Translations under genes and position numbers: made by a program | Shown here: positions 1-39,665 of the stretch, piece after piece | How positions within the stretch are numbered: the first letter of the stretch is position 1 | How the letters are laid out: the number at the start of each line of letters is the position of its first letter | The notes under the pieces: model-generated | Database searches by the model: none | The model's input: the letters and a program-made list of their open reading frames with translations, nothing else | Told to the model about the DNA's origin: nothing | DNA from: a virus | Direction: 5' to 3' (one strand) | Virus record (IMG/VR): IMGVR_UViG_3300045988_174472 | DNA: 39,665 nt

Positions 1-119
1 ATTTTTTTTTTGATATAATTAAAATTAGTTATAGGGTAAACCCATATTAATGTATCATCTATAAGTATATAAGCTGCCTATTTTGGTAGCCGTTATTATG
101 GTTCCATAACACTAGCCCA
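1..119. repeat. Terminal redundancy, left copy (circular-assembly overlap)
   Basis: Bases 1-119 (attttttttttgatataatt...cactagccca) recur exactly at 39547-39665. The match runs to the last base of the window, implying a circular unit of 39,546 bp. Confidence 0.9.
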
Positions 120-137
120 TGAGGGCTTTTTTATTTT
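26..137 (+). ncRNA. Candidate small RNA (promoter-to-terminator unit without ORF)
   Basis: Extended -10 TGATATAAT at 11-19, with no RBS or ORF downstream. Hairpins at gggtaaaccc 34-43, gctgcc/ggtagc 73-90 and ttatg-gttc-cataa 96-109. GC-stem terminator agccc-atga-gggct plus T-run at 114-137. Confidence 0.35.
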
Positions 138-175
138 TAAAATTATTATTTAATCTAATTTCTAGATTTTTGAAA

Positions 176-226
176 AAATAAAAAAAGTACTGTTTTATAA
201 ATATATGAAACAGTACTTTTTTATTT
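176..226. terminator. Bidirectional intrinsic terminator
   Basis: Stem gtactgttt (187-195) / aaacagtac (208-216), flanked by an A-run upstream and a T-run downstream. Confidence 0.6.
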
Positions 227-372
227 TTTAATATATATTTTTCTTATTATTTATAACTCTGCTTTTGAACTCCTTTTATGGTATAATGTTTTTTAGAGAA
301 ATTATAATCTAAGAGTGGGGTTTCATATATAGCCTTTGTTCCTGCGATAAGTAGGAAGGAGGTGTAAACTAT

Positions 373-528
373 ATGGAGCAAAAGAAGAAGATAATCATAA
401 CTGTTATAGTTATTCCAGTTATTATTGGTTTGGCTGTAAACTTTGTTTATGATAAAATAAAAAACCACTCTTACGGCAATAAGGGTGGCTTTCAAGTTGA
501 ATTCAACATAAAAGTTAAATTTGACTAA
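373..528 (+). CDS. Type I toxin-like small membrane peptide, copy 1 (51 aa)
   Basis: ATG at 373, TAA at 526-528; absent from the ORF track because it is under 60 aa. Translation MEQKKKIIITVIVIPVIIGLAVNFVYDKIKNHSYGNKGGFQVEFNIKVKFD has a hydrophobic helix and a Lys-rich tail. GGAGG at 358-362 and extended -10 TGGTATAAT at 279-287. Paralog of 1362..1526 and 4217..4396. Confidence 0.75.
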   Translation: MEQKKKIIITVIVIPVIIGLAVNFVYDKIKNHSYGNKGGFQVEFNIKVKFD

Positions 529-596
529 TATTATATTGTATATATAGAAATCACACTCTATTCCACTAGATTATAATTTCTCTTTTTTATTTCTAT
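457..596 (-). ncRNA. Candidate antisense antitoxin RNA, copy 1
   Basis: Minus-strand -10 TATAAT (plus-strand attata at 603-608), followed by the 5' module at 580->547. On the minus strand, hairpin 488-481/472-465 plus a T-run (plus-strand A-run 457-464) forms an intrinsic terminator inside the toxin ORF. The RNA is complementary to the 3' third of the toxin mRNA. Confidence 0.55.
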
Positions 597-679
597 GTTT
601 TTATTATACTACAAAATGCAGAAAAATACACAGTATATATTTTAATGTATTTTTTTCATATTATTATAATATATTTATA

Positions 680-859
680 CTATTCTTGAGTTTCCGATTT
701 AACAATTATTATTTTGCCATCTTCACAAACTACATCAATGAACTTATTTTCTTCATCAATTCCTAATTCTCTAACCATTGTTATTGGAAGAGTTAGCTTT
801 GCACTAACTCCACCATTACCACCTTTATTAAAATTTACTTTTAATCTTTTTTTACTCAT
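680..859 (-). CDS. AbrB/MazE/SpoVT-type looped-hinge-helix DNA-binding protein (59 aa)
   Basis: One residue short of the ORF-track cutoff. Translation MSKKRLKVNFNKGGNGGVSAKLTLPITMVRELGIDEENKFIDVVCEDGKIIIVKSETQE. The pattern G-rich loop, LTLP, (V/I)R.LGI is typical of SpoVT-AbrB domains. RBS is aggagat. Palindrome attgc-taat-gcaat lies upstream at about 907-925. Confidence 0.65.
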   Translation of the reverse strand: MSKKRLKVNFNKGGNGGVSAKLTLPITMVRELGIDEENKFIDVVCEDGKIIIVKSETQE

Positions 860-1140
860 TTTTAATCTCCTATAAAAATATTTGTAGAACTATATTTACT
901 ATTGCTAATGCAATTGATATTTTCACTAATTTATTTGTATCGTTCATAGTACATTGTGGTATAATGAAAGAAAACTTATCTAGTATAGTATTTACTATGC
1001 TAAGTATTTCTATCAAAAGAAGAATTCGAGCCGTCGCAAGTTCTGTGTTCTTCTTTTTTTCTTTTGTTTTCTTCTATTTGCCACTTTCTTCACCCTTCGT
1101 TTTTTAGTTTTCGGCATAGCTCTAATTATTTTATTTTGTT

Positions 1141-1204
1141 CATAAATTAATAAATGAACAAAATATACATTTATTAATGTTTTTTGTTCATTTATTAATT
1201 TATG
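1141..1204. repeat. Perfect 23-bp inverted repeat with 18-bp spacer
   Basis: cataaattaataaatgaacaaaa (1141-1163) is the exact reverse complement of ttttgttcatttattaatttatg (1182-1204). A nested alternative stem pairs 1133-1143 with 1154-1164. Confidence 0.9.
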
Positions 1205-1361
1205 AAATTTTGTTTTATTTATATAATAAAAACAAAGAAATGATTGAAGTATATAAAAACTTATATGGATATGATATAATAAATATAGGAATTTCAATTT
1301 ATAGAGTGGTGTTTCCATACTAAATATAAAGCCTACTTCTTAACGGAAGGAGGTGAGAAGT

Positions 1362-1526
1362 ATGGAACAAATGATAAATATTGTCATAGGTGCTATTTGC
1401 ACAATATGTCTTGGTCTATTGACTAACTACATATCCGACAAATTAAAAAGCCACTCTAGTTCTAGGAAAACTAAGAGTGGCGTGGAACTTGAAATAAAAA
1501 TCAAGTTCAAAATTACCAAAAATTAA
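1362..1526 (+). CDS. Type I toxin-like small membrane peptide, copy 2 (54 aa)
   Basis: Translation MEQMINIVIGAICTICLGLLTNYISDKLKSHSSSRKTKSGVELEIKIKFKITKN. GGAGG at 1349-1353, 8 nt before the ATG. Extended -10 TGATATAAT at 1272-1280. SD-sequestering hairpin cctacttc (1332-1339) / gaaggagg (1346-1353). Confidence 0.8.
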   Translation: MEQMINIVIGAICTICLGLLTNYISDKLKSHSSSRKTKSGVELEIKIKFKITKN

Positions 1527-1574
1527 AGTTTTGGAAACATCACTCTAGCGCAAATAGATTGAAGTTCCTTTTAT
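1442..1574 (-). ncRNA. Candidate antisense antitoxin RNA, copy 2
   Basis: Minus-strand -10 TATAAT (plus-strand attata at 1581-1586), with the 5' module at 1568->1533. Minus-strand terminator is gccactct (1450-1457) / agagtggc (1474-1481) followed by TTTTTAATT (plus-strand 1441-1449). It overlaps toxin codons about 28-54 and the 3' UTR. Confidence 0.6.
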
Positions 1575-1629
1575 ATTTATATTATACTACAAAATATATA
1601 AAAATAAACATTATATATTTAGTTATATT

Positions 1630-1944
1630 TTAATATATTTTTTTCTTATTATTTATAACTCTGCTTATAGTTGCTTTGCTCCAGCCTGTTTCATTCGATA
1701 TGTAACTATAACTTTTACCTTCATTTTTTAATTTTCTTATTTTATCTATATCCTTATCAGAAATTTGTTTCTGTTTACCTTGAAACTTTATGCTATTTTT
1801 TAAATTCTTATTTTCTATACTTAAAGAGTCGATGATCCTATTCTTTTCTTCTAACTGTTTCTCATAATATGAAACCATTTGATTATATTCTTTAATGTAT
1901 TTTCCAGTCCAATTATAATCATTTTTCTTTAGTTTCTTTAGCAA
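1630..1944 (-). CDS. Coiled-coil protein with C-terminal resolvase/Hin-type HTH (no recombinase catalytic domain)
   Basis: TTG start with RBS aaggtgg. C-terminus reads GKSYSYISNETGWSKATISRVI, an HTH_7/HTH_23-like motif. Its leader (1945-1973, minus strand) is a copy of the toxin 5' module. Confidence 0.6.
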   Translation of the reverse strand: MLKKLKKNDYNWTGKYIKEYNQMVSYYEKQLEEKNRIIDSLSIENKNLKNSIKFQGKQKQISDKDIDKIRKLKNEGKSYSYISNETGWSKATISRVINNKKKIY

Positions 1945-2111
1945 TGAAACACCACCTTTTATATTTTCAATTCTATAAGAAACTATTTCTATACAAGAAA
2001 CATCTAATCCTTTTGGTTAAGTTGTTTTTCTCTACTCGGATTTTTAGGTTTTCAAAAAAACATATATATGATATATTAAAAGGGACATTTTTTATACAAT
2101 TAATTTTTACA

Positions 2112-2150
2112 ATAAAAAGGCATATGATTAATCTCATATGCCTTTTTATT
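2112..2150. terminator. Intrinsic terminator (bidirectional)
   Basis: Stem ggcatatga (2119-2127) / tcatatgcc (2134-2142), with an A-run before and a T-run after. Confidence 0.6.
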
Positions 2151-2152
2151 AT

Positions 2153-2296
2153 CTAGTAAATTATTTCAAAGTTCCTACAATATATAATTGCATCTTCAGA
2201 TATACATAATACTTTACAATTATTCTTGCATTTTCTACAAGTATTAGATACAAAAAGATTATCTAATACTTCCTCAAAATATAACTGCTTCATCAT
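2153..2296 (-). CDS. Small Cys-rich protein (47 aa), function unknown
   Basis: Translation MMKQLYFEEVLDNLFVSNTCRKCKNNCKVLCISEDAIIYCRNFEIIY, with pattern CxxCxxxCxxxC...C. RBS aaggag. Lies directly downstream of 2306..2494. Confidence 0.45.
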   Translation of the reverse strand: MMKQLYFEEVLDNLFVSNTCRKCKNNCKVLCISEDAIIYCRNFEIIY

Positions 2297-2305
2297 AAAA
2301 ACTCC

Positions 2306-2494
2306 TTAATAAAATATATCATTTATATATTCAAGTAAATTTATAGATGCTTTACTCATTATATGTAATCCAAACATAACTATCATAATACCGATTAATA
2401 ACATCACTATTGATAATAAAATCCCTATCATAGTTCCTAATTTACCCTCTCTTTTTTCTAATCTTGCCATTGTATTTATGTATTTTAATATCAT
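2306..2494 (-). CDS. Small single-pass membrane protein (62 aa)
   Basis: The track ORF 2306..2566 is trimmed to the ATG at 2494, which follows RBS aaggagg. Translation MILKYINTMARLEKREGKLGTMIGILLSIVMLLIGIMIVMFGLHIMSKASINLLEYINDIFY contains one roughly 23-aa TM helix. Confidence 0.5.
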   Translation of the reverse strand: MILKYINTMARLEKREGKLGTMIGILLSIVMLLIGIMIVMFGLHIMSKASINLLEYINDIFY

Positions 2495-2652
2495 TGTATT
2501 TTCCTCCTTGAATTTTGCATCCAAGTGGTATATACTATTACTTGCGAGGGTAAAGGCATATTCCACTTTGGATGTGTCTTTTTTATTGTAATTATATTGT
2601 CTTAAGTCAGTAGAGTAGAGTGATACCTACTGACTTTTTACTTTTATTTTTA

Positions 2653-2901
2653 TTATTCGGGCATATCATCTTCCAGTTCATCTAACTTCTTAGTCAATGG
2701 ATCTATTTGTTTTTCAACAAACTTTTTATTATCATCAACGGTAATTTCAGATTTGCCTGATTGTCCTTTTAATCCTCTATATTCAGCTACTAAATATTCA
2801 ATAGCTGTGTTACGGCTTGATATGCCTTGACTTTTTTGTATATTCTCTATTTCATCCCATACAAAATCTTCCACATGTATTGTACTTGATTTTTTAGCCA
2901 A
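2653..2901 (-). CDS. parR: ParR-like ribbon-helix-helix centromere-binding adaptor
   Basis: 82-aa protein immediately downstream of the actin-like ATPase gene. The N-terminus (STIHVEDFVWDEIENI...SRNTAIEYLV) fits a strand-helix-helix, and the C-terminal tail is acidic. Confidence 0.6.
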   Translation of the reverse strand: MAKKSSTIHVEDFVWDEIENIQKSQGISSRNTAIEYLVAEYRGLKGQSGKSEITVDDNKKFVEKQIDPLTKKLDELEDDMPE

Positions 2902-2913
2902 ATTTTATACCTC

Positions 2914-3840
2914 CTAGAATTTTATCTTTGCAACTTCAAATAATCCTTTAGCAGTAGCTAATTGTGCATCTTCAACTCTTTTGAACTCTTCATCGAACTC
3001 TAAATTTATAGATGTTCCTCCTGCAACATATATATCCATTTCTGATTTATTTATCCAAATATCTTCTATTCTTTGAGCTAAATTTTCAGAACCTAATAAA
3101 TAAGCCTTTGCCTTTAAATCATCGTAGTCATTAGATGTATCTATTTCATTAACATCCTTCATTATATCGTTATTTCTTAATGAATCTTGCACAGTAGTTA
3201 ATAATGTTCTGTTACCAAATTCAATTGTATTTGACATCTTATCATTAAATGTAAACCCTTTGTCAAAATAAGATAATTCTGTAGTTCTAAATCCAACTGA
3301 AACTAATCCAACAGGTTTATCCTCATTTATTTTACCACCTATAGCATGTATTAAAGCTGCATCACCTTCTCTAAGTATAGAAATATTATTTATATAAACT
3401 TCCTTAGTTGATCCACTTATTTTATTTTTAACCTTTATAGTTTTACCTTTATATGTTTCTATAACTTCTTTTAAAACTGATTTTCTATAGTTTTTATAAG
3501 GTACTCCTAACATAACATCAACTTTATCTTTTACAGCTATCTCACTAAGTGCTGCTGCAAATAATACTTCTACAGTATGACTTGTTTTACTATCTCTTGA
3601 ATTTCTTACTGGTACTTGTGATTCTTTCTCAGCTAATAATCCAATAAAGTAATTTTCATTTTTGTATTCTATGTAGATAGGTTTCTCACTTTCTTTATTC
3701 ATGTATTCAGATAGATCTATATCTCTACCTTCTCCAATTACTGATTTAAAAACTGCAACATGTTCAATGTTATTTTCTTCAGAGTATGCCTTAACATAAC
3801 CTCTCCCAAAGTCTAGTCCAATTTTTTGAATATTTTCCAT
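2914..3840 (-). CDS. parM: Actin-like plasmid segregation ATPase (ParM/StbA/Alp family)
   Basis: N-terminal phosphate-1 motif IGLDFGRGYVKA. Later motifs VGLVSVGFRTTE and VAGGTS are typical of the actin/ParM fold. 308 aa, adjacent to a repeat array. Confidence 0.8.
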   Translation of the reverse strand: MENIQKIGLDFGRGYVKAYSEENNIEHVAVFKSVIGEGRDIDLSEYMNKESEKPIYIEYKNENYFIGLLAEKESQVPVRNSRDSKTSHTVEVLFAAALSEIAVKDKVDVMLGVPYKNYRKSVLKEVIETYKGKTIKVKNKISGSTKEVYINNISILREGDAALIHAIGGKINEDKPVGLVSVGFRTTELSYFDKGFTFNDKMSNTIEFGNRTLLTTVQDSLRNNDIMKDVNEIDTSNDYDDLKAKAYLLGSENLAQRIEDIWINKSEMDIYVAGGTSINLEFDEEFKRVEDAQLATAKGLFEVAKIKF

Positions 3841-3856
3841 TTTAATATATACCTCC

Positions 3857-4073
3857 GTTGATATGTTGTTGAGTTCTTGTTAACTCTAAAATAATTGTAT
3901 AATATTTTAGTTAAGATGTCAACAATACATTAACTATTTCTTTATCCTATCGTTGATATATTGTTGAGTTCTTGTTAATTCTAAAATAGTTACATAATAT
4001 TTTAATTAAGATATTAACAATATATCAACCATTTATACTTTTATCATTAATACATTGTTGAGTTCTTGTTAAT
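3857..4073. repeat. parC: parC-like centromere: three ~95-bp units with direct and inverted half-sites
   Basis: Core ttgttgagttcttgttaa occurs at 3866, 3961 and 4055. Inverted partners (gttaatgtattgttgacatcttaa-like) lie at about 3911-3935 and 4005-4030. The array is immediately upstream of parM. Confidence 0.7.
3894..3922 (-). promoter_or_regulatory. parMR promoter embedded in parC
   Basis: On the minus strand, TTGACA (3922-3917), a 17-nt spacer, then TACAAT (3899-3894), about 50 nt upstream of the parM ATG. Confidence 0.5.
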
Positions 4074-4167
4074 CATTTTTTTTAATTATTATAAAAAAAG
4101 ATATAGAAATTAGTCTATATCTCAAAAAATAAGTTTAAAACTCCATTTATTCTGCTATAATATAAAA

Positions 4168-4312
4168 TATAAAAGGAATTGAAATCTATTTAGCAGTAGA
4201 GTGATGTTCCTAAAAATTATTTTTTAGAATTTTTAAGATTAAAATTAAGTTCAAAAAATTTTAACTTAATTTTAATCTCTAAGCCACTCTCTCGCATAGA
4301 GTGGCTTTTTAA
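4168..4312 (+). ncRNA. Candidate antisense antitoxin RNA, copy 3
   Basis: Extended -10 TGCTATAAT at 4153-4161 and 5' module at 4175-4210. Terminator gccactct (4283-4290) / agagtggc (4298-4305) plus TTTTT at 4306-4310. Fully antisense to the 3' part of toxin 3. Confidence 0.6.
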
Positions 4313-4396
4313 TTTGTCAGATATATAATTAGTCGTTAGACCAAGACATATTGCACCAATAGCACTTATAATACCGACAATTATCTTTTGTTCCAT
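4217..4396 (-). CDS. Type I toxin-like small membrane peptide, copy 3 (59 aa)
   Basis: Translation MEQKIIVGIISAIGAICLGLTTNYISDKLKSHSMRESGLEIKIKLKFFELNFNLKNSKK. It shares ICLGL.TNYISDKLKSHS with copy 2. SD is ggaaggagg. Extended -10 TGATATAAT on the minus strand (plus-strand 4476-4484). Confidence 0.8.
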   Translation of the reverse strand: MEQKIIVGIISAIGAICLGLTTNYISDKLKSHSMRESGLEIKIKLKFFELNFNLKNSKK

Positions 4397-4540
4397 ACTT
4401 CCTCACCTCCTTCCTGCAAAGAAGTAGGTAAGTTCTTGAATGAAACACCACTCTATAGATTTCAATTCCTCTATTATTATATCATATACATATTGATAGT
4501 ACTATGTTTTATACTATTAACATAAAAAATAGAGTAGAGT

Positions 4541-4577
4541 AGTATTATATAGTTTACTCATACTCTTATTTTATTCA
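4541..4577. terminator. Terminator of the rep operon (bidirectional hairpin)
   Basis: Stem agagtagagta / tactcatactct. On the minus strand it is followed by attttttat. Confidence 0.55.
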
Positions 4578-4669
4578 AGTGTTTTTCCTACTAAGAAGTA
4601 ATGTCGAGTTATGTAATAGAGCAAAAAAGACTAATTTAAATAAGTTTTATAAAAGTTATCGATACAACT

Positions 4670-5026
4670 TTACTTTGTCCAATTAGATGGTATAAAATAT
4701 CCATTTTCTCTAGCATAATTTAAAACATAATCTTTTTGCTTATCATCATATTCATGCCATGCTCCAAAAACAGCATTATGATATGCTTCTTCACTACGTT
4801 CTCTTTTATTTTTAATATTTAAATTTTGTTCATTATTAGTATATTTAATTCCATTTTCTGGATAGTCAAACCAATCTGGATGCAAAGGCAACTTATTTTC
4901 TTCTGCATAATCAACTAATATCATTTGTATAGCTACATGTTTTTCTCTAAATTCAAGAGGGTGACTCATATAATACGAATATAAGTTATCGTTAGCGTTA
5001 TTTGCATGTTGTTGATTCATTTTCAT
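4670..5026 (-). CDS. Hypothetical protein co-transcribed with rep
   Basis: 118-aa ORF with RBS aggagaaatg context. It starts 24 nt downstream of the rep stop. No motif recognised. Confidence 0.6.
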   Translation of the reverse strand: MKMNQQHANNANDNLYSYYMSHPLEFREKHVAIQMILVDYAEENKLPLHPDWFDYPENGIKYTNNEQNLNIKNKRERSEEAYHNAVFGAWHEYDDKQKDYVLNYARENGYFIPSNWTK

Positions 5027-5049
5027 TTCTCCTTTCTCACTATATATAT

Positions 5050-6300
5050 TTATTTGAATTTATTTCTTTGCGATTCTTGTAGATGTCTTTCTAATTCTTC
5101 AGGCGTATAATTTAGAAAAGCCGCATTAACATTATGAGCTTTATTTTTTAGTGATCTCATTTCATACTCTTGTTTCTGCTTTGAAATTATTTCTTCTTTA
5201 GATTTTTCTTCTTCATTTTCATTATAGTACCTAGCTTTTACTCTTGTAACTGATTCATTTAAATTTTTTAAATCATTTATTTTATTTTTCAAAGTCCCTT
5301 TGAAATAATTATATGACTTTACTTTTATTTTTTCCTCATCATCTTTTTCTAATGTAATAGTTATAGATTCTTGTAATATTTTTTTATATTTATTGTCTTT
5401 AAAGTCATAATTGCTAAAATCATTTTTAAAATATTCTAGTGTTTTAGCTGTAAATAGCTTTTTATTAGGCACATAAAATACATCTTTAATATTATTAGTT
5501 TCAACAGTAGTTATATCTTCATTTTCTATGTCTTCTTTATTTACATTTTTTACTTCAATAATTGGATTATCAATAGTATTTTTAAAATATATCTTCTTTT
5601 CGAAATCATATATAGTAAATTTTATTTCATCTACCTTTCTTCCATTTTTTATTTCATCTATACTAACTTCCATATTACCAAGTTTATTAATTTCTTTTAT
5701 TGCTTGACTTAGAACTCTTTGCTTAAAATTTTTATACTCTGGATATTTATTTTCAACACCTAAAACAAATCTTAATTGATCTATTTTAAAGTTTTTTATT
5801 ATTGTCATATCTGTTCTACTCCATAATCTCAATAATTCATATAATCTCTGTGCATAAAAACTTTTAAACTTAGTTAATATTTCTAAATTTAAAGGTGCAT
5901 AAACTGTATAATCAATTAAATGCCTGTATAGTCTATCAGCAAGTTTTATTTTAAATGTTTCTTTATTTACATTATATTCACTACCAGCGATTAAATTGTA
6001 ATCACATTCGATAGTATCACCATCTTCTTTCTTTTCAAATTCCAAAGATGTTTGTTTTAAAATTTGTATAGTCTTTTTTATATTAGATAAAGTTCTTTGA
6101 TTTTTATTTGGTATAAGTTTTTTTAGATCTTCTAATTTTACAGTACAACTTAGTTCCCCATTTTTTTCTTTTTGCGCAGTTAATAGACAGTAATAAAATA
6201 TTCTATTTTGAATTGCTGTAACCTCATAAGATGTATGTACTAATTGTTTTGACTGCATTAATAAATCTAAACATTTATCATTTGATGTAATTTCGCTCAT
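5050..6300 (-). CDS. rep: Theta-type plasmid replication initiator (Rep_3/RepB-like)
   Basis: 416 aa. The N-terminal half has the Rep_3 pattern (QSKQLVHTSYEVTAIQNRIFYYCL ... YAQRLYELLRLW ... LRFVLGVENKYPEYKNFKQRVLSQAIKEINK). An iteron array lies directly upstream. Confidence 0.75.
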   Translation of the reverse strand: MSEITSNDKCLDLLMQSKQLVHTSYEVTAIQNRIFYYCLLTAQKEKNGELSCTVKLEDLKKLIPNKNQRTLSNIKKTIQILKQTSLEFEKKEDGDTIECDYNLIAGSEYNVNKETFKIKLADRLYRHLIDYTVYAPLNLEILTKFKSFYAQRLYELLRLWSRTDMTIIKNFKIDQLRFVLGVENKYPEYKNFKQRVLSQAIKEINKLGNMEVSIDEIKNGRKVDEIKFTIYDFEKKIYFKNTIDNPIIEVKNVNKEDIENEDITTVETNNIKDVFYVPNKKLFTAKTLEYFKNDFSNYDFKDNKYKKILQESITITLEKDDEEKIKVKSYNYFKGTLKNKINDLKNLNESVTRVKARYYNENEEEKSKEEIISKQKQEYEMRSLKNKAHNVNAAFLNYTPEELERHLQESQRNKFK

Positions 6301-6315
6301 AAAAACTCCCCTTTT

Positions 6316-6338
6316 TAGAGTATCAAATTGTTACCTTT
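6316..6338. promoter_or_regulatory. Solitary iteron over the rep RBS/promoter-proximal region (autoregulation site)
   Basis: tagagtatcaaattgttaccttt is identical to the array unit and lies 16 nt upstream of the rep ATG. Confidence 0.6.
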
Positions 6339-6485
6339 AAAATAAATATTTTTATTTTATATATTATAAAGAGTAATAGTTTGATCGATATTGTAATATT
6401 AAAAAGTTTAAAATTAATAAAATATTTTTTTCTTTATGACAATTATAGCTAAAAAAAAACTCTAAGGCAACAGTTTTTTTATTTT

Positions 6486-6604
6486 GTTACCTTTAGAGTA
6501 TCAAATTGTTACCTTTAGAGTATCAAATTGTTACCTTTAGAGTATCAAATTGTTACCTTAGAGTATCAAATTGTTACCTTAGAGTATCAAATTGTTACCT
6601 TTCG
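6486..6604. repeat. Iteron array (origin of theta replication): 5.5 tandem 21-22-bp units
   Basis: Unit gttacctttagagtatcaaatt occurs three times (6486, 6508, 6530). Unit gttaccttagagtatcaaatt occurs twice (6552, 6573). A partial unit follows. The units are contiguous with no spacers. Confidence 0.85.
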
Positions 6605-6644
6605 TTTGTTGTAATTAAGTAATACCAATAGTTTTAGCATTCCC

Positions 6645-6674
6645 TAAATACTATTAAATACTATTAAATACTAT
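6645..6674. repeat. 3 x 10-bp tandem repeat taaatactat next to the iterons
   Basis: Exact copies at 6645, 6655 and 6665. Possibly an origin-auxiliary or unwinding element. Confidence 0.8.
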
Positions 6675-6733
6675 TTATATATAAAGAAAGTATATTTTTC
6701 TAAAATTTTCTTCTCAAAAAACAATAATTATTT

Positions 6734-7363
6734 TTATTTCATAGTTCTAAAAACACCAGTTGCTATACCAATAATATCTACTTGAGAACTATCTAATATA
6801 ATTGGCTCCATAAAATCATTTTCAGGTTGAAGTTTAATTTTATCTCCTTCTTTAAAAAATCTTTTAACTGTAGGATATTTTTTGTACAAAAGAGCAAGAA
6901 CTATTTCTCCATTAAAGGCTACATTTTTTTTATCAACTATTAAGTAGTCTCCGTTTAACATTCCTGCATTAACCATACTATCTCCCTTAATTTGAAAAAT
7001 AAAATTATTTCGACCTTTTATTAAATTGGAAGGTAATGGTATATGTTCTTTAATATTATTTTCTGACAACATTGATTGTTCAATAGATACTTGGTCAACT
7101 AAAGGTAATCCAATAATATTATCATCTGATGCTCTTTTGCATCCATCTAATACTTCAATAGCTCTAGGTTTAGTAGGATCTTTCCTTATGTATCCTAAAT
7201 ATTCAAGTTTGCTTAGGTGCGAATGTACAGTTGATGGAGATTTCAACCCAACGGCACCACATATCTCTCTGATTGAAGGTGGGTAGCCTTTATCTAACAT
7301 ACATTGTTTAATAAAATATAAAATTTGCTCTTGTTTATAACTTAACTCTGGATTTTTAAACAT
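6734..7363 (-). CDS. LexA-like repressor (winged-helix N-domain plus S24 peptidase domain) with a non-canonical cleavage site
   Basis: N-terminus reads KGYPPSIREICGAVGLKSPSTVHSHLSKLEYLGYIRKDPTKPRAIEV. Catalytic GDS129M and VK167RF are present. The linker reads VDQVSIEQS where LexA proteins have G.VxAG.P. Confidence 0.8.
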   Translation of the reverse strand: MFKNPELSYKQEQILYFIKQCMLDKGYPPSIREICGAVGLKSPSTVHSHLSKLEYLGYIRKDPTKPRAIEVLDGCKRASDDNIIGLPLVDQVSIEQSMLSENNIKEHIPLPSNLIKGRNNFIFQIKGDSMVNAGMLNGDYLIVDKKNVAFNGEIVLALLYKKYPTVKRFFKEGDKIKLQPENDFMEPIILDSSQVDIIGIATGVFRTMK

Positions 7364-7481
7364 TAAAAAACACTCTCCTAAAAATATATTTCAAACGTTT
7401 ATTTTATTTTTAAAAACAAAAATAGAACTAAAAAATTAAAAATAAAATAAAATATTGTAAAAATCTTACATTTATATTATT

Positions 7482-7534
7482 ATAATAAATGAAAATAATC
7501 GAACTGTCAAATTTATGTTCGAGAAAAGTCGAAC
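7482..7534 (-). promoter_or_regulatory. Promoter of the LexA-like gene with CGAAC/GTTCG half-sites
   Basis: On the minus strand, TTGACA (7510-7505), 17 nt, then TATTAT (7487-7482). CGAAC at 7500-7504 and GTTCG at 7517-7521 bracket the -35. A third CGAAC lies at 7530-7534. Confidence 0.5.
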
Positions 7535-7654
7535 GGAATTATTTAAAACGATTTTAAACAATAAAAAATAAAGTTAAGTATAAAACATCGAAAAAAGTAA
7601 AAGAAAGCCTTATAAGGGGCAAATTTTGGATATTTTTCATATTTAGGAGGAATT

Positions 7655-7774
7655 ATGAAAGAAGAAATAAAAAAAGAAATAATTGATATTATTATAAATA
7701 TAGATAATTTTAAACTATTAAAAAAAATAAAGTTTATGCTAATTGGAATAGTTGGGATAAAAATAAAGAGCTAG
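7655..7774 (+). CDS. Small amphipathic peptide (39 aa), unknown
   Basis: Strong RBS taggagg 5 nt before the ATG. Translation MKEEIKKEIIDIIINIDNFKLLKKIKFMLIGIVGIKIKS. The stop codon lies inside the shared terminator hairpin. Confidence 0.4.
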   Translation: MKEEIKKEIIDIIINIDNFKLLKKIKFMLIGIVGIKIKS

Positions 7775-7793
7775 ATAATATATCTAGCTCTTT
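7765..7793. terminator. Bidirectional terminator between convergent genes
   Basis: Perfect 13-bp stem aaagagctagata / tatctagctcttt with a 3-nt loop, and A/T runs on both sides. Confidence 0.7.
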
Positions 7794-8140
7794 ATTTTAC
7801 TTACAAACTTTTCTATGAATATCCAATCTTCATCATCTAATTTTAGCATCTCTTCTATAACTTTTTTCTTAAAACTATCTTCTTCTGCCACTAATTTACC
7901 TACCAAAATGTTAAATTCATCATCTTTTGTAAGTTCTGAAAAAATATCACCTTCTCCAGTTTCTAGCCAAACTTGATTAATGTTATAAGTAGAGCATATA
8001 TCATCTATATTTCGAGCTGTAAGATTAACTCGTCCTTTTTCTAAATTAGATATATGAGATTCGCTTAAGTTTAGGTTTTCACCGAATTTTTTTTGTGTAA
8101 GATTTAATTTTTTTCTTGCTTGTTTTATTCTATTATTCAT
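7784..8140 (-). CDS. XRE-family (cI-type) repressor
   Basis: N-terminal HTH_3: IKQARKKLNLTQKKFGENLNLSESHISNLEKGRVNLT. Divergent from the early operon. Confidence 0.75.
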   Translation of the reverse strand: MNNRIKQARKKLNLTQKKFGENLNLSESHISNLEKGRVNLTARNIDDICSTYNINQVWLETGEGDIFSELTKDDEFNILVGKLVAEEDSFKKKVIEEMLKLDDEDWIFIEKFVSKIKS

Positions 8141-8236
8141 TTTATCACCTTATTTATACAATAACATAAAAACTTTTAAAATAAAAGAAAAAATATTGAA
8201 AAAGATAAAAAGCGACAAAAAAAGACAAAAAAACTA

Positions 8237-8265
8237 TTGATATAAAAGTTATATCAATATATAAT
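8237..8265 (+). promoter_or_regulatory. Early rightward promoter with overlapping palindromic operator
   Basis: TTGATA (8237-8242), 17 nt, then TATAAT (8260-8265). Palindrome ttgatataa-aag-ttatatcaa at 8237-8257 covers the -35 and spacer. Confidence 0.6.
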
Positions 8266-8301
8266 CTTTTATATTAAAAGAAATTGAAAGGAGAATATTT
8301 T

Positions 8302-8472
8302 ATGACAATAGAAGAAAAAGAAAAAATTTTAAGAAATATTTTTAATAAAACAGATATTATAGATGAAAAAGATAAACCATCAATAATTGCATACATAAGA
8401 GGAACATCTGATACAAGAGAAAGAATAGTATCAGAAAATAAAGCAAAAGGTGAATGTACTAAAAAGGTGTGA
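8302..8472 (+). CDS. First early-operon protein (cro position), unknown
   Basis: Track ORF trimmed to the ATG at 8302, which follows RBS aaaggag. 56 aa with no clear HTH. Confidence 0.5.
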   Translation: MTIEEKEKILRNIFNKTDIIDEKDKPSIIAYIRGTSDTRERIVSENKAKGECTKKV

Positions 8473-8512
8473 TATCAACTAAAAATAATACATCCAAAAA
8501 AACTTAATAGAT

Positions 8513-8555
8513 ACAAGTCCGTTAAATGGTTCGGTGAGCCTTTTAACGGGCTTGT
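8513..8555. other. GC-enriched 13-bp-stem hairpin upstream of the HUH Rep gene (candidate nick-site/dso hairpin or attenuator)
   Basis: Stem caagtccgttaaa (8514-8526) / tttaacgggcttg (8542-8554), including one G-T pair, with a 15-nt loop tggttcggtgagcct. No T-run follows. Confidence 0.45.
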
Positions 8556-8649
8556 AATAAGTATTAACTTTAGGACAAAAATAATAGATTAAATATAAAA
8601 ATAAATGATTTAAAAAGTTGTTTGTAAGGAGATAAAAAAGTGATGTAAC

Positions 8650-9537
8650 ATGAGCAAAGTTTTGAGAAAAAAATATATAGAAAGTGATTATGAAAGACTA
8701 CATACAAGATTAGTAGAAGAAGGCATATGTGAAACTGAATTAGATAGCATAGTTGATGTTAGAAGTGGATGTATATATGATACAAAAACAATCACATCAG
8801 GAACTATGAGAGAAGTTGAAGTATTTCCTATGTATCTAAAAAAAGATATGCCTGATGAATGGAGATTAAAAAATACAAGAGAAGCACAGAAAAATCTAAA
8901 TAATAAAAATGCTATTAAAAACTTTACTAGAAAATTAAATATGAATTTTGTTAAAGGTGATTATTATTTAACTCTAGAGTACTTAAATAAATATCTACCA
9001 AAGGATCACAATGAAGCTAAAAAACAAATGCATAAATATATAAGACGCTTAAATTATTTATACATGAAAATTCAACTAGCGAATGGAGCTCCTAAGAAGA
9101 AAATAAAAAGAATTAAGTATATGTTTATCACGGAACACTCAGATGTTAAAAAGATAAGATGTCATCATCATATGGTACTTGAAGCAGTATTACCTATAGA
9201 AGTAGTTGAAAGAGAATGGAAATTTGGAAATAGAACCAAAATAAGTTTTCTATCTCCTGATGATATGGGATTAACTGGACTAGCTATATATCTATCAAAA
9301 GATCCTAAAGGTAAGAAAAGATGGTGTTGTAGTAAAAATCTAAAAAATCCTGAAATCACAAGAAACTTAACAAAATTCAGTAAAAAGAAAGTTAGAGAAA
9401 TAGTTAATAATCAAAATCTAATTAAGTATGAAATGGAAAAAAATAATCCTGGATATATATTTGTAGATGCTCAAGTTTACATCAATGAATTTAATGGAAT
9501 GCCTTACATATATGCTAGAATGCGGAAAATAAACTGA
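8650..9537 (+). CDS. HUH-superfamily rolling-circle replication initiator
   Basis: Motif I YYLTLEY (aa 105-111), motif II RCHHHMVLE (HHH at 172-174), motif III LAIY214LSK217. The SD aaggag (8626-8631) is followed by a start-stop mini-ORF GTG-ATG-TAA (8640-8648) just before the ATG at 8650. Confidence 0.6.
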   Translation: MSKVLRKKYIESDYERLHTRLVEEGICETELDSIVDVRSGCIYDTKTITSGTMREVEVFPMYLKKDMPDEWRLKNTREAQKNLNNKNAIKNFTRKLNMNFVKGDYYLTLEYLNKYLPKDHNEAKKQMHKYIRRLNYLYMKIQLANGAPKKKIKRIKYMFITEHSDVKKIRCHHHMVLEAVLPIEVVEREWKFGNRTKISFLSPDDMGLTGLAIYLSKDPKGKKRWCCSKNLKNPEITRNLTKFSKKKVREIVNNQNLIKYEMEKNNPGYIFVDAQVYINEFNGMPYIYARMRKIN

Positions 9538-9562
9538 TAAAGTTTAAAAAGTGAGGATAAAA

Positions 9563-9745
9563 ATGAACATAAGGGTAGAAGAATTAGAGTTAGAAGCTAA
9601 TCAAAGAATACTTGATGATATGAAGGAGCTACTAGATAAATATGCTCTTAAATATATGAATACAAGCGCATTTATGACAATCAATAAATGTGTAGATGAA
9701 TTGGTTTACGTGGAACAATACACTAGGTTAAAGGAAGTTATATAA
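9563..9745 (+). CDS. Hypothetical early protein (60 aa)
   Basis: Track ORF trimmed to the ATG after RBS gtgaggataaaa. Confidence 0.5.
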   Translation: MNIRVEELELEANQRILDDMKELLDKYALKYMNTSAFMTINKCVDELVYVEQYTRLKEVI

Positions 9746-9767
9746 AAGAAAGTGGGGGAAAAATTTA

Positions 9768-10487
9768 ATGAATAAATTAATGATATTTGAAAATAAGAGA
9801 GTTGAAGTGCTTGAGTTAAATGGTCAGATATTATTTAACCCATATCATTGTGGAGAATGTTTAGGACTTGCTGAAAGTTCAGTAAGAGATGCATTAAGAA
9901 AGATGAATAATAAACAAGTTATAAAATTAAGGAATTTAGATGTTGATAATACCGACATCCGAAAATTAAACAATGCAGGAGAAAATTTTTTAACTGAAAG
10001 TGGAGTATACAAACTGATATTTAAATCTAGAAAAGAAGAAGCTGAAAGATTTCAAGACTGGGTAACAGATGAAGTACTTCCAAGTATAAGACAAACAGGT
10101 GTATACGAAGTAAAAGGATTATCAAAAGAACTACAAGCTATATTTGCAATAGATAAAAAACAACAACAAATGGAAGTAAAAGTTGATTATTTATATAATC
10201 ACATGACTATAGACTATGAACAACAAGAAAACTTAAATCAATTAGCAAGGAGCAGAGCAGTAGATCTTCTTGGAGGGAAAGCATCTCCAGCATATAAAAG
10301 GGTAAGTAAAAAGTTGTTTTCAGAATTATGGAGAGATTATAAAAGATACTTTGGAGTAAATAGTTACAAGAATACAGCTAGAAAAGAATATGAGAATGCT
10401 AGAGAGTATTTAATCAAATGGAGTCCTTCAACCAATCTTAGAATAGAAATAGAAGCTATAAATGGACAATTTTCATTTGTTGAATAG
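9768..10487 (+). CDS. Bro-N / ORF6C-type phage antirepressor
   Basis: Bro-N pattern FENKRVEVLELNGQILF...LTESGVYKLIFKSRKEEAERFQDWVTDEVLPSIRQTG. The C-terminal half resembles KilAC/ORF6C domains. Confidence 0.75.
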   Translation: MNKLMIFENKRVEVLELNGQILFNPYHCGECLGLAESSVRDALRKMNNKQVIKLRNLDVDNTDIRKLNNAGENFLTESGVYKLIFKSRKEEAERFQDWVTDEVLPSIRQTGVYEVKGLSKELQAIFAIDKKQQQMEVKVDYLYNHMTIDYEQQENLNQLARSRAVDLLGGKASPAYKRVSKKLFSELWRDYKRYFGVNSYKNTARKEYENAREYLIKWSPSTNLRIEIEAINGQFSFVE

Positions 10488-10497
10488 GAGGATAAAA

Positions 10498-10572
10498 ATG
10501 AACACATTTATAAGGTTTATGAGTATCTATATATTAACTTATTTAGCTGTGTCTTACATAATGTGCAAGTAG
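10498..10572 (+). CDS. Possible 24-aa hydrophobic peptide
   Basis: RBS taggaggataaaa before the ATG. Translation MNTFIRFMSIYILTYLAVSYIMCK. Confidence 0.3.
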   Translation: MNTFIRFMSIYILTYLAVSYIMCK

Positions 10573-10582
10573 GAGATTGAAT

Positions 10583-10735
10583 ATGGAGGAAACTAGAGTG
10601 ATATTTACATTATCATGTAAATGTTGTGATGATAAGCAAAATATATTAGTTGATAAAAATAGAGCAATAAAGCTAGAAAAAATAAAAAATGAAATTATAT
10701 GTGACAAGTGCATAGAAAAAAGGAGATTGAAATGA
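10583..10735 (+). CDS. Small zinc-ribbon-like protein (50 aa)
   Basis: RBS aggagattgaat. Translation MEETRVIFTLSCKCCDDKQNILVDKNRAIKLEKIKNEIICDKCIEKRRLK (CxCC...CxxC). Its stop overlaps the next start (ATGA). Confidence 0.45.
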   Translation: MEETRVIFTLSCKCCDDKQNILVDKNRAIKLEKIKNEIICDKCIEKRRLK

Positions 10736-11757
10736 TAATTCATAGATATATAACTCACGTATTATCAAAAGTATCAGATGAACCGATATTAAATGATTTT
10801 GAGGGTAATATAAATCCTCAGATAGATAAGTTTTTACAAAGCATTATAAAGAAAGTAAGCAAAGATGATTTATTAAGAAGAGCTAAATTTGATAATACAA
10901 AAGATTGTATAGTTAGAGATTGCTGTGAATCTATAATACGCAATGAAGAGACATTTATAGAAAACTCAAAAGAAATAGCAGCATATTTATTTGACATAAT
11001 GAAATTAGATTCAGATGCAGATTCATGTGATTTAGTTATATGCTTATATACAGTTAAAGATCAATATAGAGTAGCAATAATAAAGTTAGATTATAGAGCA
11101 GCATATAATCGTTCAATAGAATTTGAGGATGATAAGTTTAATATACAAATGAAGTTAAATGAAGAATTAATATCAGATACTAAGAAACCGAAGCAATGTG
11201 CATTAGTAGGTATCAGTAGCTTAAATAGCGAGTATGACTTAGAAATACTAGATAAAGATTCTGAAAAAGAAAATATTAGCTCTAAGTTTATAAATGACTT
11301 CTTAGAAGCTTATAAGATAGATGATGATTCATATAAGACTAAAGTATTCATTGCATCAGTTAAAGCGTGTCTATCAAATGCGTGGATAAAGGATAGACAT
11401 ATAGTAAACTTAATAAAATGCGATAGAGCTATGGAAGTACTAGAACATATTGCGTTAAATAATTCAGTTATAGATGTAAAAGAAATAGCAGATGAAATAT
11501 TCAATAGCCATGAAGATAAAGAGCTTAAATATAACTTTATAGAGCGTTTTAAAAAGAATGATATATCTAGATTCAATATAGATAAAAAAGTAGCTGAAAA
11601 AATGCTAAATAATAGGAATATCAAAACTAATACGGGCATTAAAATATCAGCTAAATTAGATGATATTAGAAATAACTTAAACTTCACTATAAAAGAAAAT
11701 GATGAAGGAACGTATGACTTGATAGTAAAAAACGTTGAGTTTGTAGAGGTGGATTAA
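10732..11757 (+). CDS. Nucleoid-associated protein, NdpA/YejK-like (tentative)
   Basis: Start moved to the ATG after RBS aaggagattgaa. The N-terminus MIIHRYITHVL...PILNDF...KFLQSIIKKV...RAKF matches my recollection of the NA37 family pattern. Confidence 0.45.
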   Translation: MIIHRYITHVLSKVSDEPILNDFEGNINPQIDKFLQSIIKKVSKDDLLRRAKFDNTKDCIVRDCCESIIRNEETFIENSKEIAAYLFDIMKLDSDADSCDLVICLYTVKDQYRVAIIKLDYRAAYNRSIEFEDDKFNIQMKLNEELISDTKKPKQCALVGISSLNSEYDLEILDKDSEKENISSKFINDFLEAYKIDDDSYKTKVFIASVKACLSNAWIKDRHIVNLIKCDRAMEVLEHIALNNSVIDVKEIADEIFNSHEDKELKYNFIERFKKNDISRFNIDKKVAEKMLNNRNIKTNTGIKISAKLDDIRNNLNFTIKENDEGTYDLIVKNVEFVEVD

Positions 11758-11919
11758 GTGTCATTAATAAAAGGCAAGGAAGAAATTATAAAAATAGCAG
11801 AAGAAATAGCAAAAGACATGGGAATAGAAAAACATGAAATACAACATTCAGATAGATGCTATGACATATATATACTAGCTGTTAGAGAGTATGACAGGAG
11901 ACAAAAACTAGAAAGGTGA
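11758..11919 (+). CDS. Possible small protein (53 aa, GTG start)
   Basis: RBS agaggtgg. The GTG abuts the upstream stop. Translation VSLIKGKEEIIKIAEEIAKDMGIEKHEIQHSDRCYDIYILAVREYDRRQKLER. Confidence 0.35.
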   Translation: MSLIKGKEEIIKIAEEIAKDMGIEKHEIQHSDRCYDIYILAVREYDRRQKLER

Positions 11920-11929
11920 AATAATACAT

Positions 11930-12112
11930 ATGAAAAGATTAAAGAAACTAACTAGAAATCAAAAGGAATTTTTAGTTAGAAAATTAGGTGTTGAAAGTAA
12001 AAATTACCTGGTAGAACGAAACACTTCGGAATTTACTGTATTTTTTAATATAAAAACTAGTGAAAAAATAATTTATCATAAAGAATTTGATTCAATCGTT
12101 GAAGAAATATAA
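11930..12112 (+). CDS. Hypothetical protein
   Basis: 60-aa ORF packed in phase with its neighbours. Confidence 0.45.
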   Translation: MKRLKKLTRNQKEFLVRKLGVESKNYLVERNTSEFTVFFNIKTSEKIIYHKEFDSIVEEI

Positions 12113-12124
12113 GGGGATGAGAGT

Positions 12125-12511
12125 ATGGGTGGAATGATAGTAATACCTAAAAAGAAACATAATAGAATCATTGAAGAAAAAGACAAAGAAATAAACAACT
12201 TAAAGAAAAATATAGAGCAGTTAGAAGCTAAAGTTAAAAAGTTAAATAGTGTTGAGCATAAATTAGAATCTAGTAAAGAACAAATAAGTAAGCTAACGCT
12301 AGAAAATTTCGATTTAAATGAGAACTTAGAAGAAAGCAAAAGAAAAATATTCATATTAACTAATCTATTGAAGTTTGACGCTGATAAGAATATAAAACGA
12401 TATGAAAACATCAAAAGACGAACTAAGAAATCAAGAGTTAAAGATAAATGTGATAGAAAAATAGAAGATTATATGATGAGGAAAATAGTATATGAAAGGG
12501 TAGATACATGA
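12125..12511 (+). CDS. Coiled-coil hypothetical protein
   Basis: RBS aaggggatgagagt. Heptad-rich sequence INNLKKNIEQLEAKVKKLNSVEHKLESSKEQISKL. Confidence 0.55.
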   Translation: MGGMIVIPKKKHNRIIEEKDKEINNLKKNIEQLEAKVKKLNSVEHKLESSKEQISKLTLENFDLNENLEESKRKIFILTNLLKFDADKNIKRYENIKRRTKKSRVKDKCDRKIEDYMMRKIVYERVDT

Positions 12512-12609
12512 AAGATTTAATGATATTAGCTGCAATTATAGTAATTTCAGTTGTAGTAGTTGGAGTGCTAGATGCTATAGCTATTGCAGTTAGAAAATAT
12601 AAGAAGTAG
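12508..12609 (+). CDS. Possible 33-aa single-TM peptide
   Basis: ATGA overlap with the upstream stop. Translation MKDLMILAAIIVISVVVVGVLDAIAIAVRKYKK. Confidence 0.35.
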   Translation: MKDLMILAAIIVISVVVVGVLDAIAIAVRKYKK

Positions 12610-12619
12610 GGCAGAGAAA

Positions 12620-12808
12620 ATGAAACTTAGAGAAAATTATATAAAACAAGGTTCTAATCAATTACTCTCAGATTGGGGACATGATATTAGCTTAAAATAT
12701 GATTATAAGGATGAAAACTCAAATGAAGTTAAAAATTATAAATTAAATAAGAGAGAGTTAGATCATTACTTGAAAACAGGAGTATTACCAGAGCGTATAG
12801 GAAAATAA
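12620..12808 (+). CDS. Hypothetical protein
   Basis: Track ORF trimmed to the ATG at 12620. Confidence 0.5.
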   Translation: MKLRENYIKQGSNQLLSDWGHDISLKYDYKDENSNEVKNYKLNKRELDHYLKTGVLPERIGK

Positions 12809-12834
12809 AAAACATATTTTATTTGGAGGAAGAT

Positions 12835-13218
12835 ATGAGAGAAATTAAGTTTAGGGCTTGGAGCAAATTATTAAATAAAATGTTAAGTCATGAGGATTTA
12901 AATAAAACTTTAAAAAATTTAACAAAGATAGAGTATATAGCAGGAATATTTTTACCTTTAAATTCAGATGTTGAAGTAATGCAATACACTGGATTAAAAG
13001 ATAGTAATGGGAATGAAATATACGAAGGAGATATAGTTAAAATAGAAGATTATTTTGGTGAGGATATTATCGGCAGAGTTATATATGACGAAGCAACAGC
13101 AGGATATGTGTTTCATAAAGGTAATGAAAGAAATTATTTTCAAATGACTTTAGATCTAGAATACTATGTGCATTATGTTATAGGGAATATATATGAAAAT
13201 AAAGATTTATTAGATTAA
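12835..13218 (+). CDS. YopX-family protein
   Basis: Pattern MREIKFRAW...MQYTGLKDSNGNEIYEGDIV...GNIYENKDLL is the classic YopX pattern. RBS ggaggaagat. Confidence 0.75.
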   Translation: MREIKFRAWSKLLNKMLSHEDLNKTLKNLTKIEYIAGIFLPLNSDVEVMQYTGLKDSNGNEIYEGDIVKIEDYFGEDIIGRVIYDEATAGYVFHKGNERNYFQMTLDLEYYVHYVIGNIYENKDLLD

Positions 13219-13277
13219 AAGAGGAGTTTTAATATAAGGATAGTGCTACATTTTTATATTTATTAGGAGGAGCTTAA

Positions 13278-13496
13278 ATGGAGAAAAAGCATAAATATTA
13301 TTTTAAAGTATTAAATGACGAATTATTTGGAGGAGAAGGTTCAGAAGGGTATATGAGTCTAGCATTTACAGATAAAGAGGATAATCCGATTCAAATAGCT
13401 AAAAGTGCATTACACTTAACAAAATATTCAAGCAATGTTGAGTGTATAGAAATATCAGAAGATGAATACTTAAAAGCTACAGAAGAAGATCAGTAA
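13278..13496 (+). CDS. Hypothetical protein
   Basis: RBS aggaggagct. 72 aa. Confidence 0.5.
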   Translation: MEKKHKYYFKVLNDELFGGEGSEGYMSLAFTDKEDNPIQIAKSALHLTKYSSNVECIEISEDEYLKATEEDQ

Positions 13497-13553
13497 GTAA
13501 AAGAGGAGTGAATCAAAATAGAGCAGATAAAATGCAGTAAATGTAATGAGAAT

Positions 13554-13688
13554 ATGAGCGAAGGTTATTTAGTGCATTATGGATTATATCATTATTGCTC
13601 AGATGAATGTTTACATAAAGATATAAGTAAAGAAGAGTATTTATATATGTATGAGCAAGGATTTGCATTTTGGACTGATTTTGAATAA
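13554..13688 (+). CDS. Small Cys-rich protein; the frame is open from 13512
   Basis: The frame from 13512 reads IKIEQIKCSKCNENMSEGYLVHYGLYHYCSDECLH... A CxxC pair lies upstream of the first ATG (13554). RBS agaggag at 13503-13508 fits a non-ATG start at 13512-13520. Confidence 0.4.
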   Translation: MSEGYLVHYGLYHYCSDECLHKDISKEEYLYMYEQGFAFWTDFE

Positions 13689-13702
13689 TAGGAGATTGAG
13701 AA

Positions 13703-14071
13703 ATGTATAGAAATATGAGAAGAAGTGAATCTACAGAACAAATGACATTAATAGATTGGTGTAATATAAATACTTGCATATATCCAGAGCTAGAACTTAT
13801 ATATCATATACCTAATGAAGGTAAAAGAAGTAATTATCAAGGTAAGAAGCTTAAAAGAGAAGGATTAAAAAAGGGAGTTCCTGACTTATGCCTTCCAGTT
13901 CCTCGAAAAAATTATCATGGTTTATATATAGAAATGAAGTATGGAAATGGAAGAACTAGCAAAGAACAAAAAGAGTGGATAAAAAAACTTAATGAGCAAG
14001 GATACAAAGCTGTAGTATGTAATGGATTTGAAGAAGCTAGAAATACAATAGAAGAATATTTGATAAGTTAG
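13703..14071 (+). CDS. VRR-NUC domain nuclease
   Basis: Pattern GVPDLCLPVPRKNYHGLYIEMKYGNGRTSKEQKEWIKKLNEQGY has the PD-(D/E)xK-type VRR-NUC signature. Confidence 0.8.
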   Translation: MYRNMRRSESTEQMTLIDWCNINTCIYPELELIYHIPNEGKRSNYQGKKLKREGLKKGVPDLCLPVPRKNYHGLYIEMKYGNGRTSKEQKEWIKKLNEQGYKAVVCNGFEEARNTIEEYLIS

Positions 14072-14086
14072 TGGGTGTATGATTAG

Positions 14087-14659
14087 ATGAGAAGTGAAGA
14101 TATAAATATGGAAAATAGAGCTAAAGAATTATCGAAAGAAATTTTAAAAAGAGCTATAAATGAAAGTGTAGATAAAGAATTTGTAAAGAAATTATCTAAA
14201 GAAATTGCAAAAGAAGCTTTATTTGAAATAGTAAATAGTAAAAAAGATAGACGATATCAAAATACTAAGTTGTTGATGGAAAACTATAAAATATTGAAAG
14301 AGCATGTTAATGGCATAAAAGATGAAATAAATCTTAAAATTGAATTTAGAGATGAAGATAATATTATTTTTGTAAAATCGGATTATCTGTGGTTAGAGAG
14401 TATAGCTAAAAGTAAAGCAAGAACAATTGAAATGATGGAATATGTAGATACTAAAATAAAATATTTGATATATGAATATGAAGAGAAAGGACAATATGAG
14501 ATTATAGACTCATTTGTAATGTTTTATATAGAAGGGAAAACGGATGATGAAATAAGAGAAAAACATACATGCGGACAAAATACTCCTAAAAGATGGAGAG
14601 ATAAGATATTGAAAGAATTAAGTATACTTTTATGGGGGATTGATGCAATACAAATGTAA
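14087..14659 (+). CDS. Putative late-gene transcriptional activator (ArpU/RinA/sigma region-4-like)
   Basis: It occupies the last early-gene position before the structural operon. The C-terminal segment FYIEGKTDDEIREKHTCGQNTPKRWRDKILKELSILL is HTH-like. Confidence 0.4.
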   Translation: MRSEDINMENRAKELSKEILKRAINESVDKEFVKKLSKEIAKEALFEIVNSKKDRRYQNTKLLMENYKILKEHVNGIKDEINLKIEFRDEDNIIFVKSDYLWLESIAKSKARTIEMMEYVDTKIKYLIYEYEEKGQYEIIDSFVMFYIEGKTDDEIREKHTCGQNTPKRWRDKILKELSILLWGIDAIQM

Positions 14660-14661
14660 AT

Positions 14662-14700
14662 TGGTGAAAAGATGGTGAAAAGATGGTGTTTTAATGGTGG
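14662..14700 (+). repeat. TGGTG motif phased every 11 bp (4 copies; two full tggtgaaaaga units)
   Basis: Sequence tggtgaaaaga tggtgaaaaga tggtgttttaa tggtgg, starting at 14662, 14673, 14684 and 14695. Confidence 0.7.
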
Positions 14701-14902
14701 TTCAAACATGTTAATATGATAATATAGAAAAAATATGACTTAATGAAAAAAGAGAAATGATGTATTTTTATTTGTACGGTCGCTAGGGTAATAGTAGACC
14801 TAAAATAAAAAATAAGTAAGTTGTCTAATTGTTTAATATTGAAAAAGGCTAGAGAGATCTAGTCTTTTTGTTTTGTAAAAATATAGGAAGGTGGTTGTAT
14901 AG

Positions 14903-15562
14903 ATGCGATATGTAGTTAAAACAGAAAAAATGAAATCTATAATCGAAGCTGTGAAATGGGATGGAAAATTAGAAACAATAGAAGATAATAAATGGTTAGA
15001 AGAAGCTATAAAAGAAGATAGAGTTATATTAGCAATGAATGATGAATATGATAAAGAACCTTTATTATTGATATTCGATAGTTGGACTAGAGAGTATGAG
15101 ACAGTAGAAGCAGGGGATTATGTAATAAAAGAGACACATAATCAAAAGCATAGAATAAGAACTATGAAATCTGATAATTTTGAAGAAAAGTTTGAAGTTG
15201 TAGAAGATAAGGAAAATAATTGTGTTGTAGTTGACTTAGAATTAAACACAGAAGAATTTCATAAAAAACTAAATGAAGCTAAAGAAGAATTAGAAAAAGT
15301 ATTAAATTATAATATAAAAGATAAAGATAGCTTTAAGGTTGTGACTAAAGATATGTACATATCACAAATGGCAGGAAAAGCAGACCTAAATACACTTAAT
15401 ATACAATGGAATAGAATATCTAAAGGGCATAATTTTGTTTTGCTTAAAGAAGATCCTATATCATATAGATACTATAGTGTAGAAGAAATAGACAGATTAT
15501 TTGAAAGGGATAATTTAGAGAAATGTAAAGTCACAACTTGTATGCATGGTAAATTAGATTAA
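14903..15562 (+). CDS. Hypothetical protein
   Basis: 219-aa ORF with RBS aggaaggtgg. No motif recognised. Confidence 0.6.
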   Translation: MRYVVKTEKMKSIIEAVKWDGKLETIEDNKWLEEAIKEDRVILAMNDEYDKEPLLLIFDSWTREYETVEAGDYVIKETHNQKHRIRTMKSDNFEEKFEVVEDKENNCVVVDLELNTEEFHKKLNEAKEELEKVLNYNIKDKDSFKVVTKDMYISQMAGKADLNTLNIQWNRISKGHNFVLLKEDPISYRYYSVEEIDRLFERDNLEKCKVTTCMHGKLD

Positions 15563-15593
15563 GTTTCTACTAAACAAAATAAGGAGACAAGTT

Positions 15594-15878
15594 ATGAAGT
15601 ACATATGTGATAATTGTGAGCAAGAGTTCTTATTAGAAGCTAAAGATATAAAGCATAGAGCTATAGATGAGCTAATGATAAATGTTAGTTACTTTGAGTG
15701 TAGTAACTGTAAACAAAAATATATAATAGAATGTGTAGATCAATATATACTCAAAGAACAAAGAAGATATTTAAGATTATCTAGACAGAATGGTAAAAAT
15801 GAATCTACTATGAAAGCTTTAAAAAATATGAAGGTTCATAGCGATAGATTGAAGCTTAAAGTTATTGATTTATTATAG
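15594..15878 (+). CDS. Zinc-ribbon protein
   Basis: CDNC...CSNC pairs. RBS aaggaga. Confidence 0.55.
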   Translation: MKYICDNCEQEFLLEAKDIKHRAIDELMINVSYFECSNCKQKYIIECVDQYILKEQRRYLRLSRQNGKNESTMKALKNMKVHSDRLKLKVIDLL

Positions 15879-15886
15879 GTGATAAT

Positions 15887-16237
15887 ATGAATAAATTAGA
15901 ACTTAAGAAATGGATAGAAGAGTTATTATACCAAGGTAAGATAGATGATTTTTATAAATCTAAGTACTGGAGAAAGTTAAGAAAAGAAGTTCTTAAGGAA
16001 CAAAAGGAAGAATGTCAAGAATGTTTAAAGCTAGGTAAAATAACTAAAGCTAATACAGTACATCATGTTCAGTTTGTAGATAAGCATCCAGAACTTGCTT
16101 TGAGTAAGTTTTATACATACAAAGGAAAACAATATAGAAATTTAATATGTGTTTGTCCTGATTGCCATAATAAATTACATCCTGAAAAGCAAAAGAATAA
16201 TTTAAAAGAGAAGCTTATTAATAAGGAGCGATGGTAA
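15887..16237 (+). CDS. HNH endonuclease (packaging-associated)
   Basis: CQEC...HHVQF...CPDCHNKLH. Located just upstream of terS/terL. Confidence 0.8.
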   Translation: MNKLELKKWIEELLYQGKIDDFYKSKYWRKLRKEVLKEQKEECQECLKLGKITKANTVHHVQFVDKHPELALSKFYTYKGKQYRNLICVCPDCHNKLHPEKQKNNLKEKLINKERW

Positions 16238-16319
16238 TAAAATAACGTACTTAAAAGCTTTTATAAATAATAAGCGTATATTTATATATAAACATAAAAT
16301 AAAACGTCTTAGAATAGCA

Positions 16320-16400
16320 ATAAAGCCCCCCTACCCCTATATACCCTTTTTAAAATTGGGGGATATGCGAGCGGAAGGGGGTCCTTGTATGCAGAGAAAT
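16320..16400. other. GC-rich island, candidate cos site
   Basis: aaagcccccctacccctatataccc...gggggatatgcgagcggaagggggtcc stands out in an AT-rich intergenic region between HNH and terS. Two aaaatgyaatttt repeats follow at about 16410-16450. Confidence 0.35.
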
Positions 16401-16482
16401 TCCATTTTTAAAAAAATGTAATTTTTTCAGATGAAAATGCAATTTTCACTTATAAAAAATATAATAAAATTTTATTTTTGAG

Positions 16483-16983
16483 GTGGTGAATTTGAAAGAT
16501 GTTAAAAAAATAAAAAAGTATCAGGAAGCTGAAAAAGACTACGTTTTAGGTATGAGTATACCTGAAATATCTAGGAAGTATTCTGTAAAAGAAGCCACCG
16601 TAAAAACATGGATAAAAAGGCATAGGTGGAAGCGGACAGAAATTCAAAAAAAATCAGATAAGCAGACAGAAATAATAATTGATGGTAAAAATTTATACCA
16701 AATAAGAGAAGAACTTTTAAATCAATTAGAGATAGTAGGAAAAAAAAATATTCAAAGTATAATAGAAATAGAATCTTATATTGATAGTTTAAAGGATTAT
16801 TATAAATATAAAAATGATTTAGATGAAAGAGGTCATTTAATAGAAACTAAAAAAGGTATAAAACATAATGAAAGTGCAACTTTGAAAACAAAATCATCAA
16901 ATGAAAGAAGAAAGATATTAGAGTTCTTAGGATTAAATGACATTATAACTGTTAAAGAGGAAGATGACGATGAAGAGTTATAG
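16483..16983 (+). CDS. terS: Terminase small subunit
   Basis: N-terminal HTH GMSIPEISRKYSVKEATVKTWIKRHRW. Overlaps terL. The start is ambiguous (GTG 16483 or TTG 16492). Confidence 0.65.
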   Translation: MVNLKDVKKIKKYQEAEKDYVLGMSIPEISRKYSVKEATVKTWIKRHRWKRTEIQKKSDKQTEIIIDGKNLYQIREELLNQLEIVGKKNIQSIIEIESYIDSLKDYYKYKNDLDERGHLIETKKGIKHNESATLKTKSSNERRKILEFLGLNDIITVKEEDDDEEL

Positions 16984-18634
16984 TAAATACATCGATCCTT
17001 ATATAAATAAAATATTAAATAATGAAATAGAACACTGTAATGAGCAAGAATTGATGATTAACAATATAATAATTCCAGTTCTTGAAAGAGAAGATGTATA
17101 CATAGATGAAAAAAGAATAGAAGATGGTTTATCTTTACAGAAATACTTTCCATACAAGTTGATTGAGTGGGAAGTATTTTTATTTGCATTAATAGTAGGA
17201 GTATTCTTTGATAATGGAGATATAGTATTCAATGATATACGCATCATTGTTGGTAGAGGTAGTGGTAAAAATGGATTTATTTCATATTTAAGCTTTTATT
17301 TTTTAAGTCCACTTCATGGAATACGAGGATATAATATTGACTTATTAGCAAACAGTGAAGATCAAGCTAAAACAACATTTAAAGATGTATACGAAATAGT
17401 AAAAGAACCAGTTAAAAAATCATATGAAGAAAAGCTTAAGAAAAATTTTAATGCGACTAAAGAAGAAATAACAGGATTAAAGACAAAATCGGTTTTAAGA
17501 TTTAATACATCGTCTAAACGAGGCAAAGACTCAAAAAGAACAGGATGTATTATTTTTGACGAAAAACATGAATATGTAGATGTATCTAATATGAACACTC
17601 TTACATCTGGTTTAGGTAAAGTTAAACATGGAAGAACGATAACTATAACTACTAATGGTCATGTAAGAGGTGGAGTTTTAGACAGAGAATTAGATCAAGC
17701 TAAAGATATTTTAAAAGAATATAATCCTTTAAATAGAACTTTGATATTTTGGTGTAGGATTGAAGATGAAAATGAATGGAATGATCCAACAAAATGGATT
17801 AAAGCTATACCATCTTTAAATGATTTTACTGAGTTAAAATCAAGGATACAAAAAGAAGTAATTGATATGCCACATAATATGGACTATTTTCCAGAGTTTA
17901 TGGCTAAAAGAATGAACTTCCCTATAGGAAATAAAGAATTAGAAGTTGCTACATGGGATGATATTCTAGCAGCTAATAGACCTCTTATAGATTTAACAGG
18001 GTTTGAATGTGTAGGAGGTGTTGATTATGCTAAAACTAATGACTTTGTGGCTTGTTGTTTAGTATTTAGAGTAGATAAAGTATATTATGTTATCCATCAT
18101 ACATTTGTATGTATGAAATCAAGAGATTTACCAGGAATAAAAGCTCCATTAGAAAAGTATGCGAAAATGGGACATCTTACTTTTGTAAATGATGTTGAAA
18201 TATCTCCTGACTATGTAGTTAATTGGTTCTATGAAATGGGTTCTAAATATAACATTTTAAAAATTGCTATAGATAATTTCAGATATTCTTTATTAAACTC
18301 AACATTTAAGAAAATAGGGTTTGATGCTTTTGAAAAAAAGAACATAAGACTAATTAGACCTAACGATATAATGAAAGTTGCTCCGATTATTAATTCTGTA
18401 TTTATAAATCATAACTTTGCATGGGGAGATGTATCGGAAGATGGTACAAATCCTATAATGTGTTGGTATACACATAACACTAAAAAAGTTGAGAAAAACG
18501 GAAATATGACATATGAAAAAATAGAGCCTAATTATAGAAAAACAGATGGATTCATGGCTTTAGTTAATGCAATGATTATCTCTGATGAAATAAAAGATAA
18601 AATAAAAATACCAAAGATTAGAGTTATTACTTAG
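16964..18634 (+). CDS. terL: Terminase large subunit
   Basis: Walker A VGRGSGKNGF, Walker B-like CIIFDEKHE, and a C-terminal nuclease half. 556 aa. Confidence 0.9.
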   Translation: MTMKSYSKYIDPYINKILNNEIEHCNEQELMINNIIIPVLEREDVYIDEKRIEDGLSLQKYFPYKLIEWEVFLFALIVGVFFDNGDIVFNDIRIIVGRGSGKNGFISYLSFYFLSPLHGIRGYNIDLLANSEDQAKTTFKDVYEIVKEPVKKSYEEKLKKNFNATKEEITGLKTKSVLRFNTSSKRGKDSKRTGCIIFDEKHEYVDVSNMNTLTSGLGKVKHGRTITITTNGHVRGGVLDRELDQAKDILKEYNPLNRTLIFWCRIEDENEWNDPTKWIKAIPSLNDFTELKSRIQKEVIDMPHNMDYFPEFMAKRMNFPIGNKELEVATWDDILAANRPLIDLTGFECVGGVDYAKTNDFVACCLVFRVDKVYYVIHHTFVCMKSRDLPGIKAPLEKYAKMGHLTFVNDVEISPDYVVNWFYEMGSKYNILKIAIDNFRYSLLNSTFKKIGFDAFEKKNIRLIRPNDIMKVAPIINSVFINHNFAWGDVSEDGTNPIMCWYTHNTKKVEKNGNMTYEKIEPNYRKTDGFMALVNAMIISDEIKDKIKIPKIRVIT

Positions 18635-18649
18635 AAAGAAGGTGATAGT

Positions 18650-19813
18650 ATGGCTTGGTATGATTTTTTAGAAAAACTGATTCCATCTAAAAAAAATAAC
18701 ACGACAAAAGTTATTATGACACCGTTAATTCAAGAAATATATTTTAAAGAAATGGCTTTATATACTGCGGTAAGTTATATAGCTAATGCAATATCAAAAT
18801 GTGAAATAAAAACTTATAGAAATGGAGTGGAAATTAAAGAAGATTCATATTTTCTTATGAACATATCTCCAAATGAAAATTATAATGCAAGTAAGTTTTG
18901 GCATAAAGTTATTGAAAAAATGTACTATGATGGAGAAGCTTTAGTTATAAGTAAAGAAAATAAATTATTTTGTGCAGATAGTTTTTATGTAGATGAAGAT
19001 CCTATTGAAGGAAATATATATAAAAATATAGTTGTTGATGGAAAAGATATAGAAGGAATTTTTCATGCTAAAGAAGTTTATTTATTTGAATTAGACAATA
19101 AAAAAGTCAAAGATTTAATTAACGGAATATATCAAGGATATAGTGAATTAATTGGATTTGCACAAAAAATTTATATGAAATCAAATGGTTCAAAATATAA
19201 AGTTAAAATGCCTATGACGAAAATAGGAGATGATGAATTTAATGAAGCATTTGAAAAAGCGATAGAAGATCAATTAAAAATTTTTATTAATAGCAACGAA
19301 GCTGTTTACACTGAATATGAAGGCTATGAGCTTATAGATATGACTCAAAATGGAAAGAGTAAAGATGTAAAAGATATTATAGATTTAAGAGAAGAAATAT
19401 TTAAAATTGTAGCTCAAGCGTGTAATATTCCTTTATCATTAATGTCAGGTAATATTACTAATATTAATGATGTAGTCAAAGCATTTATAACATTCGCAAT
19501 AGATCCAATTGCAATTATGATGAGTGATGAATTGACTAGAAAACAAGGAAGTAATAGAAAACATAGTTGTAATGCATGGAAACAAGGTCAATATTTTAAA
19601 GTAGATACGTCTAAAATTAATCATATTGACATATTAGAATCTGCTAATAATATAGATAAATTAATAGCAAGTGGATTTGTGTGTATAGATGACTTAAGAA
19701 GTTTAACTGGAATGAACTTAATAAATAATGACTTTAGTAAGACTCATTTTATAACTAAAAATTATGATACTATTGAAAATCGATTGAAAGGAGAGGATAT
19801 AAAAAATGAATAA
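18650..19813 (+). CDS. Portal protein (HK97 family)
   Basis: Size and gene order (terL-portal-protease-capsid), plus portal-typical central region. Confidence 0.85.
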   Translation: MAWYDFLEKLIPSKKNNTTKVIMTPLIQEIYFKEMALYTAVSYIANAISKCEIKTYRNGVEIKEDSYFLMNISPNENYNASKFWHKVIEKMYYDGEALVISKENKLFCADSFYVDEDPIEGNIYKNIVVDGKDIEGIFHAKEVYLFELDNKKVKDLINGIYQGYSELIGFAQKIYMKSNGSKYKVKMPMTKIGDDEFNEAFEKAIEDQLKIFINSNEAVYTEYEGYELIDMTQNGKSKDVKDIIDLREEIFKIVAQACNIPLSLMSGNITNINDVVKAFITFAIDPIAIMMSDELTRKQGSNRKHSCNAWKQGQYFKVDTSKINHIDILESANNIDKLIASGFVCIDDLRSLTGMNLINNDFSKTHFITKNYDTIENRLKGEDIKNE

Positions 19814-20543
19814 GCAATATTATTCATTACAAAAATCAGATAATGAAGCTAATATAGTCATTTATGGGAATATATCATCGTGGAGTTGGAATGAAAGAAA
19901 TACATCAGCGTATAATCTTTCAAAGCAATTAGAAGATCTTGATGTTGATTTCATAAATATATATATTAACTCATATGGTGGAGAAGTCGCAGAAGGATTA
20001 GCTATTTATAATACATTAAAAAGACATAAAGCAACAGTTAGAACATACTGTGACGGTTTCGCATGTTCTATAGCCAGTGTTATATTTATGGCTGGAGATG
20101 AAAGAATAATGTCTAATGCTAGTTTATTAATGATACATAATGCTTGGACAAATATTTCTGGTAATGCAAATGAACTTAGAAAACAGGCGGATGATTTAGA
20201 AAAAATAACTCAAGCATCTATAAATGTATATTTACAAGATGTGAATATATCAGAGGAAGAATTAAGGCAACTTTTAGATAATGAAACATGGCTAACGCCT
20301 CAAGAAGCATTTGAAAAAGGATTTGCAACTACCATAACAAATGAAAAGAAAAATGAATCAGTAAGCCAAGATATTAGAAATTATTTAATGTCTATGATAC
20401 TAGAAAGACAAGAACAAGAAAAAGAAAAGAAATTAGAAGAATTACATCAAAAATTAAAAGAAGGCGAAAAAGAACCAAATAAACAAATAATAAGCGGTTC
20501 TTTTTTTAATGCAATAAATAAAATAGTGGGAGGAGAAAAATAA
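19806..20543 (+). CDS. Head maturation protease, ClpP-like (S14)
   Basis: YINSYGGEVAEGLAIYNTLK...GFACSIASVIFMAGDERIMSNASLLMIHNAW, with Ser and His in ClpP context. Confidence 0.85.
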   Translation: MNKQYYSLQKSDNEANIVIYGNISSWSWNERNTSAYNLSKQLEDLDVDFINIYINSYGGEVAEGLAIYNTLKRHKATVRTYCDGFACSIASVIFMAGDERIMSNASLLMIHNAWTNISGNANELRKQADDLEKITQASINVYLQDVNISEEELRQLLDNETWLTPQEAFEKGFATTITNEKKNESVSQDIRNYLMSMILERQEQEKEKKLEELHQKLKEGEKEPNKQIISGSFFNAINKIVGGEK

Positions 20544-21784
20544 TGCCAATATCAGTAAATACTAAAATACAAGACCCAGGAGTAGGAGCAGTTGTCCAAA
20601 CTGCATTAGGAAGTGGAGCGCAAGAAGGTGATAATTTAGCTATGGAAGAAGCTCTTTTAATATTTAAACAACATATAATTGATGAAGTTAAGGCTGATTC
20701 TGATAAGTATAACGAAGAAGCAGATAGAGCTGTATTAGCACAAAGAGGATATAGACAATTAACAAATAAAGAAAAAGTTTGGTATCAAAAATTTATAGAA
20801 GCATCAAAAAGTAGAACACCAAAGCAAGAATTCTCGAATTTTTTAACATCTCCAGAAGGTATAATGCCAGAAACTATAATAGAAGATGTATTTAAAGATT
20901 TAAGAGAAGAGCATCCATTATTAAACAAGATAAATTTTACTCATACAAAATTTTTAACTAAATGGGTATTGAATGATCATACAAGAGATACTGCATTCTG
21001 GGGCGAATTAAACTCAGACATAGAGAAAGAGATAACATCAGCATTCAAAATTGTAGATATATCTCAAAATAAGTTATCTGCATTTGCTGCAATACCTAAA
21101 GATATGCTAGATATAGGACCAACATTTATAGATAAATACATAAGAGAAGTTTTAAAAGAAGCTATTTCTTCAGGACTTGAAAAAGCTATAATAGATGGAA
21201 CAGGTAAGAATGAACCTATAGGATTAAATAGAAATATATCTAAAGGAGTAAGTGTTTCAGATGGAGTTTATCCTAAAAAAGATACAATATCTGTAACATC
21301 TTTTTCTAAAGAGGAATATCCGAAATTAGTATCTAAATTAATTAAAACAGAAAATGAAAGAATGAGAAAAATAGAAAAGAACCCAGTTACACTTATATGT
21401 AATCCTATTGATTATTATAATAAAATAATGCCTGCAACAACTGTTGAAACATTTGGAGGATACAATCGTAATGTTTTTGTGATTCCTACTGATGTTATAA
21501 AATCTAATTTTATACCTGAGGGTGAAGCTATACTATGTTTAATAGAAGAGTATTTTATGGGTATGGGTGGATCTAAAGATGGAATTATAGAGTATTCAGA
21601 TGAGTATAAATTCTTAGAAGATATGAGGTATTACAAAATAAAAACTTTTGGAGATGGTAAAGCTTATGATAATACGTCAGCGTTATTATTAGATATATCA
21701 GAATTAGAACCAACATATACAACAGTTAATATTAATACAGATACTCAAACTTTAGCTAAACAAGCATCAAGAAAGACTAAGTAA
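20543..21784 (+). CDS. Major capsid protein (HK97 fold)
   Basis: 413 aa, directly after the protease, with an N-terminal delta-domain-like coiled region. Confidence 0.8.
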   Translation: MPISVNTKIQDPGVGAVVQTALGSGAQEGDNLAMEEALLIFKQHIIDEVKADSDKYNEEADRAVLAQRGYRQLTNKEKVWYQKFIEASKSRTPKQEFSNFLTSPEGIMPETIIEDVFKDLREEHPLLNKINFTHTKFLTKWVLNDHTRDTAFWGELNSDIEKEITSAFKIVDISQNKLSAFAAIPKDMLDIGPTFIDKYIREVLKEAISSGLEKAIIDGTGKNEPIGLNRNISKGVSVSDGVYPKKDTISVTSFSKEEYPKLVSKLIKTENERMRKIEKNPVTLICNPIDYYNKIMPATTVETFGGYNRNVFVIPTDVIKSNFIPEGEAILCLIEEYFMGMGGSKDGIIEYSDEYKFLEDMRYYKIKTFGDGKAYDNTSALLLDISELEPTYTTVNINTDTQTLAKQASRKTK

Positions 21785-22092
21785 TGGAATCTAAAGAATC
21801 CTTAATAATAAAAGTTAAAAATATTTGCAACATAACTTGGGAAGATGAATCTATCAATAAAAAAATAGATAGTATGATAGAAGATGCAGAAATAGCATTA
21901 AATCATAAGTTAGGTGCTACGATAGATTATTCTGTAAAAGGTATGGAGCGTAGATTATTTTTAAATTATTGTCTGTATGCATGGAATGATTGTTTAGATG
22001 AGTTTGATAAAAAATATATGAACGAGATATACCAAATAAGAGCTATATATGAGGTAAAGCAATATGCTGAAAAGAAAAATCAATCAATATAA
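21784..22092 (+). CDS. Head-tail connector (gp6-like)
   Basis: Called from position and size (102 aa). Confidence 0.5.
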   Translation: MESKESLIIKVKNICNITWEDESINKKIDSMIEDAEIALNHKLGATIDYSVKGMERRLFLNYCLYAWNDCLDEFDKKYMNEIYQIRAIYEVKQYAEKKNQSI

Positions 22093-22726
22093 TGATGGAG
22101 TATTGAAGTTTGGTAGATATGTAGAAAAGTATGATAATAATGAAATTTTATTAGATGAAAAAGAGTTTATTCAAGAGGGTAAGCTCTTTTTTTCATATAA
22201 AACCATTAGAGAGCAGGATAGGTTAAAGTTTGATGATACAGGGTATAAAATAGAACTGAAGATTAACACTCCATATATGAATAAAATAAAGAGTGATCAT
22301 ATAGTTTTAATTGATGATAATGTATATAGTATTAAATACATAGAACCTGATTTTACTAAAAAGAATTTATATATGTTTTTAAGTAATTATGAAGATGAAA
22401 TGGATACATATATATCTATTTATAAAGCAAATAGAATTAGCCCTATAGCAAATCAAACTTTAAATATTTTTAAAAATGCTTGGTGTAAAGTAGAAAATAT
22501 TTTAGATAAGTCGACTAGAGAAAAGACATCTAATGATATATCTAAAATTATTGTTCAGAAAAAGATAACTTTAAAATATATTAAAGAGTTGGATTCATCG
22601 ATAAGTAAAGATATTTTATCAAAATATAAAATTGGCATTAATGGCGTTAAGTATAAGATAATTAGTTCATTAAATATAAATAATGAAAATAAATTAATTC
22701 AACTAGAAATTGAAAAGGAGTCTTAA
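22064..22726 (+). CDS. Head closure / head-tail adaptor (unusually long)
   Basis: Called from position. 220 aa against the usual roughly 110 aa. Confidence 0.4.
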   Translation: MLKRKINQYNDGVLKFGRYVEKYDNNEILLDEKEFIQEGKLFFSYKTIREQDRLKFDDTGYKIELKINTPYMNKIKSDHIVLIDDNVYSIKYIEPDFTKKNLYMFLSNYEDEMDTYISIYKANRISPIANQTLNIFKNAWCKVENILDKSTREKTSNDISKIIVQKKITLKYIKELDSSISKDILSKYKIGINGVKYKIISSLNINNENKLIQLEIEKES

Positions 22727-22727
22727 A

Positions 22728-23159
22728 ATGGGCTTGGAATTTGATTTTAGCAAAGTTAAAGCTAATCTAATGACTATTCAGAAGAATATTAGAAAAAATG
22801 TAATAGACAAAAGCCTTGATGCGGGAGCAGAAATAATTCTTGAAGAAGAAAGGAAAAATGTTCCTGTGCATACACCTAACAAAAAGAATCGTAGCGCTGG
22901 TGGAAGATTAAAAGCTAGTTTAGATATTGGTAAAAAACAAGGAACTGATTTAAAGAGAAAAGTTCATGTAGGGATTCAAAATGCTCAAGAAAGAGAAGTA
23001 GTATATGGATATTATCAAGAGCATGGATATTCTAAAGGTGGAAAGGCAGTTGCGGGAAAGAAATGGATGAAAAGATCATTTAATAATTCAATAAAAAAAG
23101 CAAATGAAAAGATAAAAGATGTTGTAATTAAAGAACTAACTTCTGGTATTAAAAAGTAG
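22728..23159 (+). CDS. HK97 gp10-like tail-head joining protein
   Basis: Start trimmed to the ATG after RBS aaaggag. Called from position and size. Confidence 0.5.
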   Translation: MGLEFDFSKVKANLMTIQKNIRKNVIDKSLDAGAEIILEEERKNVPVHTPNKKNRSAGGRLKASLDIGKKQGTDLKRKVHVGIQNAQEREVVYGYYQEHGYSKGGKAVAGKKWMKRSFNNSIKKANEKIKDVVIKELTSGIKK

Positions 23160-23167
23160 GTGATATA

Positions 23168-23509
23168 ATGCATCAAATATTAGTTGATTTGCTTGAACAA
23201 TTTGGTATAGATATAGGTTGGGAAGAATTAGATAATACAGAATCATTAGATGAATATATAGTATTTAGTATTTATGATGATGAAGATTCTAATATAACAA
23301 CTGAGGGTAATTTAAGTGAAACTTATTATATAACTATAAATTATTGGTATAAGGATTTAGATAATATAAATAAGTATAGAAGAATTAAATCCTTACTAAA
23401 GGAAAATGGATTTATATATGATGGTGGTAAGGATTTAAAAGGAGAAGGAGTTCGTGGTAAAAGCATGGACTTTATATATGTAATGGATATATCAAGTATG
23501 AAAGAGTAG
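23168..23509 (+). CDS. Tail completion / neck protein
   Basis: Called from position. 113 aa. Confidence 0.4.
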   Translation: MHQILVDLLEQFGIDIGWEELDNTESLDEYIVFSIYDDEDSNITTEGNLSETYYITINYWYKDLDNINKYRRIKSLLKENGFIYDGGKDLKGEGVRGKSMDFIYVMDISSMKE

Positions 23510-23533
23510 TTTTGTAATCAAAACTACTCTTTT
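23504..23533 (+). terminator. Intrinsic terminator (leaky, before the major tail gene)
   Basis: Stem gagtagtttt / aaaactactc plus TTTT. Confidence 0.6.
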
Positions 23534-23571
23534 AATGTATAAATAAAAAAGTTATGAAAGAAGGTAATATT

Positions 23572-24294
23572 ATGTCAAAAACAAAAGCATGTGTAGGATT
23601 AAGTAACATACATTTTGCACCTTTTAACGGTGGTGAATTTGAAACTCCAGTTAGGATTTCTCATGCAAAGAAGATAGAAAATAAATTTAAATATGAAAAT
23701 ATTCAAGAATGGGCTGATAATATAGCAGTAATAAATGAATTCCTATATGGTGGTGGAGAAGGATCATTAACTACACTAGGATTAAGCAAAGAAGAAAGAG
23801 TGTTGTTATTTGGGAATAAAGCTGTTAAAGGTGGAGTTGCAGTAACAGATTCAGATGAAGCTCCTATAGGAGCATTTTTATTTGAGAGAAGATTAGTAGG
23901 TGGAGCTAAAAGATTCTATGTTGTATATGCTTGTAAGTGTTCTCCAACGGATATATCAGGAGAAACTATAGAAGAAGGTAAGGGAAATTATGAAACTAAT
24001 GATATAGAGTATTCTATAAGTTCATGTGAACATGAAGGAGTAAATTTAGTTTATTTCTATATAGATACAAATGATTCAACAGTAGATCAACAACAAGTTA
24101 CAAACTGGTTTAAAGAAGTACAGTTTCCTCAAGAAATTACAGACACAGAATCACTTAAAGCTACAGAAACTAATATAGATGATGGAACAGGAAGAATTAA
24201 AGTTACAAAATCTAAAAAGCAACCAGAGAAGAATATAGAAAAAGATATAGAAACTACAAAATTAGATTCTAAGGAAGTTTCAGAGGCAAAGTAA
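23572..24294 (+). CDS. Major tail protein (phi13-like)
   Basis: N-terminus MSKTKACVGLSNIHFAP. Called from position, with a C-terminal acidic/Lys-rich extension. Confidence 0.7.
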   Translation: MSKTKACVGLSNIHFAPFNGGEFETPVRISHAKKIENKFKYENIQEWADNIAVINEFLYGGGEGSLTTLGLSKEERVLLFGNKAVKGGVAVTDSDEAPIGAFLFERRLVGGAKRFYVVYACKCSPTDISGETIEEGKGNYETNDIEYSISSCEHEGVNLVYFYIDTNDSTVDQQQVTNWFKEVQFPQEITDTESLKATETNIDDGTGRIKVTKSKKQPEKNIEKDIETTKLDSKEVSEAK

Positions 24295-24319
24295 TATAAA
24301 ATATCAAAGGAAAATAAAA

Positions 24320-24358
24320 AGACTGTATGAATAGCTTTAAATTCATGCAGTCTTTTTA
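24320..24358 (+). terminator. Intrinsic terminator after the major tail gene
   Basis: Stem gactgtatgaat / attcatgcagtc plus TTTTT. Confidence 0.65.
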
Positions 24359-24403
24359 TTTTAACTAATAGTATGCATTGCTAATAAAAAGTAGGTGATA
24401 AAA

Positions 24404-24925
24404 ATGTATACATCGACTTTAAATTTAGATGGACATGAATTTAAAGGAACAATGGATATATATTCATTGAAGAAGATACAAGAGGACCTTTTAAATGAAG
24501 GTGAACAAACAAGTATTACTAATATATTTATAAAAATTTCTGAGTTCAATATGCTTTATATTTCTTCATTTGTACTTAATACATTAGCAAGAATAGATAA
24601 ATCACAATCTAATAAATTCTTAGAAATTTACTTAAAAGATACAGATGATTTAGAAGCATTAAATAGATTTAATTCTATTTTTACATATATAAATGACGTA
24701 ATGATGAAATGTCTTCCTAAAACAAAAAGTAAAGAAGAATCAATCTTTGAAGATGATTATTATGATGATAAAGATTGGGAATTTGATTACATGGAATATA
24801 TATGGAACAGCATAATCGGTAGAAATGATAATTTTTGGAATATAACTCCGAAAAATTATTTTGAACAACTTAATATATATAAGAAATTTAACAATATAAA
24901 AGATGAAGAAGTTGAAGTATTTTAA
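24404..24925 (+). CDS. Tail assembly chaperone (gpG-like)
   Basis: Lies directly before the tape measure. Acidic C-terminus. No frameshift site could be confirmed. Confidence 0.5.
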   Translation: MYTSTLNLDGHEFKGTMDIYSLKKIQEDLLNEGEQTSITNIFIKISEFNMLYISSFVLNTLARIDKSQSNKFLEIYLKDTDDLEALNRFNSIFTYINDVMMKCLPKTKSKEESIFEDDYYDDKDWEFDYMEYIWNSIIGRNDNFWNITPKNYFEQLNIYKKFNNIKDEEVEVF

Positions 24926-24937
24926 GGTGGTGGTTAA

Positions 24938-27900
24938 ATGTCTAATAAAAAAGAAGAAGTAGGAGAATTAGCCATATCCCTTAGTTTTGAGTCTCAGAGT
25001 GCAGATAAACAAATTTCATCATTAAATAAACTTATAAATAGAACTGAAAAAGAGTTTAAATCTGCAGCTAAAGGCGTTAAAAACTTTGAAGATACATATC
25101 AAGGCTTAGATTCAAAAATACAAAAATTAACTAAACAACTTGATGCAAATAATAAAAAATTAGAAATACAAGAAAAAGAGCATAAATCAGTTGCTAAAGC
25201 CCTTGAAGCAAGTAAAAAGAAATTAGAAGAAATGGACGAAAGCATTGATAAAAACTCTAAAGAGTGGAAAGATCAAGCTGATCTAGTTCAGAAAAATGCT
25301 GATAAATTGGCGAAACTATCAAGTGATATAACAATAACTAAAGGTAATATATCAAAATTAACAACGGAGCTTAATGAATCTAAAACTAAGTTTGAACAAT
25401 TAGGAAATAAAACTGAAACACTAGATGAAAAATTAGAGAATATATCAAGAGAAGCAGAATTAACTCAATCAGAATTTAATAAATTAGGAACACAGTTAAA
25501 TCAAAATGGTACATACTTTCAAAAGTTAGGTAACGAAATAAATAAACTTTCATCTGAAATTAAATCAGGTACTAGTAAAATAAATGCATATGAAAATGAA
25601 ATTGATAAATTATCAAGTACTTTAAATAAACAAAAAGATGAATACTCTCAATTAGAATCTAAAATACAAACATACTCTCAACATCTTGATAGAGCATCAA
25701 ATATGTATGGAGAAAATAGTTCACAAGTTAATGAATACAGGCAGAAACTATTACAATTAAAAGATTCATTTAATACTCTTGAAAATGAAATAAATCAAAA
25801 TGAGAATGAATTAAAAGAATATAAAACTGCTCTTAATAATACTCAAGCAGAGGTAAAAGAACTATCTAATGAACTTTTAAAAATGCCCTTTGATAAAATT
25901 AGTAGTAGTTTAAATGGTGTTGGTAATGATTTAAAATCAATTGGTCAATCTATGACAACAGGAGTAACAGCACCGATTACATTAGCAGGTGCTGCAGCAA
26001 CTAAAGCTGGAACTGATTTTACAAGTGCAATGAGTAAACTTCAAGCAACATCTGGTATTGCAGATAAAACTGCTACATCCTATGTAAATCTTGAGAAAAA
26101 GGCTTTAGAAATGGGAAGCTCAACATCGTTTAGTGCTAGTGAAGCAGCAGATGGATTGACATATCTTGCATTAGCTAGTTGGGATGTAGAAACACAAATT
26201 GAAAGAATAGAACCCGTTCTTAGAGCTGCAGAAGCAGGTGGAATGGATTTAGCAAGATGTTCTGATTTAGTAACTGATAGTATGAGTAGTGCTTCGATTG
26301 CATCAGAAGACTTTGCTACTTATTTAGACATAGTCGCACAAGCTCAAAGAAAATCAAATACATCTATGGAACAAATGCTTGAAGCTTATACAATTGCAGG
26401 TGGAATGTTTAGTTCATTAAATATTCCTTTAGAAGAATCAGGTGCTTTATTAGGGATACTTGCAAATAGAGGCACTAAAGGTTCAGAAGCTGGAAATGCT
26501 CTTATATCTGTATTTTCAAATTTAATTACAGAAACTGGTCAAGCAGGAACAGCACTTGAGGCAATGGGTATTTCTTTATACGACTCAACTGGAAAACAAA
26601 GAAATATGGTTGAAGTATTAAAAGAAATGGCTAAAAAATTAGGTGTAACGGCTGATGGAACTTCTAATTTAACTGAACAACAGAAGCAGCAATATGCTGC
26701 AATGGTTGGTGGCAAAACGCAGTTTGATACATTAATGAAACTTCTGTCTGGTGTATCAAATGAATACGACGAGTTACATAGTCAATTAATTAATAGTAAC
26801 GGTGCTTTAGAAGAAATGGCAACTATTATGAAAGATAACCTTGGCGGTAAAATAGATAATATGAAATCTGCTATAGAGGGAGCATTAATTGAAGCATTTA
26901 AAGCTCTTGAGCCTACTTTAGAAAAAATAGTAGGATGGATAACAGAAACTGCAAACTGGTTTAGTAATTTAGATGAAGAAGCGCAAAAAAATATAGTAAC
27001 CATAGCTGGAGTGGCCGCTGCTACTGGTCCTTTACTTGCCGTACTAGGACAAATTTTAATTGTAGGTGGGAATGCAGTAAACTTATTTGGAGCCTTAAAG
27101 ACAGCTGGTTCCGGGAATATAAAAATGTTTGGATTATTAAAAAATGCAATTGGATTAGTTTCTGGACCAGCAGGTTTTGTTGCTTTAATTGGAATGTTAG
27201 TGGCTCTTATGGCTAAGTTAGGTGATAATGAAAATAAATTATCTGACTTACAAGAAAAATGGGGAACATTTGGGAAGGTTATCGGACAAATTTGTGAGCA
27301 TATGACTGGTACTGTACAATTATCTGTTGGTAATATAGGTATTTTACTATCTACACTAGGGAAAACTATATTAGCAATTTTAAAAGGTGACTTTAAATCT
27401 ATTGATGATATTTGGGCAGAAGGCTGGGCAAAAGTAGAAAATAATACGGCAATAGCAATGTCTAACATCAACTATGAAAGTTCAAATGGGATTGCATTAA
27501 TGCGAGAAATGACAGAAATTGAATTAAACAATTTAACGGGTACATTTGATGTAGCATTAAAAGAATTACCAAAACTTACAGCTGATAATGCTAGCGAAAT
27601 GGCAGATACATTTGTAACTAGAATGCAAGGTTTAGATGCAGATACATTAACTATCCTTCGAGGCACTTCAGACACTATGGCGGTATTATTTGAAGGTATA
27701 TATGAAAATATGAGTAAAGAAGATGCTCATAATAAATTTACTGCTAATCTTGAAAGTATGGCCAAAAGTGGAGAGTTTACATCAGATAAAATAAGTCAAG
27801 ACATTTCAGATGCAATGAATCTAATAGATAAAAATGTAATGGATGGATCTGAAAGAGTAAAACAATCTGCTCAAAATATGTTTGATAACTTAACTACTAT

Positions 27901-29095
27901 ATCTCAATTTGGTATGGATGCTACAGTTGAAAATGTAGTAAGTTCTGTAAATAATATGAGTGACGAAACTATAGCTCAATTAGCATCAATGGGTGGTCAT
28001 TGGGAGACATTATTCGGAGGAATAGCATTAACAGGAAAAGATGCTATAGGAGATATGGAAGGTCATATAAAAGGCAGACTTCAAGAATTATCTCAAACAA
28101 GTCCTCAATTTGTTGCAGAAATGGAAGCTCAAATGTCGGCTTATTTTGAACAAGCTAATACAAATGGTTCTACTAGTATAGATGAGTTAAGCAATAATGT
28201 TGAAGCTGATTCTAAACAAATTGAACAAAGTATGGACATTCATACTAAAGATGGTACTAATGCTCTTAATACTAATTTAGATAAAGGGGCTAAAGATGTA
28301 TCTAAATCTTTAAATGCTATAAAAAATACTACTAATACAGATATGGGTTCAGCTAACAATGCTATGCAACAAAATGCAACAACAATGTACAAAGGTGTAA
28401 GTACTTCATTCTATAAAATGGATCAAAAAGCAAAACAAAGCTCAACAGATATGATGAAGGGCGTTAATACATCTACGCATAAAATGGCAAATGAATCTAG
28501 ACAAGATGCAAGTCATATGCATAATGGGGTAAGAGATAGTGCTAGTGCAATGTCTTTAAAAGTACGTCAGAGTGCATCAGAAATGTATAAAGGAGTTACG
28601 ACTAGTACTCGTAAAATGGCTGATGCAGCAATTTCAGATTGGAATAGAGTTAGAAAAGCTTACTCTAAACCGATTACAGGAACTGTTACTAAGACAACAG
28701 TTAATAAAAGTATTTCTGCACAGTCTAAAGTTAGAAGTATTCCTACTAATAATGATATACCTACAATAGCTAGCTTAGAGCCAACATACCAATTAAGAAC
28801 ACCAGATATTAGTGATTTTGCTATATCAAGTAGATATTATAATTCAAGTTATTCTGAGAGAGGATCTATAACTAAAGCTAAACATAATGATTTAGATAAA
28901 ATTAATAATAAAAAAACTAATGAATTATTAAATAAACTTATACAACTTTTAGACGGTAAAAATGAAAAAACTCAACCAATACATATTCACCTAAATGTTG
29001 ATGGAAAACCATTAACAGAAGTTATATTTCCATATTTGCCTGATAAATTAAGACGTAATGAAATATTGAATAATCGTAGGAATGGAGATTTATAA
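24938..29095 (+). CDS. Tape measure protein
   Basis: 1385 aa with long coiled-coil N-terminal region, central hydrophobic Gly/Ala-rich segments and a repetitive C-terminus (M.KGV.TS..KM repeats). Confidence 0.9.
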   Translation: MSNKKEEVGELAISLSFESQSADKQISSLNKLINRTEKEFKSAAKGVKNFEDTYQGLDSKIQKLTKQLDANNKKLEIQEKEHKSVAKALEASKKKLEEMDESIDKNSKEWKDQADLVQKNADKLAKLSSDITITKGNISKLTTELNESKTKFEQLGNKTETLDEKLENISREAELTQSEFNKLGTQLNQNGTYFQKLGNEINKLSSEIKSGTSKINAYENEIDKLSSTLNKQKDEYSQLESKIQTYSQHLDRASNMYGENSSQVNEYRQKLLQLKDSFNTLENEINQNENELKEYKTALNNTQAEVKELSNELLKMPFDKISSSLNGVGNDLKSIGQSMTTGVTAPITLAGAAATKAGTDFTSAMSKLQATSGIADKTATSYVNLEKKALEMGSSTSFSASEAADGLTYLALASWDVETQIERIEPVLRAAEAGGMDLARCSDLVTDSMSSASIASEDFATYLDIVAQAQRKSNTSMEQMLEAYTIAGGMFSSLNIPLEESGALLGILANRGTKGSEAGNALISVFSNLITETGQAGTALEAMGISLYDSTGKQRNMVEVLKEMAKKLGVTADGTSNLTEQQKQQYAAMVGGKTQFDTLMKLLSGVSNEYDELHSQLINSNGALEEMATIMKDNLGGKIDNMKSAIEGALIEAFKALEPTLEKIVGWITETANWFSNLDEEAQKNIVTIAGVAAATGPLLAVLGQILIVGGNAVNLFGALKTAGSGNIKMFGLLKNAIGLVSGPAGFVALIGMLVALMAKLGDNENKLSDLQEKWGTFGKVIGQICEHMTGTVQLSVGNIGILLSTLGKTILAILKGDFKSIDDIWAEGWAKVENNTAIAMSNINYESSNGIALMREMTEIELNNLTGTFDVALKELPKLTADNASEMADTFVTRMQGLDADTLTILRGTSDTMAVLFEGIYENMSKEDAHNKFTANLESMAKSGEFTSDKISQDISDAMNLIDKNVMDGSERVKQSAQNMFDNLTTISQFGMDATVENVVSSVNNMSDETIAQLASMGGHWETLFGGIALTGKDAIGDMEGHIKGRLQELSQTSPQFVAEMEAQMSAYFEQANTNGSTSIDELSNNVEADSKQIEQSMDIHTKDGTNALNTNLDKGAKDVSKSLNAIKNTTNTDMGSANNAMQQNATTMYKGVSTSFYKMDQKAKQSSTDMMKGVNTSTHKMANESRQDASHMHNGVRDSASAMSLKVRQSASEMYKGVTTSTRKMADAAISDWNRVRKAYSKPITGTVTKTTVNKSISAQSKVRSIPTNNDIPTIASLEPTYQLRTPDISDFAISSRYYNSSYSERGSITKAKHNDLDKINNKKTNELLNKLIQLLDGKNEKTQPIHIHLNVDGKPLTEVIFPYLPDKLRRNEILNNRRNGDL

Positions 29096-29096
29096 A

Positions 29097-30923
29097 ATGG
29101 CATATAAAGCAAAATTTGGTGAAGTTGAATTAGATAATTATTTTAAAATATTAAAAGTTACAAGAGAAGTTATTCCTAGCAGAAATAACATGTCAAAAGT
29201 AATTTCAACTGTAAATGGTAGTAAGTATACGGGTTTTAGATATGGAGAACGCCTTATAACCTTAGAAATCCTTATGAAACCAAATAATAAAAGTTTCTCT
29301 GAAAGAATTATTGAGATTGCATCTATTTTAGACACAAAAGAACCTGTACCATTAGAGATTGATGATTTACCTGGAAAATATGTTTATGCAGTCGTAAATT
29401 CAATTCCGAATATTGATAGAATTAGAAGATATGGAAAAGGTACTATTGAATTTATTTGTTATGATCCATTTATATACTCAAAAGATTTCAAATGTTATAG
29501 ATGTAGTAAACAAATATCTACAATAATAAATAGTGGAACTAGAGAAACATATCCTATAATCAGTGTTGATTTTAAGAATCCTGCATGTATGGTACAAATA
29601 ACTGATTCATTAGGTCGTACAATACTCATAGGAAAAACAAAAGACGCTACTATACCAACACAAGCTATATCAGATATAGTTATTGATGACTATTGCAATA
29701 CAACAACGACATTTTCACCTGCAGGGGATGTGCTAGATGCTTCAAATAAATTAACTGATGGAACATTTGCATTAACACTAGATGGAGGATCAATTTATTG
29801 TAACAATTATGGAACTCAACAAGAGAAAAAATGGAACGGAGCATCTTTCAGAAGAAATATAGGTCAAAACTTAGAGCAGTTTGAGGTTGCTGCTAACTTC
29901 ACATTTAGTTCTAAGGGAAGAAATATGCAAATACCAAATGAAGGTGATAAAGCATTATGCATAAGCAAGAGTGGAGCACTTATAAAGTCTCATCCTAATA
30001 ATGAATATAATCAAAGTTGGACGATGCCATATTACGGCATATGTACAGTGCTAGAACAATTTAATAATGGGCATGCTAAAGTTAAATACGAAAATATAAC
30101 AGGATGGGTTGAAACTAAGTATATAAATAGAATTATACCTAATTCAAATACAAGAGCAGCAGATAGCTCTACAGATGTTGAGTTAGCAGAAAATCAAATG
30201 GGTTGTATTGAATGTTATGGATTTGATTCGCAAGGTAGAATACTATTTAAACTTCAAATGCTCGATGTAAATGAATTTTTTGAACATAATAAACCTTCGG
30301 TATGGATAGGTAATGGAATATACTTAGCGGATAATCAAGAAACTCCTACACCTTCACAGATAAGACCTAAAGATGATAACGGAAATTATCTACCTAATCA
30401 AAATATAGAAAGTGGAGCATATGGAAGATGGAATGATTATCAAGGCACATTTAGAATAAGAAGAAGAAAACTAGAGTCTGGTAAATATAGATGGTGGGCT
30501 TCTATTAATAGAACTGCAGATGGTATTAATGTATCACAAGAAATAAATATGGGTCCTGGAATTGTAAATGATAGTTTACCTACAGGGGAATTAAATCACT
30601 TGGTATTTTATATAGCAAGGTATTCGTCATATCCAGAAGTAACAGAAGCTCATTTAAATCATGTTAAAGTTAAAGATATATCTAAAGAAAATATAATAGA
30701 ATTATCACCAGAAGATTACAATAAAGAACTTTTCAATCCTGGAGATAGACTAGAAATTAATTGTGAAACTGGAGAAGTAAGACTAAATGGTGAGAATTCA
30801 TTAGAATATCTTGATATAGGTTCACTATTTTTCCCTTTAGAACCTGGTATAAATAAAATAGCTGTTATAACTGATGATAAAGAAGCTGATGTATTAATGG
30901 GATTTAAAGAGAGGTGGATATAG
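29097..30923 (+). CDS. Distal tail protein (Dit) with SH3-like insertion
   Basis: N-terminal Sipho_tail-like region. The internal segment ALCISKSGALIKSHPNNEYNQSWTMPYYGICTVLEQFNNGHAKVKYENITGWVETKYI resembles bacterial SH3. Confidence 0.65.
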   Translation: MAYKAKFGEVELDNYFKILKVTREVIPSRNNMSKVISTVNGSKYTGFRYGERLITLEILMKPNNKSFSERIIEIASILDTKEPVPLEIDDLPGKYVYAVVNSIPNIDRIRRYGKGTIEFICYDPFIYSKDFKCYRCSKQISTIINSGTRETYPIISVDFKNPACMVQITDSLGRTILIGKTKDATIPTQAISDIVIDDYCNTTTTFSPAGDVLDASNKLTDGTFALTLDGGSIYCNNYGTQQEKKWNGASFRRNIGQNLEQFEVAANFTFSSKGRNMQIPNEGDKALCISKSGALIKSHPNNEYNQSWTMPYYGICTVLEQFNNGHAKVKYENITGWVETKYINRIIPNSNTRAADSSTDVELAENQMGCIECYGFDSQGRILFKLQMLDVNEFFEHNKPSVWIGNGIYLADNQETPTPSQIRPKDDNGNYLPNQNIESGAYGRWNDYQGTFRIRRRKLESGKYRWWASINRTADGINVSQEINMGPGIVNDSLPTGELNHLVFYIARYSSYPEVTEAHLNHVKVKDISKENIIELSPEDYNKELFNPGDRLEINCETGEVRLNGENSLEYLDIGSLFFPLEPGINKIAVITDDKEADVLMGFKERWI

Positions 30924-33900
30924 ATGAATAATATGATCTTTGTATTAAACAAAGATTTCAAGACAATATTAACATTAAATTTAGGAATATCTGATTTATG
31001 TTATTTTGATGATGTATATAATGCTAGTCTTAGTACAGGGACTAGCACTTTTAAGTTTTCAACACTTTTAAATAATCAAACTGGAGAAGCAATTGTCGGT
31101 GGTAATTATATCGCATTTAGAGATGATAACAATAAAGTAAAAGTACTTCAAATTATGTCAGTAGAGCAAGTAAGTTCTTCTACACCATGCTTAAATGCTT
31201 ATTGTGAAAGTTTAGGTATGGAATTACTTAATCAGGTATTTAGAGCAAGAAAAATTCAACCTTGTAATATAAAGCAATTTTTATCCATTGCTTTATATGA
31301 AACTGATTGGAGTTTAGGATACATTGATGATAGATTAATCGATGTTGTCACTATTAGCGATATAGATAAAGATATAAATGTGTTCAAATTAATACAACAA
31401 GAAATAACTAAATTTAATTGTGATATAGATTTTTCAGTAGAGATAATAAACGGATACATAAAAAAATCCGTAAATGTATATAAGAAAAAAGGGAAATTAT
31501 ATAAAACTAGGCTTGAGGTTCAACGTAATACTGAAGAAATAGTTAGAACAGAAGATTTAACTAATCTTGCGACTGCTCTTATAGGAAGAGGAAATAATAA
31601 CTTAAAATTCAATGATGTTGAACTTGAGGGAATAGATAAACCTATTGGGCAAGACTTTGTATATGATATAGAAGCCTTTGAAAGATACAACATAAATGGC
31701 AATCATCTATTTAGAATTTTTGAGTATGATACTGATAACCCATATGAGTTATTAAGAAAAACACAAGAAGCTTTAGAAACATATTGTAAGCCTGAAATTA
31801 AATACGAAATAAAAGCTGATTTATTTTCAGGTTTATCAAATGAAGATTTTTATATGCTTGAAGAAGGAGATACTTTTTATATTACAGACTATAATTTTTC
31901 ACCACCTTTATTTTTAGAAGCGAGAGTAAGTGAGTTATATAAATCAAGAACTAATCCTTCTGATAATAAAGTTGTATTTTCAAACTTTAAAGAATTAAAA
32001 AGTAATATATCTAATGTTTACTCAAATTCTTTATATACTTGGATTATGTATGCTGATGATGAAAATGGAAATGGAATAAGTAATACATCTACGAATAAAA
32101 AATATATTGGTATTGCTTATAATAAGAAAAATCCTAATCAATCAGATAATTCAAAAGATTATGTTTGGTCATTAATAAAAGGTGAGGATGGAGCTACAGG
32201 ACCACAGGGACCTAAAGGTCCTCAAGGTCCTATCGGAGCAACGGGACCACAAGGTCCAGCTGGAGCTAATGGTCAAGATGCTAATCTTTTGGATTGGGTA
32301 AAAGAATGGGATGGAAGTAAGACTACAATAAAAAATACTACTATATTATCTCCTAAAATATTTGCAGGGAAAAAAGAATCTAATGGAACACCTACTGGTG
32401 TTGCAATGGGAGTTAATATTTTCGGTACAGGATCAAATTATTCTGGGCTTGCAGGATATAAATCTGGTATTAATACATTTTTACTCGGAACTGATGGAAG
32501 TTTTAGAGCAGGAATAGAAAGTGGGAGTCACATTAAATTCGATTCAGCTACTGGTAAATTTGCTATTAATGCAGACTCAATAATAATTGGTGGATCAAAT
32601 GTTGCTACTACTACAACTGTAAATAATGTCGTTTCTAATAAAATAGATAATGCTATTAATAATATGCATATAGGTACTAGAAATTATATTTTAAAATCTT
32701 CGGACCAATATAAAACATTGACTTTTAGTGGATGGCAAACAGATATAAGCTCTAGGACATTAGATAGTATGGGATTGAAAGCTGGAGATATAGTTACATT
32801 TAGGTTTTATGTTAAAACAGGAGCAAACGAAATACTTGCAATGCTTAAATTTGGAGCAGACAACGGCTCTTATACTGAAGTTAGTAGTATATCATCACTA
32901 AACTTAGCAGGAATTAATACAGTACTTGCTAATGCTGAAGGATATTTAACCGTAACTTGTGAAATACCTTCTGTAAGTGTTGCAACTGGCAATACAACTA
33001 CAAACCCTATAGGACAACCTATTACTAATGTAACATTTAGAATAAGACATAGAACAAATACTTTAACTAGTACAGTTCAATATAAAGAGGCAAAATTTGA
33101 GAAGGGTAATAAACCAAGTGATTGGACACCTGCGCCAGAGGATGTTGATTCAAGTATATCTGCAATAGAAGCAAAAATAACAGAAGATGCTATAACTAAT
33201 ACCGTTAAAAAGAATTTTTATACTAAATCAGAGACAGATTCACAAATAACCTCTAAAGGGTATCAAACATCCTCACAAGTTCAACAAATGGTAGATAAAT
33301 TTGAAGCTAAATTTGAAGAGTCTGGTGGTTATAATTTAATAATAAACTCTGCTTTAAAAAATGGTACAAAGCACTGGTTTGCTATGAGATGGGGAAATGA
33401 ACCTATTGGAACAAATGGTATACAAGTTAGAAAAGTTGGTGACCAATATACATTAACAAATAGAAACTCATTAAATGCATTTGTTACTGGATTAGTTAGT
33501 GATAATGCAAATAAACCTCTAAGAGCAGGATTTGATAGTTCAAAGTTTAAGGTTAGAGGAAATACAACATACACATTACATTGCTTAATGGCTTGTCATA
33601 GAGCAAAAAGTATTACTATAGAAATGCTTTGTTATGATTCATCTGGGAATAGACTTTCAGGTAATAATAGTGTTGATGTTAGTAATTTAAAAACTGGTGG
33701 TAGAGATAGAAACAATTGGACTGTAGTTAAACATATTTTTACTACTCAAGCGAATGCATCTGAATGTCATATAAGAGCATATATGAATGAATGGACTGGA
33801 CATGAAACTAGTGCGCATATGTGGATGGCAGAACCTATTATTGTTGAAGGTAATAAGGATGTTATTTGGACACCTTCTGCTGATGAAGTTTATGATGGTA

Positions 33901-35273
33901 TAACTACAATAGATAAAGATGGTATTACTATTACTAATACTTCATCAGCTACTTTCACACAAATAGATAGTGAATCATTCAGAGTTGAAGATAATAATGG
34001 TGGTACTGTTGCAGAGTTTTCAAGGGAATCTTCAATACCTAAATTAACTGCAGGTTCAATTACTGCTAATGAAGTTTATGCAGGGAATATATGCTCTAAA
34101 TCACCAAAGGCAGGAGATATAAAGTTTATATATGTTAATGGCTCAACTGGTAATGATAACAATGCAGGAACAAACTCAAGTCCATATAAGACAGTGCAAA
34201 GAGCAATAGATGACATCAAAGATAAGCAAGACCAAAGTGTTACTATTTATGTTTATAATAGTGTACCGGGATTTGATTTAAAAGGTATCACTGGAACAGG
34301 TGTAATCACATTAAGTTTCCAAGATAGTGCTGTAATAAACGGTTATGTTATTTTGGGTGGAGTTACAAATTCAATAAGAATAACTAATGAATCTGGCTCT
34401 TTAAAATCAACATTTAAAAATGGTATCAGCATTTATAGATGTGTAAATGTAGATATTTATGGAGTAACCTTCAGAGGGACAAATGCTCAAGGTGGAAACA
34501 TCACGATACAAGATACTAATTATTGTGCTGTTAATAGTTGCGATTTTGGAGGAACTAATACAAAAATACCTTGGGCTATTAATGTAAAAGCTTCTTTACT
34601 TTGGCTACATGGATGTAGAGGGTCAAATATTACAGATGTTGTAGCTCAAGGAGCTTTCAGTCATGTTATGATGGCGAGAGCTGGAACAAGTAATGTTCCA
34701 GATTACACAAATGGTTTACTTATTAATTATGATGGGGCTGGAAGAATACAAAACTGGGTAGGAGGTACATTTACAAAAACTCCTTCTAGTGGATGGAATC
34801 CAGCTTATACTCCAACACAAAAAACTCAGACTTGGAGCTTTAATAAGATCTGGTCAGATGAAACTCTTAATGGATGGAGTGATAGACAAGAACTTATACA
34901 AGGTTATGCATCTACTTGGAACACTGGTAGATGGACTGGATATATGCAATTTACAGATGGAATGTCTGCTATTAGAAGTGCAATATCTGGTGGAACTAAC
35001 TTCTCTGGAAGATTATATATTCAAAGAAGAACAAGTTCTGGTAACTCAACTGGCTCAAAACTTTGTTTATATGCATCTGATGGAACTTTAATAACTAACA
35101 GTACAACTATAAACAGAGGGCAAGGAGTTTGGGTAACTTTAAATTCTTCAATTATATCTAAAATAGCATCTGGAGCAATAACATATTTCTATTTAAAAGC
35201 TGATGCAAATAATACTGCTACTTTCTTTAAATGCGAAGCTAATCCAAAAATAGAAATAACTTATACTAAATAA
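30924..35273 (+). CDS. Tail-associated / receptor-binding fibre protein (Tal-like N-terminus, collagen-like stalk, beta-helix C-terminal region)
   Basis: 1449 aa. Gly-X-Y run at aa about 420-452. The segment YVNGSTGNDNNAGTNSSPYKTVQRAIDDI is typical of the entry to a right-handed beta-helix (pectate-lyase fold). Confidence 0.8.
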   Translation: MNNMIFVLNKDFKTILTLNLGISDLCYFDDVYNASLSTGTSTFKFSTLLNNQTGEAIVGGNYIAFRDDNNKVKVLQIMSVEQVSSSTPCLNAYCESLGMELLNQVFRARKIQPCNIKQFLSIALYETDWSLGYIDDRLIDVVTISDIDKDINVFKLIQQEITKFNCDIDFSVEIINGYIKKSVNVYKKKGKLYKTRLEVQRNTEEIVRTEDLTNLATALIGRGNNNLKFNDVELEGIDKPIGQDFVYDIEAFERYNINGNHLFRIFEYDTDNPYELLRKTQEALETYCKPEIKYEIKADLFSGLSNEDFYMLEEGDTFYITDYNFSPPLFLEARVSELYKSRTNPSDNKVVFSNFKELKSNISNVYSNSLYTWIMYADDENGNGISNTSTNKKYIGIAYNKKNPNQSDNSKDYVWSLIKGEDGATGPQGPKGPQGPIGATGPQGPAGANGQDANLLDWVKEWDGSKTTIKNTTILSPKIFAGKKESNGTPTGVAMGVNIFGTGSNYSGLAGYKSGINTFLLGTDGSFRAGIESGSHIKFDSATGKFAINADSIIIGGSNVATTTTVNNVVSNKIDNAINNMHIGTRNYILKSSDQYKTLTFSGWQTDISSRTLDSMGLKAGDIVTFRFYVKTGANEILAMLKFGADNGSYTEVSSISSLNLAGINTVLANAEGYLTVTCEIPSVSVATGNTTTNPIGQPITNVTFRIRHRTNTLTSTVQYKEAKFEKGNKPSDWTPAPEDVDSSISAIEAKITEDAITNTVKKNFYTKSETDSQITSKGYQTSSQVQQMVDKFEAKFEESGGYNLIINSALKNGTKHWFAMRWGNEPIGTNGIQVRKVGDQYTLTNRNSLNAFVTGLVSDNANKPLRAGFDSSKFKVRGNTTYTLHCLMACHRAKSITIEMLCYDSSGNRLSGNNSVDVSNLKTGGRDRNNWTVVKHIFTTQANASECHIRAYMNEWTGHETSAHMWMAEPIIVEGNKDVIWTPSADEVYDGITTIDKDGITITNTSSATFTQIDSESFRVEDNNGGTVAEFSRESSIPKLTAGSITANEVYAGNICSKSPKAGDIKFIYVNGSTGNDNNAGTNSSPYKTVQRAIDDIKDKQDQSVTIYVYNSVPGFDLKGITGTGVITLSFQDSAVINGYVILGGVTNSIRITNESGSLKSTFKNGISIYRCVNVDIYGVTFRGTNAQGGNITIQDTNYCAVNSCDFGGTNTKIPWAINVKASLLWLHGCRGSNITDVVAQGAFSHVMMARAGTSNVPDYTNGLLINYDGAGRIQNWVGGTFTKTPSSGWNPAYTPTQKTQTWSFNKIWSDETLNGWSDRQELIQGYASTWNTGRWTGYMQFTDGMSAIRSAISGGTNFSGRLYIQRRTSSGNSTGSKLCLYASDGTLITNSTTINRGQGVWVTLNSSIISKIASGAITYFYLKADANNTATFFKCEANPKIEITYTK
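32181..32279 (+). repeat. Collagen-like (Gly-X-Y)x11 coding repeat inside the fibre gene
   Basis: Encodes GEDGATGPQGPKGPQGPIGATGPQGPAGANGQD. Confidence 0.9.
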
Positions 35274-35278
35274 ATTAA

Positions 35279-35311
35279 GGGAGTCTGACAAAATGTCAGA
35301 TTCTCTTTTTA
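35279..35311 (+). terminator. Intrinsic terminator after the fibre gene
   Basis: Stem gagtctgaca / tgtcagattc plus TTTTT. Confidence 0.65.
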
Positions 35312-35342
35312 TATACAAAAAATTATTAATGAGGTGAAGTAA

Positions 35343-35726
35343 ATGTTTGATAACTTAAGCATAATAAAAGGATATAAATTACAAGACAATATAACTGGAA
35401 ATGAAGTAGAAATAGCAACCTTTAATGCTGTACTAACAAAGGGTAGCAATATAAATGTATTCATGAATATAAACTACCCTAACCTTTATGAAGTTCACAA
35501 AGACAATATATTAATAGCTTATAGAGAATTTAATGCAGAGGTATCAGCTCTTGCATGTACTATGGGACTTGCAACAGAAGCGCATCAAGCAAGTACATTA
35601 AGGAAACTAGAACCATTAAGAGGAGAATTTAAAGATATGGCTATTAAAGTATTTTCTGATGTTATAGCATCTCTTGGAGATATACAAGTTAATCCAGTGC
35701 CAGTTATGGATATGCCAAGATATTAA
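35343..35726 (+). CDS. Hypothetical protein between fibre and holin
   Basis: 127-aa ORF with RBS gaggtgaagt. Confidence 0.6.
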   Translation: MFDNLSIIKGYKLQDNITGNEVEIATFNAVLTKGSNINVFMNINYPNLYEVHKDNILIAYREFNAEVSALACTMGLATEAHQASTLRKLEPLRGEFKDMAIKVFSDVIASLGDIQVNPVPVMDMPRY

Positions 35727-35751
35727 AATAAATAACTTAAATATAGATTTA

Positions 35752-35776
35752 AGCCTTAGAAATAAGGCTCTTTTCT
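35752..35776 (+). terminator. Intrinsic terminator
   Basis: Stem agcctta / taaggct, followed by cttttc. Confidence 0.55.
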
Positions 35777-35800
35777 TATACAAAATAAGGAGATGATGAA

Positions 35801-36091
35801 ATGGAACAAATGATAACAGAATTTGCAGGACTTGGAATAGTTGGATTAATAGGAGGATATCTATTTACAACATTTATGAAAGAAAGAGCAGAAGAACGAA
35901 AAGTTAGTATGGAAAATCAAAAAGAAGATAGAGAACTATTTAGAAAATCGGTTGAAACTTTTACTGAAACTTCAAATACGTATGCAGAAACTATAGGATC
36001 TCTTACTGTTAGAGTTGAAAATGTAGAAGAAAATACTGAAAGAATAGAGCAAAAATTAGATAAAGTATTATACAAAGTGGAGGTAAAATAA
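35801..36091 (+). CDS. BhlA/UviB-family holin-like protein
   Basis: N-terminal TM FAGLGIVGLIGGYLFTTFM followed by a charged coiled coil. It ends one base before the endolysin start. Confidence 0.6.
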   Translation: MEQMITEFAGLGIVGLIGGYLFTTFMKERAEERKVSMENQKEDRELFRKSVETFTETSNTYAETIGSLTVRVENVEENTERIEQKLDKVLYKVEVK

Positions 36092-36092
36092 T

Positions 36093-36917
36093 ATGGATTT
36101 AAATATACATGCAGGGCACAATCCAGACGATAAGTCTGCTTGCGGAGCTATAGGATTAATAAAGGAATCAACAGAAAATAGAAATGTTAAAAATGATTTA
36201 ATAGATATATTAAAAGATAAAAATAATACTGTATATGATTGTACAGTAAATAACGGAACGTCTGTATCAGATGTAATCAATAAAATAGTTGCTAAATGTA
36301 ATGCACATTCAGTAGATTTAGATGTATCAATACACTTTAACAGTGGAGCTGAAGATAAAAATGGAAATGGCAAGAGTACTGGAGTAGAAGTGTTAGTTTA
36401 TAAAATGAGTGGTCCAGCATATGAAGCGGCAGTAAGAATTTGTAAAGAAATTGAAGCTTTAGGATATAAAAATAGAGGAGTTAAGCAAAGAACTGATTTA
36501 TCTTTCTTAAAGAAAACAAAAGCTCCAGCATTATTAGTTGAGTGTTGCTTTGTAGATGATAAAGATGATATAGATTTATATAATTCTAAGTCAATTGCTA
36601 AAGCTATAGCTCAAGGAATTTTAAATAAAAAAATATCAACATCAGTTCCACAACATACACCAGTTCCAGATTCAGAAATATTCTATAGAGCAGTATCAGG
36701 AAGCTTTAATAATAAAAATAATGCACTTGATAGAAAAGACAAATTAGATAAAGATGAATTTAGTGGTGTATTCTTAGAAGCATTTGTAAAAGATGAAACT
36801 ACCTGGTACAGAGTTATCGCCGGATCATTCAAAGATAGAAAACTAGCAGAGCAAAGAATAAAAGACTTATCTGATAAAGGATATGACGGAGGATTTATAG
36901 CTGCATTTAGAAAATAA
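36093..36917 (+). CDS. Endolysin: N-acetylmuramoyl-L-alanine amidase (Amidase_3) with C-terminal SPOR-like domain
   Basis: Amidase_3 pattern IHAGHN...SIHFNS...GVEVL...LLVECCFVD. C-terminus FYRAVSGSF...WYRVIAGSF is SPOR-type. Confidence 0.9.
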   Translation: MDLNIHAGHNPDDKSACGAIGLIKESTENRNVKNDLIDILKDKNNTVYDCTVNNGTSVSDVINKIVAKCNAHSVDLDVSIHFNSGAEDKNGNGKSTGVEVLVYKMSGPAYEAAVRICKEIEALGYKNRGVKQRTDLSFLKKTKAPALLVECCFVDDKDDIDLYNSKSIAKAIAQGILNKKISTSVPQHTPVPDSEIFYRAVSGSFNNKNNALDRKDKLDKDEFSGVFLEAFVKDETTWYRVIAGSFKDRKLAEQRIKDLSDKGYDGGFIAAFRK

Positions 36918-36944
36918 TTCAATAAGGTAAAAACAAATAGTCAT

Positions 36945-36984
36945 AAAAAAGAAAGTGACCAAATATAAATCACTTTCTTTTTTG
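36945..36984 (+). terminator. Terminator of the late/lysis operon
   Basis: Stem gaaagtga / tcactttc, extended by A/T pairs, plus a T-run. Confidence 0.65.
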
Positions 36985-37024
36985 TACATATTCCAATTTT
37001 CAAAGCTACATGTTATATTTTTTA

Positions 37025-37130
37025 GGAATTACAATCTATAGAGTGGTATTTCAATACAATGTTGAAAGTAGATAAATTTTGAATAATAAAAATAAGAGTT
37101 GTATTTATTCATTTATACAACCCTTATTTT
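37025..37130 (+). ncRNA. Orphan RNA carrying the toxin-type 5' module but no toxin ORF
   Basis: Extended -10-like TGTTATATT at 37011-37019. Module ggaattacaatctatagagtggtatttca at 37025-37053. Only a 7-codon ORF follows. Hairpin 37093-37126 plus TTTT. Confidence 0.35.
37093..37130 (-). terminator. Terminator of the secreted-protein gene (hairpin shared with the orphan RNA)
   Basis: Stem taagagttgtat / atacaaccctta. The stem is better on the minus strand (G-U instead of A-C) and is followed there by a T-run. Confidence 0.6.
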
Positions 37131-37274
37131 TAGTTCACATTATATTATAGTAAATTAACTTATAAATGATAGTATAGAATTTGTTATAATTTTATTTATG
37201 TAATTATATAGCAACAATATGTATACTAACTTTTTAAAGTTAAATTACTATAATATTAGCAATATAAAAATATT

Positions 37275-38297
37275 TTATAAATCAGTGAAATAAACCCCCT
37301 TTATTCCAGGTTGATAGAACCCTGAAGATGATCGTACAGAATGACTCGCCTCAACATAGAACTGTCCTTTTAAATTAGTTGCTCTTATAGTAGGATTTGT
37401 TTTAACTTTAGTTCTAGCAACTCCAGGAGATAAAAATTCCCATCTTCCGTATCTCCCAGACTTAGAACTTAAATCATTGTATTTATACCCTCCAGCACTA
37501 AATTTCCATTCCCTAGGATTTATAAGTCCATTTAGAGTAAATGTTCTATCTGTTATACCATTCATATCTGGAGCCCAGTCGATAAGCATCTCAGTACTTG
37601 AACCAGCCAGACTCAACCTTGTTTTTTGAACTCGTATATAATCTAGAGAACTATTCATTTCAGCTTGCGAAACTGACGATATATCCCATACGGAACCTTT
37701 TTTACCATCAATATTAGCTGAAGTCTTGTTTCCAGTCAAGGTAGTAGAAACAACACCTTTTTTAGTACCACCTGACGTATTCAATCCCCATGACACATTT
37801 CTTATTATGGATCTCGCTTCAGCTTTAGTGTTCTTGCTATACGCTTCACTTATATCTATATACCTTTTACTCTCAGTATCTTTAACTTCTTCAATAAGCT
37901 CATTAATATTTCTTTTTTCAACGCTATCATAATAATACGATATATACTTCTGCCCATTTATATCATCAATATAAACAGCAAATAAAGGGTATCCATCATT
38001 CTGATTTATATTCAAGTTAGTTTCTATAGGGTTACCGTTATTGTGTAGTACAAGGCTAGTGTCTTCACCTTTCAACATTTTTTTATCCAACTTTGAATAA
38101 GTATTTAGCGAAGTATCTTTTGTGTTAAGTAAAAATGTAGGATCTGCATCTTTATATTCATTCCACTCACTGATTGACAACCCTTCTATATTTAAGTTTA
38201 GGTTATCTTTTCCATCAACTGTAGCAGCAGATATATTTAGCGATCCTAATAAAATAATACATCCAGTCAACGCCGCAATTTTTTTTGAAAATCTCAT
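37275..38297 (-). CDS. Secreted protein of unknown function (moron; candidate lysogenic-conversion factor)
   Basis: Sec signal peptide MRFSKKIAALTGCIILLGSLNISAA/TV. RBS ggaggt. Own promoter (TGTTATACT on the minus strand near 38340) and own terminator. Opposite orientation to the phage late genes. Confidence 0.7.
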   Translation of the reverse strand: MRFSKKIAALTGCIILLGSLNISAATVDGKDNLNLNIEGLSISEWNEYKDADPTFLLNTKDTSLNTYSKLDKKMLKGEDTSLVLHNNGNPIETNLNINQNDGYPLFAVYIDDINGQKYISYYYDSVEKRNINELIEEVKDTESKRYIDISEAYSKNTKAEARSIIRNVSWGLNTSGGTKKGVVSTTLTGNKTSANIDGKKGSVWDISSVSQAEMNSSLDYIRVQKTRLSLAGSSTEMLIDWAPDMNGITDRTFTLNGLINPREWKFSAGGYKYNDLSSKSGRYGRWEFLSPGVARTKVKTNPTIRATNLKGQFYVEASHSVRSSSGFYQPGIKGVYFTDL

Positions 38298-38625
38298 AAA
38301 ATACCTCCAATTATTTATTATATTTTAATAACAATGAAAGTATAACATATCCTATCTGTCGAAAATTGACATTTTTTAGTTTTTTTGTTTTTTTATAATG
38401 GATATTATCAGAAAAACAAGAATCCTCTCTACAGTGAACTTATTTTTTCAAATACTATATTTTTTTATGGTACAATTTTATATGTATAAAATTGTTTATA
38501 ATTCTTATTTTATTGTTGATAAGTATAATATTTTTGTTGATAAATAGCCATTTTCTGTGGAGTCAGCTATTTCATACTGACGTATAAATTATATAATATA
38601 GTATTTTCAATAGTTACAAGCCTTA

Positions 38626-38656
38626 GGCATAAAACTAATACTTTTATGCCTTTTTA
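38626..38656 (+). terminator. Plus-strand intrinsic terminator with no upstream CDS
   Basis: Stem ggcataaaa / ttttatgcc plus TTTTT. Confidence 0.6.
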
Positions 38657-38753
38657 AAATCAAATATTTTTAATATAAAAATTAAAAATTTATAAACTAA
38701 TTAATAAAACTTTTTATATATCATGTTTGTTGTAGATAATACTTATTTCTTTG

Positions 38754-38782
38754 TTGATAAGTAGTAATTTTCTGTGTATAAT
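38754..38782 (+). promoter_or_regulatory. Promoter of the DUF3800 gene
   Basis: TTGATA (38754-38759), 17 nt, then TATAAT (38777-38782). Confidence 0.5.
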
Positions 38783-38839
38783 TATATTATTGTCTGTTGA
38801 TATATAGAAAATAAATATTTATTACATAAAACATAAAAT

Positions 38840-39532
38840 ATGTATGGGCTAGGAGATGATATTGTGAAAGAATATTTTATGTATTTTGATGAATCGGGTA
38901 ATTTAGGGACCTCTGGTAAGTATTTTGTCATAGCATGTATTATTACAGAGAATCGTAAAGCTCTTCATAATACTATGAAAAAAACATTAAAAAAAATTAA
39001 GTCTGATTATCATAATGCTAAATTTGATGGACATGAATTAAAAGCTAATAAAGCAACTAAAGAAATTAAATCATTTGTATTAAATAGAATTTCTAAAAAT
39101 AATTTAGAAATAAGTTATATCGTTGCTGAAAAACAACATGTACAAGAACAACTTATCAAGGATCAAAATAGATTTTATAATTTTTTATTAAAAATATTGC
39201 TAGATCAACATAAAGAAAAATTTAAAGAAAATAAAATTAATCTAATATTAGATAATAAAACTATTAAAGTTAAATCATTAAATTCATTTGAAGATTATAT
39301 AAATATACATATAAATTATGAACTTGGACTAAACTCTGACATTATTGTTGAATATAAAGATTCTAAATCTCATGATGCATATAATATACAAGCCGTAGAT
39401 TATATAGCTAATGTTATTTATTCTCATTATGAATATAATTTAGATATTTATATGCCTATAATCAAAAATAAAATAAAAGTTATTGAAGAATTTCCAAAGT
39501 TTAAATTTAAAAAAATAAAAAAAGGTGCTTAA
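38840..39532 (+). CDS. DUF3800-family protein
   Basis: N-terminal YFDESGNLG motif and C-terminal NIQAVDYIANVIY (Q.AD.IA) motif are characteristic of DUF3800. The start is ambiguous (ATG 38840, GTG 38865 after RBS aggag, or ATG 38879). Confidence 0.7.
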   Translation: MYGLGDDIVKEYFMYFDESGNLGTSGKYFVIACIITENRKALHNTMKKTLKKIKSDYHNAKFDGHELKANKATKEIKSFVLNRISKNNLEISYIVAEKQHVQEQLIKDQNRFYNFLLKILLDQHKEKFKENKINLILDNKTIKVKSLNSFEDYINIHINYELGLNSDIIVEYKDSKSHDAYNIQAVDYIANVIYSHYEYNLDIYMPIIKNKIKVIEEFPKFKFKKIKKGA

Positions 39533-39546
39533 AAGTATTTACTTTT

Positions 39547-39665
39547 ATTTTTTTTTTGATATAATTAAAATTAGTTATAGGGTAAACCCATATTAATGTA
39601 TCATCTATAAGTATATAAGCTGCCTATTTTGGTAGCCGTTATTATGGTTCCATAACACTAGCCCA
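39547..39665. repeat. Terminal redundancy, right copy
   Basis: Exact copy of 1-119. It starts 14 nt after the stop of the DUF3800 gene. Confidence 0.9.

Follow-up and report, generated by a model that had tools for sequence, protein, structure and literature searches.

A putative type I toxin-antitoxin module of the CD0956.2/RCd10 group near the partition and replication genes of a phage-plasmid

Organization of the locus

The stretch of viral DNA analysed here (the window; 39,665 nucleotides, IMG/VR record IMGVR_UViG_3300045988_174472) carries genes for ParM, two Rep proteins, a repressor, a terminase, a portal protein and head proteins, and is by its gene content a ~40-kb phage-plasmid. Towards one end of the window, a terminator scan places a bidirectional terminator at 181..222, a 19-bp perfect hairpin lying between A- and T-runs, which would insulate the cassette that follows against transcription from upstream. 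The plus-strand promoter of this cassette is an extended -10 element, TGGTATAAT, located by motif search at 279..287, and transcription probably starts at about A295. The predicted fold divides the resulting 78-nt 5' UTR (295..372) into leader box a (298-311), leader box b (312-324), an anti-AUG segment (324-332, defined by fold and covariation) and a hairpin (~332-362) that would sequester the Shine-Dalgarno (SD) sequence. The SD itself, GGAGG, was found by motif search at 358-362, and is separated by a 10-nt spacer from the ATG codon at 373 of the toxin ORF, which the ORF list extends over 373..528.

The 51-aa product has a putative transmembrane (TM) helix at residues 7-25, the segment with the best 19-aa hydropathy (2.88), followed by a basic tail. 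This is the plan of the clostridial family discussed below, in which toxins of 30-56 aa have an N-terminal TM segment and a charged, Lys-rich C-terminus, and are translated from an mRNA with a long 5' UTR (~80-90 nt) and a sequestered ribosome binding site. Across 64 distinct peptides of the family, the median TM hydropathy is 2.36 and the median tail charge is +4; the tail of the window peptide contains 5 K in 25 residues and 3 D/E, giving a net charge of +2. A 51-codon ORF is by itself no rarity. The C-terminal motif EFNIKVKF is specified by a conserved hairpin near the 3' end of the ORF (499..522), which is 92.3% paired, has 2 compensatory pairs and shows plus-strand G.U bias. Box b' (547-560) and box a' (567-583) follow in the 3' UTR, where they would pair with leader boxes b and a, respectively, and a T-run at 584-593 marks the probable 3' end of the toxin mRNA.

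The predicted antisense gene is convergent with the toxin gene, has its own promoter, overlaps the toxin gene at its 3' end and stops, by its sequence, at a rho-independent terminator. Its -10 element, TATAAT (603..608, minus strand, motif search), would direct initiation at about A596, and the predicted antitoxin RNA (456..596, minus strand, ~135-141 nt, MFE -33.5) folds into three hairpins, the last of which is the terminator. The terminator hairpin, at 465..489 with a U-run behind it at 464-454, is the 3'-most hairpin of the predicted fold, and its plus strand encodes KNHSYGNKGG. Across homologous modules, pairing in this helix amounts to 91.7%, two pairs being compensatory, and its non-Watson-Crick pairs favour the minus strand by 7 to 2. 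In this cassette, designated cassette 1, a C.A mismatch lies at the centre of the terminator stem and the antisense -10 has no TG extension, and because of these two features its antitoxin output could be weaker than that of the paralogues described below. Both cassette promoters were missed by a consensus promoter scan, the reason being that neither has a good -35 element.

Most of this arrangement had been proposed in an earlier reading made from the letters of the DNA alone (the sequence-only reading). The positions that it gave for the extended -10, the SD, the toxin ORF and the convergent TATAAT are exact, and the ORF encodes the very peptide that it quoted. Its hairpin and T-run inside the ORF, put at 488-457, correspond to the predicted antisense 3' end, with the refined limits given above. 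A leader is present as claimed, with a computed length of 78 rather than about 75 nt, and the hydrophobic helix stands, whereas the tail described as Lys-rich is just moderately so. In the case of the antisense RNA, overlap with the toxin gene is borne out, but its extent is not the last third of the ORF: the predicted RNA is fully complementary to the last 71 nt (458-528), or ~45%, and to the entire 3' UTR.

Two further cassettes are present in the window. Cassette 2 (1272..1586, plus strand) has a toxin -10 at 1272-1280, an SD at 1349-1353, a 54-aa ORF at 1362-1526 and, on the minus strand, an antisense -10 at 1586-1581 for a putative RNA of ~1574-1441. Cassette 3 (4153..4484) is in the minus orientation, its toxin -10 occupying 4484-4476 and its 59-aa ORF 4396-4217, and its antisense promoter, TGCTATAAT, lies on the plus strand at 4153-4161, upstream of a putative RNA of ~4168-4314. 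In-frame indels distinguish the three paralogues, and their antisense regions are just 61-66% identical. The cassettes flank ParM, a parC-like sequence and the Rep region, and syntenic ~40-kb contigs bear the same cassette. A fossil at 241-264, derived from the neighbouring gene, suggests that the cassette and its flank were duplicated together. The parallel drawn in the sequence-only reading with CRISPR-adjacent loci does not extend to this element, as no CRISPR-like array was found in the 39.7-kb window; CRISPR adjacency is a feature of a subset of C. difficile loci, and so is not strictly defining.

Relationship to the clostridial type I toxins

Comparison with profile models of clostridial type I toxins, a check suggested by the sequence-only reading, gave a significant match of the 51-aa peptide to the NCBIfam model NF047374 (E 1.5e-5), yet its score of 25.3 bits is below the curated (equivalog) cutoff of 60 bits. 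Two matches to NF047374 were reported, at E 1.5e-5 and 7e-7, and the CD0956.2 peptide of C. difficile, identified like CD0956.3 through published primers (JP660, JP663), scores 97.5 bits against the same model. The window peptide thus reads as related, in divergent form, to the C. difficile type I toxin family and not as an equivalog. A Pfam search gave no match for it. A tblastn search with the peptide returned nothing at E<=0.01 from a phage collection and just marginal matches (E 0.1-0.5) from plasmids, a short query of this kind being underpowered in Gb-scale databases. Megablast of window positions 1-12000 against phages gave no match, no Rfam antitoxin RNA family was matched at the gathering score, and the Rfam matches at E<=1 in positions 1-5000 were at chance level.

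At the level of the whole module, the relationship is more extensive. At least 21 non-redundant modules, CD0956.2/RCd10 included, align in register with all parts kept, that is, with promoters, leader, ORF, antisense terminator and 3' UTR. They come from Romboutsia, Paraclostridium, Terrisporobacter, Tepidibacter, Peptostreptococcaceae MAGs, plasmids and IMG/VR viral contigs. Among the 21, TGnTATAAT is near-invariant at the toxin -10, and ATTATA is kept at the antisense -10 columns in nearly all aligned modules. The DNA at 448-496 of the window is 88% identical to that of the C. difficile phages phiCD146 and AR1074-1. Toxin orthologues are 69-96% identical, and of 53 unique homologous cassettes whose flanks could be used, 49 have an open toxin frame and four a disrupted one; pseudogenised members of the family include L018, L022, L024 and L025. 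Many independent ~40-kb gut metagenome contigs carry the same cassette at 96-99% identity with the frame open. Close orthologues differ by too few substitutions for a codon-position test to be informative. Chimeric toxins show recombination among modules.

The closest experimentally characterized counterparts are the C. difficile modules CD0956.2/RCd10 and CD2907.1/RCd9 (also CD2517.1/RCd8; Maikova et al. 2018, PMC5961336), with leaders of 83-88 nt, mRNAs of 298-306 nt and antisense RNAs of 134 nt, against 78, ~295 and ~140 nt here. For CD0956.2/RCd10 itself, a 5' UTR of 83 nt, an mRNA of 298 nt and an RCd10 of 134 nt have been reported (PMC5961336). The published starts fall 6 nt past both conserved -10 boxes, the RCd10 end falls on the U-run after the ORF hairpin, and in the alignment these mapped ends occupy the same columns as the window features. 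Also common to the window module and this group are an antisense terminator within the ORF at the K(S/N)HS...K(S/G)G codons, a toxin 3' end at the antitoxin start, a TM toxin of 50-53 aa with a basic tail ending in ExxFKIKF, a location on prophages or other mobile elements, and DNA that aligns in register. The differences are that the window peptide and CD0956.2 have unrelated N-terminal halves (MEQKKKIIITVIVIP... here, MNNFLLNVIAG... there), that the window peptide scores 25 bits where the cutoff is 60, that no CRISPR array adjoins the module, and that the host would be an uncultured gut member or relative of the Peptostreptococcaceae rather than C. difficile.

A second set of relatives consists of CD0956.3/RCd14 and CD0904.1/RCd13 (34-35 aa; Peltier et al. 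2020, PMC7699646), in which the segment (F/Y)(I/V)YDKIKNH(S/P).(A/G)NK(S/G)G is near-identical; the core motif YDKIKNHS..NK(S/G)G is common to the peptide assigned as CD0956.3 and to other 34-35-aa toxins of C. difficile-type contigs. These modules and their phage and plasmid homologues are phage- or plasmid-borne, their antisense terminator DNA is 88% identical to that of the window, and plasmid stabilisation has been demonstrated for the type (PMC7699646). Their toxins stop just past the hairpin, whereas the window peptide adds the tail FQVEFNIKVKFD, like the 53-aa class, and their box a differs in sequence from that of the window cassette. For homologues in general, toxicity, membrane location, rescue by the cognate antisense RNA, RNA duplex formation and plasmid stabilisation have been reported, with half-lives of 89 min for the toxin mRNA and 8 min for the antitoxin (PMC5961336, PMC7699646, bioRxiv 10.1101/2020.03.04.976019). 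More distant parallels are TxpA/RatA and BsrG/SR4 of B. subtilis, which likewise have a convergent antisense RNA over the 3' end of the ORF, a sequestered SD, a location on a prophage or the skin element, and degradation of the duplex, but which belong to another peptide family with no sequence homology (PMC5961336, PMC6563280).

Taken singly, the motifs of the cassette are at chance level, with 11 copies of TGNTATAAT against 7.7 expected and 14 promoter-like sites against 16.5. The ordered ensemble of parts far exceeds chance, because the same order recurs in the two window paralogues and in the 21 homologous modules, and because both RNAs fold better than shuffled sequences (z = -7.8 for the toxin mRNA and -5.1 for the antisense RNA, with none of 200 shuffles equal). 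The type I architecture that the sequence-only reading likened to that of C. difficile prophages matches the characterized modules part for part, a reading supported by the agreement of the mapped CD0956.2/RCd10 ends, the NF047374 match and the 88% DNA identity. It is therefore very probable that window positions 279-611 are a working toxin-antitoxin module of type I, homologous to the CD0956.2/RCd10 group, and that the ~40-kb phage-plasmid has three such modules, orthogonal to one another, flanking its partition and replication region. Such a module is of a kind already described, the plasmid or phage addiction type in which a membrane toxin is silenced by a convergent antisense RNA, and constitutes no new class of system.

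Structure and covariation of the toxin mRNA

The two ends of the toxin transcription unit contain a 17-nt perfect inverted repeat (295-311/567-583), and the MFE structure of the toxin mRNA is closed by a helix between its 5' and 3' ends. This closing helix, of ~29 bp, is conserved and covarying, with helix a:a' paired at 96.6% (6 of 14 pairs compensatory) and helix b:b' at 92.1% (5 of 15). The covariation score was 0.281 against 0.160 in shuffles, and was reached by none of 500 shuffles, a comparison that overstates independence since the sequences are related. At the non-Watson-Crick positions of the closing helix, plus-strand G.U outnumbers A.C by 45 to 6, a bias that indicates selection on the toxin transcript rather than on the DNA. 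The fold survey covered 26 homologous modules, one of which could not be parsed. In the 25 parsed modules, the closed mRNAs are 245-328 nt and the antisense RNAs 102-158 nt long, the latter ending in a discrete hairpin and U-run in most cases. The mapped CD0956.2 mRNA also has a 5' end complementary to its 3' end.

Within the closed structure, pairing probabilities are 0.84 for the SD and 0.93 for the AUG codon, and the anti-AUG helix is 91.7% paired, with a C-G to U-A covariation. A local-hairpin model, in which a pairs with b and b' with a', accounts for just 72-77% pairing, and the long-range model was preferred. An alternative helix between leader box b and the 5' arm of the ORF hairpin would be 86% paired, with no covariation. 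For each of the peptide motifs KNHS..K(S/G)G and E(L/F)x(I/F)K(I/V)KF, the codons form an RNA hairpin. In silico, binding of the antisense RNA leaves the accessibility of the SD unchanged.

Mechanism and competing explanations

These features suggest a mechanism in which the extended -10 would start a ~295-nt toxin mRNA that is locked in an inert and stable form, with local helices masking the SD and AUG, and with the ~29-bp helix tying the first ~30 nt (boxes a and b) to the last ~37 nt (boxes b' and a'); an mRNA with its ends closed in this way is predicted to be stable. The convergent promoter (608-603) would yield an antisense RNA of ~140 nt that ends at the hairpin within the ORF. By homology with the tested C. 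difficile modules, this RNA may be abundant and short-lived, and may pair over ~140 bp with the toxin mRNA towards its 3' end, the duplex leading to degradation. In the folding model, decay is a likelier outcome of duplex formation than any exposure or masking of the ribosome binding site, because SD accessibility does not change upon binding. If the element were lost, the antisense RNA would decay first, the long-lived mRNA would be translated, and the 51-aa TM peptide would halt growth, with the net outcome that the phage-plasmid is stabilised.

A similar principle operates in hok/sok of plasmid R1 and AapA1/IsoA1 of H. pylori, where the full-length mRNA is locked by a 5'-3' helix with its translation signals masked, and where the function is post-segregational killing (for references see PMC8594479 and PMC5961336). 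The long-distance lock and masked signals predicted here resemble those systems, which show no homology to the window module and in which an mRNA already processed at its 3' end is bound by the antisense RNA in its 5' region, whereas the target here would include the 3' arm of the closing helix.

A more specific version of this model is offered tentatively, at somewhat less than even probability. The closing helix may act as a module-specific barcode, with the toxin leader and the 5' end of the antitoxin competing for one arm in the 3' UTR; the toxin mRNA and the antitoxin RNA open with near-identical stretches of ~30 nt, and thus the two could compete for this arm in a strand-displacement switch. 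The toxin mRNA would use this 3' arm for its terminator region, too. In this view, the conserved peptide motifs KNHS..K(S/G)G and ExxFKIKF would be a side effect of hairpin formation in the RNA, and such dual coding may make the conserved hairpin a recombination hot spot at which N-terminal/leader halves of toxins are shuffled with C-terminal/antitoxin halves. A barcoded closing helix is not described in the literature examined, where only predicted structures are given ("data not shown" or a supplementary figure).

The same set of parts could serve mainly in abortive infection, superinfection exclusion or dormancy, with the toxin freed on phage infection or stress rather than for post-segregational killing. 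Several functions have been proposed for type I systems, the C. difficile family is tied to CRISPR arrays and SigB stress control (PMC5961336, PMC6563280), and a single element here carries three non-identical copies with divergent antisense regions. This role is nevertheless rather unlikely, given that the cassettes flank the ParM, parC-like and Rep region, that homologous modules stabilise plasmids and a prophage (PMC7699646), and that neither a CRISPR array in the window nor, on inspection by eye, a SigB-type -35 was found. It is unlikely, too, that the a/a' and b/b' repeats are a property of the DNA, either as terminal inverted repeats of a mobile cassette or as promoter-proximal regions kept alike by gene conversion. 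The repeats do coincide with both transcription starts, so that both RNAs open similarly, and the chimeric toxins and the fossil at 241-264 suggest recombination and duplication of modules. Against this stand the excess of G.U over A.C, the poor pairing of the local-hairpin alternatives, the complementary ends of the CD0956.2 mRNA, and the closure of the MFE structure by this helix in all 25 parsed modules.

Loss of toxin activity or antitoxin expression from a decaying cassette 1 is improbable; the mismatched terminator stem, the non-extended antisense -10 and the occurrence of pseudogenes in the family are compatible with decay, but every part is intact, and the frame is open in the many independent gut contigs at 96-99% identity. 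The 82-aa minus-strand ORF (247..495), although the longest of the region in the ORF list, has very little chance of being the true gene, as it would traverse the SD, leader and promoter of the toxin gene, has no Pfam or NCBIfam match and no counterpart in cassettes 2 and 3, and is broken by a stop codon in orthologues of 96% identity (L001-L006 and L030) that still have the toxin frame open. Its dismissal as spurious in the sequence-only reading was thus justified.

The addiction module preferred here would place three unannotated toxin genes, with their antisense RNAs, among the possible accounts of how a family of ~40-kb gut phage-plasmids is maintained. It also indicates that the C. difficile type I family reaches, in divergent form, across the mobile elements of the Peptostreptococcaceae, where such members fall below the curated HMM threshold and are missed by standard gene callers, and the comparative data yield a testable RNA model of a 5'-3' lock, SD/AUG masking and dual-coding hairpins. 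In the phiCD146 record and in one P. bifermentans plasmid record, the homologous region is likewise unannotated.

Cassette 1 and its paralogues

The candidate type I toxin-antitoxin (TA) module at window positions 279-611 (cassette 1) is real and was interpreted correctly in the sequence-only reading; it is a divergent member of a known toxin family, and the kind of system is not new. Every coordinate assigned to it is right when read in window 1-1500 and in the ORF list, and the 51-aa peptide quoted is the exact translation of the toxin ORF. By sequence reading, the extended -10 toxin promoter TGGTATAAT lies at 279-287 (+) and the SD GGAGG at 358-362 (+), and the ORF list places the ATG at 373 and the stop codon at 526-528 (+). 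The convergent antisense promoter has the -10 TATAAT at 603-608 (-), where the plus strand reads ATTATA, and the antisense hairpin GCCACCCTT-ATTGCCGT-AAGAGTGG at 489-465 (-) is directly followed by TTTTTTATTTT at 464-454 (-). An 82-aa minus-strand ORF, already judged spurious, was rejected as a gene: orthologues of 96% identity are interrupted by a stop codon, the ORF matches no family, and the paralogues lack it.

The single motifs of cassette 1 are not enriched, so the case rests on their conserved arrangement. The TGNTATAAT motif occurs 11 times in the window versus 7.7 expected, and a sigma-70 scan of the window returned 14 sites versus 16.5 expected, listing neither cassette 1 promoter because neither has a good -35. 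Codon-position comparison of the 51-aa ORF found few substitutions among close orthologues.

Searching the window with the 51-aa peptide (tblastn) identified two further copies, each within a complete paralogous type I TA cassette: cassette 2 at 1272-1586 (+), with a 54-aa toxin ORF at 1362-1526 (+; E 1.5e-8), and cassette 3 at 4153-4484 (-), with a 59-aa toxin ORF at 4396-4217 (-; E 2.6e-7). Both have the part order of cassette 1, namely an extended -10 TGATATAAT, a leader with AGGAAnTnnAATCTA then TAGAGTGGTGTTTC, followed by GGAAGGAGGTG, an ORF with AAAAGCCACTCT-loop-AGAGTGGC, and a 3' UTR in which both leader boxes recur as reverse complements, then a T-run and a convergent TATAAT. All ORF indels among the three are multiples of three. 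The antisense regions are only 61-66% identical to one another (common runs of 8-18 nt) and cross-protection in C. difficile is limited to near-identical antitoxins (PMC6563280); by this rule the three cassettes are probably orthogonal.

Upstream of cassette 1, a 19-bp perfect hairpin with A- and T-runs on both sides (181-222) is a bidirectional terminator separating the cassette from the upstream region, and a second terminator-like hairpin is present at 114-127. The 24 nt at 241-264 are 100% identical to 1643-1666, the last codons (SRVINNK) of the HTH_38 gene (1630..1944, -) that follows cassette 2, suggesting a fossil of a duplicated cassette-plus-HTH unit.

Relationship to the C. difficile CD0956.2/RCd10 modules

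Several of the homologous IMG/VR loci are C. difficile prophage regions. Primers JP660 and JP663, whose sequences are in the supplement of PMC7699646, match C. difficile prophage loci exactly, and the partner primers JP659 and JP664 have no match to these loci; we assign the 53-aa peptide to CD0956.2 and the 34-aa peptide to CD0956.3 from primer landing and peptide length rather than from a bracketed amplicon. The NCBIfam model NF047374 (CD_typeI_toxin) scores the assigned CD0956.2 peptide at 97.5 bits and the three window peptides at 25.3 (cassette 1), 29.5 and 17.9 bits (E 1.5e-5, 7e-7 and 3e-3), all below the 60-bit cutoff.

For CD0956.2 and CD2907.1, the 5' UTR is 83 nt and the mRNA 298 nt, the antitoxin TSS coincides with the mRNA 3' end, and the major antitoxin RNA is 134 nt with a rho-independent terminator at its end (Maikova et al., PMC5961336). 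Mapped onto the CD0956.2 cassette recovered here, these lengths put the toxin TSS 6 nt after TGTTATAAT, the antitoxin TSS 6 nt after TGGTATAAT, and the antitoxin 3' end on the U-run after the ORF hairpin. In 27- and 21-module alignments these columns align with the window's features, which together with the sub-cutoff NF047374 match bears out the type I reading. By homology, the cassette 1 toxin mRNA would run from ~295 to ~590 with a UTR of 78 nt, and the antitoxin RNA from ~596 to ~456, covering the entire 3' UTR and 71 nt (45%) at the end of the toxin ORF; the overlap proposed earlier thus stands, but not its extent of one third. Likewise, the likeness to C. difficile modules holds but the CRISPR-adjacent setting does not, with no CRISPR array found in the window.

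With a DNA query starting at window position 150, positions 448-496 (YDKIKNHSYGNKGGFQ codons) match phages phiCD146 and AR1074-1, as well as C. difficile plasmids, at 88% identity, and 442-632 match P. bifermentans plasmids at ~70%; the records of phiCD146 and P. bifermentans leave the homologous stretch unannotated. The phiCD146 locus (L048; NC_028958.1 29211-30454) has a 35-aa toxin cassette, then the remnant C-terminal half of a second toxin (a hairpin plus ...WEFDLKIKFKK), and also a second antisense-type promoter.

A word-indexed protein search found 11 metagenomic peptides of 69-97% identity, one of which lies on at least 21 human-gut contigs of 20-50 kb that are syntenic with the window, with the same 59-aa neighbour, HTH_38 gene and ParM-like ALP_N gene. 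Pattern scans found 20 loci in IMG/VR and 21 in GTDB genomes (Romboutsia, Paraclostridium, Terrisporobacter, Tepidibacter and Peptostreptococcaceae MAGs, with one locus of 98% identity on a "Tyzzerella" MAG contig). Among 1.84 billion representative proteins, only 25 clusters were returned by a profile search at E<=1e-3, consistent with under-calling of small ORFs.

A frameshift in homologues had been named as something that would count against the cassette. Of the 53 unique homologous cassettes that have usable flanks, 49 keep the frame open; the four clearly disrupted are two without a start codon, one with a premature stop and one with a frameshift. In 64 distinct peptides, the N-terminal half varies in sequence but keeps its hydrophobicity (median 17-aa hydropathy 2.36), and the tail is basic throughout (median net charge +4). 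Loci L018, L022, L024 and L025, from Tepidibacter, Clostridium sp. and Romboutsia timonensis, have become pseudogenes through in-frame stops or a frameshift, with the flanking RNA boxes mostly intact. Four metagenomic peptides (P0007-P0010) are chimeras of two cassette types: the N-terminal half comes from one and the C-terminal half from the other, with the junction exactly at the conserved DKIKNHS hairpin, which suggests recombination at the antisense terminator.

Predicted structure of the toxin and antisense RNAs

The predicted cassette 1 toxin mRNA folds at -90.5 kcal/mol versus -53.8 +/- 4.7 for shuffles (z = -7.8) into a closed form in which nt 1-35 pair with the 3' end, and the predicted antisense RNA (-33.5 kcal/mol, z = -5.1) forms three hairpins, the terminator last. 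A 17-nt perfect inverted repeat (295-311/567-583), with counterparts in cassettes 2 and 3, was found by repeat search. Across 21 modules, helix a:a' (298-311 with 567-583 in cassette 1) is 96.6% paired with compensatory changes at 6/14 pairs, helix b:b' (312-324 with 547-560 in cassette 1) is 92.1% paired (5/15), and the ORF hairpin, the predicted antisense terminator, is 91.7% paired (2/8). The covariation score is 0.281 versus 0.160 shuffled, a value reached by 0/500 shuffles. Slid controls pair at 37-47%, and a local hairpin at each mRNA end, considered in place of the long-range helix, pairs at only 72-77%. All 25 parsable modules have an MFE structure with 18-34 pairs between the first 40 and the last 55 nt, and in most of them a discrete hairpin plus U-run forms the end of the antisense RNA.

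The non-Watson-Crick cells of a:a' and b:b' on the plus strand comprise 45 G.U and only 6 A.C; this bias indicates that the closing helix is selected on the toxin transcript, not on DNA. In the ORF hairpin the bias is reversed (7 to 2), which is what selection for terminating the antisense RNA would predict. Both sets of counts are drawn from related sequences and lack phylogenetic independence.

Part of the leader forms a helix with the region around the start codon (CCATAC:GTATGG or CATATAG:CTATATG); this helix is 91.7% paired and shows covariation from C-G to U-A. The codons for the C-terminal E(L/F)x(I/F)K(I/V)KF motif lie in a further conserved hairpin, 92.3% paired. The ORF hairpin, at its 5' arm and A-run (457-473), is also complementary to leader box b (AGAGTGG..., 310-326), with counterparts in cassettes 2 and 3; this pairing, at 86% across the family with no covariation, could be metastable or alternative. 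The SD has a pairing probability of 0.4-1.0 across the 25 parsed modules. For eight modules considered more closely, the value in the full-length mRNA is 0.53-1.0, and removing or blocking the 3' end in silico hardly alters it; thus the antisense RNA probably works via duplex-dependent decay rather than altered SD access.

Proposed mechanism and element context

Among homologues, the peptide is membrane-associated and toxic, rescue is by the cognate antisense RNA only, toxin mRNA and antisense RNA form a duplex, the mRNA has a long half-life (89 min) and the antitoxin a short one (8 min), and modules stabilise plasmids and a prophage (PMC5961336, PMC7699646, bioRxiv 10.1101/2020.03.04.976019). 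For cassette 1, sequence and comparison show the parts, their order, homology and the conserved helices; by analogy, we infer a membrane-associated toxic peptide, cognate-only rescue, an RNA duplex, a stable mRNA with a labile antitoxin, and element stabilisation. The 5'-3' lock, with masking of the SD and AUG, would keep the toxin mRNA stable but poorly translated, and the antisense RNA, which resembles the toxin leader at its 5' end, would invade the 3' arm and lead to decay. On loss of the element, the labile antisense RNA would disappear, resulting in killing. Only the proposed comparative RNA model, with its barcoded 5'-3' helix and dual-coding hairpins, may exceed published work.

PHROG matches identify a ParM-like partition protein (2914-3840), two replication initiators, a LexA/CI-like repressor, a large terminase, a portal protein and a major head protein. 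At the DNA level, Rep and ParM share 69-81% identity with plasmids of P. sordellii, P. bifermentans, C. difficile and C. perfringens, and thus, as judged from gene content, the window is a phage-plasmid; its G+C is 27.6%, and its host is probably a gut Peptostreptococcaceae member. The three cassettes lie on either side of the partition and replication region.

A 59-aa ORF (680-859, -) with a weak MazE/AbrB-like match (PF04014, E 0.016) is convergent with cassette 1 and is kept beside it in syntenic metagenome contigs. A second extended -10 TGGTATAAT at 957-965 (+) is followed after ~50 nt by a AAGAAGAA...TTCTTCTT hairpin and a T-run (to 1065), and 957-1065 (+) could be a small RNA gene; the 101-aa minus-strand ORF (1013..1318) that overlaps it and extends into the cassette 2 leader looks spurious. 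Adjoining the ParM-like gene, a 95-bp repeat (2.3 copies, 3856-4073) may be a parC-like centromere, and a 22-bp repeat near the Rep gene (5050..6300), with 5.5 copies and 97% matches at 6484-6602, resembles iterons.

Follow-up and report, generated by a model that had tools for sequence, protein, structure and literature searches.

In the window, the whole 39,665-nucleotide stretch of viral DNA analyzed here (IMG/VR record IMGVR_UViG_3300045988_174472), copies of a short module bracket three convergent type I toxin-antitoxin cassettes, which are carried by a phage-plasmid. As originally predicted, the two copies form inverted repeats around each cassette. The features, as read from the sequence, the ORF list, a profile of the module and RNA folds, are as follows.

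278-286 (+), extended -10 of toxin 1, TGGTATAAT (sequence)
298-326 (+), cassette 1 toxin-side module at the predicted 5' end of toxin-1 mRNA (profile E = 4.9e-5; helix reaches about 295)
373-528 (+), toxin 1 ORF, 51 aa, with a hydrophobic N-terminal half and a charged tail (ORF list)
455-491 (-), predicted intrinsic terminator of antitoxin 1, antisense within the toxin CDS (hairpin and U-run, fold of 450-580(-))
546-580 (-), cassette 1 antitoxin-side module (profile); predicted antitoxin-1 5' hairpin with loop GUGGAA
581-590 (+), terminal U-tract of toxin-1 mRNA, CTTTTTTATT (sequence)
1272-1280 (+), extended -10 of toxin 2, TGATATAAT, 7 nt before the module
1288-1316 (+), cassette 2 toxin-side module (profile, consensus match); nt 1-26 are the 5' arm of the predicted helix
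1362-1526 (+), toxin 2 ORF, 54 aa, ATG at 1362 (ORF list; NF047374 match 29.5 bits)
1441-1481 (-), predicted intrinsic terminator of antitoxin 2 within the toxin CDS, GCCACUCU...AGAGUGGC then U5 (fold of 1440-1568(-))
1533-1568 (-), cassette 2 antitoxin-side module (profile); predicted antitoxin-2 5' hairpin with loop UUUGCGC
1630-1944 (-), HTH ORF, 104 aa, TTG start (ORF list; Pfam HTH_38 match)
1945-1973 (-), at best a degenerate relic of a toxin-type module, not counted as a copy; overlaps the RBS and TTG start of the HTH ORF
4153-4161 (+), extended -10 of antitoxin 3, TGCTATAAT (sequence)
4175-4210 (+), cassette 3 antitoxin-side module (profile); predicted antitoxin-3 5' hairpin
4217-4396 (-), toxin 3 ORF, 59 aa (ORF list, NF047374 comparison)
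4281-4317 (+), predicted intrinsic terminator of antitoxin 3 within the toxin-3 CDS, 10 pairs then TTTAATTTGT (scan match, fold)
4441-4469 (-), cassette 3 toxin-side module at the predicted 5' end of toxin-3 mRNA (profile, consensus match)
complement of 4476-4484 (-), extended -10 of toxin 3, TGATATAAT, 6 nt before the module
37025-37053 (+), orphan toxin-type module (profile match) with its own extended -10, TGTTATATT, at 37011-37019
~37094-37133, terminator downstream of the orphan module

The window toxins match NCBIfam NF047374 (CD_typeI_toxin) with 18-30 bits against a cut-off of 60 (toxin 1, a weak 25.3 bits), and we thus regard them as a diverged sister group of the Clostridioides difficile toxins. 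They are distant relatives of the type I toxins of that species.

Homologues were collected by toxin-anchored searches that were independent of the module, yielding 89 cassettes, 55 of them distinct. All 55 carry both module copies, 255-310 nt apart. They come from at least six genera (sources are Paraclostridium, Romboutsia, Terrisporobacter, Tepidibacter, Faecalimicrobium, a Tyzzerella MAG, a C. difficile plasmid, and metagenomes), and the family is spread over Peptostreptococcaceae phages, plasmids, and chromosomes.

Module copies in the window

With a profile HMM trained on the copies, an unfiltered search of the entire window recovered seven copies (all E ≤ 5e-5) at 298-325(+), 546-580(-), 1288-1317(+), 1532-1568(-), 4175-4211(+), 4441-4469(-), and 37025-37053(+), and no further match at E ≤ 1. 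Three are toxin-side, three antitoxin-side, and one is an orphan. The literal consensus with up to three mismatches matched 2 sites in the window and none in 100 shuffles; therefore, the module family is real, yet more diverged than a single consensus implies. The toxin-side copies lack an insertion, and the alignment confirms the 6-7-nt insertion that had been noted in the antitoxin-side copies.

The original prediction listed nine copies, of which these seven were recovered with coordinates within 1-2 nt and two were not. The sequence at 1945-1973(-) was missed by the profile at E ≤ 1 and lacks the invariant TCTA..AGAGTG core, although it shares two identical blocks, GAATTGAAA and GTGGTGTTTCA, with the toxin-side copy of cassette 3. 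It is at best a possible relic, degenerate and nonfunctional as a copy. The second, a supposed degenerate copy at 2602-2627(+), was rejected, as it sits within an unrelated terminator-like hairpin (AAGTCAGTAG...CTACTGACTT followed by TTTTT).

The orphan module is associated with neither a toxin ORF nor a 3' partner. A related viral contig has an intact cassette whose promoter and module are 85% identical to those of the orphan over 85 nt.

Promoters and transcript starts

Most copies of the module had been placed 6-16 nt downstream of a -10 element. In the window, the toxin-side copies and the orphan follow their -10 after about 10-11, 7, 6, and 5 nt, and the antitoxin-side copies after 22, 12, and 13 nt, so that this figure is roughly right. 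Five of the seven have an extended -10 (TGn). Of the 55 homologous cassettes, 54 have a toxin-side gap of 6-10 nt and one has 14 nt, with TGn in 53; on the antitoxin side, 29 have gaps of 12-14 nt, 25 of 22-25 nt, and one of 19 nt. This spacing would put the toxin-side module at about +1. The antitoxin-side module probably begins 5-17 nt inside its transcript, with start sites predicted solely from the distance to the -10. The view that the module marks transcript starts thus fits the toxin 5' ends, whereas in the antitoxins the module merely lies near the 5' end.

The ends of the toxin mRNA are predicted to pair

For all three full-length toxin mRNAs of the window, folding predicts a closing helix between the 5' and the 3' end (z-scores -8.8 to -10.4), hereafter the clasp. 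In the models and across the 55 homologous cassettes, it is a helix of ∼26 bp, interrupted by a bulge of 6-9 nt, between the initial ∼26 nt and the last ∼36 nt of the toxin mRNA. The 3' arm is the complement of the antitoxin-side copy. For toxin-1 mRNA, the minimum-free-energy fold pairs the module at 298-326 with 546-584, and the complement (+) of 546-580 forms the 3' arm in the full-length fold. In cassette 2, the complement of 1533-1568 is the 3' arm with its 7-nt bulge, ahead of a U-tract at 1569-1578, and in cassette 3, it is the complement of 4175-4210, with the complement of 4165-4174 as the U-tract. The pairing proposed earlier for cassette 2 is reproduced in the minimum-free-energy fold of 1288-1572, where the 7-nt bulge interrupts the pairing of nt 1-26 with the 3' end and all three differences between the toxin and antitoxin copies become G-U pairs. 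That proposal held only if the mRNA extends far enough, and the geometry agrees: a U-tract lies directly after the 3' arm in 54 of the 55 homologous cassettes.

Beyond the clasp, the folding models pair the following bases of the 5' copy, UUUCC-AUAC, with the region of the start codon (in cassette 2, the last nucleotides of 1288-1316 plus CAUAC). The Shine-Dalgarno sequence lies in a local 5'-UTR hairpin in the minimum-free-energy folds of the three cassettes. The helix over the AUG reaches 94.7% pairing across homologues, and one of its pairs covaries.

Covariation supports the clasp

The claim that the module copies create a 5'-3' helix in the toxin mRNA is borne out by the homologues, in whose alignment RNAalifold finds the helix unprompted. 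The helix is paired in 92.9% of cells (slid controls, 33-52%), and 13 pairs have changed on both sides in a compensatory manner, amounting to 123 such cells over 55 cassettes, in counts that take related sequences as independent. None of 500 shuffles reached any of five measures, two conservative ones included. Over the 55 cassettes, the 5':3' duplex has a median energy of -35.5 kcal/mol, and the helix has a median probability of 1.00 (minimum 0.64). The Paraclostridium cassettes have an A·C mismatch in the helix. Three natural chimeric, recombinant cassettes (L048, L062, and L075) have several mismatches, and the helix is still predicted (P = 0.79-0.82); perfect pairing is therefore nonessential. 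In C. difficile phage cassettes, the terminal sequences differ, but the 5'-3' complementarity is kept.

The deviations from Watson-Crick pairing are biased as well. G·U occurs in 84 cells over 15 columns, compared with A·C in 11 cells over 5 columns. This excess points to selection on the toxin-sense RNA, and constraints on the antitoxin hairpin could account for part of it. A bias toward G·U in the toxin sense is meaningless in DNA, and it argues against a role at the DNA level, in which the repeats would serve a regulator of both promoters as operator half-sites, form the ends of a small mobile cassette as its terminal inverted repeats, or owe their likeness to gene conversion. Such a role would agree with the perfect TCTATAGA palindrome in the toxin-side copy, with the compact unit of about 280 bp between the repeats, and with the recombination evident from the chimeras. 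However, the antitoxin-side palindrome is split by the variable 6-9-bp insertion and ill fits one dimeric DNA-binding site. With ∼14 nt, the arms fall short of the length that efficient homologous conversion needs. Conservation runs past the repeats to the -10 boxes, whose spacing is fixed, and the unit thus does not end at the repeats. Finally, an exact 16-mer scan of IMG/VR found the module only beside toxin genes (7 of 9 matches; the other 2 were partial chance matches). We consider a DNA-level role highly improbable.

Local hairpins and the hypervariable loop

Each copy had also been suggested to fold locally. This applies only to the antitoxin-side copies, which form a 5' hairpin of -8 to -11 kcal/mol (546-580(-), -10.9 kcal/mol, z = -4.3; median over 55 cassettes, -10.8 kcal/mol). 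For the toxin-side copies of the window, local folding is weak and does not surpass that of shuffles (-1.9 to -3.7 kcal/mol, z = -0.7 to +0.3; median over the 55 cassettes, -4.6 kcal/mol). Were local hairpins all that matters, as a 5' stabilizer of the antitoxin (and toxin) and as the intrinsic terminator of the toxin, the complementarity of the ends would be a by-product of a reused hairpin. The stable antitoxin hairpins, the U-tract after the toxin-sense complement, and the local 3' hairpin, which is 83% paired across homologues, speak for this explanation. On the other hand, that toxin-sense 3' hairpin is weak (median -3.8 kcal/mol over 55 cassettes), and in the homologue covariation test, neither the local 3' nor the local 5' hairpin exceeded shuffles in pair and pair-type measures. 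Moreover, the variable positions 2, 5, 7, 8, and 10 covary between copies and not with local partners, and the identity of the 5' halves within a cassette persists even at bases left unpaired in the local hairpin. Local hairpins alone are thus a quite unlikely explanation.

The insertion of the antitoxin-side copies, 6-9 nt and hypervariable among homologues, is both the loop of the antitoxin 5' hairpin and the bulge of the toxin 5'-3' helix, so the apical loop is exactly complementary to the toxin bulge. The loop/bulge columns are the most variable of the module, with 25 distinct sequences between invariant CUCUA/UAGA flanks.

A model for the clasp

Each functional step given here is inferred. 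The module is probably one half of a conserved two-part RNA element, in which the clasp would seal the ends of the toxin mRNA, terminate it, and dock the antitoxin, with displacement of the 5' end. The clasp would shield both ends against exonucleases and, together with the U-tract, could serve as the toxin terminator; the outcome would be a long-lived, tightly folded, untranslated message. The hypervariable loop/bulge pair may provide a cassette-specific first contact with the antitoxin. The antitoxin 5' arm has the same sense as the toxin 5' end yet is predicted to be perfectly complementary to the toxin 3' arm, so that antitoxin binding would displace the toxin 5' end. Displacement would expose this end and build a long duplex, both of which would favor decay.

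A terminator hairpin with its upstream arm about 250 nt away is kinetically unusual, which counts against the proposal.

Translation would be blocked mainly by local helices over the Shine-Dalgarno sequence and the AUG rather than by the clasp. The original prediction envisaged a hok/fbi- or AapA1-like lock. In a lock of this type, the full-length mRNA would be untranslatable and refractory to the antitoxin until slow 3' trimming refolds it into a translatable form. Such a lock draws on a 5'-3' helix that is real and conserved, on 5'-3' long-distance interactions recognized in several type I families (T1TAdb paper), and on the C. difficile relatives, for which just a fraction of the toxin mRNA binds the antitoxin in vitro (PMC7699646). 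However, partition-function folding of the three cassettes leaves the Shine-Dalgarno sequence and AUG paired after removal of the last 45 nt, closed by local 5'-UTR partners regardless of the 3' arm; the unpaired probability of the AUG goes from 0.07, 0.14, and 0.27 to 0.00, 0.00, and 0.12. Blocking or removing the 3' arm in the model frees nt 1-26 (unpaired probability up to about 0.5-0.6). Deleting the 5' module in the model does open the AUG, which would call for 5' and not 3' processing. Furthermore, the antitoxin overlaps the 3' end of the toxin mRNA and not its 5' end, and loss of the 3' arm would also delete the antitoxin target, whereas the hok and aapA1 antitoxins bind the 5' region. 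Because the RBS and start codon are predicted to be sequestered without the clasp, we favor end sealing, termination, and docking, and regard a translational lock as unlikely.

Comparison with known systems

A close likeness is to CD2517.1-RCd8, CD2907.1-RCd9, CD0956.2-RCd10, and CD0977.1-RCd11 of C. difficile. Like the window cassettes, they have a small membrane toxin with a common core motif, a toxin mRNA of ∼300 nt with a 5' UTR of ∼80 nt, a convergent antisense RNA over the 3' part of the toxin, and an antitoxin terminator within the toxin CDS, and they reside on phages and plasmids. The C. difficile phage cassettes share the 5'-3' complementarity, with GCAAGAG... termini in place of the GGAAYT... 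of the window. In these relatives, which form a diverged subfamily, the toxin mRNA 3' end was mapped experimentally by RACE to the antitoxin start site (Maikova 2018, PMC5961336). The half-life is about 89 min for the toxin mRNA and about 8 min for the antitoxin (Peltier 2020, PMC7699646); the toxin mRNA was called "tightly folded," only a fraction of it binds antitoxin, and depletion of RNase III, J, or Y stabilizes it further (PMC7699646). The accounts of these systems consulted here mention "highly structured" mRNAs and possible loop-loop contacts (data not shown), and in none of them is a helix joining the two ends or a common 5' module reported.

In hok/Sok (fbi) and aapA1/IsoA1 of Helicobacter pylori, the extreme 5' and 3' ends also pair, conserved with covariation, and the full-length message is stable and inert, as we propose for the window. 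There, it is the long-range pairing that keeps the translation signals occluded; the message becomes active by 3' trimming, whereupon the antitoxin binds its 5' region. In the window, by contrast, folding models close the translation signals locally, the antitoxin would target the 3' arm itself, and this arm is also the template of the antitoxin 5' hairpin. The toxins are not homologous.

The par locus of pAD1 (fst RNA I/RNA II) is likewise a Gram-positive, plasmid-borne type I system with convergent transcripts. In par, the extreme 5' end of the toxin RNA is held in an intramolecular helix, which adds to the greater stability of this RNA, and antisense pairing begins at a hairpin-loop contact (PMC7472228). 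Its direct repeats make the RNAs complementary at their 5' ends, and both share a bidirectional terminator. The window cassettes have an unrelated toxin family and a separate terminator for each RNA, and their repeats are inverted, so that the toxin and antitoxin RNAs have the same 5' sequence.

Copies of the repeat and the cassettes that they flank

Inspection of positions 1-5000 and 36600-37800, and of the previously claimed copies with their flanks, gave GGAAYTNNAATCTA-(insertion)-TAGAGTGRTGTTTCC as the common sequence of the ∼30-nt repeat. A profile was built from seven copies and searched over the entire window with filters off. The search returned exactly its seven copies, each at E ≤ 5e-5, and no further copy at E ≤ 1.

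Copies of the repeat recovered by the profile
298-325, + strand, copy
546-580, - strand, copy
1288-1317, + strand, copy
1532-1568, - strand, copy
4175-4211, + strand, copy
4441-4469, - strand, copy
37025-37053, + strand, orphan copy

The original prediction had listed nine copies and was largely right about the repeat: seven are recovered by the profile, whereas those at 1945-1973(-) and 2602-2627(+) fail. Its literal consensus, allowing up to three mismatches, matched two sites versus none in 100 shuffles, and the 6-7-nt insertion that it ascribed to the antitoxin-side copies is borne out by the alignment. We rejected 1945-1973(-) as a functional copy, as its invariant centre is lost and the profile misses it. 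The site retains two exact blocks, GAATTGAAA and GTGGTGTTTCA, and overlaps the ribosome-binding site and TTG start of a 104-aa HTH_38 open reading frame at 1630-1944(-), for which this degenerate relic provides the ribosome-binding site AAAGGTGGTG. The second failed site, 2602-2627(+), sits within a terminator-like hairpin. Two such hairpins follow each other in 2552-2640(+) (2552-2581 and ∼2603-2634), with a promoter-like site upstream at 2508-2536, and the segment may encode a small RNA antisense to an 86-aa open reading frame at 2306-2566(-).

Three pairs of copies flank three convergent cassettes, numbered 1 to 3 (toxin strands ∼298-590(+), 1288-1578(+), and 4165-4469(-)). Each cassette contains an open reading frame of 51-59 amino acids whose product is hydrophobic in its N-terminal half and charged in its tail. 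Against the NCBIfam model NF047374 (CD_typeI_toxin; curated cut-off 60 bits), the three products score 25.3, 29.5, and 17.9 bits, and on these scores they are distant relatives of the family rather than equivalogs. The toxin of a C. difficile phage cassette is a full member at 88.5 bits. The toxins showed no match to Fst or any other Pfam family, and no Rfam match at gathering thresholds was obtained anywhere in the window.

On the opposite strand of each cassette, a −10 element lies 12-22 nt upstream of the antitoxin-side copy, and a predicted antitoxin terminator (a clean hairpin followed by a U-run) lies inside the toxin coding sequence, ∼120-135 nt past that copy. From sequence, each cassette thus has a putative antisense RNA gene, convergent with the toxin gene and overlapping its 3' part, for which a separate promoter and terminator are predicted. 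The terminators, at 465-488, 1450-1481, and 4281-4307, have stems formed by the codons of conserved (N/S)HS and KSG residues of the toxin (CCACTCT ... AGAGTGG), and the heptamer AGAGTGG is also the core of the repeat. In fixed-length folds, nt 13-23 of the toxin RNA transiently pair with the CCACUCU of the coding sequence before the 3' end exists.

The cassettes adjoin genes for a Rep_3 initiator, an actin-like (ParM-type) partition protein, and an amidase/SPOR endolysin, which together identify the window as a phage-plasmid, and they flank the partition and replication region. Near-identical contigs are present in IMG/VR; megablast of the region gave no match among phage records and only short matches to plasmids. 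Immediately upstream of the actin-like (ALP_N/ParM-type) gene at 2914-3840(-) and an 82-aa open reading frame at 2653-2901(-), three ∼95-nt tandem repeats, each with TTGTTGAGTTCTTGTTAA, occupy 3829-4092; the arrangement resembles a parC-type centromere with parM and parR. Just upstream of the cassette-2 toxin promoter, at 1139-1206, is a perfect 25-nt inverted repeat (TTCATAAATTAATAAATGAACAAAA / TTTTGTTCATTTATTAATTTATGAA, 18-nt spacer).

The orphan copy belongs to a region, 36975-37135(+), with a promoter and a toxin-type module (37025-37053) followed by a terminator at ∼37094-37133, lacking both a toxin open reading frame and a 3' partner. Its promoter and module share 85% identity over 85 nt with an intact cassette of the related IMG/VR contig L025, and no plasmid matched the region. 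It resembles the remnant of a cassette whose toxin was lost, and could encode a small RNA of ∼110 nt.

Pairing of the toxin mRNA ends

By themselves, the toxin-side copies fold weakly (−1.9 to −3.7 kcal/mol, no different from shuffles). In the antitoxin-side copies, the insertion becomes the loop of a 5' hairpin of −8 to −11 kcal/mol. For each toxin mRNA, we folded the stretch that begins with the toxin-side copy and ends with the complement of the antitoxin-side copy (the 3' arm); nt 1-26 paired with the 3' end around a ∼7-nt bulge in all three cassettes (z −8.8 to −10.4).

We searched for homologues by toxin protein only, so that the sample is independent of the module. Loci from species-representative genomes (18), IMG/VR (9), and metagenomes (71) yielded 89 cassettes, of which 55 are distinct; among the sources that could be identified are Paraclostridium, Romboutsia, Terrisporobacter, Tepidibacter, Faecalimicrobium, a Tyzzerella MAG, and a C. 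difficile plasmid. In each of the 55 distinct cassettes, a toxin-type copy precedes the ATG by ∼73 nt, and an antitoxin-type copy in convergent orientation lies 255-310 nt from it. The variable bases are identical between the two copies of one cassette (for example TTGAA/TTGAA, CTTCA/CTTCA, TTATA/TTATA, CTACA/CTACA) and differ across cassettes.

From the 55-sequence alignment, RNAalifold predicted the 5'-3' helix unprompted. Across these cassettes 92.9% of its cells are paired, and 13 pairs are changed on both sides, with 123 such cells. None of 500 shuffles reached any of five measures, including two conservative ones, and sliding the partner by 1-3 columns left only 33-52% paired. The 5':3' duplex has a median energy of −35.5 kcal/mol, and the helix forms in the full-length RNA with a median probability of 1.00 (minimum 0.64). 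On pair and pair-type measures, neither a 3' hairpin in the toxin sense nor a 5' hairpin within the toxin-side copy exceeded shuffles in the 55 cassettes. The paired ends of the toxin mRNA, which the original prediction had read from the sequence, are therefore upheld both by the folds of three cassettes and by covariation in 55 homologues.

The mismatched positions have a direction. Read in the toxin sense, they comprise 84 G·U cells in 15 columns versus 11 A·C cells in 5 columns, a bias that is expected if the toxin-sense RNA pairs, but not if the repeat acts in the DNA or if an antisense read-through transcript pairs. On this ground we rejected the reading of the repeats as a DNA operator. 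The reading as a MITE-like mobile cassette was also rejected, as the repeats are not the ends of a conserved unit: conservation runs on past both, as far as the −10 boxes.

Variability within the module peaks in the insertion columns (1.3-1.8 bits, 25 distinct sequences), which are flanked by invariant CUCUA and UAGA. In the folds, the insertion is the apical loop of the antitoxin hairpin, and its complement is the bulge of the toxin helix. A U-turn (YUNR) motif was discarded as a general feature of this loop, being found in only 20 of 55 hairpins.

Four metagenome loci (L048, L062, L068, and L075) are natural chimeras. Their 5' half (promoter, module, and toxin N terminus) comes from one cassette type and their 3' half (toxin C terminus and antitoxin module) from another, and they have 3-5 mismatches in the 5'-3' helix. 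An exact 16-mer scan of IMG/VR with the module found a divergent toxin, MELKINIEDIISNVIAGYILFLITKNHSNASKSGIEFKLKSKHIDIKFKQ, at loci L112 and L113 that the protein-pattern search had missed, and the module is therefore usable as a finder of unannotated toxins. Such a two-part signature could locate very short toxin genes that usually go unannotated.

Transcript ends

An extended −10 element (TGn in 53/55) precedes the toxin-side copy by 6-10 nt in 54 of 55 cassettes, a spacing that fits a toxin transcription start no more than ∼3 nt from where the module begins. For the antitoxin-side copy, the distance from the nearest TATAAT is 12-14 or 22-25 nt, again in 54 of 55. This spacing gives no support to the proposal that the module also sits at +1 of the antitoxins; the antitoxin RNA probably has a short A-rich leader ahead of its hairpin.

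A U-tract (5-7 T in the next 8 nt) directly follows the 3' arm in 54/55 cassettes, so that the helix, or a weak local alternative, together with the U-tract has the geometry of an intrinsic terminator. A toxin transcript ending at the U-tract must therefore contain the 3' arm.

Translation signals

We computed partition-function folds for the three cassettes with the toxin RNA at full length, with the last 45 nt removed, or with the 3' arm blocked by the antitoxin. In the full-length RNA, the Shine-Dalgarno sequence and AUG are mostly paired, and nt 1-26 have a pairing probability of ∼0.9-1.0. With the 3' arm removed or blocked, nt 1-26 become ∼50-60% unpaired and the Shine-Dalgarno sequence and AUG are still paired. 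In these models, the clasp, i.e. the helix between nt 1-26 and the 3' arm, would therefore not be what closes the translation signals. In the same folds, the AUG opens when the 5' module is deleted. Around the start codon, GUAUGGAA pairs with CAUAC and the 3' edge of the toxin-side copy; this helix forms once the AUG is present in fixed-length folds, 94.7% of it is paired across homologues, and one of its pairs covaries (UA 24 / CG 22). In one trial register, which proved to be misplaced, Shine-Dalgarno/anti-Shine-Dalgarno columns had 44.9% of cells paired, and no covariation is claimed for that helix.

The original prediction had likened the cassette-2 pairing to a long-distance lock of the hok/fbi or AapA1 kind, provided that the mRNA reaches the second copy. 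The full-length toxin mRNA does have a conserved 5'-3' helix. Loss of the 3' end, examined in silico for three cassettes, does not open the translation signals, and the antitoxin genes overlap the 3' region of the toxin, including the 3' arm, in place of an antitoxin binding the 5' region of a 3'-processed mRNA. Modelling thus gives no support to a functional analogy with hok.

Possible role of the clasp

The clasp would close off the toxin mRNA at its two ends and, together with the U-tract, bring about its termination. The pair of antitoxin loop and toxin bulge would be the first, cassette-specific contact of the antitoxin. The antitoxin 5' arm is a same-sense copy of the toxin 5' end, yet a perfect match to the toxin 3' arm; by displacing the toxin 5' end it would leave that end exposed and create a long duplex. 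One short sequence would have four roles: toxin 5' end, arm of the toxin terminator, antitoxin 5' hairpin, and recognition loop. The variable loop could supply natural sets of orthogonal antisense pairs for the design of RNA devices.

One possible, though doubtful, interpretation is a mimicry switch with a built-in address, in which the antitoxin unclasps the toxin mRNA, the loop and bulge serve as the address, and the 5'-3' helix with the U-tract is the terminator. In such a switch the antitoxin 5' arm would compete with the toxin 5' end for the toxin 3' arm. The antitoxin would mask no ribosome site, and the unclasped toxin mRNA would offer both ends to RNases. The hypervariable loop and bulge would let at least three near-identical cassettes coexist on one replicon without cross-talk, and the terminator would use the transcript's own 5' end as its upstream arm.

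Comparison with known systems

In C. difficile relatives mapped by experiment, the 3' end of the toxin mRNA coincides with the antitoxin start site, as for CD0956.2 (1124042-1124339) and RCd10 (start at 1124339) and likewise for CD2907.1 and RCd9 (PMC5961336). The toxin mRNA has a half-life of ∼89 min versus ∼8 min for the antitoxin, depletion of RNase III, J, or Y stabilizes it further, and only part of this “tightly folded” mRNA binds antitoxin (PMC7699646). Sealing of the ends and their displacement by the antitoxin would fit the latter data. The clasp is a candidate structural explanation for the very long toxin mRNA half-life in these medically relevant systems, and would also explain the tight fold, the partial antitoxin binding, and the toxin 3' ends at antitoxin start sites. 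C. difficile phage cassettes keep the end-to-end complementarity, whereas their terminal sequences differ (GCAAGAG.../...CTCTTGC). In six of them, 79-87 nt separate the ATG from the outer end of the repeat, a distance close to the published 5' UTR lengths of 83 and 88 nt. We found no description of the 5'-3' helix or the shared module in the C. difficile papers and reviews consulted; other papers may contain one.

End-to-end helices are present in hok (fbi) and aapA1, and such helices serve as descriptors of several type I families (T1TAdb paper). In par of pAD1, the extreme 5' end of the toxin RNA is held in a helix that adds to the stability of this RNA (PMC7472228). The present element likewise closes the toxin mRNA, and in our folds its helix also sequesters the extreme 5' end. 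It lacks the direct repeats, the shared bidirectional terminator, and the Fst-family toxin of par/Fst: its repeats are inverted, whereas those of par are direct, and its terminators are separate. Its wiring also differs from that of hok, aapA1, and par in that the translation signals are, in the models, closed locally, the antitoxin targets the toxin 3' arm, and this arm is also the template of the antitoxin 5' hairpin and an arm of the toxin terminator. End-to-end closure of a toxin mRNA, best known from the Gram-negative hok and aapA1, would thus have a differently wired counterpart in Gram-positive mobile elements.

Follow-up and report, generated by a model that had tools for sequence, protein, structure and literature searches.

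The window, by which we mean the whole analysed stretch of 39,665 nucleotides, is a phage-plasmid of about 40 kb that carries genes for Rep3, an actin-like partition protein (ParM), a terminase, a portal protein, and a capsid protein. Three diverged paralogous cassettes lie close to the replication and partition (Rep/ParM) genes, and cassette 2, the subject of this analysis, is one of them. Cassette 1 occupies positions 279-608 on the plus strand (ORF 373-528, 51 aa), and cassette 3 occupies positions 4156-4484 on the minus strand (ORF 4396-4217, 59 aa), with its antitoxin promoter at 4134-4161 and a terminator, detected in the sequence, at 4281-4307, both on the plus strand. The antitoxin regions of cassettes 1 and 3 are 52 and 56% identical to that of cassette 2, respectively, and the same convergent layout is kept in all three paralogues of the replicon. 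No CRISPR array was found within the window; linkage to CRISPR arrays is frequent in the type I toxin-antitoxin (TA) family of Clostridioides difficile, yet does not define it. A megablast search of the first 20 kb against plasmids matched the Rep gene and cassette 2 only, which indicates that the replicon itself is absent from PLSDB.

The toxin ORF of cassette 2 extends on the plus strand from an ATG at 1362 to a stop codon at 1526 and encodes 54 aa, exactly as originally quoted. The protein consists of a hydrophobic N-terminal helix (INIVIGAICTICLGLL) followed by a charged, Lys-rich tail (KLKSHSSSRKTKSGVELEIKIKFKITKN), and fits the description of the family (about 30-60 aa, hydrophobic N-terminus, Lys-rich C-terminus). 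Related proteins were recovered at E-values down to 2e-25, BLASTP gave 37-38% identity to toxins of C. difficile phages (E 3e-9 and 3e-8), and the sole protein family matched was phrog_738 (E 6e-10), which is annotated as of "unknown function". Pfam-A returned no match, with sub-threshold noise only, and Rfam 15 returned nothing at the gathering threshold, its sub-threshold matches (E up to 10) being at chance level. An HMM of the three cassettes in the window (nhmmer) hit the entire unit in Clostridioides, Paraclostridium, Romboutsia, Terrisporobacter, and others, on plasmids and phages as well as in genomes, with phages phiCD508 (E 9e-28) and phiCDKH02 (E 1e-30) among the hits. Membership in the C. 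difficile family was anchored via the primers listed in Supplementary Data 2 of Peltier 2020, together with the phage homologues. Over its 3'UTR part, the published CD2517.1 primer JP363 (one of the tagging primers) agrees fully with the phiCD508 cassette, whose last nine codons specify the same residue as the primer-derived CD2517.1 at seven positions and differ at two. The motifs K-SHS...SG-EL-IKIKF are common to the toxin of cassette 2 and those of the C. difficile family.

Cassette 2 is homologous over the whole unit, in DNA and in protein, to CD2517.1-RCd8, CD2907.1-RCd9, and CD0956.2-RCd10 (PMC5961336; PMC7699646). The original prediction of a type I TA cassette with a convergent antisense RNA was borne out by this full-length homology to an experimentally validated family, of which cassette 2 is a new member. 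Homology and structure together suggest that the ORF acts as a toxin and the antisense unit as its regulator. The family has already been reported on plasmids of C. difficile and P. sordellii (Maikova 2018, PMC5961336; Peltier 2020, PMC7699646). Cassette 2 differs in belonging to a diverged subfamily (MEQ...TNYI[SY]DKLK), which occurs mainly outside C. difficile, in Paraclostridium, Romboutsia, Terrisporobacter, and gut metagenomes.

The extended -10 element of the toxin promoter, TGATATAAT, is present at 1272-1280 on the plus strand, where it had been placed originally, and the -10 element of the antitoxin promoter is a TATAAT on the minus strand at 1581-1586, also as predicted. Both were conserved among 59 relatives, with the TG and TATAAT positions of the former and the ATTATA of the latter invariant or nearly so. 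Promoter-like hexamers as a class were not enriched (36 found vs. 40 expected from shuffles of the AT-rich region). Toxin transcription is predicted to start at approximately A1287; in phiCDKH02 (L029), the published 83-nt 5'UTR of CD0956.2 leads to a start at the same distance past the TATAAT. The predicted toxin mRNA is about 288 nt long (about 1287-1574), with a 5'UTR of 75 nt and a full-length fold of -98.2 kcal/mol (z-score -9.8). The predicted antitoxin RNA, about 134 nt long (1441-1574, minus strand; fold z-score -5.2), is antisense to the last 28 or so codons of the toxin and to its 3'UTR. The transcript ends at cassette 2 are sequence predictions, and the resulting architecture fits the published RACE data for the family, in which toxin mRNAs measure 298-306 nt, antitoxins 130-134 nt, their overlaps 131-134 nt, and 5'UTRs 83-88 nt, with the 3' end of the toxin mRNA at the antitoxin start. 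The predicted antitoxin length equals the RACE-mapped 134 nt of RCd9 and RCd10 in C. difficile. The C. difficile members and cassette 2 are alike in their convergent layout, in an antitoxin of about 134 nt that ends inside the ORF, in the length (about 290-300 nt) and long 5'UTR of the toxin mRNA, and in a phage or plasmid location. In contrast, the 5'UTR of cassette 2 is shorter (about 75 nt vs. 83-88 nt), its window contains no CRISPR array, and the three paralogues stand beside Rep/ParM.

Two hairpins of the antitoxin RNA fall within the toxin ORF. The intrinsic terminator (1441-1483, minus strand) appeared in the antisense fold as a GC-rich stem at 1450-1481 followed by a minus-strand U-run to approximately 1441, which agrees with the terminator originally proposed at 1481-1441; the terminator detected in cassette 3 lies at the corresponding site. 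The arms of the cassette 2 terminator coincide with the codons for the conserved peptide motifs KSHS and KSG; 87.5% of cells in the alignment were paired, 6 of 12 pairs covaried, and the basal pair was A-U in 15 sequences and G-C in 15. The second conserved hairpin, GAACUUGA/UCAAGUUC (1485-1512), which lies in the overlap of antitoxin and toxin and was identified from the folds of both strands and from the alignment, carries the codons of the ELxIKIKF motif and presents a loop that is a candidate for a kissing contact. The ORF might instead specify an ordinary small membrane protein of the phage, such as a holin-like or superinfection-exclusion peptide, with antisense signals that arose by chance in AT-rich DNA, as the unremarkable number of promoter-like hexamers and the lack of a Pfam or Rfam match would allow. 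However, 32-59 relatives conserve both the antisense -10 and the terminator within the ORF, the terminator covaries, the homologues include experimentally validated toxin/antitoxin pairs, and three paralogues share one convergent layout on one replicon, all of which makes this explanation extremely improbable.

The strongest and best-covarying feature of the cassette is a pairing between the two ends of the toxin mRNA, which the original prediction had overlooked. The 5' arm (1287-1313, plus strand; inverted repeats I1 and I5) pairs in the full-length MFE structure with a 3' arm in the toxin 3'UTR (1536-1569, plus strand) that is made up of 1536-1547 and 1555-1569 and is supported by covariation and by the arms tabulated for each locus. 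The 5' leader pairs with the part of the 3'UTR that the antitoxin targets, and it therefore mimics the 5' end of the antitoxin. The 3' arm is interrupted by an accessible single-stranded bulge, GCGCAAA (1548-1554), that is complementary to the loop UUUGCGC of the antitoxin 5' hairpin, so that the exposed loops of the toxin and antitoxin RNAs coincide. When folded locally, 1536-1569 gives the weak hairpin of the toxin terminator, with UUUU after it. This local hairpin and the end pairing are in competition, and the MFE models ignore co-transcriptional folding and ribosomes. The 27-bp pairing is worth about -30 kcal/mol in cassette 2 and -26.6 kcal/mol on average in 32 relatives. Among 59 sequences, 90% of cells were paired, compared with 42-48% in slid controls, and the outer helix (92-94% of cells paired) showed compensatory changes in 10 of its 15 pairs. 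Double-sided changes occurred at 16 pairs vs. 9.8 ± 1.6 in shuffles, a value reached in none of 500; the covariation counts ignore the kinship of the sequences. At least eight distinct arm haplotypes were distinguished, and complementarity was kept in each; mismatched arms do occur in some metagenomic relatives that are chimeric (L053 and L067).

An inverted repeat acting at the level of DNA, either as gene-converted copies of a promoter and leader or as the terminal repeats of a mobile cassette, would require no RNA helix at all. The repeat does reach into both -10 boxes (arms 1270-1302/1554-1586), the cassette unit of about 330 bp recurs in many differing contexts, and the chimeric cassettes point to recombination between paralogues or to chimeric assemblies. 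However, a DNA repeat predicts no bias among mismatches, whereas the arms differ chiefly by transitions, which leave G.U pairs on the toxin strand (63 cells, vs. 15 with A.C), and this excess argues for an RNA of the toxin strand. Furthermore, only the 3' arm ever carries the insertion of 7-8 nt, at the position of the antitoxin hairpin loop. In phiCDKH02, the published 83-nt 5'UTR of CD0956.2 leads back to a toxin start on the first base of the complementary arm AGCAAGAAG, and the published 3' end of the CD0956.2 mRNA, which is the antitoxin start site, would lie within the complementary sequence at the opposite end. A repeat that serves DNA only is therefore improbable.

The leader contains a second feature that the original prediction missed, a helix that buries the start codon. 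The anti-AUG strand UUCCAUACU (1313-1321, plus strand) forms the 5' arm of an outer leader helix with AGUAUGGAA (1359-1367, plus strand), which includes the start codon at 1362-1364. The two arms are a perfect 9-nt inverted repeat (I25), the perfect 9-bp helix appeared in the MFE structure whether the leader was folded alone or as part of the full mRNA, and U1313 is common to this helix and the 5'-3' helix in the full-length fold. The AUG helix is found in every relative: 94% of cells were paired, and covariation included a swap of C-G to U-A (27 vs. 21 sequences). Folded singly, the leader of each relative gave the same outer AUG helix and an inner hairpin at the ribosome binding site (RBS). 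Between the anti-AUG and anti-Shine-Dalgarno (anti-SD) strands lies an A/U-rich linker, AAAUAUAAA (1322-1330, plus strand; unpaired probability >0.7), the sequence of which varies among relatives while its flanks are conserved; this linker is a candidate site of endonucleolytic 5' processing. Opening the whole RBS from SD to AUG cost 12.6 kcal/mol, compared with 8.0 ± 2.3 kcal/mol in shuffled leaders (4 of 200 equal or better). Measured alike for every ORF, the cost at the RBS of cassette 2 was 11.9 kcal/mol, which is also higher than at any of the 27 other ORFs in the window (mean 4.9 ± 2.4, maximum 11.1).

The inner hairpin, on which the original prediction centred, pairs the anti-SD strand gCCUACUUCu (1331-1340, plus strand) with the SD region GGAAGGAGGU (1345-1354, plus strand; core GGAGG 1349-1353). 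As predicted, cctacttc (1332-1339) and gaaggagg (1346-1353) pair at seven of eight positions with one A.G mismatch (A1335/G1350), and the proposed check by folding the leader recovered the hairpin in its MFE structure, as did the fold of the full mRNA, with two G.U pairs that extend it to 1331-1340/1345-1354. The pair cctacttc-tttgcag-gaaggagg is likewise present in cassette 3. The description of the pair in cassette 1 as degenerate is imprecise: pairing of the RBS region exists there as UUCCUGC/GUAGGAA plus CCUUU/GAGG, in a shifted register of the kind used by about 40% of the relatives, cassette 1 included, and in cassette 1 and its relatives the GGAGG core is only weakly paired. The GGAGGTG positions were invariant or at least 90% conserved in the alignments of 32 and 59 sequences. 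In the register of cassette 2, 78% of cells were paired among 59 relatives, with 23-27 of the 59 unpaired at three positions. A fresh MAFFT alignment of 27 leaders gave zero consensus pairs in RNAalifold. The subfamilies differ in register and small indels were misplaced by MAFFT; per-sequence folds and pair counts over the full-cassette alignments were therefore relied upon. Opening the SD hairpin cost 5.1 kcal/mol, compared with 4.1 ± 2.0 kcal/mol when the upstream leader was shuffled (57 of 200 shuffles equal or better), and we do not claim it above chance by energy.

The view that this local hairpin is the principal translational lock, with the remaining structure of the mRNA incidental, draws on its presence in both MFE structures, on the conservation of CCUAC (at least 90%) within an otherwise variable leader, and on variants in C. 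difficile in which CCUCC or CCUCCC faces GGAGG or GGGAGG perfectly. However, the SD costs only about 5 kcal/mol to open, a cost matched by 57 of 200 shuffled leaders, and its register is not uniformly kept. In relatives of the cassette 1 type, GGAGG is largely free and an AUG helix of 11-13 bp is retained, and most of the energy and covariation is carried by the AUG helix and the end pairing. A principal role for the SD hairpin is accordingly unlikely. The claim of an SD-burying leader holds insofar as the RBS is structurally occluded, but the SD hairpin is the weakest of the conserved structures.

In silico, the RBS stayed closed whether the mRNA was free, antitoxin-bound, 3'-truncated, or nascent. 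Antitoxin binding left RBS accessibility in cassette 2 unchanged (11.6 vs. 11.5 kcal/mol). In 16 of 32 relatives, the RBS became more than 1 kcal/mol harder to open when the antitoxin target was blocked; such tightening in the manner of bsrG/SR4 is a tendency only, and was not seen in cassette 2. A switch of the hok/AapA1 type, in which end pairing would hold the mRNA inert until 3' exonucleolytic trimming allowed a translatable, antitoxin-binding refold, would account for strong, conserved end pairing such as that of hok (the fbi element) and aapA1, and follows a general principle described for type I systems. However, constrained folding gave no support for such activation: blocking or removing the 3'UTR did not open the RBS (13.3 vs. 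11.6 kcal/mol in cassette 2; means of 13.5 vs. 11.7 kcal/mol in 32 relatives), the sequestration of SD and AUG is local and forms in the leader alone, and in-silico folding yielded no other structure of the leader in which the RBS would be free. The predicted closure of the RBS in every state would be compatible with activation by 5' processing and argues against a 3'-trimming switch, which we regard as improbable here. The original idea that the primary transcript is translationally inert, and that processing yields an active form shortened at its 5' end, is plausible.

These results suggest, with a probability of roughly 0.8, that cassette 2 is a type I TA module of the C. difficile CD2517.1/CD0956.2-RCd8/9/10 family beside two paralogues, the mRNA of which is closed by end pairing, the AUG helix, and the SD hairpin. 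The extended -10 promoter would give rise to the toxin mRNA of about 288 nt, and the convergent promoter to an antisense RNA of about 134 nt (1574 to 1441), fully complementary to the toxin 3'UTR and last codons. Three stacked elements would close the mRNA, namely the 27-nt pairing of the 5' end with the 3'UTR, the 9-bp AUG helix, and the inner SD hairpin with CCUACUUC; with its ends paired and AUG and SD buried, it would be translated at a low level by default. The double-stranded ends may shield the mRNA from 5' and 3' exonucleases and provide the long half-life that a killer module needs, and the end pairing would also hide most of the antitoxin target. Antitoxin nucleation probably occurs at exposed complementary loops, for which the variable, GC-rich GCGCAAA bulge and the UUUGCGC loop are the best candidates. 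The antitoxin would next take the place of the look-alike 5' leader on the 3'UTR and form a long duplex that leads to decay, with the RBS closed throughout; block of the toxin may proceed via decay or via translation. Toxin synthesis after loss of the antitoxin would need the leader to open, most likely through cleavage in the linker 1322-1330 and removal of the anti-AUG strand. In published work, members of the family are toxic membrane peptides that are neutralised by the cognate RNA, toxin mRNA has a half-life of 35 min compared with 13 min for the antitoxin, and the modules stabilise plasmids. The most likely role of cassette 2 on the phage-plasmid is addiction (post-segregational killing).

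A broader proposal for the whole family is more tentative, and we would place it slightly short of even odds. The 5' leader may be a copy of the antitoxin 5' end, and the compensating helix of 27-36 bp may serve as a cis-acting "self-antitoxin mimic" that protects the termini and gates access, with the hypervariable bulge of 7-8 nt, which matches the antitoxin loop and would alone remain exposed, setting specificity. The KSHS, KSG, and ELxIKIKF motifs might then be dictated by the antitoxin terminator and the second hairpin rather than by protein function.

Sequestration of the RBS has been stated for the family as "data not shown" (Maikova 2018; Peltier 2020), and this part of the prediction was already published. 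No description of the end pairing, the AUG helix, or their covariation was found in the papers that were searched. The par locus of pAD1 (Fst, Enterococcus faecalis; PMC7472228) is likewise a Gram-positive plasmid addiction module with convergent RNAs. In the par toxin mRNA, an intramolecular stem-loop (5'-SL) sequesters the SD, an upstream helix (5'-UH) hides the extreme 5' end and makes the mRNA more stable, and RNA I and RNA II first make contact by kissing at their terminator loops (PMC7472228). However, the par antitoxin also pairs at 5' direct repeats (DRa/DRb) over the RBS and shares one bidirectional terminator with the toxin, whereas the antitoxin of cassette 2 covers the 3' part only, terminators are separate, sequence homology is lacking, and the partner of the toxin 5' end is the 3'UTR that the antitoxin targets. 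The PXXXG motif of Fst-type toxins is absent from the cassette 2 toxin. Membership in the par/Fst family was therefore rejected, since the motif is missing, the antitoxin stops short of the RBS, and the terminators are separate; only the logic of 5'-SL and 5'-UH is analogous.

In hok/Sok of plasmid R1 and aapA1/IsoA1 of Helicobacter pylori, a 5'-3' interaction locks a stable, inert mRNA that is poorly accessible to the antitoxin, and SD sequestration is central; their antitoxins act on the 5' region, and once the 3' end is trimmed the mRNA refolds and the RBS opens. Cassette 2 resembles these systems in the long-distance 5'-3' pairing of its full-length mRNA, and the likeness is confined to the end lock. 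Unlike them, it has its antitoxin at the 3' end, loss of the 3' arm leaves the RBS closed in silico, and there is no homology. In bsrG/SR4 and txpA/RatA of Bacillus subtilis prophages, the antitoxin lies over the toxin mRNA at its 3' end, well away from the RBS, and in bsrG/SR4 it promotes decay and tightens the pairing of the RBS. Cassette 2 is similar in having its antitoxin over the 3' end of the toxin mRNA, again with no homology. To our knowledge, end-to-end pairing with antitoxin mimicry is undescribed for bsrG/SR4 and txpA/RatA. Systems of the bsrG/SR4 type were used as the comparison in Maikova 2018 (PMC5961336).

Cassette 2 in itself is ordinary; with it, the known range of the C. difficile TA family takes in a phage-plasmid and other Peptostreptococcaceae. 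From the comparison of relatives comes a testable model for the family where published work gave "data not shown", consisting of an end-to-end mRNA lock, an AUG helix that serves as the chief barrier to translation, and a variable bulge/loop pair that probably determines specificity. The family also offers a clean natural data set, with at least eight compensating haplotypes and natural chimeras, for overlapping RNA and peptide constraints that co-evolve. If the proposal is true, cognate specificity set by the bulge would let three paralogues coexist in one replicon, and the bulge/loop rule could guide the design of orthogonal cassettes.

Cassette 2 (1272-1586, plus strand) contained an extended -10 element of the toxin promoter (TGATATAAT, 1272-1280), an anti-SD sequence, cctacttc (1332-1339), that pairs at seven of eight positions (one A.G mismatch) with the opposite gaaggagg (1346-1353), and a toxin ORF of 54 aa (1362-1526) with the translation quoted in the original prediction. 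The minus strand carried the antitoxin -10, TATAAT (1586-1581), and the antitoxin terminator, in which a GC-rich hairpin (1450-1481) precedes a U-run that reaches approximately 1441. Inspection of the sequence located every element that the original prediction had listed, and the layout that it had described as common to cassettes 1 and 2 is that of all three cassettes in the window, including cassette 1 (279-608, plus strand) and cassette 3 (4156-4484, minus strand). The mean column identity of the three aligned cassettes was 72%, and their antitoxin-coding parts were only 51-56% identical.

BLASTN matched the cassette to Clostridioides difficile phages (phiC2, CDMH1, phiMMP01/03, phiCD508, and others) and to plasmids of C. 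difficile (pTW11, 87% identity), Paraclostridium sordellii, P. bifermentans, and Terrisporobacter. A DNA HMM built from the three window cassettes recovered the entire unit of approximately 330 nt in all loci fetched for comparison, including genomes of Romboutsia, Paraclostridium, Terrisporobacter, Faecalimicrobium, and Tepidibacter. The claim of a type I TA cassette with an antisense RNA was right as to the kind of system: on sequence grounds, cassette 2 belongs to the published C. difficile type I TA family, represented by CD2517.1-RCd8, CD2907.1-RCd9, and CD0956.2-RCd10 (Maikova 2018, PMC5961336), and its sequence displays four of the features that define that family. Membership was anchored by the Peltier primers, phage homologues, and protein identity rather than by strain 630 sequences. 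The CD2517.1 C-terminus (KIKLNKKQH), 3'UTR (TAATATTTAGTTAATGAAACTTCACTCTAGG), and leader (CTACAATTTATAGAGTGGAGTTC) derived from the primers (Peltier Supplementary Data 2) closely matched phiCD508 and phiCDKH02/CDMH1, which the cassette HMM detected with E-values of 9e-28 to 1e-30. The 3'UTR and leader stretches were identical in these phages, and the phiCD508 toxin C-terminus (KIKFNKKRH) was two residues off. The cassette 2 toxin shared 37-38% protein identity with these phage toxins; in PHROGs it corresponds to phrog_738, "unknown function", and Rfam and Pfam held no model for either the toxin or the antitoxin. The CRISPR linkage of the C. difficile family was absent for cassette 2 within the window.

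The predicted transcript geometry of cassette 2 fits the published RACE data of the family, with a toxin mRNA of approximately 288 nt (family, 298-306 nt), a toxin 5'UTR of approximately 75 nt (83-88 nt), an antitoxin of approximately 134 nt (130-134 nt), and a toxin mRNA ending near the start of the antitoxin (at that start in the family). A second, shorter cassette (L029:1065-1359) in phiCDKH02, probably of the CD0956.3-RCd14 type that Peltier 2020 described as a "short variant", lies approximately 250 bp downstream of the CD0956.2-like one and overlaps a 35-aa ORF annotated CDIF630_01087. A 33-aa ORF (MLYMLVVISFVLGFISSVIAGIVANYISDKLKG) with a (T/A)NYISDKLK motif in Staphylococcus nepalensis CCM 7045 (L018:592-693) matched the HMM in the SD and N-terminal part only (E 1e-7), and may represent a distant relative outside Peptostreptococcaceae or a convergent motif.

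In the predicted fold of the full-length toxin mRNA (-98.2 kcal/mol, z-score -9.8), the first 27 nt (1287-1313) paired with 3'UTR positions 1536-1547 and 1555-1569, leaving a 7-nt bulge (1548-1554). This helix was worth -30 kcal/mol in cassette 2 and -16 to -36 kcal/mol (mean -26.6) in 32 relatives. Approximately 90% of its cells were paired in alignments of 32 and then 59 sequences, vs. 41-49% when the partner was slid by 1-3 columns, and two-sided changes occurred in 16-18 pairs vs. approximately 10 in column shuffles, a level that none of 500 shuffles reached. Covariation affected 10 of the 15 outer-helix pairs, some with three pair types, and a per-locus listing gave at least eight arm haplotypes, each self-complementary. 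The non-Watson-Crick cells comprised 63 G.U and 15 A.C, the pattern expected if the toxin strand forms an RNA helix, but not if the arms are a DNA repeat. For the CD0956.2-like cassette of phiCDKH02, the published 83-nt 5'UTR makes transcription begin precisely on the base that opens the complementary arm. The antitoxin is exactly complementary to the 3'UTR, so the toxin 5' leader in effect copies the antitoxin 5' end.

Chimeric cassettes were observed in metagenome contigs (L053:379-729, L067:400-751, L073, and L074). L053 fuses the leader and N-terminus of cassette 2 to the terminator and 3'UTR of cassette 3, with the junction in the common AAAAAGCCACTCT, and in L067 and L073, arms from two Romboutsia types are combined. 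Such cassettes are real recombinants or else products of chimeric assembly; in the first case, they would amount to natural tests of the 5'-3' helix with mismatched arms.

A perfect 9-bp helix, UUCCAUACU (1313-1321) with AGUAUGGAA (1359-1367), surrounds the SD hairpin and buries the AUG in the predicted structure. It was present in every relative folded individually, was 94% paired in 59 sequences, and showed a clean exchange between C-G (27) and U-A (21). Opening the whole RBS, AUG helix included, cost 12.6 kcal/mol vs. 8.0 +/- 2.3 in shuffles (4 of 200 equal or higher). On one common measure, the three toxin genes required 11.9, 11.9, and 14.7, and the 27 other ORFs in the window all fell below them (mean 4.9 +/- 2.4, maximum 11.1). 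Neither this helix nor the end pairing figured in the original prediction, which centered on a leader hairpin burying the SD. When the leader was folded, as had been proposed, that hairpin appeared, whether the fold was of the leader by itself or of the full mRNA, with two extra G.U pairs extending it to 1331-1340/1345-1354. Within a leader that otherwise varies, the CCUAC core of the anti-SD was conserved to at least 90%, and C. difficile variants form perfect CCUCC/GGAGG or CCUCCC/GGGAGG pairings. However, opening the SD cost 5.1 kcal/mol vs. 4.1 +/- 2.0 in upstream-leader shuffles, of which 57 of 200 did equally well or better; a purine-rich SD easily finds pyrimidine partners. Among the 59 relatives, only 78% of cells were paired in the cassette 2 register, three positions being unpaired in 23-27 sequences, and RNAalifold on a fresh alignment of leaders returned no consensus structure. 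In cassette 1 and its relatives, the pairing is instead between UUCCUAC and GUAGGAA, immediately 5' of the SD core, and GGAGG is left weakly paired. The SD hairpin is the least significant of the three conserved structures.

RNA structure also extends into the toxin ORF. The antitoxin terminator within it covaried in 6 of 12 pairs, its basal pair being A-U in 15 sequences and G-C in 15. The most conserved toxin motifs, K(S/N)HS (KSHS in cassette 2) and KSG, are encoded by the terminator-stem arms AAAAAGCCACUCU and AGAGUGGC (1446-1483 in the window, equivalent columns in all relatives), and the ELxIKIKF motif is encoded by a second conserved hairpin; some of the "protein" conservation may thus in fact be RNA conservation. 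The heptamer AGAGUGG/CCACUCU occurred four times per cassette (leader, twice in the ORF, and 3'UTR), so that alternative pairings are possible during transcription.

In characterised family members, the peptide is a membrane toxin that is neutralised specifically by the antisense RNA, the toxin mRNA has a half-life of 35 min vs. 13 min for the antitoxin, and such modules stabilise plasmids and prophages; for cassette 2, these properties are regarded as established by homology. Structure and covariation support a closed form of the toxin mRNA, with its ends paired and its AUG and SD occluded. The paired ends would shield the mRNA from 5' and 3' exonucleases and hide most of the antitoxin target. 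The stretches left exposed in the folds (1548-1553, 1522-1526, 1509-1515, and 1493-1500) match the exposed loops of the antitoxin, which points to the GC-rich bulge/loop GCGCAAA/UUUGCGC as the likely nucleation and specificity site; this pair differs among the three co-resident cassettes. The antitoxin, with its perfect complementarity, would next displace the leader to form a duplex. A hok-like 3'-trimming switch was also considered; in constrained folding, none of the free, antitoxin-bound, 3'-truncated, and nascent states had an open RBS, and such a switch is thus not supported. Activation would more likely proceed through loss of the anti-AUG strand, e.g., by cleavage in the single-stranded A/U linker (1322-1330). 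RBS tightening when the antitoxin target is blocked, as in bsrG/SR4, was a tendency in 16 of 32 relatives (a rise of more than 1 kcal/mol in opening cost), but not in cassette 2, which showed no rise in constrained folding.

Among known systems, par/Fst RNA I works likewise, its 5'-SL covering the SD and its 5'-UH the 5' end, and an end lock is the sole likeness to hok and aapA1; cassette 2 is a member of none of these. RBS sequestration in the C. difficile family is already in print, with the data not given, and the searchable open-access literature yielded no account of the AUG helix, of the end pairing, or of covariation in them.

The window is a phage-plasmid, encoding a Rep3 initiator (5050-6300), an actin-like (ALP/ParM-type) partition protein (2914-3840), a LexA-like S24 repressor (6734-7363), and terminase large subunit, portal, capsid, tape-measure, and amidase endolysin genes (within 16964-21784, 24938-29095, and 36093-36917). 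Near-identical elements of approximately 40 kb occur in IMG/VR and gut metagenomes. A 95-bp tandem unit (3853-4073, approximately 2.3 copies) with internal inverted repeats, just upstream of the partition gene, is likely a parC-type centromere or operator and accounts for weak palindromic Rfam matches at 3912-3974. A 22-bp repeat, TTGTTACCTTTAGAGTATCAAA (6484-6602, 5.5 copies, 97% matches), between the Rep3 and LexA-like genes probably represents origin iterons. The cassette 2 promoter is preceded, at a distance of approximately 70 nt, by a perfect 25-nt inverted repeat, TTCATAAATTAATAAATGAACAAAA (1139-1163/1182-1206, 18-nt spacer); each of its arms is part of a near-palindrome, and the repeat may serve as a binding site for a regulator or as a bidirectional terminator. 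A 59-aa ORF (680-859, minus strand) that lies between cassettes 1 and 2 matched phrog_2329 (E 8e-18) and by eye resembles an AbrB/SpoVT/MazE-type swapped-hairpin domain (...LTLPITMVRELGI...); its product may resemble a transition-state regulator or a type II antitoxin. At 181-222, a 19-bp perfect AT-rich hairpin, AAAAAAGTACTGTTTTATAAATATATGAAACAGTACTTTTTT, with A-runs and T-runs on its flanks, resembles a bidirectional terminator that would insulate cassette 1 from upstream transcription. Three addiction cassettes adjoining replication and partition genes fit a maintenance role, and the interest of the finding lies in the structural model for the whole family, not in cassette 2 itself.

Follow-up and report, generated by a model that had tools for sequence, protein, structure and literature searches.

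The locus between the partition and replication genes of this virus (referred to as cassette 3 or cas3, with its toxin gene on the minus strand) very probably constitutes a toxin-antitoxin module of type I, akin to those of Clostridioides difficile, on a phage-plasmid of a Peptostreptococcaceae host. The window, i.e., the whole stretch of 39,665 nucleotides that was analyzed, has a GC content of 27.6%, and its 39.5-kb element is a circular phage-plasmid, the host of which is probably Romboutsia or a close relative within the Peptostreptococcaceae. The type I assignment had first been proposed in a sequence-only reading of the window, and is now supported by homology to the NF047374 toxin family, by agreement with the published layout of such modules, and by the conservation of both promoters, the terminator and a three-hairpin RNA. 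Placement of the cassette between parMRC and rep, as claimed in the same reading, is borne out by ParM, the centromere-like repeats, the Rep3 initiator and the iterons (Table 1). The extent originally assigned to the module (4153–4484) is too small, as it leaves out the antisense –35 box and the hairpin of the toxin-strand terminator, so that the whole module measures ~390 nt (about 4092–4484). Four points are additions to the earlier reading, namely the assignment to a family, the inverted repeat between 5′ and 3′ ends, the hairpin in the center, and the terminator of the toxin transcript.

Table 1. Coordinates of cassette 3, its paralogs and the surrounding features in the window.
Feature	Position	Strand	Basis or remark
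Toxin copy 1 (cas1)	373..528	+	
Toxin copy 2 (cas2)	1362..1526	+	
ParM (ALP_N)	2914-3840	-	
Three centromere-like repeats, 95-nt-spaced	3853-4073		
AT-rich hairpin GAGAUAUAG-loop-CUAUAUCU, then U7	4092..4123	-	Candidate distal toxin terminator, just before parC
Antisense promoter TTTAAA, 16-nt spacer, TGCTATAAT	4134..4161	+	Promoter scan, 10/12 matches plus TG
Predicted antitoxin RNA, ~145 nt, three hairpins	4168..4312	+	
Antitoxin 5′ hairpin domain (+) / toxin 3′UTR box (-)	4175..4210	+/-	On the minus strand, 3′ arm of the long-distance pairing
Toxin ORF, 59 aa	4217..4396	-	ORF listing; N-terminal hydrophobic helix, Lys-rich C-terminus
Central 20-bp hairpin	4236..4278		Palindrome folding on both strands; inverted repeat I2, 95% complementary
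Antisense intrinsic terminator AAGCCACUCU-loop-AGAGUGGCUU + U5	4281..4312	+	Inside toxin ORF, codons K-S-H-S…S-G
Hairpin sequestering the Shine-Dalgarno (SD)	4402..4432	-	Anti-SD CUUACCUACUUCUU pairs with AGGAAGGAGGUGAG; SD GGAGG ~4406-4410
Toxin mRNA 5′ box GGAAUUGAAAUCUAUAGAGUGGUGUUUC	4440..4469	-	5′ arm of the 5′-3′ pairing; inverted repeats I1, I11
Toxin promoter, extended –10 TGATATAAT	4476..4484	-	Plus strand reads attatatca
Rep3 initiator	5050-6300	-	
Iterons, 22-nt	6484-6602		
Phage's own holin	35801-36091		
Endolysin	36093-36917		

The toxin ORF translates exactly into the 59-aa peptide quoted previously. This small peptide combines a hydrophobic N-terminal transmembrane segment (residues 4–25) with a charged, Lys-rich C-terminus (10 K/R vs. 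5 D/E in the C-terminal half, as counted from the sequence), and was modeled by AlphaFold2 as a single helix spanning residues 2–57 (pLDDT 78). Against the NCBIfam model NF047374 (CD_typeI_toxin), cas3 scored 17.9 bits (E=0.003), cas2 29.3 bits (E=8e-7) and cas1 25.3 bits (E=1.5e-5); although these matches are significant, none of the three copies reached the curated equivalog cut-off of 60 bits. Homologs from C. difficile bridge the gap, with the toxin of phage LIBA2945 scoring 55 bits and that of plasmid p_TW11 scoring 34 bits against the same model, and BLASTP aligned the cas3 and LIBA2945 toxins at 48% identity (E=2e-8). Because the matches are significant but below the cut-off, and because of these bridging homologs, sequence comparison places the cassette toxin as a distant relative within the NF047374 superfamily rather than as an equivalog; the link to the validated C. 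difficile loci rests on the NCBIfam model together with the bridging homologs.

The Fst/Ldr, TxpA/BsrG and Hok toxin models gave no Pfam or NCBIfam match at E up to 10, Pfam yielded only noise-level DUF matches, and the PHROG family that matched best, phrog_738, is of unassigned function. At the RNA level, Rfam 15 produced no match at gathering score in the window, and an e-value scan of positions 4050–4550 gave chance-level, hairpin-like matches only. Megablast with positions 3800–4700 against phage and plasmid collections found nothing; since the relatives are too diverged in DNA for this tool, searches in protein mode were needed. The toxin ORF has 28 homologs among the sequences found.

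On the plus strand, the antisense promoter pointed out earlier indeed reads tgctataat at 4153–4161, and its partner in the promoter scan is TTTAAA at 4134–4139; both this –35 box and the extended –10 box are kept across cassettes. Equally present is the proposed terminator, i.e., gccactct (4283–4290), ctcgcat, agagtggc (4298–4305) and ttttt (4306–4310), which is the sole terminator-like site between positions 3800 and 4800 (1 observed vs. 0.1 expected from shuffles). Its helix is 94% paired across the alignment, with a compensatory G-C to A-U change in five cassettes. The predicted antitoxin RNA (–39.5 kcal/mol, z = –5.7) would be complementary over its whole length to the last 96 nt (3′) of the ORF plus the 3′UTR, and its three-hairpin architecture recurs in 24 of 25 distinct cassettes. 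At the sequence level, the locus therefore displays the features of a convergent antisense RNA in the ~130–150-nt range, with its own promoter, Rho-independent terminator and 3′ overlap.

On the minus strand, the extended –10 box previously put forward as the toxin promoter is found at 4484–4476, without a good or recognizable –35 box, and TGnTATAAT is kept at this position across cassettes. Transcription is predicted to start near position 4469, giving a 5′UTR of ~73 nt in which the SD lies sequestered in a hairpin whose helices are 84–92% paired across 24 cassettes (folds and alignment). The predicted fold thus shows the long 5′UTR and sequestered ribosome-binding site typical of the C. difficile modules. 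The 3′ end of the toxin mRNA is predicted ambiguously, at either ~4160–4170 or ~4092. A local hairpin and U-run (UUUUAUAUUUUAU) in the 3′UTR form a possible end, and C. difficile toxin mRNAs end near the antitoxin start (an overlap of 131–134 nt with antitoxins of 134–140 nt; PMC5961336). The more distal hairpin (stem 4099–4123, T-run 4092–4098) falls below the threshold of 3 G-C pairs in the terminator scan; it forms in the MFE fold and is kept in cas3-type cassettes.

Conservation extends over the whole module, down to its noncoding boxes and two promoters: it is shared by 27 distinct cassettes, which come from Romboutsia, Terrisporobacter, Paraclostridium and C. difficile phages and plasmids, and TATAAT is unchanged in both promoters of every cassette among those listed. 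The toxin ORF is under purifying selection (pN/pS of about 0.4; range 0.36–0.46, with 0.37 for the ORF at 4217..4396), and every indel is in frame. Together with the conservation among the 27 cassettes, this shows that the features of cassette 3 are not due to chance. Moreover, the conserved peptide motif K-S-H-S…S-G overlies the antisense terminator, and the synonymous sites there are frozen, exactly under the codons of its stem and U-tract: His is encoded by CAC in 23 of 23 cases and Ser by AGC in 17 of 17, whereas the N-terminal codons use two to four synonyms. Further towards the C-terminus, the central hairpin encodes EIKIKLKFFELNFNLK, and other cassette types carry a hairpin of different sequence at the same site.

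This pattern bears on whether the ORF might simply encode a small phage membrane protein (a holin or antiholin, a superinfection-exclusion protein or a membrane anchor), with the antisense signals being incidental and exerting no antisense regulation. Such a reading could draw on the functionally unassigned phrog_738 as best PHROG family, on a weak PHROG holin match of copy 2 only (phrog_6918, E=0.019), and on the frequency of promoter-like sites in AT-rich DNA (14 observed vs. 8 expected in the scan). We nevertheless consider it highly improbable: the antisense promoter, three-hairpin RNA and terminator are conserved across genera, synonymous change is frozen precisely where the antisense terminator and U-tract lie, and the peptide is homologous to toxins with demonstrated antisense regulation (PMC5961336). 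A holin identity in particular was rejected, as the weak holin match concerns copy 2 and the phage has its own holin and endolysin at 35801–36917.

Returning to the toxin-antitoxin module, its flanks carry an inverted repeat that is predicted to pair the 5′ end of the toxin mRNA with its 3′UTR, as supported by covariation and by the asymmetry between G·U and A·C combinations. For the toxin mRNA, folding gave z = –9.7, and the same closed fold was predicted for cas1, cas2 and the C. difficile phage copy. RNAalifold found the 5′-3′ pairing unaided, with 6 compensatory pairs, and its covariation score of 0.134 compares with 0.092 for shuffles (0 of 500 reaching it) and 0.03–0.05 for slid controls. 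Covariation was counted on alignment A3, in which it rests on a few cassette lineages; when cassettes from C. difficile and P. sordellii were added (alignment A4), their outer helix arms became misaligned, and these loci were hence folded individually. The 3′ end of the 5′ box (UUUCA) also pairs with the start-codon region in the predicted structure.

The repeat could instead act as DNA, for instance as a common operator through which a regulator would control the two promoters, or as a promoter-leader unit present in duplicate. Both arms begin at the –10 boxes, so that the two promoters resemble each other, as do the transcripts over their first ~45 nt, and each arm is also able to fold as a local 5′ hairpin. 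Two cassettes (L002 and L019) moreover tolerate two mismatches in the outer helix, indicating that strict pairing is not a requirement there. However, of the non-Watson-Crick cells in the pairing, 53 are G·U and 5 are A·C, an excess that is expected only where the toxin-sense RNA pairs. Along with the compensatory changes, the retention of the pairing in the distant C. difficile phage copy (LIBA2945) despite different arm sequences, and the recognition of 5′-3′ pairings as a feature of type I toxin mRNAs (PMC8594479), this renders a purely DNA-level function improbable.

As for the consequences of the mRNA pairing, the probability of being unpaired in the cas3 toxin mRNA was 0.26 for the SD and 0.26–0.27 for SD and AUG, and the accessibility of both changed little between the states modeled in silico. 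Neither removing the 3′ arm nor binding the antitoxin opened the SD or AUG in the way known from hok or aapA1, and a hok-like activation by 3′ trimming was dropped because the AUG became less accessible upon removal of the 3′ arm.

An HMM scan of all six frames found exactly three copies of the toxin gene, in keeping with the three paralogs claimed beforehand, and the homology of cassette 3 to copy 2 is clear, as is that to copy 1. For copy 2, MEQM (1362) is the most likely start, rather than an upstream GTG. The three predicted antitoxins are 57–66% identical to one another, and cross-reaction in C. difficile is confined to antitoxins that are nearly identical (3 mismatches; PMC7699646, PMC6563280). 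Given this need for near-identity, cross-protection among the three, judged from their sequences, is probably not to be expected. An orphan copy of the 5′ box was additionally seen at ~37005–37135, for which an exact-match scan of viral contigs found nothing; a further motif match, at 10594, falls within coding sequence and was taken as chance.

We infer the transcription of the module, its RNA half-lives, the toxicity of the peptide, the killing of element-losing cells and the RNases involved, and the following course of events would fit the features described. From the extended –10 promoter on the minus strand, an mRNA of ~310–380 nt would be made for the 59-aa single-helix membrane peptide. 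It would be born closed, with its 5′ end on the 3′UTR, its SD in the anti-SD hairpin and its AUG held by the conserved UUUC(C)AU of the 5′UTR. On the plus strand, TTTAAA-16-TGCTATAAT would drive the ~145-nt three-hairpin RNA, which would terminate inside the ORF and match the 3′ half of the toxin mRNA with perfect complementarity. The resulting duplex may then lead to mRNA degradation, to a start region that is closed still more firmly, or to both. Upon loss of the element, the short-lived antisense RNA would decay first, and the stable, 5′-3′-clamped toxin mRNA would eventually be translated into a peptide that damages the membrane.

A role in post-segregational killing is reasonable by analogy, because the C. 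difficile relatives have been shown directly to stabilize plasmids and maintain prophages (PMC7699646); growth arrest by the peptide and its neutralization by the cognate antisense RNA have likewise been shown for them (PMC5961336, PMC7699646). Another main role than backing up ParMRC, such as abortive infection in defence against other phages, a part in stress responses, or an advantage in competing with related elements, seems rather unlikely in view of this direct evidence for maintenance, of the absence of any match to the PADLOC models, and of the position next to partition and replication genes that is also kept in related phage-plasmids. Speaking for such a role, the same cassette type occurs in several backbones, found not only on phage-plasmids beside parM but also on conjugative-type elements (MobL/sortase/ArdC) without parM nearby, three divergent copies on 39.5 kb seem more than stability needs, and the relatives in C. 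difficile have links with CRISPR arrays as well as with stress control by SigB (PMC5961336).

A broader joint reading can be offered tentatively. The toxin mRNA might be clamped 5′-3′ throughout the family, including the C. difficile modules, with the antitoxin displacing the clamp; the DKLKSHS…SG motif and the KIK/ELNF tail might largely be dictated by the antisense terminator and the central hairpin rather than by the needs of the toxin; and the orphan 5′ box could act in trans on the three toxin mRNAs. With the 3′ arm of the clamp as the exact target of the antitoxin 5′ hairpin domain, the antitoxin would act by clamp displacement, which, if true, would switch the 5′UTR onto the start codon and go beyond mere duplex formation.

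In a wider sense, these results show the type I family of C. difficile to reach into Romboutsia, Terrisporobacter and Paraclostridium, on phage-plasmids as well as conjugative-type elements, in which such toxin genes are usually unannotated or labeled hypothetical. The 27 distinct cassettes make up a compact comparative set that exposes both the 5′-3′ clamp and the constraint of the antisense terminator on coding sequence. Three cassettes also help to account for the possible persistence of a phage-plasmid at low copy number, and could serve as counter-selection markers, as in C. difficile. The cassette itself is a well-formed but ordinary plasmid/phage-maintenance module that leaves the understanding of type I systems unchanged.

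The nearest known system comprises CD0956.2/RCd10, CD2907.1/RCd9 and CD2517.1/RCd8 of C. difficile and their prophage and plasmid homologs (NF047374; Maikova 2018, PMC5961336; Peltier 2020, PMC7699646). Shared features are a homologous toxin with the common core YI(S/Y)DKLKSHS…KSG…IK.KF, convergent transcripts, an antitoxin of ~135–145 nt ending inside the ORF, a long 5′UTR with sequestered RBS (5′UTR 83–88 nt, antitoxin 134–140 nt and overlap 131–134 nt in the published modules; PMC5961336), and carriage by mobile elements of Peptostreptococcaceae, here including C. difficile phages and plasmids, P. sordellii pCS1 plasmids, and Romboutsia and Terrisporobacter contigs. The copy on C. difficile phage LIBA2945 even has the same boxes, hairpins and 5′-3′ pairing. 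In contrast, the three window toxins score 18–29 bits against the NF047374 cut-off of 60, the host genus and the ParMRC/Rep3 phage-plasmid backbone are different, and cas3 lies next to neither a CRISPR array nor a c-di-GMP riboswitch. The cas3 toxin (59 aa vs. 30–56 aa) is longer because its central hairpin is extended, adding FFELNFNLK, and the cited C. difficile papers do not mention the 5′-3′ pairing or the overlap of motif and terminator.

With hok/sok of plasmid R1, which mediates post-segregational killing from a plasmid, and aapA1/IsoA1 of Helicobacter pylori, cassette 3 shares a toxin mRNA closed by a 5′-3′ interaction and SD sequestration, as well as an unstable antisense RNA, which we infer for cassette 3. 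There is no sequence relationship, however, and Sok and IsoA1 pair with the mRNA 5′ region whereas the cas3 antisense RNA covers the 3′ half; the in-silico states of cas3 also do not indicate activation by 3′ trimming. The prophage-borne bsrG/SR4 and txpA/RatA modules of Bacillus subtilis resemble it in having a convergent antisense RNA that overlaps the 3′ end and a sequestered RBS. When SR4 binds at the 3′ end of bsrG, the RBS becomes enclosed in a tighter structure (PMC3834814), and removing the cas3 5′-3′ pairing in silico likewise lowers AUG accessibility. The peptides belong to another family, as the cassette toxins matched neither toxin in Pfam or NCBIfam. Like cassette 3, par of Enterococcus faecalis plasmid pAD1 (Fst, RNA I/RNA II) is a plasmid type I system of a Gram-positive host. 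Its toxin RNA, RNA I, is stabilized by an intramolecular helix that joins its 5′ end to sequence lying upstream of the terminator. In par, however, repeats make the 5′ ends of RNA I and RNA II complementary and a bidirectional terminator is common to both RNAs, whereas the repeats of cas3 are inverted, so that its two RNA 5′ ends are alike rather than complementary, and its toxin is unrelated to Fst.

Since the first and last 119 nt of the window (1-119 and 39547-39665) are identical, this terminal redundancy indicates a circularly closed element of 39,546 bp, with a GC content of 27.6%. Its genes for terminase, portal, capsid, tape measure, holin, endolysin and a LexA-like repressor mark it as a phage-plasmid. 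Its Rep protein shares 67% identity with the P. sordellii plasmid version, which puts the host among the Peptostreptococcaceae. Upstream of parM, a unit with core TGTTGAGTTCTTGTTAA occurs three times in direct orientation at intervals of 94-95 nt, its first two copies reaching 84 nt at 87% identity; this array is a candidate parC centromere. The 22-nt tandem units before the Rep3 gene are likely replication iterons. The sequence-only reading had placed cassette 3 between the partition centromere and the replication operon, and ParM, centromere-like repeats and Rep3 with iterons were indeed found around it. The toxin transcript heads towards the repeats, with the distal hairpin standing in between.

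The individual features of cassette 3 that had been claimed were also recovered. Translation of the minus-strand ORF gives the quoted 59-aa peptide, the toxin promoter reads TGATATAAT on the minus strand (attatatca on the plus strand), the antisense promoter reads tgctataat on the plus strand, and the gccactct/agagtggc hairpin is followed by ttttt. Moreover, a promoter scan paired the antisense box with a TTTAAA (4134-4139) at 16-nt spacing, with a TG upstream, and the terminator was the sole terminator-like site in 3800-4800 (1 found vs. 0.1 expected from shuffles). In the predicted layout, a ~73-nt 5′UTR precedes the 180-nt ORF, and the antisense RNA measures ~145 nt. The earlier type I toxin-antitoxin reading is supported and the observation confirmed.

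Features of the three cassettes and their surroundings (window positions)
Feature	Position	Strand	Remark
Cassette 1	279-612	+	architecture as cassette 3
Cassette 2	1270-1600	+	architecture as cassette 3
ParM (ALP_N)	2914-3840	-	
Candidate parC repeats	3853-4073		upstream of parM
Distal AT-rich hairpin and T-run	4092-4123	toxin strand	conserved across cassettes
Antisense promoter box	4153-4161	+	
Inverted repeat arms, cassette 3	4156-4189 with 4455-4488; 4197-4208 with 4444-4455		
Predicted antisense RNA	4168-4312	+	ends inside ORF
Toxin ORF, cassette 3	4217-4396	-	
Central hairpin, 20-bp	4236-4278		in antisense RNA fold
Antisense terminator	4283-4310	+	
Toxin promoter box	4476-4484	-	
Rep3 initiator	5050-6300	-	
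Likely iterons	6484-6602		5.5 tandem copies of TTGTTACCTTTAGAGTATCAAA
Orphan 5′ box	37005-37135	+	

Searching 5.8 billion proteins yielded 28 homologues, with names indicating Romboutsia, Terrisporobacter and Clostridium sp.; the family is small, since a set of 1.84 billion proteins contained 24 representative clusters at E≤1e-3. Homologous loci were drawn from genome and viral contig scans with contig look-ups (L001-L025), and protein-mode searches supplied further loci from C. difficile phages, a C. difficile plasmid and P. sordellii pCS1 plasmids. Alignment of 27 distinct cassettes revealed ~390 nt conserved throughout, covering the ORF and noncoding parts, i.e., in toxin-strand order, a TGnTATAAT promoter, 5′UTR box AGGAATTGAAATCTATAGAGTGGTGTTTC, Shine-Dalgarno (SD) GGAAGGAGGTG, ORF, 3′UTR box, antisense TTTAAA-N16-TGnTATAAT promoter and the distal hairpin with T-run. 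Flanking genes vary, and conservation ends at both module edges. Judging from its sequence variation (pN/pS = 0.36-0.46; every indel in frame), the toxin ORF is under purifying selection. Some elements carry two tandem cassettes about 470 nt apart (L003, 1501-1683 and 1975-2124), and in phage phiCDHM14 (L026, about 491-805) two truncated toxin-like ORFs adjoin a ParA gene.

The position by parMRC and rep is kept in related phage-plasmids, the cassette adjoining parM in some phage-plasmid-like contigs (L001, L024), and fits a maintenance role. On conjugative-type elements (L016-L022, L029) it lies between MobL relaxase/sortase and ArdC-like genes, which makes it a portable stability or addiction module. 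At these loci (about 1100-1900 per locus) its neighbours are always a 68-69-aa ORF that follows MobL/sortase and, on the other side, an ArdC-N/Peptidase_M78 (ImmA/IrrE) gene, suggesting that it holds a set position within a block of transfer-related genes. The cassette may also have a role in defence or competition. A holin function was rejected, as the element carries its own holin-endolysin pair.

Three hairpins make up the predicted fold of the antisense RNA (-39.5 kcal/mol, z = -5.7): one at the 5′ end, the central one and that of the terminator. In all, 24/25 distinct cassettes share this architecture, C. difficile and P. sordellii included, with a central hairpin sequence that differs between cassette types. 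Terminator and U-tract underlie the codons for D-K-L-K-S-H-S…S-G, the best-conserved peptide motif of the family. Synonymous sites are frozen here (Lys AAA 24/24, Leu TTA 21/21, Ser AGC 17/17, His CAC 23/23, Ser AGT 21/21), and the N-terminal codons use 2-4 synonyms. Moreover, five cassettes with an S-to-N change (AGC to AAC) also have GGT for GGC in the pairing strand, so that a G-C pair gives way to A-U in a compensatory manner. This part of the ORF thus appears to be under a second, RNA-level constraint, for which the codons provide direct sequence evidence.

Every cassette lies between the arms of an inverted repeat starting at its two -10 boxes, so that both transcripts would start alike and the toxin 5′UTR is complementary to the toxin 3′UTR. 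This 5′-3′ pairing (the clamp) appeared in the MFE folds of the toxin mRNAs of cassettes 3 (z = -9.7), 2 and 1, and of a C. difficile phage copy that retains it with arms of other sequence. Given 24 cassettes and no further guidance, RNAalifold predicted the clamp too; six of its pairs are compensatory, and the helices are 91-99% paired. The covariation score, drawn from a handful of lineages, was 0.134 vs. 0.092 in shuffles (0/500 reaching 0.134) and 0.03-0.05 in slid controls. A purely DNA-level repeat is disfavoured, because only pairing of the toxin-sense RNA would lead one to expect the excess of G·U (53 cells, 11 positions) over A·C (5 cells, 4 positions). L002 and L019 show two mismatches each, both cassettes being probably recombinant.

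In the predicted folds, the SD sits in an anti-SD hairpin and the AUG pairs with a conserved UUUC(C)AU of the 5′UTR, which accounts for the invariant ATGGA at the ORF start. SD and AUG were sequestered in silico in full-length, 3′-truncated and antitoxin-bound mRNA. Without the clamp, AUG accessibility fell in silico (0.27 to 0.10-0.17 for cassette 3), arguing against a hok-like translational lock and making the clamp look like a stability element or a bsrG/SR4-style switch.

Cassette 3 most likely works as a type I toxin-antitoxin module. The toxin mRNA would be stable and closed, and the antisense RNA constitutively made and less stable. Both would base-cover ~145 nt of each other, the duplex leading to mRNA decay, to a start region that is closed more tightly, or to both. 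Upon element loss, the antisense RNA would disappear first and the peptide would be made.

An HMM built from the homologues found exactly three peptide genes in all six frames of the window. Cassettes 1 and 2 both have two promoters, a flanking inverted repeat, an in-ORF antisense terminator, a central hairpin and a closed mRNA fold; the most likely start of copy 2 is ATG 1362 (MEQM…), not the GTG 1353 of the ORF list. The three predicted antitoxins share a common architecture at 57-66% identity, the longest identical stretch being 16 nt (antitoxin 2 vs. 3). Since cross-reaction in C. difficile is limited to antitoxins three mismatches apart (PMC7699646; PMC6563280), cross-protection seems unlikely on sequence comparison, with some room left by the near-identical 5′ domains of antitoxins 2 and 3. 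Between cassettes 1 and 2 sits a 59-aa ORF (680-859, minus strand; MSKKRLKVNFNKGG…) that gave no match in Pfam, neighboured by a 104-aa HTH_38 protein ORF (1630-1944, minus strand). Just downstream of the endolysin, an orphan 5′ box has a -10-like TGTTATATT and then AGGAATTACAATCTATAGAGTGGTATTTC, without SD or ORF, followed by a AAGAGTTGTAT…ATACAACCCTT hairpin and T-run (RNA fold z = -3.2). It may represent what is left of a fourth cassette, or else a short RNA with complementarity to the toxin 3′UTR boxes; no copy turned up when viral contigs were scanned for exact matches.

NCBIfam NF047374 (CD_typeI_toxin) matched all three peptides (E-values of 0.003, 8e-7 and 1.5e-5 for cassettes 3, 2 and 1, all scoring under the 60-bit equivalog cut-off), with no other notable NCBIfam match. 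Bridging toxins of C. difficile phage LIBA2945 (48% identical to the cassette 3 toxin in alignment) and plasmid p_TW11 scored 55 and 34 bits, respectively. Pfam, PADLOC and Rfam searches gave no match for the cassette, and in PHROGs the peptides fall in phrog_738, a family without assigned function. AlphaFold2 modelled a single long helix (residues 2-57, pLDDT 78), as would suit a small membrane peptide with a single pass and a Lys-rich tail.

The clamp, together with the imprint of the antisense terminator and central hairpin on the ORF, is the most interesting by-product and is open to direct test. Type I toxin mRNAs characteristically show 5′-3′ pairings and anti-SD hairpins (PMC8594479), and the clamp is this family's version of that established principle; it might switch in a manner similar to bsrG/SR4 and does not look like the translational lock of hok. 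In C. difficile type I modules, the toxin mRNA measures about 300 nt and has an 83-88-nt 5′UTR and a sequestered ribosome-binding site, and the short antitoxin (134-140 nt) overlaps it convergently by 131-134 nt (PMC5961336). Their toxins stop growth, cognate antitoxins rescue, and plasmids as well as prophages gain stability from the modules (PMC7699646); that plasmids of C. difficile and P. sordellii carry homologues lacking annotation was noted earlier (PMC7699646; PMC6563280). The predicted layout of cassette 3 is alike, including the antisense end inside the ORF, and cassette 3 is a more divergent new member, of modest novelty, of this known and experimentally characterised family.
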